A stretch of 54,737 nt of DNA, filler included, from Jimgerdemannia flammicorona (Eukaryota), in the NCBI GenBank assembly GCA_003990765.1. It is 2 parts of 2 records of this genome, joined end to end, with 100 filler letters (N's around TTAATTAATTAA, not from the genome) between each part and the next. Parts side by side here need not be neighbours in the genome. Positions count along the whole stretch, not along the records: positions 1 to 27,320 come from RBNJ01000640.1; 1 more part is not named here. One strand, written 5' to 3'. The translations under genes were made by a program, and so were the position numbers. Of this stretch, positions 1 through 54,737 are shown one piece after another (position 1 is the first letter of the stretch; every line of letters begins with the position of its first letter). The notes below the pieces were generated by a model. The model did no database searches. It saw only the letters and a list, made by a program, of their open reading frames with translations, and was not told the DNA's origin.

Positions 1-3
1 AAA

Positions 4-79
<76 letters not shown>
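1..79 (+). repeat. poly(A) tract, probably a non-LTR retrotransposon tail
   Basis: Near-pure A run at the window start, next to decayed LINE-like sequence. Confidence 0.7.
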
Positions 80-81
<2 letters not shown>

Positions 82-776
82 CTACCTAGATAGCATCTAA
101 ATCTATAGATAGTGTAGCAGTTATTAGTATAGTTAAATTAGTCTTATATAATATAACTGTGAACTAACTCAGCAGTTAGACAATCTCTTGATATGTCAGA
201 TCACACTTATACTATATAACTGCATTCTGATTCAGTAAGACACTAAGTACTATATTTATATTTAGTATAGTCTAGATAGCTTCTTACTAGTATAAATATC
301 CCCTCCTCTAGATCTCAGAATCTCAGACTCATATACATAAGAACAATCCTATAATATCCTTTTATACAACTACTTCTAGTATAGTAATATCATAAATAGC
401 AAATAAATCTATTTAATAATCCACAAACTACTCTTAAGTAAATCTACTCCTCATTAGGTCTCACTCTTAACTATATTATAAAATTTCCTAATTGAATATT
501 ATCTGCAGTAATATACCAATTCAACTAAGCTGGCTTTAGTTTTTTGAACTTTCTAAAATATAGAAAATCCTAAATATTCAGAACTAGTCCAAATAAGAAC
601 TTTGGTTAAGATGTCAATTTAATTTTAAAATTAATAAATATAGAGAATATACTCTATATGAAATTGATCTTAATCTTAAGAAAACAGTCTTCCAGAATAT
701 CTAGAACTTTAAGAAAACTCTTTTAGAACTATATAATAGTTACTTTAATAAGTAACTCTCTTATATGAAATCTAGG
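80..776 (+). mobile_element. Heavily C>T/G>A-mutated fragment of the LINE-like repeat also present at the right end of the window
   Basis: 371-776 aligns almost without gaps to the reverse complement of ~54335-54737. Extension to 80-370 is assumed from similar composition. Confidence 0.65.
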
Positions 777-779
777 TTG

Positions 780-2700
780 TAAGATTTAATAATATAATAT
801 TTTTCTAATAGTAGATCTGATATTATTATTGATTCTTCTCTTATATTATTATATGTTTTTCTTTATATTTCATTTTCAATTTTCTTTTTATTTATAAGTT
901 TTATAAGATCTCAAGCTAAATTGAGCTGAAATATATTCTAAGTCATTGTCAATCTGGTCATCTGATATATCAGATATGAATTGATGATTGCTATATCTAA
1001 TAACTAAAAGAAAAGTAGTATCTAAGTCTAAATAGCTATAATCTATATATTGTAATATATATAATATTAGTTAGCAATATTGACTTCTCTCATATAATAG
1101 TTATAATCATAATAACTTTTGGAATTGCTAGTTCCTTTTAGATATCATTTTTCTAGGTTTTTTGAACTTATATAGTATTATTGATAGTAGGTCTTAGATG
1201 ATATCTATTATGTATAATCTTCTATTCAGCTTCAATAAGTTTATAAATAGTTGTTAATATATACTATTATCTATCTATAGCAATGTTAGAATATTATCAA
1301 CTATTATATCTAAGATTATATTCTAATCATATATTGCTTTTTTACTAATCTTAAGTTATTTTGAGAATTTTTTTGACCTCTGTCTAACTATTCTATATAC
1401 TCTAATTCTCTTTGATTATAGATATTTAAATAATACAATACTGGAGAAGTAATTATCTATATAGATATTAAATATCTATATATTGAGTAGCAACTGTTCA
1501 ATGAGATGAATAATAGTAGATACTATTTTACTAAGCCTTTTAATCAACTTAACTTCTCTATTATTGATAGTATACAAAGTTCTATATATGACTATAATTA
1601 TATAATATATTAATATTAAAGCCTTTACAGATTGGTTTACATTTATATCAGTATATATATGTATATCTTTACTTTTACTTGAAAATTATACAGTCATCTC
1701 ATTGATCACTATATTGAAACTTGAGAGATAGATTGATTAGAAAGTTTTTTAGATGTAAGAAAGTAGTAGTTCAAGCTTTATATAATAGTCTCTATTATAA
1801 ATACTATGCAGGAAGATGTAAAGGTATTGTTTGATTTATTGAAACCAATAATAAGACATATATTTAAGTATTCTATATACTGGTTTTTGAATATTATTAT
1901 TCCATATCTAGTCCAGATCTCTGTCTATATGGAAAATACCAAAGTATATACAAATAGTGATGAAGATAATGAGTTCTGATATCATTAGATCTTTCTACAT
2001 TCTGCTAGTCTCTCTGGAACCCTTGACTGCAATATAATAATTTATATTAATAATAATAGTTTTCAGCATTATGTCAGAAAAAAAGAGATGAAAAACCTCA
2101 ATAATAGATGAGTTTTTACTAAGATAATCAGGAAGAACAGAGTATTTTGAGAGAATAGGTTTTGTGTATTTGAGATATATAAAGACAGAAATATTAAATA
2201 AGGCTCATTTTTTATTCTTTTCTTTACTAGAGTCACCATTGTTCAATTTAGTAATTGATACTATTGATAATTTGTTTTTGTCTATCAATAATTTATTTTT
2301 ACCTATTGATGATTTGTTTTTACTCTCCTTTGGTCTTTCTCTCTTTTGTTTAATAGTTTCATTGATATTCTATATTATCTGTTTTTCTTTTTCTTTACTG
2401 AAGGACTTGCTGATAGATTTATCAATATATTTATCAACTAATTCATTATTATAATTATTATTATCAAGGTCTTTAAAGTCATCAAGTTACTCATCATCAG
2501 TTTTATCAGTTTTGTTAGTTTTATCAGTTTTATTATATTGAAACATATTGGTTTTGTTATTGGTTTCATCATATTAGAATATATACATATGAGGTAATAA
2601 AGATTATATGAGGTGAGTAGGCTTTTATTTTTTTTATTAGTCACTATATCCTTTGTTTATTATATCTTTTATTTACTACATCCTTATTTACTATATCCTT
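780..2700 (-). mobile_element. Decayed piggyBac-family (DDE_Tnp_1_7) transposase relic
   Basis: Minus-strand translation across stops gives piggyBac motifs in order: YMSYYWFQ*IKQYL (~YMSRNRF..IKRYL), NIVINEMTV*FSSKS (~VAIDEMMVRFSGRS), KPICKGF, IYIDNYFSS, L*IDN (~WMDN), DYNYYMREVNIAN*L (~DYNHYMGGVDIADQL), LLDIAIINSYLIY. Core is ~900-2150; an acidic N-terminal relic lies at ~2400-2600. Ends not resolved. Confidence 0.85.
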
Positions 2701-2736
2701 GTTCTCTTTATTTGATAATCATAGTAATATATAGCT

Positions 2737-2850
<114 letters not shown>

Positions 2851-3968
2851 CCCATCCTACATATTCGATCTCAATTGTTTGTACGATGGCTTGTGCCTTG
2901 CATATTATAAATTTTTATTCAACTTTGGTACATGAACGCTTCCTTACGGTCTCTTCCGCGTTCCCTGTCTGGATTTCTACCGTGGTCCGCACACTGTGCC
3001 TCCGCTGTTTTTGGATAATTGTATCATAGCCCATTCTCCCACTCTTACTCTCGTCACATTCGTACAGTTCGGTCTATTTACGCTGGTATGGAAGTAGCCA
3101 TCCATTTCCCTGTGACGACTTTTCTTTATCTTCCCCTTCGACTTCTCTTTTTGTATGTATGTATATATAGAGAGAGGTCGTTTAGATCCTCGATGGTTGA
3201 CGTCTATTTCAGCTGCACCATCCTGCGATAGTCCTGGATATATTATATATTTTTATCACACCTGGTTGAACAGTAGGCGCTCGTCCAACATATCAATATT
3301 GGAAATTTGCGGTTACGTGGGGCAATGGATAAGTGGACGCATAATGGTGGTCTCTTTCAGCACCTCTCTCTCAAAAAAAAGGTAACTCTGTTCCACAGTA
3401 AGATAGTCCAAGAAATGCATTGCTGCGCTGTCGTAGGGAAGTGGAAGGCTAATTATTTTCATATTCCCAATCCTGGTGTTATGACCATTTCTCTCCACTG
3501 TATTGTATCTCTCATCTGTGAAGGATAAACCCCGTGGAAAAATAATTACAGCACATCATTAATCATCGAGTGTCCTCGCTGACTTCCATCTCTATGGGGA
3601 TTAGACCACAATACACATGCCAAAATTAAAGGACACACGATCGATGCATTGACGTGTAAAATAAAGAAAGAGAATGAAATTGATTGAATTTTATACGAGA
3701 TTGATTCTCATCTAAAGCGGTATAATTATAATTGAATATGTGGAACATATTCGCCTGCTGCAGAGAGAACAGGATATGCGGAACAAGAACAGAATGTGTA
3801 TGGTCAAATTTGCAAATTGACATGTGGGAATAAATGTTACAGTAGGAATCAAAAAATCGACCCCAATGTGCATTTATGCCGGTACATTCCCAAAATCTAT
3901 GTATATCAATTGTCTAGTTCTCGATGATAATGCCGCTTACCGTCACGAATTCCCCTCTGTTGTCACTG

Positions 3969-5159
3969 CTAAGATGAGTTGGTAGTATGGTAGACCATAT
4001 AACCTGGCAGGCCATACACACCGAATCCCATGGCTTTAGCCATTTTGGCAAAGCCTTCGGTTTCCATTTGATGCTGAAATGGGTAGGCAGGGAAATTGGC
4101 ACCTTCGCGATGAACTTGGGCTTTCACAAGCGTAAAGGTACCACCGACACCATCCAGTGGGAACTTCGCGAATTTTCCCAAATGGGTAGGCATATCGATC
4201 AAGAGCAAACGGTGCGTGACGAATTCCCAATAGCCTGACGAAGCAAAGTTTAAATGAAATGTGAGCTTCATAGCTACCTAATTGTTGGCAATATGACACA
4301 AATAGTCGTTCATACCTTCGAGAAAAACGAAGTCAGGATCAAGATCTTTCTGGAGGGCGAGAGACTCCTCCGTCTCTTGCCAATTGTTTTTGTCATAACC
4401 CCAGAATTGACCGTCTTCGCGCTTCAACAGACAGTTGGGCACCACGACGTCGACGTTCACGCTCATCAGATCCTCCAAGACGGTCTCCGGATAATCAACA
4501 ATGTCCACATCAAGCCACAGTACCCACGAGTGCTCCTCGTTGAGGGCGGTATTCAGCAAATAATTACGAGAGCGGGCCATTACAGAACGCCTAAGGGGTT
4601 GTAACGCATATGTGTGGCGTTTGTCCTCCGGCAGTTCATAATGGAAGTCTTTTTCGAAAACTTGGATGCGATGGAAGCGATCCGCGCGGTTAGGGCGGTT
4701 GAGGAAAATGTCGGCGTATTCTTTGAGCATTTGAACAGTATCGTCGGTAGTGTCGGAGACAAGAAACGCGATGGAGATGAGCTCCTTCGGATAAGATAAG
4801 CGATCAAGCAACTCAAAGTGGCGTCCGAGATACGGAGAAGCATTCTTGAGAGGTGTAAGAATCAGGATATGTTCCCTTCTTTCTTTCGGGTGGGTGGTTG
4901 CGTTGAGAGTGTTGAGATTGAGGAACGTGAATTGACTAGGGACTAGAAAAGCCGCTTCCATCTCTGCTGGGTTTGTTGTTGTCCAACGATTATCCGTACA
5001 CTGAGACTCCCAACCGCGACTACTCGGACTCAAAAGGGCGATGTAGATCACTGCAATACAGATCGCAGACAAGATGGCGACGAGAAACCGCTTGCTCAGT
5101 CTAACGTTGCTCGAGAAGACCCGCGAGGTCTTCTCATATACGCTTGTGTTAAACATCAT
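3969..5159 (-). CDS. Anp1/Van1/Mnn9-family (GT62) Golgi mannosyltransferase subunit; exons 5159-4316 and 4234-3969
   Basis: Type II TM anchor, ILILTPLKN, RRSVMARSRNYLL, WVLWLDVD (DxD), LDGVGG, HREGANFP and ETEGFAKMA motifs. An 81-nt GT..AG intron (4315-4235) restores the frame (EGYWEF). Paralogue identity within the family not resolved. Confidence 0.92.
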
Positions 5160-5880
5160 CTATGAGTGTTCCTCGAGAAAGTTTTTTTGGCGGTATTAAA
5201 GTATTGTACTCTGAAGGATCTAGATGACCAACACATTCATAAAAGACCGACCACCACTGTGTAACCCACACGTCAATTAAGAGTGAACGCGCCGTGTGCA
5301 ACTAGTTCGTGGAAAAGCCACATATTCCACATATTGCTTGCACTTTTGTAATCTAGTAGACTCTACCATTGGCCGAGTTGCTTGTTCCATTTTTGCCGGA
5401 TGATCCTATGTCAGTTTAATTATCAAACGTATTTTATTTTTTATTTTTAAGTGCAATGCAGCAGAAATCGTGTACAAGCTATACGATGTCAAAAACAGAA
5501 ACAAAGTGTGCAATCTAAAGAAAAGATCAATGCTACAATTTCTCCAAGCAGAATGCATTGCTAGAATCCCTTCTATTGTTATCTGGATCGAGTTCATTCA
5601 GTTAGTTGGCCTATAATTTATTCTTTTTTCTTAGGATTCTTCATTGGTATCGGTAGTTTCCAGTCTCTTGAAAATCCCAAAGCTTAAGCTGGTCAATCAA
5701 TGCGTTGATTAATATATCCATCTCATTGAGAGCATTAGTTATAAATATCTAACAAATATATTAAAGGTTAAATTTTGATTAGATTAGAATACTAAGGACA
5801 GCATATGAGAAGATATTATAAAATATAATTTAGTATATATTAGTTATATTTGACTTTATTTTTTTTTAATTTTTAATTTT

Positions 5881-5925
<45 letters not shown>

Positions 5926-6099
5926 ATCAATATATAACTTATTTTTTTTTTAGTAATTATTAATATATGGCTCATTTTTTATAATATATAGTAATATATA
6001 ATTCATTTTTTCCTTATTAGGCAATTGACATTTATAGCAATGATCTATATATTATATAAAGAGTTTTTCTGAAAGAGTAATAAGTTATATACATCTATC

Positions 6100-7240
6100 T
6101 TTCAATATCTATCTGTAGTTTATTTTCAGTCTTAATAAAGTTTTAGTATAATACTTTATATAGAAAATTTATTAGTAAAAGATCTGACATTTCTCAGATA
6201 ATAACTGCTATGCTAAGCCACTAAGTTATATATATATATTAATAGTTATTGTTTATGATATTTCAACATCTGTATAGGTTAATTTTTAGTCTTAATAAGT
6301 TCTATGTTGATATTTTATATAGAGAATTTATTAGCAAAGACATTATAAAAGATTTAATATTTTTCAGGTAATGACTATTCTTATTAATAGTATAATGACT
6401 TGATATATATCTAAACTAATAAAATTTGACATAGGGTTATAGGAGTCTATAAGTAATATTAAAGAGAATATGTGGTGTTAAAAGTAGGCTCTTCTTGCTC
6501 TCAAATATACTTAAAAAACCTATAATATAACTCATTCAAAGCTGTTTTTCTTTCTTCAGTATATATGATCCTAATCTATTATTTTACTATATATTACCTT
6601 AAGTAGTACTGACAAAAATATACTTCTTTCATATCTACTGTCTTCAAGGATATCTATCACTCTATTATCTCAAGAGCAGCTATAGTAGTTGAGACTAATT
6701 ATCTCTTAGTAAGGCTCTGGTTTTGTGAGATCCTCTATTTGGTTTCTTTGATAATGTTTTTGGGCCTTTATATATACCCATATATATACCCATTGTTATC
6801 TTCTATTACTTGAAAAGCCCTCTTTCCTGAACTTAAAGATATATAGTTAGAGGGTATATAAGTGAGTAGGCAGATATATAGGTGAGCAAATGGACAGATA
6901 TATAGGTGGGTATATAGGTTAGTAGGTAAAGTCTTTACTGTATTCTACTGCAATCTATAACTCTAATACTATCTGGTTTATTTTTGGCCTCAACAGGGAC
7001 TATTTTGATGCTTTATATAAGAAATTTATTAATAATAGCATTATAAGAGAACTAATATTTTTTGGGTTAATAGGTTGATAGTCAGTAGGTTGGTTGGTTG
7101 GCAGATCAGTATACTAGTCTATACTATATTCTGTACTGTATTATTATTCTTCACTATATTCTACTAATAATTAGTTCATTTTGATTTATATAGAGAATTC
7201 ATTAATAACAATATTGATATTTTTCAGGCAATAATCATAT
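6100..7240. repeat. Four dispersed copies of a ~60-100 bp motif in a decayed element
   Basis: Variants of tttatatagagaatttattag..gatatttttcagg at ~6155, ~6315, ~7012 and ~7185. Confidence 0.55.
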
Positions 7241-7494
7241 ATAGACCCTGGCTAGTATAGCTAGTAAATATAAATATTTTGTAAATATATTTACCTATAT
7301 TCATATATATAGTCTATTGCTTATATATAAAGTATAGACTGTTTTTGCTCTGAACTTTTATATATATATTTACCTATATTGGAGTTATATATATACTTAT
7401 CTTATGAGTGAGTATATATAGTATAGAGTGAGATATTTTATACTAAATATATTTATAGGCAAATTTGCCTATACTATAGAAAAAGAGTTAATGA

Positions 7495-7653
7495 TACTAA
7501 GAATATTAAATTTGGATATATATTGCTGAGTTATCAAGGAAAACATCTGACTAATTTTAGAAATTATTTGACTTATTAATTTAGAAATTTCTTTAAAAGA
7601 ATATTTTTCTTAATAGCTCAGTAATGTATAATTCAATTTTAATATTCTTAGTA
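7495..7653. repeat. Imperfect ~55-bp inverted repeat (foldback)
   Basis: tactaagaatattaaatttggatatatattgctgagttatcaaggaaaa pairs with tttttcttaatagctcagtaatgtataattcaattttaatattcttagta. Confidence 0.7.
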
Positions 7654-7845
7654 TTATTAGAAAGGCCCTATTAAAGGCTTTCAAATGATACTAAGATTAT
7701 CAAAATTAGATAATTATTTATTGAGTTATTGATATAAATATTTAATTGTCTAATTTGGAAATTAAAATAATAGTTGATCTTAATGGAATTCAATTTAAAT
7801 TCAATCTGAATTTATTTGGATTAAATTGACTTATTTAGAGCACTG

Positions 7846-8503
7846 ACTTTGAATACTACTTTTACTAAACATCAGAGACTAAAGAGTATGAGAGCTATTT
7901 GCTGTCTTATTATTAGAGTCCTTATAATAGTATATTACTTAAAATTATCAATAAAGATAATAATTAATTCATCTATAGAATACTGGTGGTCTCATATCTA
8001 TTCTGTCTAGATGTTTTAGTTTAGTTTATATAGTTGTTTGGATAATAGTAGTTGTTTATTATTCAACTTGAAAGTGAGAGATTTATTTTGAATTACCAGT
8101 CAATGAGTACTAAGTTATAATATAACAGATATCTAACCTCAGAAGTATATATAGTAAATTTCTGTATTTTGAAACTTAATTTTATTCTGACTCTTGCAGA
8201 GTCCTTAAAGTATAGAAGTATGAGTTTGAAGTATATCTATCTATAGACTTACTAGTTCTCTTACCTTCTCTTTACTTTGAACTATTTTTATCTAAGATTT
8301 ATTTACTCTAGATATTGTGATATTTATATAAGTTTGCTAGCTATAAAGTGACTAAGTTATGAGTTTTTTTTTGCAAGTATTGAATCTTTTGATATTTATT
8401 AAGATTTCAATAATTGTAAGAATTTCAATATTTATAAAATAACTGCTATTTGTAAGACTATACTATATTTGAGAATTAGATTCAAATACTGTAATCAAAT
8501 GTC
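7846..8503 (-). mobile_element. Fragment (LTR 3' part, PBS region and gag start) of LTR family C
   Basis: The reverse complement aligns with ~31610-32310, and its LTR part with 33360-33793. Confidence 0.8.
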
Positions 8504-8920
8504 TTTTTTTTTTTTTATAGTCACTTGGACTCCTCCTTTATTACACCCATCTATCTCATATAAGTACAGTGAACCCACCCCCTATTCAATTCCCCTAGGG
8601 GGGCCCCTCCTCTCTACCCCTTCTCGATGAAACACCACTCTATCAAATATAATCCCCACCCTCCCACCACTCTGTTTGCATATCCTCACCACCAAACCTC
8701 GCTATCGCCCCCCAGAAGGACCCCAACCTATCCACCATCCAGTCATCAGATCCCCCAACAGCTCCTCTCACCTTAAAACCTTCTCCTGTAGGCTCATCTG
8801 CCACCCCTCCTCAAACACAAATAGCCAATGTATCGCCAATTCTATCCAAACTACTAACACCCACCTGATAGTGAGCCAACTATCACCCACCCCCACTATA
8901 ATCAAATGTCTATTCCTCTA
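8504..8920 (-). mobile_element. 5'-truncated LINE 3' end with poly(A) tail
   Basis: T run at 8504-8517 with AATAAA (tttatt at ~8537) on the minus strand. G-rich 3' region homologous to 14460-14580. Confidence 0.65.
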
Positions 8921-9491
8921 ATTTATATTACTAATTCAGATCAACTATTATAATACATATTAATATAAATAATAATTATAAAATTAAATAATTATATTAA
9001 TTTTAAACTAGTTAATATACTATTAAATATTATAAAAAAAAGTAGACAACTATTATTAATAAAACTACTAGCTTAAACTACTTATTTTTAAATTAAGGTT
9101 TTATACTTATTTAATTATCAGATAAAATAATCTTAAAGAGTAAAATGTATATTTTTATAATTAATTATTATAAAATAAAATATAAAATAACAATATATTA
9201 AAATATCTTATTATAACTTAATTTAATATTATAAAAATTATTTATTTTATATTTTAATAGATTAAAAAATAAATAAATAAAATAACCATATATTCGTATT
9301 ACAACCATGACATTGAGATTGTTAAATTGTCAAATACATGATAGGCCGCGGTAAACTTTGTATTTAAATTTTGTATTTGAACCCAAACATTACGTAAGGG
9401 GTATTTATTTTTAATTTTTTTCGTCAACGACTTCCTCAAAACATATGCAAAACTCCGCAATCCATCAAATCCTCCGCCCCCTCACAGATCC

Positions 9492-12164
9492 CTAGTTCTT
9501 CCTATCGATTGCCGCCAACATATCCATCATCTTCCCAATCGCCAGCCTCCTCTCCAACGTCTCTCCATGCGCCTTCGACGCCTCTCCTCCACTGGTCCCA
9601 CTCTTGCCGCTCACGTCCCCGTCCTCCAAGCCTGCTGCGTCCTTGGACGCAAACCTATGCCCAAGAATGCGCTCGATCGCCTCGAGGTCTCGTGTGGTTG
9701 GGTGAAGGGGCATATCTTCCTCCTCTGCCGTCTCGCCCTGGCTATCAAATCGGAGCTGTGCGAGGGCGCGACGACCGGGCCCGCGCTCGTACCAAGCGAT
9801 GAAGAGCAGGACTGGTAAAAAGGTTATCGTTATGAAGCGACGTCGGGCGTGGCGGTAGGTACGGTGAGAAAAGAAAAGGCGCAAAGGAGTCAGGAGGACG
9901 AGGCCGATAAGGTTGAAGGGTGAGGGGAGGTCGTAACCGGCCTCGAGGAGGGAGAGGGTCTTGAAAGTAAAGCTGGTGAGGTATTCGGCCTGTGTGGTTA
10001 GTGGAAGGGTGAGGAGGAGGATAGATTGGTGAAAATGGGTGTTAAAACAGATGAAAAGTTGAATTTTTGGGACATAGGATAGGACTTCCATACCTGAGAC
10101 TTGTCGATCACGTTCTGGAACGAGGTGGCGAAGAGTGAGAACAGCAACGACTGCAGGATGACCACGCTGATGAAAATAAACATAACGTAGAGGATATGAC
10201 CAAGGATGGGGTGGAAATCGGCCGCGAGTTCGAAATCGGGGGAGCTGAGGGGCGGGCAGGTATGTGGGCAGGTTCAAAATTGGGGCACATCTTAGCCATT
10301 GGCCGAAAAGCTATCAAGCGCCAAAAATTGGTTTCACCGACATCCCTCGTAAGAACCGCCACCCACCACCACTATACGTTCACACGAAATACTCACGACA
10401 AATAACCCTGAATCAATAAACCCACGATCTTCTTAAAATCATCATGCTGCAAATCGGACCTAAGCGCTAAGAACGCCTGCGAAAACCCAAGCAGAACCCA
10501 GATGAGGAGGAAAAAAAATATGATGCCATCCTTGAACATGGACTGCAGGATGATGGCGTACGACCCGAAATAGCGCCACGAATCGAGAATGGACAGGACA
10601 CGCATCCAGAGAAAGATGGCGAGCGTGGAGAGAACATCGAAGGCTGTATTGTTGAGTTGCTGGCGGTGTTCCGAGTCCAGCGTCATCAGAGCCACGATGC
10701 GGAGGGTGAAGGCGCCGGTGAAAATGAGATAGATGAGGAAGGAGAGGCAGTTCCAGAGGGAATAGAAGTAAAAGAGGCCACCTTTCCAGATCTGGGGGGT
10801 GGGGTGGGGAAGGCAGGGTAAAGAGAATGAGAAATTCAAGTCGGGCACAGAATAGGTTGTAACGTGCCAAGAAGAGAGTGTAACCCACCTGCTGGAGCTC
10901 GTCGACTACGTTCCCGGCTACCACAATGTACACGAACCACTCCAGCAAGCCTGGGGCGGCCGTCCTCGCCTGGTTGACCACGACGGAGTACAGCACCAGA
11001 AAGAAGAGCGAGAGGATGATATTAATGATGTTCTGATATCTAATTGAGGGAGGGCATTACGCGATGAGAAATAACATCTCGATTCCATGTGGATGCCTAA
11101 ATGACCTGAAAGTATAACCTCATGCAGAATGCAACGCCCGAATCATCACCAGGGACGAAACGAAAAGTGCACTTACTTTGGCACCACCAACCGATCGGCA
11201 TTGATGAAGGCCCGTTCCCGGAGGTCGCCGTCGCCCTCGTCGACGGTATAGACAATCCTGCCGTCATCATCGGGCATGATGGCGCCGTTCCAGAGGGCCT
11301 GGAGGGTTATCGATGGGAGGGGAGGTAAGTTTCTGAGGCATGATTGGTGTGGCTCAGACAAACCGACAGATCAAACTTGATAGATACGTGGGTTTACCTC
11401 GACGCATTTGGTTACTTCAGGATCGGACAAGAAAATGGTTGCGTGCAGGTCCACTGCGAGCTCGAGGGCTGGAAGGAAGTCGTAGGGGGGAGGAGGAGGA
11501 GGAATTGGGGAGGATTTAAAAGATGGTAGTGCGTGTTGTAGTCACAGCGGCTATTTGCCGGACAAGACTGTAAAATTGGATGTATATATTACCGTCCTTT
11601 AGGCGGCCGAAACGCTTTTCGCGCTTCTTCAGCAGAACCTCGGTGAATAGATCGGTTCGACTGTTATACTTGCTGACGCTGGTGATTTTCGAGGCAAAAG
11701 AAAATAAGATTGATCTCGGGATTATCGAAGCCAATCAACAATTACCTCCCTACAAGCGTTTTATTTATTTATTTAATAATAAAAACTCACAACCGTCTCG
11801 CCAGCAATTCTGCGGCCAGCGCGCGAACGTCGAACACGTCGCTCCATTGCGGATACAGCTCGCTCTGTCGCTGGAACTTCTCCATGCATCTGAGAGCGCA
11901 GTATGGAAGGCTGTTGCGGTCCTCGCAGACGGCGCATGCGTCCTCAATAAACTGATCGGTGATGACGGAGGAGTCGCGCGGGGTGATCAGGGTGCGGTCT
12001 GTGGCGGGTGTGATGGAAACAGTGATGTAGGTGCGGAGGTTGTGAATGGAGGTGCGGACAGGGCTGTCGTGCCATTCCTCGGGTTCCGGGCGGCTATAAC
12101 GGCGGTGGAGGAACTTTGTGGGCGGGAGGAGCGGAGCCCGCTCGTGTGGGCTCGTGGTGGTCAT
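9492..12164 (-). CDS. YVC1: Vacuolar TRP cation channel, Yvc1/TRPY1-like (multi-exon)
   Basis: Spliced model: ..ELLARRF|VSKY.., ALELAVDLHATIFLS, ALWNG, RLVVPK|YQN, six hydrophobic segments (SLWN, LWMRVLSILD, YFGSYAIIL, PAFEFAADF pore loop, SLLFSLFATSF) and PSPFNLI in the C-terminus. GT-AG introns traced for the first exons. Confidence 0.85.
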
Positions 12165-12374
12165 GGAGGGGGAGAGGAGCAGGGACTGTTATTTGTGAGG
12201 CATCGGCTGATTGACATTTTTTTAAGGGAATGGAGCTCGGCGTGGGAAAGAGGGTTGCGGTAGTGCGTCATCTATATTATACAGAGCCAATTCTCTTGGC
12301 ACGGAGAGGGAGCGAGCAAAAGCGACGCGTTTGTTTGCCTATGGATAAGCCCGAAAAAGCGCGCGGCCGAAACC

Positions 12375-13822
12375 ATGACGCCGAATTTGATTTGTTCGAG
12401 CCATTCTAAGTTCGTACCCAGCCTTTTCAGGGACCGTGTATGTAGCATCGTTCCTTCCCCTCACCTCACCTATTCCCTCCCTCTTACACACCATGTTTAC
12501 TCCCCTCCTTGTCTTCATCTCTGCCCTTCTAGAGAAAACACCCCACCCTTCCCCGGGCCCCGACGAGGCCGTCGTCGACAAGACCACCTTCCACATCGGC
12601 TCTCGCAAGTCCCAACTGGCCCTGGTGCAGTCCGAACAAGTGCAAGCCCAGTTAACCAAGCAGCACGCGGATCTCGATTTCCCTATTGTGACCATGTCAA
12701 CCTTGGGCGACCGCGTGCTGGACCTGGCCCTCTCCAAGATCGGCGAGAAGTCGCTCTTCACCAAGGATCTCGAGGTCGCCCTCTCCGACCGCCGCGTCGA
12801 TCTCGTCGTCCACTCGCTCAAGGACCTGCCTACCGTTCTACCAGAGGGTATGACCCTTGGCGCTATCCTTAAGAGGGAGGACCCCAGGGACGCCGTCGTT
12901 ATGTCGGAGAAGAACCAGGGGTTGACCCTCGCCACCCTGCCCAAGGGGAGCGTGATTGGGACAAGCTCTGTGAGGAGGATCGCTCAACTTAAGAGAGCAT
13001 ATCCAGACTTGGAGTTCATGGATGTGGTATGTTCTGGGTTGATAGTGCGGTGACTCGGGAATTGAGTTTTTCCTTTGAGATTTGTTTATGGATTTGGCGG
13101 TGCTTGAAGATGCCATCCAAACATGGGCATTATAATCACGCCTCCCCTTGACATCAATTCCTGTCCATAAATCTCATCCTCTTCCCCCTCTCCCCCCCCC
13201 CCAAAAAAAAAAATAAAAAATAAAATAAAAAAAAATAAAAAAAAAATACTCCCGTCATTTTCAGCGCGGTAATCTCAACACCCGCCTCACCAAGCTCGAC
13301 AACCCCTCTGGCCCTTTTTCCGCCCTAATTCTCGCCGCTGCGGGCCTCATCCGCCTGAATTGGTCGCACCGCATTTCCGAGTATCTCGCGCCTAGCATTT
13401 CCCTTCACGCGGTCTCACAGGGCGCACTGGGGATCGAGTGCCGGGCCGACGATGCCGAGACGCTAGAGTTGCTCCGGCCACTTAATGATCGTGATACCGT
13501 GCTCCAGTGTTTGGCAGAGCGGGCGTTATTGCGTACGCTCGAGGGCGGATGTAGCGTGCCCATAGGGGTGAACTCGTGGTTTGTCGGGGAGGAGAGAGGG
13601 CCGAGGGAGCTGAAGCTGAGGGGCGTGGTGGCCAGCCTCGATGGCGCGACGGCCCTGTATGCGGAGCACGGGGTCAGGGTCGGGTGGGAAGCTGAGATCG
13701 AGGAAGAAGTGGCGGCGGAGTTGGGGAGGAAGGTAGCTAGGGACTTGTTGGAACAAGGGGCTGGGGCAATTTTGAAGGAGTTAACGAAGGGAAGGGAGGT
13801 GATTGGGGCGGCTGCGACTTGA
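12375..13822 (+). CDS. HEM3: Porphobilinogen deaminase (hydroxymethylbilane synthase)
   Basis: [43 protein letters not shown]; intron 13027-13264, then [26 protein letters not shown] carries the dipyrromethane Cys. Start and first exon uncertain (12375 vs 12493). Confidence 0.95.
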
Positions 13823-14429
13823 GAGGGGTAATAAAAACATTGGTGATTGTGGAGTTGCAACTACTGTCTTTTGTCCGTTGTAATTCTATTTGTCCACTTG
13901 TTTCTCGTTTAAATGGCCATAGGCTTCGTAAATGCTGTACATTTTAAAACAATAGAGGTAAAGACTGCACACAAACCTACAATAGACGAATAGAGTGGAT
14001 TTAGGAACGCATGTATCTTCCATGGCTAACGACTGGTCGACCCGAACCTCCCCCAGTCCCAGAAAGAAACGTGCGCGCACTCTCGGGACTTATTTGACCG
14101 ACCTCAAACGACACGTCAACAACAACGATGACGCATACTATATAATTAGGAGCCGACGGGGTGTTTAAGATTCACGATGGCGGCAATAGGGGCGGAGACT
14201 GAGGCGGAGGCGGAGGCGGAGGCGGAGGTGGAGGCGGGGGGCGAAAGTGGAGGCGCTCGCGCGGTGCAAGATGATAGATTGGAAGAAGGTTTCAAGAGAG
14301 TACTGACAATGGGTATGGGACAGGGTGTATAGCGAGACGGTGAAATATGGAGCGTCATCACTTTGTCAGCATCGTCGGGTGATTTTATAAGAGGGTTTCG
14401 ACAAAACGGGGCTTATGGTGTTCGCTATC

Positions 14430-15260
14430 TGGTCAGCAATCCACCCTCAATCTTACCCAATCCCCCTGGAGGGTCCCCCACCCCCTCATGGTTGAAAGAA
14501 ACCACCCCCCCAACAATCAGAATCCTCCCTCCACTCTTCATACACATCTTCTTCACCAAATCTCAGCAAAGATCCCTTCTGTATTCTCACCCAGTCTACC
14601 ACCCATTCAATAAGTCCAACATTAACCACTCCCACCATATCATTCTAGCCTCCAGGGATAACCACTGGTCCTCTCTCAAAAATATACAGTCAATGTCCAG
14701 ATAACCCAACCTATACAGCAAAGGCCTATCTCACCAAAAGCTACTTATCTCTCACTCATCTCATCAGATGTGATTGAAGAGCATCTTATCTTCCCCCCTC
14801 TATCCTTGCAGGCCACACTCTTAGCTAACTCTCAATTATTAATTAGAAATTTGACAACACTATATTTACCTAGCTAGTATTCCAGAGTCTGTATCACACT
14901 GTCCTCCTGCTCTATATTGAAGTACTCTTTACAGTCAAACAACCCTCTTTTGATCAAATGTTCTGATCTAAAATTCAGTATTATATTCTACTGCAAAAGT
15001 TACCACTACACTATTTAGAACTTAGGTGGTAGCCACCTTAATACTACTATATTTCAAGACCAGATATCTGCCTAGTTCTAGATCTCATCAATACTTATCT
15101 CTTACCAGCTCTCTAGCTATAGATCTCTTCTCTGTTTTTACTGATATTCTATATCATCTTCTAGTCAAAAGTCAACTATTGAGGAGCCTCTCAATAGAAG
15201 ATAATTCTACCATCATATCTTTAATCCTATCATCAGTTCTATCTCTCTTTGTCTCTTACT
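14430..15260 (-). mobile_element. LINE ORF2 C-terminal/3' relic
   Basis: CpG-depleted; homologous to 8590-8720; decayed zf-RVT-like segment (QTLEY*LGKYSVV ~ ET.EH.L..C) near 14860-14900. Confidence 0.6.
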
Positions 15261-15650
15261 AAAAAAAAAAAAAAAAAACTAATGGTCTACAATTCTCTCA
15301 ACTGTTCAATAGAATTATAGCTCAGATATATCTTTTTGAGGTTCTTGATTGTTATATATTATGGTGAAATGTGGTAATTTATTCTCACCTAGATAGAATT
15401 TCTCTACAGTATTTCAGATCTATCAGATTTTTTTATATATCATTACTATTAGTAATCTTGGTATAAAATTTTTAGAATTTTATTAGTAATTCTATAAGTA
15501 TTAGCAGAAAGAGTCAAAATAGTAGTTATAAGCTAGTATTTTTTTTTTTTAATATTATAATATTTAGAGTTGGGTAAGATTAAGAGACTGAGTTTGAATA
15601 GTGGTATGGTGAAAGAATTAGATGTTTTAAATAATTAGTAAATTATGAAT

Positions 15651-15651
<1 letters not shown>

Positions 15652-15742
<91 letters not shown>
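15652..15742. repeat. ~90-nt poly(T) tract at a repeat/gene-island boundary
   Basis: Seen directly. Confidence 0.9.
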
Positions 15743-16809
15743 CTGTATATTTTTATTATTTGTTATAATTTGTTATTGCTTTTATTTATTTATTTATTTG
15801 ATTTGATTTATTATAAAATACACTCATCACTCTTACTATGTGTGCTGTAAGCAAATATATATTTACCTTGACTATTAAAGAGGCCAGAATGCAAATGAGA
15901 AGAGACAATGAGGAGGGGTGGCAGCAAAGAAAATAAAAAGGGTGAGGATGAGGAGGGCAAGACCCAAACTGTTGCTTATCAGTCTGCTTGCTACGAGACA
16001 CTTTTGCAACCCCTTCCACTTTGTATGCAGTTACTCATAACAGAGGATAGTGTGAAATTGTGAACCGAGTTTCTTCATAAATGGTGCAGACTCGTGCCTT
16101 CATGGTGACATGGCGGATGGCCAAGATCGCGTCGGGCGTATATTCGATCCGCCCATTCCGCAATCGATTTGTAGGAAGTATAAGGACGGTTACGGGAGGC
16201 AGAGAGAGACGCGAAGAGGGAGGTGAAAGGGAGGCATCCAGGAGGATTTTTTTTTTCCTTTTTTGACATGAATAAAGCAGAATGGTGGGATGTTGCTTTT
16301 TGGATCGGAGACGACGCTTACAATAGATAAGGGGCATTGCGCTGTTGGGTGTATGACTAAGCATTCCATCCGAAATCTCGTCTAGTCATTGCAGTTTGAT
16401 CGGACCACTGCCAAGTGACCGATAGAAGATACTGTCACTCAAACATTGTCAAATCCCTTCTGTCGTAATGTCTAATGACAATATCGCAGAAAGGCGTGTG
16501 ACCATCGTGACACCTTTGTAGCTTGTTCTACTCTGTCAGAAGCTTAGGGTTTTAGGTTCCGACCAGTGTATCACAATGCATGCTCAGTCGTTACTGCTGC
16601 CTGAACATGCCCTAACGTCGTCTCAAAACCTCTTGCAATTTTAACGTGTGCGTCTTAATATTATCTTATCTCTTCTTTCAATCTGCATTTCTCTGCGAAA
16701 AGAGCCTCTTCGGGTACACGTTAATTAATGTAAACATCTTTGAATCCATGTCGTTTTAGGTGAAGGAAGTATTGAACATATACTCATAGGCCGTACAACC
16801 GGCGTGGTG

Positions 16810-16817
16810 TGACGTCA
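16810..16817. promoter_or_regulatory. Perfect CRE/ATF palindrome TGACGTCA ~1.4 kb upstream of the PKA catalytic gene
   Basis: Exact 8-mer match only; function untested. Confidence 0.25.
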
Positions 16818-18242
16818 TAGCGACCAGAGTACTGGGCCAGAGTAACAGAAACACTTGTAACCCTTCGCTCCTCCCGACAAACCTGAGGTGCCACATGACC
16901 ATGACAAAATGTCATGTCAAAGTAGAAAGAGGGTGTCATTCACATTTGCGTTGGACCTCGTTTGACCGTGTTGGCATCGTCACGAACAGTGTTCAGATTC
17001 CATCGACCTAACGCAGAGTCTCCATCGCGCAAGGGACATCGACATCGCGCGGTTCAGTTGGGTTGCACGACGTCTTGGCACCCCGAACATCGCGCCTGAA
17101 TGGATCCTCCGCGCTTGGGTCCGTCACATGGTTCCACCGCGACGCCCTACCCGTTGTTCGAGCGAGCCGTGCCTCTCTGCACCCTGCGTCGAGATCTTGG
17201 GGGGCAAGCGGGGAGCCTCGAAAGCGGAGATCGTAATTACACCACCATCGGAATTTGGGAATCCGTGCGACGGTCGGAGGCCTCGTCGGTCGCGCAGGAG
17301 ACCCCGCAACGGATCGACATCGAGTTTTAACATGTTGTACTGAAATTAGGACATGTGCAGCTGGTCTTCGCGATTATGAAGAATCTTGGCAGTGAATTTC
17401 ACGAAAGGGGGAATAATGCGCATGAAGAAGGGGAACGAGACACGAATGTGAACAGGTGAAAAAAAAAAAAAACCCCCCTGGCATGTTGCTCGTCTGTTCC
17501 CATCTGGGAATGGATGAACTTGATACTTGCAAGTAATGTAGGGTTGGATTGGTTATATTCGAAATTTGTGGCTAAATATATCATTTGGCATATAGGTTCG
17601 TTTGGTGTGGCGCATCGGATATTGCGCCAGTGTCATCCAGATACTGCACCTACGTGACACGCAACACTCAACGAACAATCGCAATGGGGTATGGGGTGTG
17701 GCTTGAATCAAGCCATGGTATCATCTGGGGCCCTGTAACTTTGGGGGAGGGAACGCATTGTTCTGATACAAGCTAGTGTGTCTTGTGTGATGTACTTTAG
17801 ATTTAAGGTGAAAGACGTGAACGATAAGATGGCAAGGATGGCAAGGGAACACAGATGCATCACATAGATGACACGGGACAAGGCGAGGGGTGTTTGGTAC
17901 CTGGCATCAAAAAAACATTTTTCACAGTCTCGACCAGCTTGTAGAACCTTTTCTGGCGGGCGCGTGCACTACTCCAATTGCCAAAAAGCTGCGCTCCTCT
18001 TTCTGCACCCAGCCCTCTTCTTTGTCTTCGGCGCGCTTCGCCAACCCGTTGGAGGGAAAGTGACTGTCTCTCGGGACCCCGTATTTCGGTATTTCTACGT
18101 TGCGACACAAGCAACCCCTTCACCTGCAGCCGCACGCCCTCTTTCTTTCACCGCTCTGTCGCGCCGCCTTTACTTATTCCGTCTCCGCGTCCTCTCTCTC
18201 CCCTCCCCATTCTCCCTCCCGCCATCGTACACTTCGTAAAGC

Positions 18243-19845
18243 ATGTCAATATTTTTTACCAAAATTATTGATAAAGCCAAGCAAGCTTCCCAGGGCCATA
18301 TTCAACCGCAAGGTAGCGAAAACAACGTGCAACCATCCGCCTATTCCTCATCCTCCGGCGATGGAGCCTCAAACGCCCACCGGGGCAGACGAAGATCAAC
18401 CTCGTTTTCTCATTCTGCTCTCATCTCCACCAGCCACCGCTCCTGGTCTACCTTTGTCCCCCCCAGGGTCGTCACAGAACAGTTTCAGCAACGCTCCACC
18501 CAAGAGTGACGAGGACTCAAACCGCATGAGCGTGGACGAGTCAGGTGTGTTGAGTGGCCTCGGGTTCCCACGGGGGCTCGGGTTCGCAGATGAGGCGCCA
18601 CCCCTTGCGTCCGTGTTTATCGTTACCCAGGTTGCTGGATACGTCCCTGTACGGGTTCGCCCAAGCAATGAACCAAACCGATCAAATTAACTAATCACGC
18701 GTCAACCTTCGGTCGCGGGCAGACTTCCAGCCTATGCAGCTTTCTGACTCTATGCCCCCACCCAGCACCATACCTCCAGCGAAACCCACTCCACAGCAAC
18801 CCCCACCGCAACCCACCATGGCCCAGCCAGACCAACCGATGGTGCTCGAGCAACAGCAACAAGGTAACTAACAGATTGTTCAGGATAGATTCTGAACTAA
18901 CCAGTTCGGAAATGTATGGGTGAAGAGCGGGCACTTGGCGTCGGAGCTCATGCTAAAATTACCGGAACAACATGACGACCCCACGATCTGACGATAATCT
19001 CAGGACAGTCCGCGATTTGACCGAAGCCAACACATCGATCACCCAATCTCAGGAGTGGACTAAGTGCATCTCACATACAAATCATTCCCCTCTCCTTACC
19101 CAACTATCCACACTTGACTGCATCACCCTCAGAACGACTCACACCGGTCACAACACCGAACTCTCCCCCACTGACTCCCACCACCCCCACAGTCCCTTCC
19201 GTCCCGGCGAACGTTCCCGTCTCCTCCAATCCAAGCGTTACCATCACAGAACTTCACAGCACGTCCCCACCCTCAACCTCAACTCACAACCCCCCCACCA
19301 CCGCTGCGCCCACCGTCGTCCCGACCGCTAGCACCTCGCAACAGAGCAACGGCGGTTCCGTCGGCGCCTTCAACGATGCCGGTATGATCGCGCAGCGGCA
19401 GTCCCGTCCCAAGCTGAAGTTAGCGGATTTCCACCTCTTGCGCACACTGGGCACGGGTTCGTTTGGGCGCGTGCATCTGTCGCAGAGCCGGGTAAACCAT
19501 CGGTTCTACGCCATCAAGGTCTTGAAAAAGAGCGAGGTCGTGCGACTGAAGCAGGTCGAGCACACGAACAATGAGAAGCACATTCTGGAGAAGGTGGCGC
19601 ATCCGTTCCTGGTCAATTTGTGGGGAACCTTCCAGGACGATGGTAATCTTTACATGGTGATGGATTATGTGCCGGGTGGCGAACTATTCAGTGTTTTAAG
19701 AAAAAGTCAGGTGAGATTTTTTTTTTTTTTAAAAAAAAATAAAAGCAAAACAAACCCAATCATTCATATTTATTACGTTCCACACCTTTGCCAATTTTTA
19801 TCATTATTTTTGGTGGTTGTGTCAATCTATTTCAATTTATCGTTA

Positions 19846-19937
<92 letters not shown>

Positions 19938-20923
19938 CTTGGCGGATTGTCGCATATTTACTTAACTCTGGCATGCTGGTATTAATTTTTTCACTATGGT
20001 TATTTCCGGCAACGTATCCACAGCGCTTCCCCGATCATGTCGCGAAATTTTACGCAGCGGAGGTCATCCTCGCAATCGAGTACCTTCATTCGAAAGATAC
20101 CATTTATCGCGATCTCAAACCCGAGAACCTTCTCCTCGACGCGCAGGGTCACATCAAGATCACCGACTTCGGTTTCGCCAAGCACGTTCCTGATATTACT
20201 TGGACCTTGTGCGGGACGCCCGACTACCTGGCTCCGGAGATCATCCAGTCTAAGGGCTACGGTAAGGCTGTCGACTGGTACTCGCTAGGTGTACTCATCT
20301 TCGAAATGCTAGCCGGGTACCCGCCCTTCTACGATGACGATCACCTCAAGCTGTACGAAAAAATCCTGCTCGGGAAAGTGAAATGGCCCTCCTACTTTGA
20401 TCCCTGGGCCAGGGATCTCCTCAAACGTTTGCTCACGCCCGACCTGTCTAAGAGGTTTGGCAACCTCAAGGGCGGGAGCGACGATATCAAGAGGCACCGG
20501 TGGTTTGACGGCGTAGACTTCAACAAAGTGCTGAGGAGGGAGATCAGGGCGCCGTATGTGCCACAGATCCGGGGAGAGGGCGACGCCAGCCATTTCGATA
20601 GGTATCCGGAGGAATCGGAACCGTATGGGCAGGCGCAGTCCGATCCATATAGGTATGGGTTTGGTTTTCACTGCGATTTACTTGTTTCGTGGGATCTTTT
20701 TGGGAAGTTAGGGTTACAAAATGGGCTTAACCCGGGTGTGGAAAGAACAAATGGTATTCGGGACGGATAGCTTGGTGTTTCGTTTATTTTATAGTTTTTG
20801 GGAACACTAAAAAATCTGATGCGTGAGACACAAAACTTATATGCACATCATTAATGGGTCTTCACTACTGCTATATTTTTGTTTTTCGCTTATCTCCACA
20901 GGGAAAAGTTTCCCGACTTTTAA
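18243..20923 (+). CDS. pkaC: cAMP-dependent protein kinase catalytic subunit; exons 18243-18312, 18434-18544, 18723-18863, 19133-19710, 20024-20652, 20902-20923
   Basis: [58 protein letters not shown] and a terminal FPDF* hydrophobic motif. All five GT-AG introns are phase-compatible; the three N-terminal exons are less certain than the kinase domain. Confidence 0.93.
19848..19937. repeat. ~90-nt poly(T) tract within PKA intron 4
   Basis: Seen directly. Confidence 0.9.
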
Positions 20924-22393
20924 GCTCTTTGCTACCTCACCTACTGGACAACGAATATGTAAAAATAACGGACAAGGAGGGAGCGATGTGGAGCCACCGA
21001 CATTTAAACCAAAAATCAAAAAACAAAAATTGCGATCCGAGACCTTAACGGGCATATCAACGACTATCGCCATCTGGCGAACAGACGACGATGTAGAAAT
21101 GGGAATGGAGGGCGAAGGGCAGGTCATTTCGGCAGGACTGGTGGCTTTCGCGCGAACGAAACATTTTCTTTCTTTCTCTTTTCTTTTCTTTTTCTTGAGC
21201 CACATCGATGACTAATTTCGTCTTGCATCGCCGTGCTGTCGTGATTTTGGTCACCGAAGTGGATAGCCAATGAATCGTCTCAGCGTTTTCTTTTTTGATT
21301 AACGTCATGACTATTCTTCTGTTGATTTATTCCCAACCTACCTTTCTCTTCGTTCCCCGCCATCAGGCTTATTTATTCTTCTCCTGACTTTGTTTCGATT
21401 GTATTTTTTTTTTTTTTTTTTTTCTCCCCCAACACGAACACACGCCACCCCTTGTATAACTTCCGGTTGCAGATGAAACATGAAGTTGTTTGACGTTCTT
21501 CCGCAGGGCGGATAATCTTTTGGCAATGCGAGTTCTGCGGGTAGGGGGGACGATCCAAGCTGTGCTGAGATGTGCGACAATTGTGTAATTCGCGTACGGG
21601 AGCTGCTCAGGGCGAGTTAGACTCGGTCCTTCTCCATGATCGATTGGCATGATTTCTCCAAAGAACGTGCGATACCAAGTGCCTTAATCTGTTCGTTGAA
21701 TCAGGAACTTTGGAAATTAACCACTATCGTTTCGTCGCTCATCATTATGCCAATAAAGTTCTATTTTCTGCATTCATGTGTCATGTCGTTTGTGGTATTG
21801 ACCAGGTGGAGTATCTCTTAACTTTACTCGCACTGCTACCAAAACCACCCTGTTTGTTTCCTCTATTCCCATACATCCCAGTATGCTCTCTCATCCCTAC
21901 GAACAGCTCCCTTTCCAAAACCATAGGCCTGTTTATTTTCGCGTACTCTTACCCCCACGGGCAATCCTATTCATCGAAATGCATCCCCATCTCTACTGCC
22001 CTCTTCTACACGCCTGTTTATTTATCCCCTCGTTCCTATTGTCTCATACCCCTCTATCCCACATGCTTTCCTATTTCCGCCGCTCCTATTTCTCCATTTC
22101 CGCCATACATTCCAACCTCACGTGCCTGTTTTTCTAAAACATATTTCATCTCCACAGTCCGCCCTGGATATCCAACGCAACAACCACCACATTTTTCGCG
22201 AACCATGTGAATCGCTCCATTTGAGCTGTCCCCATTACCTTTTGTTTTGTGCCCAGAAATGTGTCTGGCCAGCTCGTTTTTATATAATTAGAAAGTGACT
22301 GCTTAGTAGAATGTGGCTTTCGACACGTGATCGTTTCAGCATAGGAAATATAAACACACTGAAAACAACACGGAGAATCTTGCCCGAGTCACA

Positions 22394-23620
22394 ATGACCA
22401 TTCGACCAGATAGGCGCACGGAGCCCACCCAATTACGCCCGTTCAGCTCGTCGCAGAACCTGTTGAACCGATGTGACGGGTCGGCGCAGTTTCAGTTTGG
22501 TTAGTTGGTGGCATTGATAGTTGCGGCAATGGCATCGAAGCAAATAGCAAACAAAATTCAAGCACAACTTTATCCCAAAAAACATTAACTTTCCGGCTTT
22601 CTTGCCGCCTTACAAGACAAGACCGCCGTCCTCGTCTCTATCACGGGTCCCACGGAGGTGAAGTTCCGAGACGAGAAACTTGACCGGGCCTCGCTTGAGG
22701 TGATTGTGCGACCGCTGACGGGCCTGTCCTCGACGAAGGAGCGCGTGCTTGAGAATGTGATGAGATCTACCTTTGCCAACGTAATTCTCACTGGGCTGCA
22801 CCCACGCACGAGTATTCAGATCGTCGCGCAGGTCATGAAGGACGACGGTTGTGTGAGTGTCGGGGTTATTGCTGTTTGCTTACTGGTAGTCTGTGGGGTA
22901 AGGTATGACAAGCTGGATAATTCTTCAGCGAAATCTTTAACATCTATAGCGTATTTTGGACTGCACCAGGTCCAGTCCGCTGCCATTAACGCCACCACTA
23001 TGGCCCTGCTCGACGCCGGCATACCGATGAACGCGCTGGTCGGGTCAGTGACGTGTATGGTTGGCAAGGAGGACGGCGAGATCCTGATGGACCCTACGAT
23101 GGAGGAGCTGAGCGTAGGTTTTAGGAGTGGTTTGTGTGGTGGATGGGTGGCGCATTTTCGTGTTGTTCGGGTTTTGCTGACCGAACTCAATGTTCTGCCT
23201 GCTTCCGTCTCGGCAGCGCGCCCGGTCAATCCATACGTTTGCATTCGACAGCGCTTCCAGGACGTCGGTGATGATGGACGAGAATGGAGGGAAAGGGACG
23301 TCGGGTGGCGTGGTATTATATTCGGAGTCCACGGGAGATTTCACGGAGGATGAGGTGTGTTTCTCTTGATACTTTTCTGTTTTGTTTTTTACTGGTGGAA
23401 AACAACTATAATAATAGCAAGGAGCGGAGAGAAACGCAGTGGTGGCTTTACAAGGCATGACTTGACATTCATTCATCTTCCATCCATCCATCCCATGCAC
23501 TACTAGTACTTTGGGTGCATGTCGTTGTGCCAGCAGGCGACGCACAAAGTGCATGGGTTTGTGCGGACGGCGGTGGAGAAAAAGATTGAGCGGGAGTACC
23601 AGCAGATTACTGGATCGTAG
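22394..23620 (+). CDS. RRP46: Exosome complex RNase PH-like subunit Rrp46 (multi-exon)
   Basis: LRPFSSSQNLLNRCDGSAQF, VLVSITGPTEV, EVIVRP, HPRTSIQIVAQV..DDG, AAINATTMALLDAGIPM, DPT.EE; last exon ends ..QQITGS*. Confidence 0.85.
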
Positions 23621-23667
23621 TTTTGTTGCAGCAAAGTGAATAAAGTGTCAAATTCAGTCCCGTGGGA

Positions 23668-23675
23668 TGACGTCA
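23668..23675. promoter_or_regulatory. CRE/ATF palindrome TGACGTCA in the short RRP46-CET1 intergenic region
   Basis: Exact match ~65 bp upstream of the likely CET1 ATG. Confidence 0.35.
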
Positions 23676-23739
23676 CGGACGAGGTTATGTGTCCATATCT
23701 CAACAAAACCAGGACTGCGTCTCCCTTTCTTTCACTACA

Positions 23740-25521
23740 ATGGAACTCCAAGAGAACCATTCCTCTGGCGAGTCTGGCTCGGGCTCGGACTCTGACTCCG
23801 ACTCGGCAAGCACCCCAGACATTGAGCTGGATTTCGATTCTGATGACGACGAACCCGAGCAAACCATCACTCATGACGATAACGGTCCTCCTCTCAAGCG
23901 CCCTCGTGTCTCGGACGACGCCGATACTACCGCTGTGACAGACAAGCAGAAATCGGATCCACAGCCGAATCCAGAACCTAACCTGGAGGAAGATCCCTTT
24001 GCTGCTTTCGACGCCATACGGAATCAGAACCAGATGAATCATGCCCCACCAAAACCTACACAGCTCATGTCGAACCATGCTCCGGCCTCCTCGTCCTCTT
24101 CGTCGCACGCACAAGCAAGGCCATGGGCAAACCAGAGCGGCCAACCCTCAAGACCTCTCGAGCCGTCAATATTCAACACGATACCGACGGATCCTGTGGC
24201 GAGAAGGGTTGCCGAGTTTTTAACCGAACATCTACCGAGACCGAATGTTGAGGTTAGGACCTCTTTGTTTTACCTAACCTTAAGTGGCTTTGAGACCTGT
24301 GAAGTTCAGTCCCCAAATATTCAGCTACAATAACCACTTTGTGGCTCTCTCTCAACATGCTCACCTTGACGCATTCTCAAACTAAGATTGAGGCCAAACT
24401 CGGTGTCCTCATCGACAAGCAGAGTAACCAAAGGATAAAGCTGGCTGTAGAATCTGAAACTGGTTAGTTTATCAGTATTTTATTTTATTTATTTTATTTT
24501 TGAGCCTTGATCCCGTCAACCGACATTTCTCTCTCTCTCTGGTCAGTCCTAGCCGCGGGCGACGACAAGTGGTATCGATTCGAATCCAACATGACCATGG
24601 ACCAGCACAGCATGTTCAACAAAATGCTCAATGAGCAGGTTACTCGAAGCCAGCATCGCGACTACAAGGTACATTTCGAAAGTCTATTCTTATATCGCTC
24701 TATAACCATGAATGCTGATCGTGCCAACCAACCCCAATCTCGCATTTCCTCCTTTCTCACAGGGCGCTAAGATTCAATATAAGCACACGAAGGAGTGTGA
24801 CCGCTTCTACGACGTTGGTCAGTCCAAGGTCCGGGTAACAACAGATCAGGCTACCGGGCAAGTCGTCCCTGGTGGTATCGTAGAAAAGGTCCGGGTTGCG
24901 AACCTGAACGTGTTCTCACCAGGGTCAGCGTTCGATTATCGGATAAGCGTAAATGTTGAGGTTCCAGGTGGGTTGCATTGCGATGAGGAAAAGGGTGGAG
25001 GGAAGATGGTCTGTGGATCGGAGAAGTCGGCCCTCAATAGACTTTTTTTTTTTTTTTTAAAAAAAAAAAAACAAAAAACAAAAAATTAGTCAAGATGCCC
25101 ACCGGGACGCCGCTATTTGAACGCAACAAGGACAGGCTCTCGTACACACATCAGGCCATCAAGTTCGATCTGACGCAGGTCAAGGGCGCACAGGTACGTT
25201 TTCTGGATATCTTTCTCTTGAATGGTTTGAGGTTTGAATGGCGGGTAGCAGATTGCGGATGGCATTGGGATCGAAGAGTTCCACCTACATGGCGGATTTT
25301 TATTAACTAGCAACTTATTCCTTCTCTCCCAAATCGACCCACAGCGAGCCAACGGCTCACCCCCCGATATGACGCATGAGCTCGAACTCGAGTTTGTCTG
25401 CCCAAAGGATCTACTACGCGATCGTGACCGAACCGATGGCGACAGGAAGCTCGTTGAAGCCGTGGGCGTGCTCATCAATAACGTGCGCATGCTGAATGCG
25501 AGGGCAGGGAGGAGGAGATGA
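23740..25521 (+). CDS. CET1: mRNA-capping RNA 5'-triphosphatase (Cet1, triphosphate tunnel metalloenzyme); ~6 exons
   Basis: Acidic disordered N-terminus, LEPSIFN, NVE|IEAKLG (motif A), FESNMT, VRVTTD, DYRISVNVE, RNKDRLSY, FDLTQV, HELELE (motif C). An alternative upstream GTG/ATG start near 23689 is possible. Confidence 0.9.
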
Positions 25522-26130
25522 TTGGTAGAGGGGCAGGAGGGAGGGAGGCCCCTTGCGAACAAGCCTTGGTGTGTTTGTTGGCTCTTGGCTAATATTAGAG
25601 TACTAGCACATAGTAGACGGGAACGGAATGGATGTGGTCGCAAGATTTCATGATATCTCTTTGTAGATGTGCAATGAGGTTGCGCAACCATGAAGACGCA
25701 GAAAATTGTTCACGTTTTTGCACTTTTTTCTGCTTTAGTTTCCTTTTGTATCATCTTTTCCCTCTGTGCCCTCGTTCTCTTTCGTATGTTTCTATGTTTG
25801 AGGGGGCGGCCTGTTATTACCCCTATTGTGCCGATTTGTGATCATAAGTATCTAGCATGACCGCCCAGAATGCTCTGCGCGAAACCCTTTGTCAATAGAA
25901 TTAAATCTGCGCGCATGTTTAGTGAGGGAACAATGCGCATTGTAAGTAGTGGTCTTTTTAAGCGATGGGATTAAAGATAGTAGGTAAATTATATTACAAT
26001 TATCAGGCGGAGTGATGTGTGATGGTTGTACATGTACAAGGAAATTATGCAACGTGAATATAGTACAATCTGATCCCCGATCAGGAGCCGTATGCCGGGT
26101 CCACAGTCCCGCAACGAATGAGCGATATTT

Positions 26131-26451
26131 TCATGTTACGGGTGCTTGCCAGCAACACCAGCAGCAAGCGGCGATCAGCAGAACGGCGACGCAGACGATG
26201 GCAATAATGGCAATGACGACGAGGATGCTGAGGCCGTAGACGTCGCGCTTGGCTAGGTGGGCGCGAGTGCGAGTGGGGGGGGAGGAGGCGAATGGTTCGG
26301 ATGTCGGCTCCGAAGGGTATGATGAGAGCTGCGAGACGGCGACGGCGATGTCTGACGGGCATGATGGTGTCGGGAAGGTGTGTGCGTGGAAGCAGAAGTG
26401 AAGGATACAGGCCAGGGCGATGAGGATTCGGAGTGCAGAGTGCGGTGTCAT
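26131..26451 (-). CDS. 106-aa hypothetical secretory precursor: signal peptide, S/P/T-rich pro-region, KR site, TM helix, CCWCC tail
   Basis: Coherent domain logic in one ORF, genic GC content, ATG start, and a TATA-like element (tttatatag on the minus strand, ~26526-26534) ~80 bp upstream. Confidence 0.7.
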   Translation of the reverse strand: MTPHSALRILIALACILHFCFHAHTFPTPSCPSDIAVAVSQLSSYPSEPTSEPFASSPPTRTRAHLAKRDVYGLSILVVIAIIAIVCVAVLLIAACCWCCWQAPVT

Positions 26452-27320
26452 TATGAGGGGGTTGGGTGTTGTGCCGCGGTAGACATGAAACGAATGAGAT
26501 GGGAGAGAGAGGAAGAGAGAGAGATCTATATAAAGAGCTCGACGAGGGCAACAAAATGTCGTTTATGGTCTTTTAACTGGGATCTGCGAACCCTTAAAAA
26601 GGAAAAAAAAAATAGTTTGGGGTTAGCATGGGAGGACGAACTGTGTCAGGAGTTCGGAGCGTGCTTGGGGGCGTGATGTTGTCTTTGGATTGTGTCGTGT
26701 TGTAATGATAGGTATGTGCGATGTTCGTATAGGGAGGAAACGGATAGAAAATTGCGAGTAAAAAAGGTCTCGCGTCAATGGCTGGCTGAAATTGGTGAGC
26801 CTGTTCTCGTAATTGCAAGGAGCGATTTTTTTTTTAAAAAAAAATCAATGTGCCACTGGCCCACCCTTAAATCGTCATCGTGCATATCCAACACGTCCAT
26901 CATCATTCCAGGTAATGATATCGTAACACTTCCTATTTCGTGCTCACCACACCCTGGCGAAATATGCCCTAAACCAAAAAAATGAAATAAGGAAAAAAAT
27001 ATATGAACGAAAATAGGGGCTGGTGGAGAGAGGCCAGCGGAGAGGGGCAGCGTGTCACCTGGTCATAACAAAAACCTCTAACACGAAAAGGGGCCATGAT
27101 CATGTTGAAACAATATGCCCTGCACGTTGAAACAATGTACGGAGGGGGGGTTTCCAGAGAAATCGTGCTTTGAATTTGGAGTGGCTCTTGATTGTGTCTT
27201 GGGTTTTGTGCAGATGGTCCGTCCTGTGACCAGGAGAAAATGTGCTCGAAAGGGTTAAATTAGGTAATCTCCGAGGGAAGAGCCCTCTAAAGTATAGATG
27301 AAGAGGGTGCTTTTTTTTTT

Positions 27321-27420
27321 NNNNNNNNNNNNNNNNNNNNNNNNNNNNNNNNNNNNNNNNNNNNTTAATTAATTAANNNNNNNNNNNNNNNNNNNNNNNN
27401 NNNNNNNNNNNNNNNNNNNN
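27321..27420. other. Assembly gap with artificial TTAATTAATTAA linker
   Basis: N runs flank a six-frame-stop spacer at 27365-27376. Confidence 0.95.
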
Positions 27421-29717
27421 GACCAAATTCGAATGGACCAAGGAGCACCAAGAAACCTTCAATGAACTCAAGACCAGGTTGACCCAAGCACCCATCCTCA
27501 GAAGACCAGACTGGAACCTAGAATTCATCCTGCAGACAGATGCGAGTACTATAGGACTTGGAGCAGTCCTAGCTCAGAAGAAAGATAGATATGAATATGT
27601 TATCTCCTACACAAGCCGAGGTACCCATGGAGCAGAACAGAACTACAAGTCATGCAAGCTTGAATGCTTAGTGGTAGTTTGGGCAGTAGACAAGTTCCAC
27701 TACTACCTAGCTAGAAAACACTTCACCATTCAAACAGACCATTCCACTCTTGCCTGGCTATTCCACACTCTGAACCCCAAAGGAATATATGCCAGATGGA
27801 TCTATAGGCTACAAGAGTATAACTGTACTGTCAAGCACCACCCAGGAAAGACCAACACCAATGCCAATGCACTCTCAAGGACACTCCAAAATATCCCCAT
27901 CAAGACTATTCAACATAAATAAGGAGCTATACTATGGATTAATCGGCTACCTTGGGCAGCAGAAGATGCCCAACCACCTCAAACCCTGGACAATCACCAT
28001 CATTAACCAGACTTGGAAACAGTTTGAATTAGACAACACTACACTCAGAAAAGGAGGAAAGCTAGTAATATCTGAACACAAGAAGTATCAAGTAATGAAG
28101 GAAGTACATGAGCAAGGACACTTAGGAGGAACCAACATATATGACAAGGCAAGAAGAACCATGTGGTGGCCCAAGATAGAAGAAGACCTGTGCCAATTTG
28201 TCAAAGGGTGTGATAAGTACCAAAAACAGAAACAAGATCAGTAAGACCAGGCACCTGGATCATCAAGAATTGAGCCTATCCCCTTCCACCACATCGCAAT
28301 GGATATTATTGGACCACTACCAGTAACACTATCAGAAAACCACTATATTATAGTTATTGTAGACCTCTTCACCAAATGGATAGAGGCAGGAGCATTACAA
28401 GAAGCCAATGCCCTCTCTATAGCTGATTTTCTATACCGAGAAATCATCTGCTGCTACAAGACACCAAAGCAAATCACAACAGACTGTGGCACAGAATTTG
28501 TCAATGGATTCCACGAGATAATGTACCAGAAATATAAGATCCAGCACATCAAGACCACCACATACCACTCTCAAGGAAATGGACAGACAGAGAGAACCAA
28601 CAAGACCCTCAAGAACATCCTAGCAAAGATCTCAGAGACATATGAGAATTGGGATAACTATCTCCCAACTGCCCTCTCCATTCTATGAGACATACAGTCA
28701 CAGAGCACACATTTTACCCCAAGAGAGCTGCTCTTCAGAGAAGAAGATTCTAATGGAACCTCAGCCACAAATCTAGACCTAACTTGGAGATGGGTTGATG
28801 CAGAAATCCGGAGACTATACTAAATCAGGAAGAAGGCTGAAGATTACATCACCAAGTCACAAGCACTGACAAGGAAGAATGCAGAAAAGAATCACAAGGC
28901 CCTAGAACCCATCCGAATTGGAGAAAAGGTTCTACTGTATCGAAATATGGTAGAAGCCTCATGGTCACGAAAACTGGAGCCCAAATGAGAAGGACTCTTC
29001 TATATGCAAGATATCAAGAGAACTACCTTCTGGCTTAGAAAAATCTCAGGGACCATACTGCCTACCACAGTATATAGGAACAGACTCAAGAAGTACCATG
29101 AACCTATACAAGAGAAGTAAAATGTGATGACCACCCATGAGGTTCTAGTCCACAAATCATAACAGCATGTCCTGTGACCAGCAGGCTATCTGTCTGGACC
29201 ATTCTCTAAGGGATACGGTACTGGCAACTACTCATCCATGAGACTTTCACAGTCAGAGGAGTTCGAACTATCAACTGATTAGTCAAGATCAGAATCAGGC
29301 CCTTGCTCTATATAAAGGGAGTGACCCTTCACCATCATGCCAAAATACAAAGAGAAGATGCCAGTCTATAAATACTAGTTTTCAACCCCTTGCCAGAGGT
29401 TATGGGATCAGCAAATTTTTCAGGACTGGACTAATGAATAAGGATGCTCAGGAAGATCCTTATTCAGGAGGAAGATGTAATGGTGACCCCAGAATGATGA
29501 CATCAGCACAGAAGACAGCCTTTCCTTACAAGCCACCAGATCAGAGCACAAGAAGATTATATGGCATATGAGATGAGCAATGATGACCAACTGTGAGTCA
29601 TTGTGACCACAGTACAAGCATCCTGAAGAATATAAAAGAAGGATCAAGGAACCACAGTAGTGGCAACCAACAAGAACCACCAATCCCAAAATAGCTCAAA
29701 GACTTACCACAAACAAA

Positions 29718-30500
29718 ATGCCTGCTATCTGCCAAATCTCAAGGTCAAGAAATCACTAAGATATCTCAGTTGAGGAAAAGATGTTTCAAGACATCAGAAG
29801 AGCCATGAGGACCCGCTCAAGAAGGACTCCTAGTGTCAACCTGGGTACTGCAGACTCTTATCACTTTATCCTCTACTGCTGCAAAATGGAAACAAGGATC
29901 ACCATTGCTACTGAATGTCTCCAAATGTAGCAGGAGTATGAAATAGGAAACCTCCTCTGCTAGGAGTTCCCACAGGCCAGCACCCAAGAGCTACAAGATG
30001 CCACTATCATGGATATATGCAAAACAAGGATAGCTAGGAAGATCTATCAGATCTTCAGGCATGCACCATAGTCAATCCCCAACTTGGAGTATGTTAGAGT
30101 CTCAGATTTCAGAGATCTATCATCCTGCCATATCAATGCACTAGAAACCAGGGTGGCTACAGAAGCCCAGTCCACTATCACCCTCAACAGCAAAGAAGTA
30201 GAAGACTTCTGGTACCCTATCTTTCAGGACAACCCAGATCAATTCCTACAAGGATTGATCTCAGTATTCCAAGGCCCAAGTATCCCCACATTTGTTTCTT
30301 ATTTTGTGGAAGAGAACCTTATAGACTGGAGAGCTCCAGCCCTTGTTTCCAATTTCCCCACCACAGCCAAACATGATGATGTCATCAATGATATCATCCC
30401 ACGTAACATTGAAGCACACAAAAATGATGAATTCGTGGATCTCATCTCCTTCAGTAATGATGATGATGAAGCCCCCATAATTCTGAACTTTCTGCTCTAA
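29718..30500 (+). pseudogene. ~260-codon accessory ORF3 of gypsy element A, interrupted by 4 revertible stops
   Basis: Single frame from ATG 29718 to TAA 30500; internal stops are TAA/TAG, each one transition from CAA/CAG/TGG. Confidence 0.7.
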
Positions 30501-30514
30501 GTTCTTTGTTATAC

Positions 30515-30706
30515 TAGATAATGCCAGTACCGGTATTCTCATATAATACTGGATAATGCCAGCACCGGCATTCTGAGGTGACATGAAATTGTTCCAGCAC
30601 TGGTATTCTCATGTAACACTGAATAATGACAGCACCGGCATTCTGAGGTGATATGAAATTGTTCCAGCACCAGTATTTTGATGTGACACTAAATATTGCC
30701 AGCACT
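30515..30706. repeat. ~35-bp tandem repeat (5-6 units) in the 3'/U3 region of element A
   Basis: Units of ataatgccagcaccggcattct..gtgaca with a dimeric ~70-bp period. Confidence 0.8.
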
Positions 30707-31577
30707 GAAACTTAGTAGTTTTAGTTATTGGAATTTATATTTAGCTTTATATCTTAGCAACCATTGAATTATATTTTGTATAAATACCTCTCTTATTTCC
30801 TCTGAAATAAAGTCAATCTTCTTAGTACAATATATACACTTCCTTGCAAGCAATCTAAGAGATAACAAGACAGTTAAAGATAAGAAGTTTGAGGACTATA
30901 AGACCTTGGAAGGCACTCCAATAAGAACTTGCTTATAACAAACTTGAGTTAGTCTAAGAGATACATCTTGAAGAGAATCTGGCATATTTGAAGGACTCAG
31001 CAACCACTATATAACAATATACTACTTTAGTTTGAATTGTAGATGAGGTCAGGTTGAAGTGAATGATAGACTCTTAGCACTCTATACTATATTAATACTA
31101 TTAATAAAATCTCATTTACTATTACCTAAATCTACTTCTACTATAATAATTATATTTATTAAATTATTTATATACTAATTCTCTTAAAAACTTCTCTTCT
31201 ATAAGGTCAGATAAAATTATCTCTTACTTTTCATTTTATATTATATTTATTAATATAATAATAAAAAATAGTTATACTATTAAATACTTTACTCTATCTA
31301 TCCTATTTGTAAATATTACTAATTTACTTTAGTAGATCTATAAAGTAGTGATAATATTGATATCCACTATACATACTAAAATGAGTAAGTACTATATAAA
31401 TATCATTTTGCAATTCCAATAGCTTGCAAATTATATTCAAACTGATCTTTAAAAGATTTGTAGCTCAGTGAGAGATATAAATCAAAGTACTTTATTTGAT
31501 CTACTAATAGAAAAAAAAAGAGCCAGTAGAAGTTCTATGGAAATATCTCTAACTGAGAAATATATACAGTAACAGTT

Positions 31578-33793
31578 GATCTGAATTAGGAATATGAATC
31601 AGAGGAAGAGATATTTGATCATAGTACCTGAATCTGATTTCCAAATATAGTATAGCCTTACAAATAGCAGTCACTCTACAAGTATAGAAACTTTATAAGT
31701 ATAGAAATCTTATAAATGTAAAATTCTTATAATTATAGAGATTCTATAGATGAAGAGAATCTACACTTATAGAAAATAACTTATCAGAAATATAGTTATA
31801 ACTTAGCCAACTTATAGCTATAAATATTCCCAATATCTAGAGTAAATAAACCTCAGATTGAAATAGTTTAAAATAAAGAGAAAGTAAGAGAACTAGTAAG
31901 CCTGCAGATAGATATACTTCAAACTCACCCACTCTTATATTCTGAAAACTCTGTAAAATCAAAGAAGATCAAGTTTTCAAGATATAGAAATCTGATATAC
32001 TTACTCAGTTATATATCTACTATATTATAACTTGGTGTCCATTGACTGGTGATTTAAGACAAATCTCTCACTTTTAAGCTAAACAACAAATAACTGCTAC
32101 CACCTGAACAACTATATAAATCAACCAAGACATCCAGACAAGATGGATATGAGACTGCCAGTATTTCATAGATATACCTCAGATGAATCAATCATTACCT
32201 TCATTGATAATTTTGAGTAGTATACTGCTATAAGGACTCTGATAGTAATATAATAAATAGCCCTCATATACTTCAGTCTCTGAGGCTCAGTAAGAGCAGT
32301 ATTCACAGCTATAATTTATATGGGAAATAATGATAATGCTGTACTGACAGTACAGAAGGCCTGGCTCTAAGCTATCTATAATATAGATGAGATTAAGTAA
32401 GCCCTGAAGGATTAGCTCAATATAATATACCAAGGAATGAGTAAGGACTCAAATATATTCTATATCAGAATCTGCTATTAGATAATTCTTGCTAATTATA
32501 CTGATGCTATTTAAGATCAAGTAGCTAAAGTAACCTTCATGAAAGGAGTTCACTCAGAGATAGCCATAGTCATCTAATTATTACTAGTAGTTCTGGACCT
32601 ATTACAGAAGGTCACCTATGCCCAGTAATACTGGATAGTCAGACATCTACAAGACTATATAATGGAAAGAGTTACCAGAGTCAAAATAGAAACACTTAAG
32701 ACAATTAGTACATATGATCTCCACTATAGTGATCAATCAAAACACATCTCAGCCAAAGAGCTACTGAGTAGAGAAACAGCAACTCTATGGAGGAACTAGC
32801 TAAGAAGTTTACTGAAATGACTGCTCACTTAAGAGTTGTGATAAAGGAAATTAGAGAAAGAGATCACCATCTAGTCTAGAAGTTTGCTATAATCTCAGAC
32901 AAGAAGAGAGGTACTTGCTATACCTATAGAGAAGAAGGCCACTACTTATATAAATATATAAGTGAAACTAAGCATAAGGCCTAGTCAAGCAATACTACTT
33001 AAAACAAAGAACAGACTAATACTATTATCTTCAAAGAGATTGGAGAATCATATAAAGAAGAATGTGAGACCTACTCTGCACAGACCACCAAGAAGGATGT
33101 TTATAAGAAATCCTACAAGAGACTACCAGAAAGACTCAAGAAGAATTCAGTAGAGAAACAGATGGAGATTGCTATAGAAAGCCAAGCCAAAGAAATAGAT
33201 CAAGATATAGAGTTAGAACAGACTGTTTAAGATATTATTTGAGAAACTACTCTAGCTAGTGAAGGAGAAAAGAAGAAAAAGCTTTATAAGACCAAAACTT
33301 TTAAGTATAATATCTTCAAGGATCTCTGATTCAAATTAGGAATATGAATTAGAAGAATAGATATTTGATTACAGGCCTGAATCAAATTCCAAAATATAGT
33401 ATAGCCTTATAAATAGCAGTCATTCTACAAGTATAGAAACTTTATAAGTGTAGAGATTTTACAAATATAAAATTCTTTTGATTATAGAGATTCTATAGAT
33501 GAAGAGAATCTATACTTGTAGAAAATAACTTACCAGAAACATAGTTAGAACTTAGCTACCTTATGGATAGCAAACTTGTATAAATATCCCCAGTATCTAG
33601 AGTGAATAAACCTCAGATCAAAATAGTTCAAAACAAAGAAAAAGTAAGAGAACTAGTAAGCCTGCAGATAGATATACTTTGAACTCACCCACTCCTACAT
33701 TCTGAGGACTCTGTAGAGTCAAAGAAGATCAAGTTTTCAAGATACAGAAATCTGATATACTTACTCAGTTATGCATCTACTACATATGTTACA
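31578..33793 (+). mobile_element. LTR family C element: two ~450-bp direct repeats flanking a gag-only interior
   Basis: 31578-32029 matches 33328-33793 (ends ..TGTTACA). Candidate PBS TGGTGTCC at ~32033. gag relic LPVFHRY..ESIITFIDNFE and decayed zinc knuckle CYTYREEGHYLYKY; no pol. Confidence 0.75.
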
Positions 33794-34134
33794 ATATATA
33801 GGATAGAGATATTTATTATAGTTATTTTGATAAAGAACAAATAGTTTAACACTTATTATTTTAAAAAATAAAATAAATATTATTGTAATAATCTTGATTT
33901 ATTACTTATTTTAAATATATATATACTTTTAAAATCAGTACCTTCTTAAGTTATTTTTTAAAAATTCAATATTAAAATATTGTACTTTTTTCTATATTCA
34001 ATATTTATTTGATCAATATTTAATACTTTCTCTCTATAAAGAAGGTATAGATAGATAAATAGATAGATTATATACTATATTATATATAATTGTAAAACTT
34101 ATTATTAATTATTCTTATTTTCTATGAAATTTAT

Positions 34135-34330
34135 AAGAGAATGATAGATATATGCTACTTTAGCTTAAGATTAGATAAATAATAGATATATGCTGCTTTA
34201 GCTATAAATGATAGAAATATACTACTTCAGCCTAATATACTACTTTAGCTTAAATTATAGATGAGATCAGATTAGGGTAAATGATAGATATATATAATAC
34301 TTTAGCTTGAGATTAGATGAATGATAGATT
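34135..34330. repeat. ~38-40-bp minisatellite, short array
   Basis: Unit tagataaataatagatatatactactttagcttaagat; same unit and orientation as 40140-41390. Confidence 0.8.
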
Positions 34331-34419
34331 ACTATTATTTAAAGTTATTTCATTACTATTATTTGATATATATATTGTCTTTTTGTCTAGTATATCTGTT
34401 ATTATTATTATTGTTATTA

Positions 34420-36840
34420 CTATGTCTAAACTTATTAATATATCTATATCTATTCTCTTATCTGATTTTCTATTACTTTTTCTGAACTTATTAATATATC
34501 TATCTGCCTCAAACTCATTGATACCCAAACTTATAGATATTCTGAACTCATCAATATCCTGAACTCATTAATATCCCAAACTCATCAATACTCTGAACTT
34601 ATTAATATTTCTATATCTATTATCTCATTTAATTTTTTATTGTTTTTTCAGAAATCATTAATACTCTAAACTTATTGATATACTCATTTCTCTTATATAT
34701 ATCAAATTGGCCTATTCTATCAAGTATATCTGGTTTCTTTTAATTTATCTATAGTTATTATAATTATTATCATTACTATATCTAAACTCATTAATATATC
34801 TATCTAACCTAAACTCATTAATATCTTGAACTTATCAATACTCCAAACTCATTAATATACCCATCTGTCTCAAACTTATTAAAATATCTATATCCATTAT
34901 CTTATTTTATTCTCTATTACTTTTTCTGAACTTATTGATATACTCATCTACTCTAAACTTATTAATACTCCAAATTCATTAATGTTTTGAACTCATTGAT
35001 ACTCCAAACTCATTAATGTTCTAAACTCATTGATACTCTAAAATCATTGATACTCTAAACTCATCAATATTCTGAACTCATTGATATACTTATTGATATT
35101 TTTTTTTTTTTTTTTTTTTATATAGACTCAGAGTCTCACAGAATTTTATTGGAAGGGAATCTAGACTATATAAGCCAAAACTCTCCCCCACCACCCATTA
35201 AGCACTACTCTTCTATTAAACCTAAACTAGCTATTGTCCAGTGGCTCAACTATGCCAGATGCAACAGAGTCAATAGTAGTCCATACCTCATTCTGCATAC
35301 TATACTCTCCCTACTACCAGGGAGAACTCAGCTATATATCAATGACTGAAAGCATATATATATCTGAAACTCCAATATATATACCTAAGCCAAATAGAAT
35401 AGCCTCTGCCACTCTAAGTAGAAATGATAGATAAAGAAAAACCCCTCTCAAAAAACAGAACAGTGGGTAGGACCTGATTCTCCCAAGCAAGATAAGTAGA
35501 GAACTTATATATAAGATAGGAGGAGACCCCCAATACCCCACTAATCAAGCCTGTAGACCTTGATTATATTGCTACATCAGCTTTCAGTTCTAGTTGAGTA
35601 TAGTCAAGATGTCTGACCTGGGTAGCCTTAGGCCTCTCAGCCACCTCCAATGACTGGGGCCCAACTCTATGAATTGCCAAAAGTAGCCAAGAGTAACATC
35701 TACTACTTAACTATCCTGTATTAATCAAAAGGCTCCACCAAAGCAGTACTTGCCCCAGCCCCAATAACTGCCCCTAGCCTAGTATCCTACTGGTCCATCA
35801 TTATCACCCTTCCTTCTATCTGTAACAGCTATCTCTCCTCTCATCCCAATATCACTCAAAAAACAGTCATCTATATCAGAACCATGCTTGCCAGGAAGCT
35901 CACCAAAGTCAGAGGGCCCCACTACAGATACTGAGGACCTGCAGGTAACCTATACTAAGCACTTGATACCCAAGGTTGACCAATTCCCTATATAATTCAT
36001 AATACACCAAGATGATACCTTATTGGTTATAGTAAAAGAAAGAAGATACCATACAGAAATAAGTATACCCCAGATGTAGCTAAAGGTACCAGAAACTGTA
36101 AAAAAGTGGAGAAGACACTGATCTGACACTGATAAAGGGGCAATTCATCACTATTGTCTCCCTCCTGTTATGCCCTTATAGGCACAGAAAACCAATCCAA
36201 GGTAGAGAGAGTAATAATAGAGGAAAGAGAACTTGGAAGATTGCTTACCAAAAGGCAAGATAGTGGAGAAAGAGGTATTGAACTCATTGATACTCTAAAC
36301 TCATTGATGTACCTATTTTTTTTATATCAATTTTATCTGTTCTATCAGATATATCTGGATCCTTTTTAATTTATCTAGAGTTATTATAATTATAATTATT
36401 ACTATATCCAAACTTAACAATATCCCTATCTGCCCTAAACTTATTAATACCATAAACTCATTGATATCTCATACTTATTAATACTCTAAACTCATTAATA
36501 TATCTGTATCTATCATCTTATTTAGTTCTCTATTACTTTTTCTAAACTTATTGATATATCTATCTACCCCAAACTCATTAATATTCTGAACTTATTGATA
36601 CTCTAAACTCATTAATATATCTATATATATTATCTTATCTAGTTCTCTTATATTAAATTGACTTATTTCTTCTATTAGATATATTAGATTCTTTTTAATT
36701 TATCTGAAGTCTTATCTATCAATCTATAGATATTTTTTCTAGTATCTCTGTTATTATTATTATTATTATTTCTGTATTCAAACTCATCAATATACTCATC
36801 TGCTCCAAACTTATCAATATCTCAAACTTATTAATATATC
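34420..36840. repeat. 18-bp degenerate tandem repeat region (aaactcattgatactct), split by a LINE insertion
   Basis: Dozens of units at 34420-35098 and 36276-36840, with higher-order duplications. Confidence 0.8.
35099..36275 (-). mobile_element. 5'-truncated LINE inserted into the 18-bp repeat region
   Basis: Poly(T) at 35099-35119 with minus-strand AATAAA (~35145-35150), higher GC body, and the flanking repeat resumes at 36276. Confidence 0.65.
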
Positions 36841-36873
<33 letters not shown>

Positions 36874-37572
36874 CTACTCCATTATTATTATTATTACTGT
36901 GTCTCTATTATTACTAATCTCTACTACCTGTCTAAATATATATACTATAATACTCTATCTCTTTACCATCCTTTTACTTATCACTATTATTACTATTACT
37001 ATCTGGTATCTCCTTATTACCTACTGTCTCATTATTATTATTATTATTATTATCATTATTAGTCTCATTCTCTTGAACTGGTAATAGTCTCAATAGTTCA
37101 TTGAAGCTTATGAAGCTAATATATTCTCAATCTCTTATTAGTAAACTTAAAGCTATTATAGAGACTATCAATAAATACCTACTATCAGAAATGAGGAAAT
37201 TATATAAAATAGAAAAAAAGTAGGATTTATTAAACATTTATTTGATCTTTGTGAAGTTCCCAATGATGAGCAAATAGTGTAGTCAATTTTAAAAGATAAG
37301 TTATAGCAAAATTAAGCTAAAGAGCTTATAGTAATTAATTTTGAATAGAAAGATACAGAAAGATAGTAGAATAGATAATTAAATAAAAAGTCAATTTCAG
37401 ATTATTTATGTTTAAGTTATTAAGATAAATTTTAGTAAATAGTATTAATAAGAAGAGTATAAATATCAATTATAATAACAACTGTTATCATAAAACCAGA
37501 GTCACTAATACTAATAGTATCATATTTCTTCTAAAAGTACCAACTATATATACTATAGAAGAAGTAATATTA

Positions 37573-39959
37573 CAGTCAGACCTTCATAAATATATCTCCC
37601 TAGAGACTGGCCTGGATCATACATTTGTATTTATAGAATCAGGGGTCTTTTTGATAGAAAATCAATACAGTTGATATTTATTGTTTGAAATATTGATCTA
37701 AGATAATTTTGATATATTATTCCAACCTATTTATCCTTAACAAACTTTTCAATTATCTCTGTGAACTTTACATACTCAGTAACATTCTCTTACTATAGTA
37801 GAAAGATATATACAATATTGAAGCTCCTTATTACTATACTTAAGGTAACTATAGCAATTTCACTACTATCATCTACCTCATCTTAATGCTCAGTACTTTT
37901 CTTATCTATTCTCTTGAACATCTTAATGAGATCCTTAATAATATAATCATTCTTTATAACTTCATTTACTATATCTTCTTCTGGGATATGAAGGCACTCA
38001 TTTACTTATATAGGATTAGAGAATCTTAGAGCTTTGAGTGCCCTAGTGAGAATATTGAGAACTGGGTCATTGTTTTGATGAATATTATACATGAGGTTGT
38101 GGAGATCAGCATTTGTAGTTACAGGTAGAATATTGGTATGATGTCAATAGTTGCAGATAGTATCTATTGAAACTTCATTCTATACTTAAATAATATATTA
38201 TATTGCTTGAAGAATATCCATCTTCAGATCCTATATATTCAGGCCAGACTCAACTTACTTCAGAATCTATCTAAAAAAAAATCTAGAGATCAGATCATAT
38301 AGAGTTTATACTGTAGATAATATTTATAATATATCATATATAAAAGTAATAATAATGCATCTTAAAAGATATGATAATTTCTGTATCTATTGGCTGGATT
38401 TTCAAAGTAGTATTCAGAAAGAGAAAATAAATATCAATATACTACAGAATCTGATCATTCAGCTTATAACTTGAATAATTGTCAAGAAGTAGTAGAATAT
38501 GCTATCTATTATACTTCCTATCAATCTAGTAATCAAACTCTTGAAACCATTCTTGGAAGAGAACTATGAGTATCTAAGCTGACATTGTGATGATATATCA
38601 TCAAGAGTTGCAAATATTAATATTTCTAAAGTAGTGAGGCTTTTTATATGTATTTGCCAATAATCAATAGATCCAACTTATATAAGCCATCAGCATTTGC
38701 ATAAAGTACAATAGAAAGACACTTTTTGTTTTTCTTATATCTACTAAGTCATTATGATGCCGGACTCCTATCTGGCTCCTATATAGAAAGAATTATACAA
38801 GAAGTAAAAGTAATAAAATGAGGAAGATAAAATATAATAAAGATATATACCAATAAAAGAGATCTGTTTTATCTATATTATATATAAATTCTCTTTAAAG
38901 AATAACTTATATATTTGTCATACATCAAAGACAGAGTATTAATAATAGTTATCTAATTAGTAGATGTAGTCTTTTCTTCAAGCTTTTGCTGATAGATACC
39001 ATTGTGCTTTTTGAATTTCTAAAGCCAGCTATATAAGAATTGAAGTTTGTCTTGAGGAATCTTCAGTCTATTAGTAAGTAACTTTGCCTTCTCTATGAGT
39101 ATAGCATTACTCAAGATTGTTCAATACTGAAAGTTTAGTATAAACTCACTGAATACAAGCTTGAACTTTAGAAAGTTGATAGATTTGTATTATTTTGCTT
39201 AAGGATTAGCAACTTCACTAGTAAGTTATATATATATATTTAGTCTAGAGGATTTATATTAATATAGATTTGTCAACTTTGACTCTACTTCTCTTCAATC
39301 CAATTGATATATTTATCTTATATTTTCTTGTTATCATGAGCATAGATAGAAAATTTATATTTCTGAGAGTTTGTAAGAGTGATCTTATATTTAAGAGATA
39401 TGTTGATGATGATTTGAAATAAATTCTCTTTCCTTACTATTTATTGTTATCATTAGTAGGATATAATTATATAAAATGTACTGCCTGTATAGCCAGTACT
39501 ATTCAGTATCATCCAGCACTATCCAGCACTACCAAGTACTACCCAGTACTGCTCAGTACTGCCCAGCACCACTCAGTACTACTCAGTACTACCCAGTACT
39601 ACCCAGTATTGCCCAGCACTACCCAGTACTGCCCAGCATTACTCAGTACTGCCCAGCACTTCTCAGTACTACTTTTTTATATAGCTCTATGGACAGCTAT
39701 CTATATAGCTAAAATTGTGATATAATTAAAAGCACTCTATATATCTAATATTACTAACTCATTATCTACCTTTATTATCTAGGTGACATTTTTACATTTA
39801 GAGAGAGAGTTTTATAATAAGTAGACTAGAAAAATCCTTGCACATATAGAATAAGAAGAATGTATATTTAACACTAGGTCCTGAGCTTGAGACTAAGCCT
39901 AAACATATATTTAAGAAGTATATATATTTATAGAGAGTGTATTTATAGAGGTCTGACTA
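37573..39959 (-). mobile_element. Complete but decayed pogo/Tigger (CENP-B HTH + DDE_1) DNA transposon with TIRs and TA target duplication
   Basis: TA|CAGTCAGACCTTCATAAAT (37573) and its inverted copy ending at 39959|TA. Minus-strand relic transposase ~39400-37650: SWL*KFKKHNGI, NRDKTDLFY (~NMDETGLFY), NADGLYKLDLLIIGKY, LLLLDNYSSY, FLNTTLKIQPIDTEII. Confidence 0.9.
39490..39672. repeat. 10-bp tandem repeat (cccagtactg/ctcagtacta), ~18 units, upstream of the pogo transposase
   Basis: Seen directly. Confidence 0.9.
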
Positions 39960-40139
39960 TAAGTAAAAAATAGACTTATTGTAGAATTTAGAGATAAATA
40001 TAGCAATAACAATGAGACTTGGAAATTAATAAAGAAAATAATTAATAAATATAAGATAAGCTGGAAATTTATTATAATAGAGTAGTAGGTTGGAGACTAA
40101 AATAGTTAAGATTGAGAAATATAATACTACTTAAGCTTG

Positions 40140-41390
40140 AATCAGAGATGAGATCAGATTGAGATAGATGAGAATAATGAATACATATATGCTACTTTAG
40201 CTTAATATACCACATTAGCTTGATATACTACTTCAGCTTGAATTACTAATTAGATCAGATCAAAGTAGATAAGAATAATAGATATATATTACTTTAGCCT
40301 AATATATCACTTCAGCTTAAATCATAGATAAGGTCAGATCAGAGTAAATGATAAATATATATTACTTTAGCCTGATATACCATTTAAGCTTAAATTGCAG
40401 TTGAGATCAGATTGGGATAAATGATGAATATATACTACTTTAGCTTAAAATTAGATAATTGATAGATATATACTACTTGAATTGCAGATGAGATTGGGTC
40501 AGGATGAATGATAGATATATATTACTTTAGCTTAAATTACAGATGAAATTAGGTTGAGATGAATAATAAATATATATTACTTTAGCTTAAGATTAGATAA
40601 ATAATAGATATATACTACTTCAGCTTAAGATTAGGTAAACAATAGATACAGATAAGATCAGATCAGGATAAATGATAGATATATACTACTTTAGCTTAAG
40701 ATTGGATAAATAATAGATATATATCACTTTAGCTTGAAATTAGATAAATACTACTTTAGTTTAAGATTAGATAAATAATAGACATATACTACTCTAGCTT
40801 GAGATTAGGTAAATAATAAACATAGGCTGCTTCAGTTTGAGATTAGATAAATGATAAATATATATCACTTTAGCCTGATATATTACTTTAGCTTAAATCA
40901 GATGAATGATGAATATATACTATATTAGCTTGAGATTAGATAAATAATAGACATATATCACTTTAGCTAAAAATTAGATAAATAATAAATATATACTACT
41001 TCTGCTTGAGATTAGGTAAATAATAAATATATACTACTTTAGCTTAAAATTGAATGAATAATAAACTATGTTACTTTAGCTTAAAGTATAGATGAGATCA
41101 TATAAATAATACTTTAGTCTAATATTCTACTTTAGCTTAAATTACAGATAAGATCAGATCAGGGTAAATGTATGCTACTTTAGCTTAAGATTAGATAAAC
41201 AAAAGACATATATACTATATTAGCTTAAAATTAGATAAAAAATAAATATATGTTACTTTAGCTTGAGATTGGATAAATGATAAATATTTATTACTTCAGC
41301 TTGAATTGCAGATATGTAAGATTGGGTCAGAGTGAACAATAAATATATAATTAAATAAATAATAGATAGATACTACTTGAGCTATGAGAT
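40140..41390. repeat. ~38-40-bp minisatellite, long array with 20-bp and gagatcagat sub-units
   Basis: Roughly 30 recurrences of tactactttagcttaa/gagatt. Confidence 0.9.
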
Positions 41391-41736
41391 TAAATTGAAA
41401 CCAGAATATACTTTATTACTATAATTATTTTTTTAAACTAAACTAATCAACTAACTATATATTTTATTATATAAATTATATAAAGAATATATTACTCATA
41501 AAAGAAGATTTTATTTATCTATATACTAATTATAAATTTATCATTAATCAAAAAGCAAGTTACTGACAACTGATCTCAAAAATTGAATATAGATAGATAT
41601 TCAATAATAATATATATATATTTAAAAATATATTTAACAATTTCAATTTATTATTTTTAAATTTATTTTGAATTAAAAACATATATATACTATATTATTG
41701 ATTTTATAGTACAAAAGCTACTTAAAAAAGAGTAGG

Positions 41737-42008
41737 CTATCCCTTAGATGGTATATGGGAACATCTTTTAAGCAGTGATTTTTTAATTGAGAAAATCTGA
41801 TTTTTTCAAGTTTGCATTTTCTGTTAGAAATATAACTCAATTCATCTAAATTCAAAATTTTATTTTTATATAAAATTTTACCCAAAGGTAAAAAAATATA
41901 TAAAAAATCAATAATTTAAATATTTTTGAAAAGTTGTTATTATTTTCAGACTTATGAATTTTCAAAAATTTGCAGCCATATTTGGCTGCATTACCATCTA
42001 AGGGATAG
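41737..42008. mobile_element. 272-bp MITE with perfect 17-bp TIRs
   Basis: CTATCCCTTAGATGGTA (41737-41753) and TACCATCTAAGGGATAG (41992-42008); AT-rich non-coding interior; TSD ambiguous. Confidence 0.75.
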
Positions 42009-42151
42009 TTGGATCTGATTTTTTTTAGATAATAAAGATATATAAGATTACAGAATAAGAGATATTTGATAGATAAAATATAGTATATTCTGATATAATT
42101 CTTGCAGAAGCTACTTCAGAGAAATTTAGAAAAGCTATTAAATTTGACTAT

Positions 42152-43577
42152 TGTAATATACCTGGCTCAATGGAGGCAAATTATAAGATTGGAGATTGGT
42201 GTAGTTTGGCTTGAGCTCTCAGTTACTTTGTCAAAAAGTAATAAAATATTCTAAGATTCCTGAGGTTCTTGGTGTTTAGTGGTATAATAGTCAATCTGGA
42301 TATAATGGTCAATTTAATCAGATTTCCTTATTGGGATGGTTCTCTGGGTATAGCAGTGATTTGTATGTGAATGGGTTTTCTTCTTAGGTCAACTGGAAAT
42401 TGATAGAATTTCATATATAGTGTACTGATCTCTGTATATAACAGTCTGGCAATTTAACAGTTCTCCTTCTTGAGTGATAGGTGATCTCTATATAGTACAA
42501 TGATCTCTATGTAGCATGACAGGTTCCTTATGTATGACAGTCTGACAATTTAGCAGTTTTCCTTCTTGAGTGATGATCTCTAAAAGTATGCAATTTCAGA
42601 TGAATGGCTTGATTTGGTACAGCTTCTCTGAAGTAGTGGCTTACTGGGAATTATATTGATAGCAGATTCTTCTGTTCCGAGCTCACTGGAAACAATAACT
42701 TGAGTGTTACAGATTCTTCTTAACCAGCAGCTCTCTCTGGAAAATAACTCAGATGGTATGGATTCTTTTGAATTGAGCTCTTCTGGGAATAATAACTTGG
42801 GTTCTTGGTAAGTTACATCAAAGACTGGCTTCATTTGCATGAAAAAATCACTGCAAAGTTGTATCAAGAGACTGGCTTATGGCAAGGACTCTCTGGAAAT
42901 GTGGTTTTCTCTTCAAAAGATAGTAAATAACTCAAAAGGTGGCAAAGTTCTTCCTTGAACTTAGCAGCAAACTCAGATTCTTTAGGCTTATCTGGCAAAT
43001 GAACCAAGGCTTTGTATCAGAAAGTGGACCAGAGTGGGAAAGGGGCAAAGCTTACAATCTCTTAGTAGTAGCTATAGAGCAGGCATTTCTCCTAAGTATT
43101 ACAATCCTTTCTAGATCAAGTGGCTTTTGGCAGGTATATCTCTCAAAGTATAGTAGACAGACTTGTCTTTTGCTTTGTATTTCAGAACTGAGGTTTATTC
43201 ACTCTTGTCTCTGGGGTATTTTATACAAGTTGGTTGCTATCTGGTTGCTATGTAGCTAACTATAGATTTACTACTTCTGATAATGTTTGAGTGTGTTCTC
43301 TGAGTACAGGTGTATCCACAGGACATGAGTGTGTCTACAGGACATGAGTGTGTCTGCAGGATATGAGTGTGTCTGCCAGATACAGATATGTCCTCAGAAT
43401 ACAGATAAATAACCCTGGTCTGGTATCCTGGTTAATTATAAGTGTGGTGGACATGAGTAACTATGATATACTAGAAGTCACATCATGCTGGAAGTCTATA
43501 TTATCTAGCTAAGTATGCTAATTGTTTGCATCATCTGGCTAAGTTATAATTCAGGTGATATATTTTAGTTTGTTATA
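42152..43577 (-). repeat. 3' LTR of element B
   Basis: Begins TATAACA (decayed TG..) right after the PPT and ends ..GTATATTACA; homologous to 51123-52256. Confidence 0.8.
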
Positions 43578-43592
43578 TCAGCCCCTACTGAA
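43578..43592 (-). other. Polypurine-tract-like sequence of element B
   Basis: CAGTAGGGGCTGA abuts the 3' LTR start. Confidence 0.55.
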
Positions 43593-43616
43593 GGATAGTC
43601 TGTCCCAGACTATTCT

Positions 43617-44132
43617 TCAGTCATCATCCCAATAGGCATAAGCAGCTTCTATATCTATATCTGTTCAATCATCTTTGTTATCTATACTAGGGTCACTCTA
43701 TTCTAAAGGCTCCTCCTCTTTCTTGAGAAATAGAGTCTCAACTTGGTGGATGATACTGAGGTAGGTGGGCAGAGTCATCCTTTGGAGATCATTCAGAGAG
43801 AACTGGGCCTGGATTAGAGCTGAAGAGTTTCATTTGTAGTTTGTATATAATCTTTCTGCAGCAGTAGTATTTCTTCTGTTCAGGCCAGTAGTATTGTAGA
43901 TATAGACCAGATCTGAGAGGGGAAGATTCTGCAATTGTTCTCCAATTGCATAGTAGGCCTACAACTGATGGACCTGAAGTAGTCTCTCAGTCAGAGTGAG
44001 GTTTTCTTAATATACCCAGATTCTTTGGAGATATGTTCTATTGAGCTCTCTGAACTATGGCAGGGGAACTGACAGAACTTGGAGGGAACTAAGGACAAGA
44101 GTCTGGAGGTGGTTGTCAATTCTCTGGTTCAT
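43617..44132 (-). pseudogene. 172-codon accessory ORF3 of gypsy element B (several revertible stops)
   Basis: One frame from ATG 44132 to TGA 43617: MNQRIDNHL..AYYAIGEQL..AAERLYTNY..SLNDLQRMT..WDDD*. Confidence 0.7.
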
Positions 44133-47014
44133 GATGTAGGGAGTGATATATCTTGAGGCAGTTGATAGATACTGATGTCCTCAGGGTTCATCTATCCAAG
44201 CTTCTTAAATAGATGCTGGTTTTTCTGATGTTGTGTACAAGATAAAGTCCTTTCTATTTGAGCTCCAATTTAGCAGCAAAGTTTGTTTCAATCATGTTTC
44301 TCCAAACTAGTACTTGATCTCCAATCTTGATCTTCTGATCCTTCTGTTTCTGGTCATAGTACTTCTTTTGTCTTTTTTGGGCTTTGGTAATCTGAACTTG
44401 GGCCTAATTATATAACTGTTCTGCCTTCTTAAGGAGATCTCTGAGATTCTTATAGTTAGCAGTTCTGGTTTTCTTGGCAAACATTATTTCGAATAACTTT
44501 TGATTGGTGGAGGTAGCAGGGGTGTTCTGAATTTCCCATAGGATCTCAGGTAAGCAGAGGTCCCAATTGATAGAATTGACTCAAGCAAGTCCTTTTTTAA
44601 TGGTCTGGTTTATTCTTTCTGTCATGCTATTGGTCTAAGAGTGATATGATGTAGTCCATTTGAGGTGAATCTTGTGAATTTGGATATAACTTGTGATTAT
44701 ATTATTGATGAATTCTGTGCCTTAGTCAGAGATAAGTTCTTCTGGAGGTTCATATCTGAGTGTGAGTTCATAGAGGAGGCCTACAATGGTTAAGGCATCT
44801 GTGATTTCCATAGAGAAATCCTCAGGCCATTTGGTCAGATGTTCCATAAATATAAGAATGTACTTATTTCTTCTTTGTATAACTAGTAGAGGTTCAATCA
44901 CATCTACTCTCCATCTCTGAAAGATATTTTCTGCTGGTGTGATTGGTTGTAGTAGTGCTTAGTAATTCTTTCTTTCTTAGTACTTCTGACAGATGTCATA
45001 TTTCTTGAGTATGTCCCAGACTTGTGTTCTGAGGTTGGGCCAATGTTGGTGTATTGTTTGCAGCTTCTCTTCTATATTTGCTTGTCCTTGGTGGGCTTTC
45101 TGATGTTCCTTTCAAATGAGATCTTCTTATACTTTGATGGTCTGAGGAGCTTCCTTTAGAGTATAGTTCCTTGGGACACCCTTCTTCTGATTTATTAGGG
45201 CTGGTGGGAAAGTACATAAATATTGTTGTGAGCTTTCTCTGCTTTGTAGATAATGGTGATTTTGTAATCCTGAAGGATAAGGATCTAGTAAACTAGGATT
45301 CCAGTGAGTTCCTTGTGGTTGAATAGCTATTTGAGGGCTATATGGTCTGTGATCAGGGTGAACCTTTTTCCAATGAGATAATGCTTGAACAGGGTAACCA
45401 TCCATATGACTGCAAGGCATTCCAATTTGGTGCTGCCATAATTTATCTGCTGCTGATTGGTAGCCCAGCTTGCATAAGTTATCATATAGTATTGTTGATC
45501 AGATCCTTCTTAGGCTAGAACTACTTCCAGGTCATCTTTGGAAGCATCTGTGTATAATATGAATGGCTTCTATAGATTGGGGTGGATGAGGATTGGTGCT
45601 GTGGTCATACAGTTCTTGAGTTCTTTGAAGACTTTTTCTTGTTACTCTGTCTATTTGTAAGGTACTTCTTTCTTGAGAAGAATTTGGATTGGGGCAGCAA
45701 TTTGGGTGAAGTCTTTAATAAACCTTCTGTAGTATGATACTAGTATCAGGAATAATAGTATTTCCTTTGGGGTCTTGGGTACTGGCCAATTGTTAATCTT
45801 CTTGGTTTTCTTTGGATCTGCATGGGTTCCTTCTTTTGAAACTAGAAATCTAAGGAATTTGAGTTTCTGTTTCCCAAAGTAGTATTTCTTGGCATTGAGT
45901 CTCAGATGGTTCTTGTAGGTGAGCTTGAAGAATTCTTCTAGGTGGTGTAGATGTTCTTTGAAATTTGCTGAATAGATGTTGGAATCATCCATATATACAA
46001 TTAAGCAGTGGTAGATCAGGGGAGTATAAACTGAATTCATCATCCTCTGGAAGATGGGGGGTATCTTGCAAAGTCCAAAGGGCATTTGGAGGTATTCAAA
46101 CAGTTTTTCTAAAGCAAGGAAGGCTGTCTTTTGAATGTCCTTGAGGTCTATGGGGATCTCATGGAATTCTGCAAAAAGGTCTATACTGCTGAAATATCTG
46201 GTATCCTGTAACTGATCCAAAAGGTCATTGATTCTGGACAAAGAATAGGCATTCTTTTAAGTGACTGAATTGAGTTTCCTGTAATCTATGCAGAGTCTCC
46301 ATCTTCTTTTCTTTGGTACAATAAGTATAGGACTGGCCCAGGGGCTGGTAGAGGGTCAGATGACTACATTGTCTAAGAGTTCTTGAATGTACTCCTTTTT
46401 GAATGTTTTTAAGTGGTGGGATATTCTATAGGGTTTCTGTCAGATGGGTGTTGCATTTTCTGTATTTATGCTGTGGTGATATGATGGATTATATGGCAGG
46501 TTGCCATAATCAGTAGTGAAGATATCTTGATATTTGTTGAGGAGTTCTACTAGTTGTTGTCATTGCTGGGGTATCAATTCTTCTCCAATGTTAGTGGAAG
46601 GCTTCACTGTCTCCTGGGTCGCAGAGGGGCCTTTCCTTTCTTCTGAGACCTTTTGCTGTTTCCCAATAAGTTTAGTTCATAAACTTCTCTATGAGTTCAG
46701 TTGAGAAAAGGCACCAGATGCCCTATGATGGTTCCTTTTGGCAAGATGATGGTTTCCCAACTTTGGTTGGTTGTTTGGGAGTGTACTGGATTTATCTTGT
46801 TGTGAAATATATGTCCTTCTATATCCAGGTGTGAGATATCTTCATTGGGTTTGAAGAAAAGGTTTCTGGGGTCAGGTGGTGCAAAGATTTCGAAGGTAGT
46901 TTGTTCTCCAGGCTCCAGGATGAGATTCTTGTGCAGTTTGACTGGTTGGTGGTACACTTGCTGGGAAATATTCCTCTTGAGGTAGTTGACTTAAAGGAGA
47001 TGTACTTTCTTCTT

Positions 47015-47425
47015 ATCTGAACTTCCAAATCCTTTGGCTTGTCTTGTTCCTTCAGTTAGTTCAGAGACTTCTTGTAGTTGTGGGGTCTTGACCTTCATGA
47101 AGACTGCTTAGGCAATCTTCTGTCCTCTAATGATTTGGTGCCATTCTATGCTACTGTTGTATAGAATAACCTTAATTTCGCCTGTACATATATCCTGGGT
47201 CAATAGTTCCTCCTTCTACAGTTATTCCTTGTCTGGTAAGTCCAGATCTTGAGGTCAGTTAGATATATACTCCTTGGGGTGGCTGAATTGCTATTCTGGT
47301 TCTGATCATGAATATTTTTCCAGGCTTAATGGATTTATCCTCTAGACTGTGAAAATTATATCCTATATCTTCTGGGTGAGCTTTGGTCAGGGGTTTGGCC
47401 TTTGGATGTAGCAGGACATACTGGG
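47015..47425 (-). pseudogene. dut: Retroelement-encoded dUTPase (all five motifs; 2 stops and 1 frameshift)
   Basis: KAHPEDIGYNF (motif I), TSRSGL (II), GGTIDPGY/TGEIKVILYN (III), RGQKIA*AV (IV), TRQAKGFGSS (V). Confidence 0.9.
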
Positions 47426-50400
47426 TAATATCCTTGCTAAGTTTGGGCTATCCTTGGGCTGAAGCTCCACTAGCAGGGAGCCTCCAAGCTCTGAGATTGA
47501 GGTGTGGCCATCTGACTCCAGTAGAAGGGTCACAGAGATTGTTGATCCCTCTTCTCCCTGTAGGGTCTAGAGCTTCCATGAAGTTGGTGGCATCTTCTAC
47601 CCATTCTTGGTGGGTTGTATGTCTGATGAGAGCTAGGATGTCTTCTCCTAAATTGTAGATCTTGAGGGTCCTTCTTCCTGGCTTCTTGGTCTGGCTTTTT
47701 AGGATCTGACTTCTGTTATCTCCTCTCTTTAAGGTGTAGATTGCAACATTTGACTGAGGTGAATCTTCTGATGTCTGCAGTCTTGGCAGTCTGGGTGTCT
47801 TCCATGGTTATAATATCCCATTGCTTGGAAATGATATTCCCAGTTATTGATTTCTTATTATCTCAGAAATCAGTACCCATCTTGGTCATAAGTTGGAGGA
47901 AGAGTAGACAAGGGATATATTTCTGTTTAGGTGAAGAAACCTTATCCTCTAAATCAGCTTTACAACTTAATAGTAACTTCTTGGAAGGTAGTTGACTGTA
48001 CAACTGTATTTGGGGGTTCTGGTCTCTGGGGTCTCTGTCTTTCTTGCTGATCTACTAGATGGTACTGATAGCAGTAATCTCAGGGAGAATGGAAGACCAT
48101 TTAATGTAGACATCTTCCTAGCCAAAATGCCCTTTCTTGGTAAGTTTCTTTCTTTAGAATAATTGGGACTATACTGGATCCTTCTTCCATATTCCAAGGG
48201 TCATTGTCTTCAGGTAGTGTCTAGTAAGAGTCATCTCAGGGGATGAGTTCAGGGACCTCTTCTTCTTTGGATATTTCTTGTTCAGAAACTTGGTTAGGAG
48301 CTTCTTCTTTCTCTGATGATTCTTATCTCCAGATTGCTTGTATCTCTGCAGCTTTGGCTACAGGTGTTTCTGGAACATATCTGTATTTTTTCTTTTTTCT
48401 TCTGCACTCAGGGCAGGCTGTGCCAGGCGAATTCCTTGTCCCAATAATCTTGGAGGAGTGCTTGGGGCACTTGTGTCTCTTGAGGCAGGTGGAGCATCCT
48501 TTGATTTCTCCTACAATAGCTCCAATGGTAATGGAGACAGTGTTCTTAGCCCATACATTGTCTTCTGGCCTGTCATCTACCAGATTGATTTGGGGATTGA
48601 GTCTGGGATTGTTTCTGTCTTTGGATTCTTCTTCCTCTTCTGTGGTAGATTCTTTGCTACAGGCATATTTCTCCTGAATGATGACTTTCTTCTTCTTTGA
48701 TTGCTCATAGCTGGTCATCTTAACTCTGTACTTCTTGTCTTGGTAGTCAAACTTGAGTACTTGTTGACCAATATCAACAACTGCATTCATTTCCTTCATC
48801 CAGTTGGTGCCAAGAATCATATCATAGGTGACAACTTCAGTAACAACAGCTTTCAGGATGGAGAACTGAATGTGTCCAAGGGAGATGGTGATATTTTGTA
48901 CTTCTCCAAGGGGTTGAGTTTGGGCTCCATCTGCTACTATGATGCTGAGGTTGGATGGTCCATCAATGGGCCATTGGAGGGTGTCCAGGAACTGTTTGGC
49001 AATGATACAGACAGCTGCTCCTGTGTCTATGAGGATTTTCGCCTTTTGTCCTCCAATATCTCTATATAGGTAGGTGCTGACATACCTTTCAGCTGCTTGG
49101 ACAGAGATGGGAACTGGTTCTTGCTGTGGGATTGGAACTCAGCCAGTGCTAGACCTGGTGGTTCTCAGCAATTTGTTTCAGACTCCAGCTGGTATCAGTT
49201 ACAGGAACTGCAGGAGAGGGACTTCCATCTTGACCTCTTGAATCTTCTGCCAGGCTTCATTGTAGATATCTCTAGGTATGGTCTTCAGAGTGTACTTCTT
49301 CTTGGACTTTGAAGCAGCAGATTCCCATTCTTCTTGTTCCATTTCTTCATCCTCTGGTGGTAGCTCATTTGTCTTAGAGATAAAAGGTAAAGGAGTCTGA
49401 GGAGGTATTTCTGCTTATTTCTCTTCATGTTCTTCATCTTTCTCTTGGATTATTCTTCTGCCAATATTCCTGGATGGTCTTCCTACAGGTCTCTTCCTTT
49501 TCTCTGCTGGATAGACTGTTTTCTGAGTAGTAACCTTGGTAGGGTATACGTCTAGGTCACTGTAGTCTTCACTGTTGCTTGTTTCCTCGAAATCTTCAAC
49601 AGGATGGGCTTCAGTCTTCTTGTACTAAGTGTCATTCCTTTGGTTTAGTGGTTCTGAGTCTTTTCAGTCACTTCTTTTGTTGTCACATTCAGTAGTATAG
49701 TGTCTGAATTGTCTACAGTAGAAGTATTGGACCTGGGCTCTGTCTCAGACAGGGTATCTTCTTTCTTCTTACTGATAGTTCCTATTATCTCTTGGTGGAT
49801 AATCTTGGCTCCTCTGTGGCAGGTATCCTCTGTTGTCTTGGTAGCTCCAATTTTTACATGTGGTGAGTTTTTCAATCTATCCAACCAATCGATCCAACTT
49901 AGAGCAGAGGTCTTGGATATCACTCCTGTTCTTTTTTCCTTTTTTGGCTGGTCTTCTTTCTTCAGACCTTTCATATCCTTGGAGGAGTTCTTGTAGGGCT
50001 TTCACCAGGATGTCTTTCTTATCATCCTTCTTGTTATGATCACTCTAGGGCATTCCTTGTCTGATATCAAAGAATCCTTGAGCTGCATCTATCTGCTCTT
50101 CAGACCTTCTGATGCCTAGGGTGCAGACATGCTGAGCAATGTTTGGGGGAATCTCATTCATGAAGGTCATTGGATCTATGATGTCCTGATTGGTAGCATT
50201 GAACCCAGCTACCTGGATTCTTATGAAAAAGGCTCTGGGCAATTCTCTAAGATTCATCTTCATCTCCATGATAGATTCTTGAGCCTTGTGGCAGGTTTCA
50301 TTTCCTGTATACTTTTCAATAAGCCAGTAGACCATGGCTACATATTCTAGCTTATAAGATACTGCTGCTTACATCTGTCTTGCTAGTTCTGAATTTGGGT

Positions 50401-51103
50401 CATTTGCTATTCAGTGGAAAATTCCTCTGGTTGGTTCTCTGAGCTGGGCCTTGTAGATGGCAATTTTGCTTTTGTCTGAGAGATTCCTCAGGGCTGTGAT
50501 TCCTTCAATTCCATCAAGGAATTCTCTGGAGTCTTCCTCTAGATATCCTGCAAAGGTTGACAATAAGATGGCCATTTCATTATCACTTTCTTCTGATTCT
50601 GGTTCTGGTCCAGATTCTGACTCTGATTCACTTTCTGAACTGTCACTGGAGATGGAGATGCTTGGGTATTCTGAGGATAGTGTTCTGGACCTTGGATGAA
50701 GTAGGTATTCTTGTAGGAGCTACTTCTAATTCTGCAAGAGCTTATGGTAAAGGTTCTATTGGTGAGATTGATAAGACTGGTATTTAGTGTCTGGCTGTAA
50801 GATCTTGGGCTTATTTAATAAGATCTTCTAATTCTTATACAAGTTCTTCAAAATCTCCAACAGGGCCACCTATATTGTCTGGTTGATCCAGTTGGAGATT
50901 TCAGGCTGTACTGACTTCTGGTTCTGGTTGGGATCCTTCTGATGCTGGGTAGTTAGCAAGTCTTGATGTGATTACTTCTCTTCCTGTCCAAATGCTAGCA
51001 ATAACTAATTCTTCTATAGTAGCAGAGATTAGTGTTGTATCAAATGTATCCAGTTTGACTGTGGGTTCTTGTGAGCTGAAAAGTTATATCAATTTTGAAA
51101 TCT

Positions 51104-51120
51104 TCCCAGTTGAGCCCCCA
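51104..51120 (-). other. tRNA-Pro-type primer binding site of element B
   Basis: TGGGGGCTCAACTGGGA, 2 nt after the 5' LTR; resembles the canonical Pro PBS TGGGGGCTCGTCCGGGA with both CpGs decayed. Confidence 0.75.
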
Positions 51121-51122
51121 AA

Positions 51123-52256
51123 TATAATATACCTAGCTCAATGGAGGCAAATTACAAGATTGTATGTTGATGTAGTTTGGCTTGAGCCCTCAGTTACTTT
51201 ATTAAAAAGCAACAGAATGTTCTTGATATTTAGTAGTATAATAGTCAAAACTGGATATCTGTGAGCAATTTCCTTATTGGGATGGTTCTCTGGGTGTAGT
51301 AGCGATTTGTATGTCTTTCCTTCTAGGGTCAACTGGGAATTGGTAGAATTTTGTATATAGTATGACAATCTCTATATATAATGGTCTGGCGATTTAGCAG
51401 TTCTCCTTCTTGGGTGGTGATCTCCAAAAGTATGTGATTTCTGATGGATAACTCAATAATTTGGGCTCACTGGGAATAACGAATAACTTGGATGTCGCAG
51501 ATTCTTCCTGAATTGACAGGCTTCTGGGAATACTACTCAGGTGGTATAGATTCTTCTTGAATCAGTGGCTTCAACTGGAAATACGAATAACTGGTGGCTT
51601 TGGGAAAGGGTCTCTTGGCAAAGTTATGTCAAAGACTGGCTTTATTTGTACAAATGGATTCACTGTAAAGTTGTATCAGAAACTGGCTTGAGCTAGATGG
51701 CTTTTTTTTAGACTTTCTGGAAATGTGGATAACTTAGAAATGACAGTGAAGTTCTTTCTTGAACTTGAGTAGCAAACTTGGATTCTTTAGGCTTATCTGG
51801 CAAGTGAACCAAAAATGGACTCATTCTTTGTATTGGAAAGTGGACCAGAGAGGAGAAATAAGCTCACAATCTCCTAGCAGTAGCTATAGAGTTCCTCTCG
51901 AAGTGTGGTAGGCAGACTTGTCTTTTGCTTTGAATTTCAGACTGAGGTTTATTTACTTCTATCTCTGGGTATTTTTATACAGGTTGGTTGCTATCTGGTT
52001 ACTATGAGGCTAACTATAGATTTGCTACTTATAGCAAGTTGTACAGGTCTAGTACAAGTGTGCAGGTCCAGCACAGGTATACAGATCCTGCACAGATATA
52101 CCTTATCTAGTAGTCTGGCTATTTATATACTTTTCCACAGCAATGGTTACTGTGTCTGATCACTATGCTATATATTCATGTCATCTGACTAAGTTACTAA
52201 TAGTTTACGTCATCTGGCTAAGATATAATTCAAGTGGTATATTTTGGTATATCACA
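51123..52256 (-). repeat. 5' LTR of element B
   Basis: Starts TGTGATATACC at 52256 and ends ..GTATATTATA before the PBS. Confidence 0.8.
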
Positions 52257-52859
52257 ATATAGAGATCACTCTGCAGCCCCTGGACTCAAATAACTCCTAA
52301 TAGCACAATACTATAGTAATGGTATTATTCCTGTTTTGCTTATATAAAATAATCCTTTATTAGCTATAATTTAAATTTCTTTCTATCTTACCTATATAGC
52401 AATTAATATCTAGATTTTATCAATAAAATTAAGAATATTATTTGGAAAATTAGAATAGTTGAGTTACAGATCTATTCTGATAATAAATACTATTTATTTA
52501 TCATTTTTCTTATCCAGATAACCATGCTTACCGGTTCCAAACTAAGCCTCTATTTTGTGAACTAAATTACTAAGAATACTGATAGAAAGTATAATATATG
52601 AACTATAATTTCATAATATATACTTAAATAACAGTAGATAAAAATAGTAGATACTAACAGATTTGTTTTCTTAAAGATATAACTATATGACTAAATAGCA
52701 AGTATATAGATAAAAATATATAGAAATATGAACTAAATAGCTATGAACTTGAACTATATTAAATAATACAAACTCCAATAGCTGTAAACATAAACTAGTA
52801 AATACAAACTGAAGTTTTTTTTCCTAATAGTATTTATTAAGTTATTATATTTTGAAAAA

Positions 52860-52992
52860 TAAAGTTTGAATTAAATTTTGAATTAAATTAGCCTTTAATT
52901 CAATTTAAATCAAATTAAATTGAATATTTAATTTAATTGAATCAAATCAAATTTAGATCAAATTTGATTGAATTTCTTTATTAGAGGCACTA
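52860..52992. repeat. aattga/ttcaa pentamer-rich segment ending GGCACTA; possible hAT-type terminus
   Basis: Decayed ATTCG-like subterminal repeats; a similar structure ending GAGCACTG lies at ~7780-7845. Confidence 0.35.
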
Positions 52993-52994
52993 CT

Positions 52995-54737
52995 TGAGAT
53001 AGCTGAGTGGGTGGTGGAGGTTACTGTGAAGTGAGGAGAAGGGAGATAAGAATATGTAGACCATTGAGTACTATCTGAAGGACTGGTATCCAGATCTGGT
53101 AGAGGGGCTGAAAGGGTTGGGGGGCTCAGTTTAGAGGAAGGAGATTCTTAAGATCTTAATGAGAGCTGGTCTCAGAATGGTCTCTGGTGGGAATAGACTA
53201 CTTTAGGACTTCTGAAAATGAATGGCAGAAGTAGAGATAGTCCTGGAAGAGCTAAGGCTAATGTGTAATAAGATTATTAACTCTAGGGTATAGATAGAAG
53301 ATCAATGCACTCATCCTTTCACTGGTAATATTCAGGTGACACAAGACTCAGACAACACTTTTCACAATATTTTTGGTGAAAAGAGATTATCAACATAGAC
53401 AGCAACATATGTACTGATGAGTATGCTGGCTAGGGAGATAGCAGTGCCTTTGACTAACAGTATGTAGAGAGAAGGGGAGATAGTTTGGAGATGCCAGAGC
53501 CCTCTATAGCTGGCCATGATACTAGTAGTGGAGAGAGGGGCAGATTTAGGCAATGAGGAGGGGAGAGAATGACCTTTGCTGACAAGGTCAAGATGGGGAG
53601 AATGGCATCTAGTCTAGATAGCTGGTTGGAACTGGGGAAGATATCAACAGCTTCAGTTGGGGCCCAGGGAGGGGCCTCCATGGGAGGGTCAGCAGTAGAG
53701 AGAGGAGGGGAGTAGGGGCTAGAGATGTGACTGCTGATAGAGCTGTGATAGAGAATCTGGAAAAAAATCCAGATGTGATAGTAGTTGATGGATCAGGACA
53801 GAGGGAGGGCATGAGGCCTGGGGACCTGGCAGATGGCATGATGGACATGGTGTTGGTACCATTACTCAAATAGTTGAGATTAGAATTTGCCATCATACTG
53901 TACTTCTAAGACTTAGTAGTGACTGTGAGGATGATTTTGGGGCTGGTGGTACAGAAGGTGAAGGGGGTGGTGTCAGTGAAGTTCTTGAAGAGGAAAGAAG
54001 GAGTTAAGGTGGGATTTGAAGAAGAGGCATCATTGTTGGAGGCTGTGAAGAAGGGGATGGTAGTTGGTGGGGTAGTGGTTTCCATGACCAGGTGCATATA
54101 CTGGGACCCTTGAGTGGTGCAGTTGACAGTATTGGATCTTCCTATAGTATTGAGGGAGAGGGCCACAGAGCTGATTATAGAGGTGGTCAAGGAGTATGGG
54201 GAGATTGTGGACATTAGGTTCTCGATCTGAGAGGGTACTGAACTCAGGACAGAAGATGTCATTATCAGAGTAAGGCTGGCTGGAAAAGAGAACACAGAGA
54301 AGACTAGGGACTGGCCTGTGACTCTTAAGTAGGGCCCAGTTGTGTAAGAGGGTTGCTTTTTAGGGTAACCATTACGTAGTTCTGGAAGGGTTTTCTGGAA
54401 GTTCTGGATATTCTGGAAGACCGTTTTCTTATAGTCCAGATCAATTTCATATGGAGTACGTCCTCTATGCTTATTGATTTCTAGATCGGGTTGATGTCTC
54501 AACCAAAGTCCTTTTTTAGACTAGTTCTGGATGTTCAGGATTTTCCATATTTCAGGAAGTTCAAGAAACTAAGACCAGCTTAGTTGAATTGGTGTATTGC
54601 TGCAGACAATACCCAATTAGGAAATTTCGTGACGGGGTTAGGAGTAGGACCTAACAGAGAGCGGATTTACTTAAGAGTGGTTTGTGGGTTATGGAATAGG
54701 TTTATTTGCTATTCATGGTATTGCTATACTAGGAGTA
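52995..54737 (-). mobile_element. LINE-like (L1/Tx1-type) ORF2 C-terminal relic, continuing beyond the window
   Basis: Second copy at 371-776; frameshifted coding-like sequence with a weak zf-RVT-like region near 53650-53800. No RT core inside the window, so family assignment is tentative. Confidence 0.55.

Follow-up and report, generated by a model that had tools for sequence, protein, structure and literature searches.

Directional, context-ordered C-to-T mutation restricted to repeats in a window of a Mucoromycotina genome

RIP is treated as a speciality of ascomycetes, and the lineage considered here has been described mainly by 6mA. A kingdom-wide screen published in 2025 reports, in the excerpt cited here, RIP-like signatures in ascomycetes only (PMC12543289), and the relevant passage of a 2021 paper states, citing another study, that no RIP signature was detected in Mucoromycotina (PMC8647823). 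On the distribution of RID the accounts differ: one survey, as excerpted, restricts it to Pezizomycotina (PMC9963178), whereas another paper describes it as present in AM fungi and lost in sister Mucoromycota (PMC8298701). According to the same survey excerpt, Endogonales and Glomeromycota have DIM-2-like homologues and some Mucorales have DNMT1 (PMC9963178), and a DIM-2 homologue is reported for Phycomyces in a passage of PMC13297926. For Zymoseptoria tritici, the cited part of PMC8016269 reports that Dim2 promotes C>T in repeats; the legend of a supplementary figure of that paper gives non-CG 5mC as highest at CA, followed by CC, with CT almost devoid of it. Neurospora DIM-2 is described as CpT-preferring in excerpts of PMC13297926 and PMC8016269. 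For the TpCpG hypermutation of Pucciniomycotina, methylation-driven deamination was left as an alternative (PMC3318451). In the literature covered by our own search, mostly main texts outside subscription journals, no report of a C>T signature of a RIP-like or non-CpG kind was found for either Mucoromycotina or Endogonales.

Here we analysed a window, i.e. the whole stretch of DNA under study, of 54,737 nt. The changes between its repeat copies are C>T/G>A, directional, limited to repeat territory, continue after integration and depend on the 3' but not on the 5' neighbour of the cytosine. The best explanation, to which we assign a probability of about 0.55, would be a repeat-restricted cytosine methylation of the DNA-methyltransferase type (3'-neighbour-dependent) that is coupled to C>T, be it by passive decay or by an active RIP-like process. 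Strong, directional and context-ordered C>T in the repeats, and only the repeats, of a Mucoromycotina window, extending far past CpG sites, contrasts with the view of such mutation as exclusive to ascomycetes.

Window make-up and host placement

The window consists of two ~27.3-kb contigs, 1-27320 and 27421-54737, with an N/stop-codon spacer between them; positions 27321-27420 comprise 44 N, TTAATTAATTAA and another 44 N. In line with this, the window's own Anp1 protein appears among the protein matches as encoded by a contig of 27320 nt. The features of the window are given below.

1..2865, no strand: CpG-free AT-rich block (0 CpG vs 34.8 expected, GC 0.22) that includes the left copy of the dispersed repeat and is flanked by A79 (1-79) and T112 (2739-2850)
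371..776, + strand: dispersed repeat, presumably an LTR, in its heavily mutated (left) copy; GC 0.24, 0 CpG
2900..5650, no strand: control gene island with Anp1 mannosyltransferase; CpG o/e ~1
5704..8624, no strand: CpG-free AT-rich block (0 CpG vs 41.5 expected) that includes the repeat copy 7847-8507
7847..8507, - strand: second repeat family, copy A; GC 0.24; its relatives 31584-32308 and 33334-33785 lie in the second contig
8900..14400, no strand: control gene island with YVC1-like and HEM3; CpG o/e ~1
14424..15993, no strand: CpG-free block (0 CpG vs 38.3 expected) with T91 (15652-15742) near its 3' end
16000..27000, no strand: control gene island with PKA-type kinase, RNase PH/RRP46-like and others; CpG o/e ~1 including introns
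27321..27420, no strand: artificial spacer
27421..30500, + strand: Ty3/Gypsy fragment (RNase H, integrase); GC 0.42, CpG o/e 0.12
30637..42677, no strand: 12 kb of AT-rich relics and satellites; one CpG (38761) vs ~228 expected
31584..32308, + strand: second repeat family, copy B; GC 0.30
33334..33785, + strand: second repeat family, copy C; GC 0.30; 40 transitions and 6 transversions vs copy B
42154..43276, - strand: LTR 1 of a degenerate Ty3/Gypsy element; GC 0.37
43300..51100, - strand: internal region of the Gypsy element (gag/protease, dUTPase, RT, RNase H, integrase) with stops and frameshifts
51125..52030, - strand: LTR 2 of the same degenerate Ty3/Gypsy element
54332..54737, - strand: less mutated (right) copy of the dispersed repeat of 371..776; GC 0.40, 7 CpG remaining

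Copies 371-776 and 54332-54737 each lie near the end of their own contig and, as the two contigs are joined by an artificial spacer, are physically unlinked. A '53.6 kb inverted repeat' formed by them was therefore dropped as an artefact of concatenation; the mutation counts are unaffected by the joining. The right copy is cut off by the end of the window and contig, and the repeat boundary lies at ~54343-54345.

Contigs of two runs from the same organism were matched to 42000-54737 at an identity of at least 80%. Compared with the window, run X1 (367 contigs) displayed 212 transition and 28 transversion places and run X2 (479 contigs) 265 and 41, respectively. The depth in X1/X2 was 690.6/3212.8 in the bin 54325-54737 and 0/0 in 53900-54324, with loose ends at 54343. 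A search for more copies of the dispersed repeat by a degenerate 32-nt repeat pattern yielded 0 loci among the metagenome contigs. From runs X6 and X4, 3 and 1 contigs matched, all of them at 50588-50630, which has no bearing on habitat or copies; the small shares of root and soil runs likewise provide no evidence on either.

The preliminary description had considered that the genome might lie outside Dikarya. Among the best 120 of 193 matches of the Anp1 ORF, every one that names an organism comes from Mucorales or Umbelopsis (44-67% identity), and the best named match among the matches listed is Lichtheimia hyalospora with 67%. These matches place the genome in Mucoromycotina, outside Dikarya; it is not an ascomycete. 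The HEM3 fragment does not discriminate between phyla: its top match is Bifiguratus adelaidae (52%), with almost the same scores for Dikarya and chytrids.

Direction and sequence context of the changes

In an ungapped alignment of 371-510 with the reverse complement of 54598-54737 (140 nt), 29 differences had been counted by hand, 27 of them transitions and 24 of these C>T/G>A with the T/A in the left copy. Our count is identical; read from the right to the left copy, the 24 comprise 16 C>T and 8 G>A, and the remaining differences are three T>C and two C>A. The full pair, which a repeat search also recovered as I1 (393 nt, 80%), shows 83 differences in 403 aligned columns, namely 72 transitions and 11 transversions. 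Transitions with T/A in the left copy outnumber the reverse by 65:7 (binomial p = 7e-13), corresponding to changes at 65 of 158 C/G sites compared to 7 of 244 A/T sites.

This extreme asymmetry, accompanied by only 11 transversions in 403 nt, would agree with a true RIP-like defence. In such a defence, either homology or heterochromatin would mark DNA as duplicated, and a RID/DIM-2-type enzyme or a deaminase would then hypermutate it C>T in active bursts, during mitosis or the sexual cycle; methylation would follow from this instead of causing it. Two classical RIP indices have thresholds of at least 0.89 for TpA/ApT and at most 1.03 for (CpA+TpG)/(ApC+GpT). Both copies of the pair satisfy them, the left copy with 1.25 and 0.74 and the right copy with 1.17 and 0.94, which also favours a RIP-like process. 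On the other hand, a runs test on the C>T and G>A events of the pair detected no clustering by strand (32 runs vs 30.7 +/- 3.7 expected). Together with the points raised below, this leads us to consider a true RIP-like defence rather unlikely.

A further candidate is that retrotransposon cDNA was edited by an APOBEC-like enzyme prior to integration, comparable to the action of host deaminases on retroviruses. Against this, 42 C>T and 23 G>A are interleaved on one strand without runs, at roughly the ratio expected from the copy's 103 C and 59 G. Such editing would agree with the presence of LTR retrotransposons among the affected elements and with the dUTPase domain of the Gypsy element. A retroviral dUTPase domain is linked to uracil avoidance. 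However, satellites and non-coding relics are CpG-free as well, and further contrary evidence from sequence context and the LTR pair makes this explanation highly implausible.

When seven aligned repeat blocks were pooled (329 transitions, 77 transversions), the fraction of changed cytosines depended on the 3' neighbour: 18/18 at CpG, 169/325 at CpA (0.52), 57/129 at CpC (0.44) and 85/424 at CpT (0.20). The heterogeneity among CA, CC and CT is pronounced (chi-square p = 1e-19). Because sites that used to be CpG raise the CpA rate, only the contrast of CpC over CpT is clean (odds ratio 3.2, p = 1e-7). The 5' neighbour had no significant effect (AC 0.34, CC 0.45, GC 0.39, TC 0.35; p = 0.13), which is a further point against APOBEC-like editing; all of the only 18 CpG-context sites in the pooled blocks are changed, so that they carry no contrast between TpCpG and other CpG. 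The 'unusually broad context' claimed beforehand is thus real in its breadth but has to be qualified as ordered, CpG >> CpA ~ CpC > CpT, and confinement of the changes to CpG did not occur. The heavy mutation outside CpG would agree with a RIP-like defence; against it stands that the first target is CpG and not CpA. At non-CG sites the order matches a Dim2-type preference (CA > CC >> CT).

Since LTRs are identical at integration, all differences between 42154-43276 and 51125-52030 (83 transitions and 27 transversions in three aligned blocks) arose afterwards. They follow the same context order as the pooled blocks (CpG 5/5, CpA 45/120, CpC 15/54, CpT 18/127), which contradicts an editing of cDNA prior to integration. 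Within the same element, whose overall GC is 0.40 and CpG o/e 0.04 (42154-52030), the RT-RNaseH stretch 45219-46421(-) of 401 codons was polarised against related proteins, so that C did not have to be assumed ancestral; the nearest named relatives of this RT come from Rhizopus and Rhizophagus. Comparison with the nearest relative, P0124 (311 aligned residues), revealed 91 mismatches: 53 single GC>AT transitions, 6 multiple changes that are all GC>AT, 8 AT>GC transitions, 21 transversions and 3 others. Three further relatives gave GC>AT:AT>GC ratios of 56:3, 51:8 and 60:9. Among the placeable RT changes, 18 of 51 (P0124) and 23 of 55 (P0123) are located at CpC or CpT and, given this position, are certainly non-CpG. 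The stretch contains 8 stops in its 401 codons. The claim that the stops of TEs derive from CAA, CAG, TGG and CGA codons was checked in this one TE: six of the stops could be aligned to P0124, where 3 correspond to W (TAG), 2 to Q and 1 to P, and one more corresponds to R (TGA) in P0123.

Across six repeat pairs, transition:transversion counts vary between 46:24 in the 8144-8510 pair and 40:6 in the 31584-32025 pair. Bursts of a RIP-like process could yield such a spread, but the low ratios are found where both copies have a GC of 0.23-0.24, and saturation suffices to explain them without bursts. Three-copy parsimony in the second repeat family (382 columns) returned 49 GC>AT, 30 AT>GC and 23 transversions, with no direction in the two sister copies (15 GC>AT, 19 AT>GC, 3 transversions). 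Parallel hits are the most likely reason for this; as parallel hits at hot sites make polarisation by majority rule unreliable, parsimony was not used to determine direction.

Repeats versus genes

The repeat or TE territory of the window (34,794 nt) contains 46 CpG compared to 936 expected (o/e 0.05), whereas the gene islands (19,253 nt) contain 1139 compared to 1121 expected (o/e 1.02). This confirms the earlier observation that TEs are stripped of CpG while neighbouring genes keep it, and the CpG landscape is also bimodal by 500-nt windows. Unique AT-rich non-coding DNA within the gene islands has o/e values of 1.07 for CG, 1.06 for CA, 1.20 for CC and 0.81 for CT; in AT-rich repeats the values are 0.01, 0.87, 0.88 and 1.50. 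TpA o/e amounts to 0.80 in the former and 1.15 in the relics. The C>T signature is hence absent from this unique control, which covers ~4 kb, was picked by low GC, adjoins genes and may be under constraint. Its absence there would agree with a RIP-like defence. With an evidence base of two contigs and few repeat families, a restriction of the signature to repeats is supported at the scale of the window, in the sense of an association with repeats as distinct from an induction by repetition.

These data also bear on an ordinary neutral decay, according to which a strong AT mutation bias would act genome-wide, only the loss of CpG would be specific to TEs because CpG alone is methylated, and old copies would drift to ~22% GC like other non-coding DNA. 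Unique intergenic windows are indeed equally AT-rich (9001-9500 with GC 0.20 and 2501-3000 with GC 0.24, both with a CpG o/e >1), the GC of relics levels off at 0.19-0.25, and CpG is the fastest class. Yet unique DNA and relics carry the opposite dinucleotide signatures listed above for CpT (0.81/1.50), CpC (1.20/0.88) and TpA (0.80/1.15). In the copy pair, CpC was changed at 20/44 and CpT at 10/57 sites, and this combined 30/101 compared to 7/244 reverse transitions is too extreme a bias to sustain a GC of 20-33%; by our own arithmetic the pair rates imply an equilibrium GC near 5%, far below unique non-coding DNA. In addition, the odds ratio of 3.2 between CpC and CpT calls for an agent that reads context. 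We therefore judge neutral decay improbable.

The composition of the repeats does not fit a RIP-like defence throughout. Pooled AT-rich relics are borderline, with a TpA/ApT of 1.09 and a (CpA+TpG)/(ApC+GpT) of 1.07, and TEs with 40% GC fail both RIP indices (0.73-0.84 and 1.44-1.51, respectively). Further evidence against it comes from the literature, namely RID being reported only from Pezizomycotina in the excerpt of one survey (PMC9963178) and RIP-like k-mer signatures only from ascomycetes in that of the kingdom-wide screen (PMC12543289).

Repeat-restricted methylation coupled to C>T would account for these observations as follows. Repeats and transposons of this Mucoromycotina genome would be selectively cytosine-methylated, not only at CpG but at CpA and CpC as well, and the methylated cytosines would be converted to thymine. 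CpG would be stripped first; subsequently, copies would be driven from ~45% to ~22% GC and their reading frames filled with stops. The putative agent is a DNMT1-superfamily set in which DNMT1/DNMT5-type enzymes would act on CpG and a DIM-2-like one on non-CpG sites, and the mutation step may be the deamination of 5mC, either spontaneous or enzyme-promoted. The suggestion of a repeat-targeted C-deamination or methylation defence outside Dikarya is supported, its wording spanning both remaining mechanisms. The more specific proposal of an active repeat-directed C-to-T mutator in Mucoromycotina, a RIP-like defence by a DIM-2/DNMT1-type enzyme with the order CpG >> CpA ~ CpC > CpT, is possible but doubtful on the present sequence data. 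If true, methylation-coupled repeat hypermutation would predate Dikarya or would have arisen twice, and the mutator would be missed by CpA-based RIP indices and AT-k-mer screens.

Comparison with known systems

If the pattern extends genome-wide, it would provide a tractable case in which to ask if DNMT1-superfamily enzymes acted as repeat mutators before RID evolved, explain AT-rich CpG-free compartments beside genes of 50% GC, and serve as a warning that CpA-centred RIP indices under-detect CpG-first variants. Even a mere by-product decay of non-CG 5mC would still document a mutation pressure of the non-CG methylation type in this lineage.

The pattern resembles the RID-dependent RIP known from Neurospora crassa and further Pezizomycotina, which also has a DIM-2-dependent branch, in the C>T/G>A changes of repeats, their AT-richness, the stops and a rate set by the 3' neighbour. 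As in canonical RIP, which duplication triggers in the premeiotic dikaryon, transitions dominate (329 vs 77) at the scale of the window, in repeats and not in the ~4 kb of unique AT-rich DNA. The TpA/ApT and (CpA+TpG)/(ApC+GpT) indices give a mixed result, as both copies of the pair satisfy them and moderately mutated TEs fail them. In contrast to canonical RIP, the host belongs to Mucoromycotina rather than Ascomycota. Canonical RIP also prefers CpA according to the cited excerpts (PMC12543289, PMC8016269), whereas here CpG is hit first and CpC like CpA. The CpT preference described for Neurospora DIM-2 runs counter to the low rate at CpT, the least-hit context here, and counts against the explanation that we favour.

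The 'mitotic RIP-like' process of Z. tritici is similar in its repeat-restricted C>T, which the cited part of PMC8016269 ties to Dim2, a member of the DNMT1 superfamily with methylation activity at non-CG sites. The methylation order given there for Dim2 (CA, CC, almost no CT) matches CpA ~ CpC > CpT in our window. Unlike in Z. tritici, where in the same excerpt more than 98% of C>T fall on CA and CG is spared (PMC8016269), CpG was exhausted first here (18/18). Either two or more activities or another preference of the putative enzyme thus have to be assumed, which counts against the explanation that we favour.

The TpCpG hypermutation in Microbotryum and related Pucciniomycotina is likewise a RIP-like, CpG-centred C>T in TEs outside Ascomycota, but its signature needs a 5' T (PMC3318451), whereas across all contexts of our pooled blocks the 5' neighbour shows no significant effect, and changes are frequent outside CpG as well. 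A passive decay of methylated CpG, as described for Agaricomycotina (PMC3318451) and in the excerpted Rhizophagus irregularis methylome (PMC8647823), likewise leaves TEs but not genes depleted of CpG. The excess of TpG/CpA in our TEs of 40% GC, with a (CpA+TpG)/(ApC+GpT) of 1.44-1.51, is a further similarity to such decay. However, passive CpG decay spares other contexts (PMC3318451), whereas here CpC and CpT together were changed at 30/101 sites in the copy pair and at 142/553 sites in the pooled blocks.

Layout of the two contigs and their elements

The window of 54,737 nt consists of two contigs, 1-27320 and 27421-54737, connected by an artificial spacer at 27321-27420 (44 N, TTAATTAATTAA, 44 N), so that distances and orientations across it are meaningless. 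A protein search assigned the Anp1 protein encoded here to a 27,320-nt contig. Two repeat families are common to both contigs (371-776/54332-54737 and 7847-8507/31584-32308/33334-33785), which therefore belong to one genome. On contig 1, gene islands of about 50% GC, whose genes were identified by Pfam, alternate with AT-rich blocks of about 22% GC; contig 2 carries transposons and their relics nearly throughout.

4278-5159, minus strand: Anp1 mannosyltransferase
13229-13822: porphobilinogen deaminase
19733-20770: PKA-type kinase
In the gene islands: YVC1-like fragment; RNase PH domain
27421-30500, contig 2: Ty3/Gypsy RNaseH-integrase fragment
42154-43276 and 51125-52030, minus strand, contig 2: LTRs of a degenerate but full Gypsy element
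40100-41390 and 34136-34330: satellite of a 38-nt unit, an array of about 1.2 kb and a short second patch, AT-rich, no CpG
39513-39672: satellite, 16 copies of CCAGTACTAC, AT-rich, no CpG
34500-35120 and 36280-36620: satellite arrays of a 17-nt unit, AT-rich, no CpG

The interior of the Gypsy element encodes protease, dUTPase, RT, RNase H and integrase. The dUTPase domain lies at about 47018-47393 (minus strand) between protease and RT and is split across two frames (PF00692, E = 5e-7 and 2e-6). A retrotransposon-borne uracil-avoidance enzyme is notable where repeat cytosines get mutated.

The poly(dA:dT) tracts of the window are extraordinarily long:

1-79: A79
2739-2850: T112 with 2 interruptions
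5855-5919: T-rich run, longest pure stretch T37 (5883-5919)
15652-15742: pure T91
19848-19937: T90
27311-27320: T10, terminus of contig 1

Three tracts lie in or at the edge of CpG-free repeat blocks near the adjoining gene islands, and one lies in what appears to be an intron of the gene for the PKA-type kinase. Contig 1 begins and ends in tracts of this kind, which therefore probably break the assembly. Boundary elements, retroposon tails and polypyrimidine tracts driven to T are candidate explanations.

Restriction to repeats and direction of change

The preliminary description held that transposons are stripped of CpG while genes are not, and the counts bear this out: repeat territory (34.8 kb) contains 46 CpG against 936 expected, gene islands (19.3 kb) 1139 against 1121. 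CpG-free blocks of 1.6-8 kb stop sharply at the gene islands. The key control was about 4 kb of low-GC non-repeat stretches (introns, promoters) within the islands. Observed/expected ratios in this unique AT-rich non-coding DNA were 1.07 for CG, 1.06 for CA, 1.20 for CC, 0.81 for CT and 0.80 for TA, compared with 0.01, 0.87, 0.88, 1.50 and 1.15 in AT-rich repeats (16.7 kb). Because the neighbour signatures are opposite at similar base composition, an AT bias acting across the whole genome is not a sufficient explanation for the repeats.

The hand count reported for 140 nt of the dispersed repeat at 371-776 (left copy) and 54332-54737 (right copy, opposite strand) proved exact: transitions account for 27 of the 29 differences, and 24 are C>T/G>A changes in the direction of the left copy. 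Over the full homology, 403 aligned columns contain 83 differences (72 transitions, 11 transversions). T or A stands in the left copy at 65 transitions and in the right copy at 7 (p = 7e-13), and GC content is 0.24 versus 0.40. With 65/158 C/G sites changed versus 7/244 A/T sites, simple arithmetic suggests that such a process would equilibrate near 5% GC. Transitions and transversions in the other five repeat pairs number 40:6, 99:22, 46:24, 91:36 and 39:16, the lowest ratios belonging to pairs with both copies already at about 23% GC and to a gappy whole-LTR alignment. After local re-alignment, seven blocks together contain 329 transitions and 77 transversions.

Direction was also assessed without taking C as the ancestral base. 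The RT-RNaseH stretch at 45219-46421 (minus strand; 8 stops read as X) was used in a protein search and compared with its four nearest relatives, each mismatch being scored by which single nucleotide change would turn a codon specifying the residue of the relative into the window codon.

Mismatches between the RT-RNaseH stretch and its relatives. Order: aligned; mismatches; single GC>AT; AT>GC; transversions; multiple, all GC>AT; other
P0124 (71% identical): 311; 91; 53; 8; 21; 6; 3
P0123: 399; 162; 56; 3; 41; 9; 53
P0125: 354; 150; 51; 8; 37; 4; 50
P0126: 385; 184; 60; 9; 42; 6; 67

Six of the 8 stops have a counterpart in P0124 (W three times, all TAG; Q twice; P once), and one more (TGA) stands opposite R in P0123. 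Placeable GC>AT changes fell at CpG, CpA, CpC and CpT 12, 21, 11 and 7 times against P0124 and 14, 18, 16 and 7 times against P0123. Three-copy parsimony in the second repeat family was uninformative on direction, because parallel changes at hot sites mislead majority rule.

Sequence context and candidate mechanisms

With the right copy as ancestor stand-in, the left copy changed at 13/14 CpG, 22/43 CpA, 20/44 CpC and 10/57 CpT. Pooled over the seven blocks, with each C/T column counted as ancestral C, 18/18 CpG, 57/129 CpC and 85/424 CpT were changed, as were 169/325 CpA, a rate inflated because a former CpG is scored as CpA where one copy now has CpA and the other has TpG or TpA. The three non-CpG classes differ (chi-square p = 1e-19); the contrast between CpC and CpT (odds ratio 3.2, p = 1e-7) is unaffected by this miscounting, and the order CpA ≥ CpC > CpT is independently backed by old-relic dinucleotides (CA 0.87, CC 0.88, CT 1.50). 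Such a strong, ordered non-CpG component is not explained by a CpG-only maintenance enzyme. Pure neutral decay, which fits poorly, appears improbable.

The 5' neighbour was without effect (pooled rates 0.34-0.45, p = 0.13). A rate set by the 3' neighbour and indifferent to the 5' one is the pattern of processes linked to a DNA methyltransferase (RIP, 5mC decay) and is not known from AID/APOBEC-type deaminases. The LTRs of one element show the same order (CpG 5/5, CpA 45/120, CpC 15/54, CpT 18/127), which indicates that it arises post-integration. C>T and G>A events in the left/right pair are interleaved (32 runs; 30.7 ± 3.7 expected). Editing of cDNA also fits poorly and is very improbable.

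We favour, with a probability of roughly 0.55, C>T mutation coupled to repeat-restricted methylation of both CG and non-CG cytosines. CpG methylation of transposons would cause CpG to be lost first, and non-CG methylation of repeats would add the ordered non-CpG component. An active, duplication-triggered RIP-like process would suit the extreme asymmetry of the left/right pair, both copies of which are positive by RIP indices; however, CpG was targeted first and transposons of 40% GC are negative by these indices, and we consider such a process rather unlikely. The evidence base for methylation-coupled mutation and its rivals is two contigs and a handful of repeat families.

Host lineage, further copies and known systems

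The Anp1 ORF had 193 matches. All organism-named ones among the best 120 were from Mucorales or Umbelopsis. The best named match among those listed was Lichtheimia hyalospora (67%), and one Logan protein reached 75%. The HEM3 fragment matched Bifiguratus adelaidae (Endogonales-affiliated) best at 52%; it adds little to placement, as chytrids, Mortierellomycotina and Dikarya score nearly equally. The closest named relatives of the RT were Rhizopus and Rhizophagus. From these protein matches we conclude that the host is a member of Mucoromycotina without a close annotated relative and lies outside Dikarya, as the inference in the preliminary description required.

Two sequencing runs of the same organism (X1, X2) contain about half of the words from a gene stretch. 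Their contigs are probably transcriptomic; they cover part of the genic stretch and are missing from most of the Gypsy interior. At an identity of at least 80%, 367 (X1) and 479 (X2) contigs aligned to 42000-54737, mainly over the LTRs and 54325-54737. Depth over the latter was 691 and 3213, versus 0 and 0 over the adjoining 53900-54324 (425 nt); the right copy's family is very abundant and probably transcribed. In X1, 212 places differ from the window by transitions and 28 by transversions (X2: 265 and 41), and the changes go both ways, so that the transition excess belongs to these repeat families and not to one pair. The boundary of the right copy lies at about 54343. At 54343-54320 (minus strand), TGGGCCC... 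begins 2 nt past the repeat end ...TTACA, an arrangement that looks like an LTR end and primer-binding site; a short or truncated element may therefore have the right copy as its 5' LTR. Pfam domains were not found in the three minus-strand frames of 52900-54737.

Full-text searches, with most subscription journals and supplements outside their coverage, did not turn up a signature of this kind described for Mucoromycotina or Endogonales. DIM-2-like genes are reported from Endogonales and Glomeromycota and DNMT1 from some Mucorales (PMC9963178), and a DIM-2 homologue from Phycomyces (PMC13297926). A kingdom-wide k-mer screen describes RIP-like signatures in ascomycetes only and concludes that CpA preference is common to such defences (PMC12543289), and Dallaire et al., citing another study, state that no RIP signatures were detected in Mucoromycotina (PMC8647823). 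Horns et al. read an excess confined to CpG as passive 5mC decay and a context-specific one as RIP-like (PMC3318451); by this yardstick, the window's repeats fall on the RIP-like side. The closest documented parallel is Dim2 of Zymoseptoria tritici (PMC8016269): functional Dim2 increases C>T in methylated repeats, and non-CG 5mC is highest at CA and next at CC, with CT almost unmethylated (supplementary-figure legend). CG is spared in Z. tritici, whereas it is lost first in the repeats described here.

Follow-up and report, generated by a model that had tools for sequence, protein, structure and literature searches.

To our knowledge, apart from env, extra genes are rare in LTR retrotransposons, and in fungi hardly any of them has an assigned function. 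In the survey of Novikova et al. (2010; PMC2864245), fungal Gypsy elements are drawn with "Additional ORFs with unknown function", and its account of the group describes most fungal gypsy elements as chromoviruses, which carry a chromodomain at the integrase C terminus. Boty-like (BcGypsy1) elements of Botrytis cinerea are described as having an additional gene, brtn (Zhao et al., 2011, as cited in PMC8365987), and the account of the Tor elements of Oikopleura states that the third gene is in some of them transcribed from an extra promoter downstream of the 5′ LTR (PMC4402516). Here, we report that a gypsy retrotransposon carries a dead, mutated copy of a genuine third gene at positions 29718-30500 of the window, by which we mean the whole stretch of 54,737 nucleotides of Jimgerdemannia flammicorona DNA that was analyzed.

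The GC-rich parts of the window hold host genes with short introns, among which Pfam identifies a porphobilinogen deaminase, a protein kinase and an RNase PH-type exosome subunit; its AT-rich parts contain repeats and two Ty3/gypsy elements, A and B. The gene under study, ORF3-A, belongs to element A, a remnant on the plus strand with the following features (window coordinates):

27321-27364 and 27377-27420, no strand: runs of N, at which the 5′ side of element A is cut
27434-27820, plus strand: RNase H domain of the element A pol (Pfam RT_RNaseH_2, E 8e-34; RT_RNaseH, E 1e-31)
28074-29120, plus strand: integrase of element A (Pfam Integrase_H2C2 at 28074-28235 and rve at 28278-28568, then the C-terminal part)
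29121-29717, plus strand: spacer of 597 nt from the pol stop to the ORF3 start, with stops in all three frames
29631-29638, plus strand: TATAAAAG, candidate internal promoter, 87 nt upstream of the ORF3-A ATG
29701-29725, plus strand: conserved stretch at the start codon, GACTYACYACAAACAAA(N)ATGCCTGC, with A at -3 in 3/3 sequences
29718-30500, plus strand: ORF3-A pseudogene, 260 codons plus the stop TAA at 30498-30500
30511-30733, plus strand: 35-bp tandem repeat of about six copies, between the ORF3-A stop and the LTR-like promoter, variable among copies
30777-30811, plus strand: LTR-like TGTATAAATACC (30777-30788) with AATAAA (30806-30811)

Element A is a decayed, 5′-truncated gypsy copy without a chromodomain. 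It is placed in Ty3/gypsy by its pol order, RNase H then integrase, and by the LTR-like signals downstream; gag, protease, RT and the 5′ LTR are missing, lost at the N runs, and the integrase carries several premature stops. A Pfam scan in three frames (E <= 0.01) detects no chromodomain in either element, and in both of them pol terminates a few residues past the ...YH motif of the integrase C terminus (...KKYHEPIQEK in element A, followed by the stop TAA at 29118-29120).

An initial annotation had placed a 260-codon frame after the integrase, and its coordinates, its motifs (found at 29931, 30030 and 30072) and the Pfam integrase domains all bear this out. The frame is in phase with the integrase of element A and is interrupted by four in-frame stops (29757 TAA, 29928 TAG, 29961 TAG and 30069 TAG), each of them at a site occupied by Gln, Trp or Arg in intact relatives, which leaves a longest open piece of 142 aa (30072-30500). 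Compared with relatives it also lacks seven residues (RVRxPQD) through a 21-bp deletion near 30285, and the deleted letters are present as a loose end in eight contigs of one sequencing run (X1). Decay was measured on contigs, of DNA or of unspecified kind, from four runs (three soil metagenomes and one single-organism run), which contain thousands of short pieces from the family of element A. Across these runs, about 97% of the listed differences between the window and the contigs are transitions, and A/T in the window against G/C in the other copies is about twice as common as the reverse (differing places per run: A>G 60-67 and T>C 73-83, against C>T 37-69 and G>A 22-54); the window copy has therefore decayed by C-to-T and G-to-A change. 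The contig joints in the four runs, each either within the 35-bp repeats or confined to a single contig, were left unused. The window copy of ORF3-A was killed by transition mutations, which made its four stops, and by the 21-bp deletion, within an element that has itself been truncated and has decayed. Since this copy is dead, work on ORF3-A needs intact copies from elsewhere.

Such copies exist in metagenomes. An exhaustive HMMER search of 1.84 billion representative proteins, with the read-through translation of 29100-30500 as the query and stops written as X, gave four matches and none further at E <= 0.001: P0003 (247 aa, 84% identical to the window reading, E 1.4e-114), P0004 (214 aa, 44%), P0005 (138 aa, 67%) and P0006 (342 aa, 34%), the three besides P0003 having E-values of 5e-39, 2e-26 and 2.5e-26. 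All four are confined to query residues 217-466, that is, to the proposed ORF. A word-indexed profile search recovered nine proteins among 2943 candidates, whose source contigs (JGI or ENA metagenomes) span 600-4848 nt, the longest being that of P0006, and which bear no Pfam domain and no informative name; two short contigs out of 225 pattern matches, L001 and L002, also carry family ORFs. As found here, the ORF3-A family (family A) comprises 13 metagenome-derived relatives, 11 of them database proteins (87-342 aa, 34-84% identical where scored) and the others the ORFs of the two contigs. Neither viral contigs nor prokaryotic genome contigs yielded relatives of this family or of the family of the third gene of element B (family B, below). 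An integrase upstream of ORF3-A is observed in the window only, the metagenome contigs ending too short to show one. A match of P0007 residues 16-55 to window positions 19203-19319 (E 0.001) was rejected as compositional, as it falls in the Pro/Ser/Thr-rich N terminus of the kinase gene.

The relatives are under purifying selection. The ratio dN/dS, a check proposed along with the initial annotation, is 0.21 between L001 and L002 (NG86, 280 codons) and 0.195 between the window and L002 (NG86, 255 codons), values that are approximate because dS is saturated (2.8, and undefined in one pair). Codon positions rank second > first > third in identity in each of the three pairs formed by window, L001 and L002, the mark of a protein kept by selection, and this selection spans lineages whose DNA is only about 60% identical. 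With 13 relatives and a dN/dS of about 0.2, the family is very probably a real, selected accessory gene, and the earlier proposal of an accessory gene that is conserved and occupies the env position of a retroelement is upheld.

The boundaries of the gene point the same way. Five sequences (the window, P0007, P0004/L001, P0006 and L002) share an MP(A/P) start; P0007 (271 aa) begins MPAARQTSRSRNH and the window begins MPAICQISRSRNH. As this start is kept in the relatives, the start codon chosen in the initial annotation is the conserved one. An in-frame stop lies shortly upstream of the ATG in both L001 and L002, the 206 codons that separate the pol stop of element A from the ATG contain 13 stops when read in the ORF3-A frame, and tblastn with the upstream frames of L001 finds no coding likeness to the spacer of element A beyond about 20 nt before the ATG. 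No fused form occurs among 5385 candidates of 600-2000 aa, an observation that counts for little. From its sequence, ORF3-A is a gene distinct from pol: it has an ATG of its own, which is conserved, and stops precede this ATG in frame. At the other end, the stop codon of L001 is directly followed by GGAGGGAGGA and then TG, which reads as a typical polypurine tract and LTR start, and in L002 and the window TGTATAAATACC and then AATAAA occur within 180-280 nt past ORF3, a pair also present in the LTRs of element B. The frame might instead be no functional gene at all, having arisen by chance, from a C-terminal extension of pol that decayed or from a host fragment that was captured, and its phase with the integrase and its stops in the window are what such an origin would leave; intact ORFs across lineages of about 60% DNA identity with a dN/dS of about 0.2, the conserved start codon, the upstream stops including those of the spacer, and the lack of long fusions among the candidates speak against it, and we consider it largely excluded and very improbable.

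The separate gene may have its own promoter. TATAAAAG is found at -87 in the window, -80 in L001 and -65 in L002 relative to the ATG, that is, in all three sequences with upstream DNA, although these three are related and the L002 contig starts 3 nt before the box. It occurs once in L001, once in L002 and five times in the 54.7-kb window on both strands, against 6.05 expected from shuffles. The 17 nt upstream of the ORF3-A ATG are conserved and A-rich, and blastn alignments begin 19-43 nt before the ATG, so that the DNA around TATAAAAG no longer aligns. Because its surroundings are unaligned and its codon phase in L001 differs from that in the window, the conserved box looks like a nucleotide-level rather than a coding signal. 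We regard TATAAAAG as a candidate internal promoter of ORF3-A, an assignment that we hold tentatively and rate somewhat below even. If it is one, a short ORF3-A mRNA would start from it and end at the LTR polyadenylation signal AATAAA. A scan for bacterial promoters and terminators was set aside, the window being eukaryotic.

The protein encoded by the intact relatives is soluble, measures about 250-340 aa and consists of three regions: an N terminus that is mostly basic, a conserved core of about 150 aa that is modelled as mostly helical, and a long tail of acidic character. Most members have a net basic charge over the first 60 residues, N-terminal blocks carry +1 to +4, and close relatives share the Arg-rich motif RRAMRTR(S/T)RR, which is weaker in P0006, the most distant member. 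Conserved blocks of the core are W-x-EYEIG, AKK(I/V)HQ(I/V)F-x-H-x-P, I-x-N-(L/I)-x-Y-V-x-V-x-D, W-x-P-(I/L)-L-x-D-x-PDQ(F/W) and PY...I-x-WR. The acidic tail described in the initial annotation is found in the relatives too: the C-terminal third is strongly acidic over the last 80-130 residues, with C-terminal blocks of net charge -3 to -8, and P0007 has 27 K+R against 48 D+E. The tail contains short hydrophobic patches, F-x-(D/N)-L-(I/L) and DLI(S/T)F, as well as a P-x-x-L-N-F motif conserved near the C-terminal end, and part of the tail may simply reflect purine-rich DNA close to the polypurine tract.

The usual cut-off for a membrane helix is a mean of roughly 1.6 on the Kyte-Doolittle scale. 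The highest 19-residue mean in three intact members of family A is 0.64-0.74, and hydropathy reveals no signal peptide, hydrophobic N terminus or membrane segment in the family, so the protein is not an Env, as had been claimed from the window sequence. Pfam gives no family at E <= 1 for the window reading, env families included, and nothing significant for any of the 10 members of family A scanned at E <= 10, the matches to ATG5_HBR (three members, best E 0.028) and NpmA (one member, E 0.026) being taken as noise. With hydropathy and the three-frame Pfam scan combined, the protein matches neither a known chromodomain nor an Env. A sequence profile search of the PDB with family A returned no match at E <= 10, and in the ESM Atlas the best score for P0007 was 0.83, with none >= 0.9. 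The AlphaFold2 model of family A, built from a 10-sequence alignment, is mostly helical, with a mean pLDDT of 42.9 that is too poor to define a fold; the ESM Atlas model of P0007 has a pLDDT of 0.35. No Foldseek match obtained with the family A model reaches E 0.001, and matches are meaningless at such pLDDT. The helical character proposed in the initial annotation agrees with the models of the third-gene proteins of both elements, at mean pLDDT values of only 42.9 for family A and 48.7 for family B.

The basic N terminus could also belong to a particle or RNA-handling protein, that is, a nucleic-acid chaperone, a packaging factor or an RNA-export factor handling the RNA of the element in the cytoplasm or during export. 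The Arg-rich N terminus of most members would suit this role, and a conserved hydrophobic C-terminal LNF(L/T)(L/I) could be an export-type signal. Family A shows no likeness to the Gag of element B (hhalign P 0.58), its alignment and that of family B contain no CCHC zinc-knuckle pattern, and the strongly acidic overall charge would be unusual for a chaperone; we judge this role improbable.

We favor a different role, in which the ORF3-A protein is a transactivator-like regulator or adaptor acting in trans in the nucleus for its own element. The basic head would bind nucleic acid or import the protein, and the acidic tail with its short hydrophobic motifs would recruit host machinery, as a retroviral transactivator does. 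This proposal stems from a protein that appears soluble and that joins a basic head to a folded helical core and an acidic tail rich in motifs, and from a gene that comes last in the element and possibly has its own promoter. Purifying selection implies that the element needs the gene, which we also count toward a regulator. The assignment of this function by itself is possible and well short of even; the overall explanation, a dead copy of a third gene that had its own promoter and encoded a trans-acting nuclear regulator or adaptor, is the best that we have, and we consider it about evenly balanced between right and wrong.

The same build would fit a counter-defence factor, an idea already raised in the initial annotation, that binds and neutralizes or degrades a component of host silencing (RNAi, DNA methylation or a repeat-mutation system). 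Retroviral Vif, Vpr and Bet act against host restriction factors, and small helical proteins with a motif-rich acidic tail are common among viral adaptors, which is the form that ORF3-A appears to have. The heavy transition-type decay of the element family suggests that a defence of this kind may be active in the host. The protein nevertheless bears no likeness to known suppressors in searches of PDB, Pfam and the ESM Atlas, and the window copy has itself been mutated to death; we think a counter-defence role unlikely.

Element B allows a comparison within the same window. It is complete, on the minus strand, and belongs to Ty3/gypsy by its domain order, with Gag, protease, dUTPase, RT, RNase H and integrase enclosed by LTRs of 78-88% mutual identity:

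42154-43570, minus strand: 3′ LTR of element B, limits approximate
43617-44132, minus strand: ORF3-B pseudogene, 172 codons including the stop, with six premature stops
about 51125-52245, minus strand: 5′ LTR of element B, partner of the 3′ LTR

The integrases of the two elements are 31% identical over 345 aa (E 5e-44), an identity that makes A and B distant relatives. The ATG of ORF3-B at 44132 overlaps the pol stop TGA (44118-44116) by 17 nt, no TATAAA is present within 280 nt upstream of it, and the frame ends in ...YWDDD about 45 nt short of the 3′ LTR. ORF3-B too is a real third gene with its own small family, whose intact members P0013 (171 aa), P0014 (172 aa) and P0015 (157 aa) are 55-64% identical (E 2e-60 to 3e-36). 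Family B proteins match element B alone in tblastn, and the spacer of element A holds no B-like ORF. They likewise contain no membrane segment (highest 19-residue hydropathy 0.94-1.03, against the same cut-off of roughly 1.6) and do not resemble the Gag of element B (hhalign P 0.41). Their AlphaFold2 model is mostly helical, and the ESM Atlas model of P0013 has a pLDDT of 0.76; the scores of P0013 of 0.93 to unnamed ESM Atlas clusters and a structural TM <= 0.37 to helical parts of histidine kinases are leads only.

That both elements lack a chromodomain in any frame, and that both have an extra gene downstream of the end of the integrase, would suit an integration-targeting cofactor, which would bind integrase in trans and tether it to chromatin in place of the missing chromodomain. 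The ORF3-A protein contains no recognized chromatin-reader or integrase-binding motif, and we hold this role to be quite unlikely.

Whichever function is correct, ORF3-A and ORF3-B could be very distant homologues from one accessory superfamily. The initial annotation had matched them by eye, and statistical comparison does not confirm this match: BLASTP gives a best E of 4.5, in another register, and the Smith-Waterman score of 37 lies against 32.1 +/- 5.1 for shuffles and is equalled in 87 of 500. hhalign assigns a probability of 0.8% (P 0.072) to the family A profile against the ORF3-B of the window and of 0.7% (P 0.081) to profile against profile, or 0.7-1.1% with P 0.05-0.08 across its runs, and profile comparison taken as a whole gives P of about 0.03-0.08. 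The proteins also differ in length, about 270 aa in A and 171 aa in B, and the genes in placement, A following a 597-nt spacer with a TATA box and B overlapping pol by 17 nt; the stop before AYYAIG in B stands for E or Q in intact relatives, not for the W of family A. On the other side, the sole best hhalign alignment falls both times in the register proposed by eye (EYEIG/HYAIG and AKKIHQ/ADRLYT), and its score of 19.1 compares with 13.1 +/- 2.3 for column shuffles, of which 5 in 200 reach 19.1, with 13.5 for a reversed profile and with 12.8 and 13.3 for controls against Gag. Both proteins end in acidic tails, low-confidence models of both place a long, a short and a third helix in similar order around the aligned part, and with integrases only 31% identical the signal of an accessory gene would sit near the limit of detection. 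A global alignment of a 64-residue block beats 1000 of 1000 shuffles and was discounted, the block having been chosen after the match was seen.

Of the likeness proposed by eye, the spacing stands, with 33/14 codons between motifs in A and 32/14 in B, and hhalign recovers the same register; the profile similarity behind it falls short of significance (P 0.08). A single family, as put forward initially, is not supported: each of the two genes has its own small family, with profiles that are not significantly alike and with different placement. Kinship of A and B is not established, and the profile alignment in that register is a hint of it; a common superfamily, which would fit any of the functions considered, strikes us as possible but doubtful.

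The ORF3-A family is small and under clear purifying selection, shows no detectable kinship to anything in Pfam, the PDB or the named proteins, and is possibly transcribed from its own promoter. If its product regulates transcription, integration or host silencing, the gene would help to explain how retrotransposons survive in genomes where repeats are heavily mutated. A broader picture, to which we give a low likelihood, is that of a complex-type retroelement outside animals, a chromodomain-less fungal gypsy in which a gene with its own promoter would activate or protect the element, and in which the third genes of A and B would belong to one old superfamily.

A possible functional parallel is with foamy virus Tas, a non-membrane nuclear protein with an acidic activating C terminus, encoded near the 3′ end under its own internal promoter. 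ORF3-A, a late gene with a candidate internal promoter and an acidic C terminus, may by analogy work like Tas, although we found no sequence or structural likeness between the two. The Tor elements of Oikopleura are likewise Ty3/gypsy-like, with a third gene that has an additional promoter in some classes, but the product described there is a membrane glycoprotein (Env), whereas ORF3-A has no hydrophobic segment (PMC4402516). In plant Athila/Tat elements (PMC2864245) and LTR elements of bdelloid rotifers (PMC5408684) an ORF also lies between integrase and 3′ LTR; as these sources describe them, such ORFs are env-like or common to other types of retroelement, unlike ORF3-A, which has no Pfam or env likeness.

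A full-text word search of the literature, as distinct from a sequence search, found no description of the ORF3-A family. The brtn gene resembles it as an accessory gene without an assigned role in a fungal gypsy element, but is antisense according to the title under which it is cited (Zhao et al., 2011, in PMC8365987), whereas ORF3-A lies on the sense strand downstream of pol, so that the two are set apart by description. The ORFs drawn by Novikova et al. (2010) are, like ORF3-A, extra uncharacterized ORFs in Ty3/gypsy elements of fungal type, and Postia elements in that survey have a dUTPase between protease and RT, as does element B (PMC2864245). The elements that the survey describes bear chromodomains, whereas A and B have none, a comparison made by description only. 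By description, ORF3-A would therefore belong to a known kind, the extra ORFs of fungal gypsy elements, to which it would add a family without named relatives, possibly with its own promoter, in a lineage without chromodomains.

The pol genes of the two Ty3/gypsy elements in the window, the decayed, 5'-truncated element A and element B, have a common sequence at their ends, CATGAACC, reading His-Glu-Pro in the pol frame:

29098-29127, pol end of element A
44116-44135, pol end of element B

The ATG within it serves in element B as the start codon of ORF3-B, the pseudogene of the third gene, while in element A it opens a frame of only nine codons (MNLYKRSKM-stop). This short frame may be left over from an arrangement like that of element B; alternatively, the sequence may reflect conservation of pol alone in both elements. 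The spacer of element A, which separates the pol stop from ORF3-A, is stop-rich except for one feature:

29242-29571, + strand, 109-codon open stretch, frame +1 relative to pol

Its translation is Ser/Gln/Pro-rich, a Pfam scan gave zero matches, and comparison with the upstream region of L001, one of two metagenome contigs with intact relatives of ORF3-A, revealed no likeness.

At 1252-1275 in L001, a clean polypurine tract (GGAGGGAGGA) directly adjoins the ORF3 stop codon, and in the second contig, L002, a long purine run (GAAGAAAATGAGGAAGAAGAAGAAGATGA) codes for the ORF3 acidic tail. There may be mutual constraint between the acidic tail and the region that primes the plus strand.

The window also carries host genes and other repeats:

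12394-13822, porphobilinogen deaminase (Pfam, E 5e-52)
19024-20770, Ser/Thr protein kinase (Pfam Pkinase, E 4e-45)
22592-23353, RNase PH-type exosome subunit (Pfam, E 8e-15)
31627-32025 and 33376-33785, direct repeats, 89-90% identical, ~1750 nt apart
34100-36900 and 39460-41320, short repeats, tandem or interspersed, densely arrayed in AT-rich DNA
2730-2850, 5880-5920, 15650-15730 and 19890-19990, very long poly-T runs (40-60 nt or more)

By eye, the kinase looks cAMP-dependent-kinase-like; one poly-T run lies within an apparent intron splitting its gene. The direct repeats may be two solo LTRs or may mark a non-autonomous LTR element of small size, and positions 33530-33621 weakly match the LTR-like tail of L002. 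Units in the arrays measure 17, 38 and 10 bp, as exemplified by CAGTACTACC, repeated at least 14 times at 39464-39683.

Element B additionally encodes a dUTPase, in the order protease - dUTPase - RT:

47018-47393, - strand, dUTPase domain

The domain is shared between two frames that break near 47190, each piece having its own Pfam match (E 3e-06 and 7e-07). A published survey reports a dUTPase at the same place, in the protease/RT interval, of a gypsy element from Postia placenta (PMC2864245).
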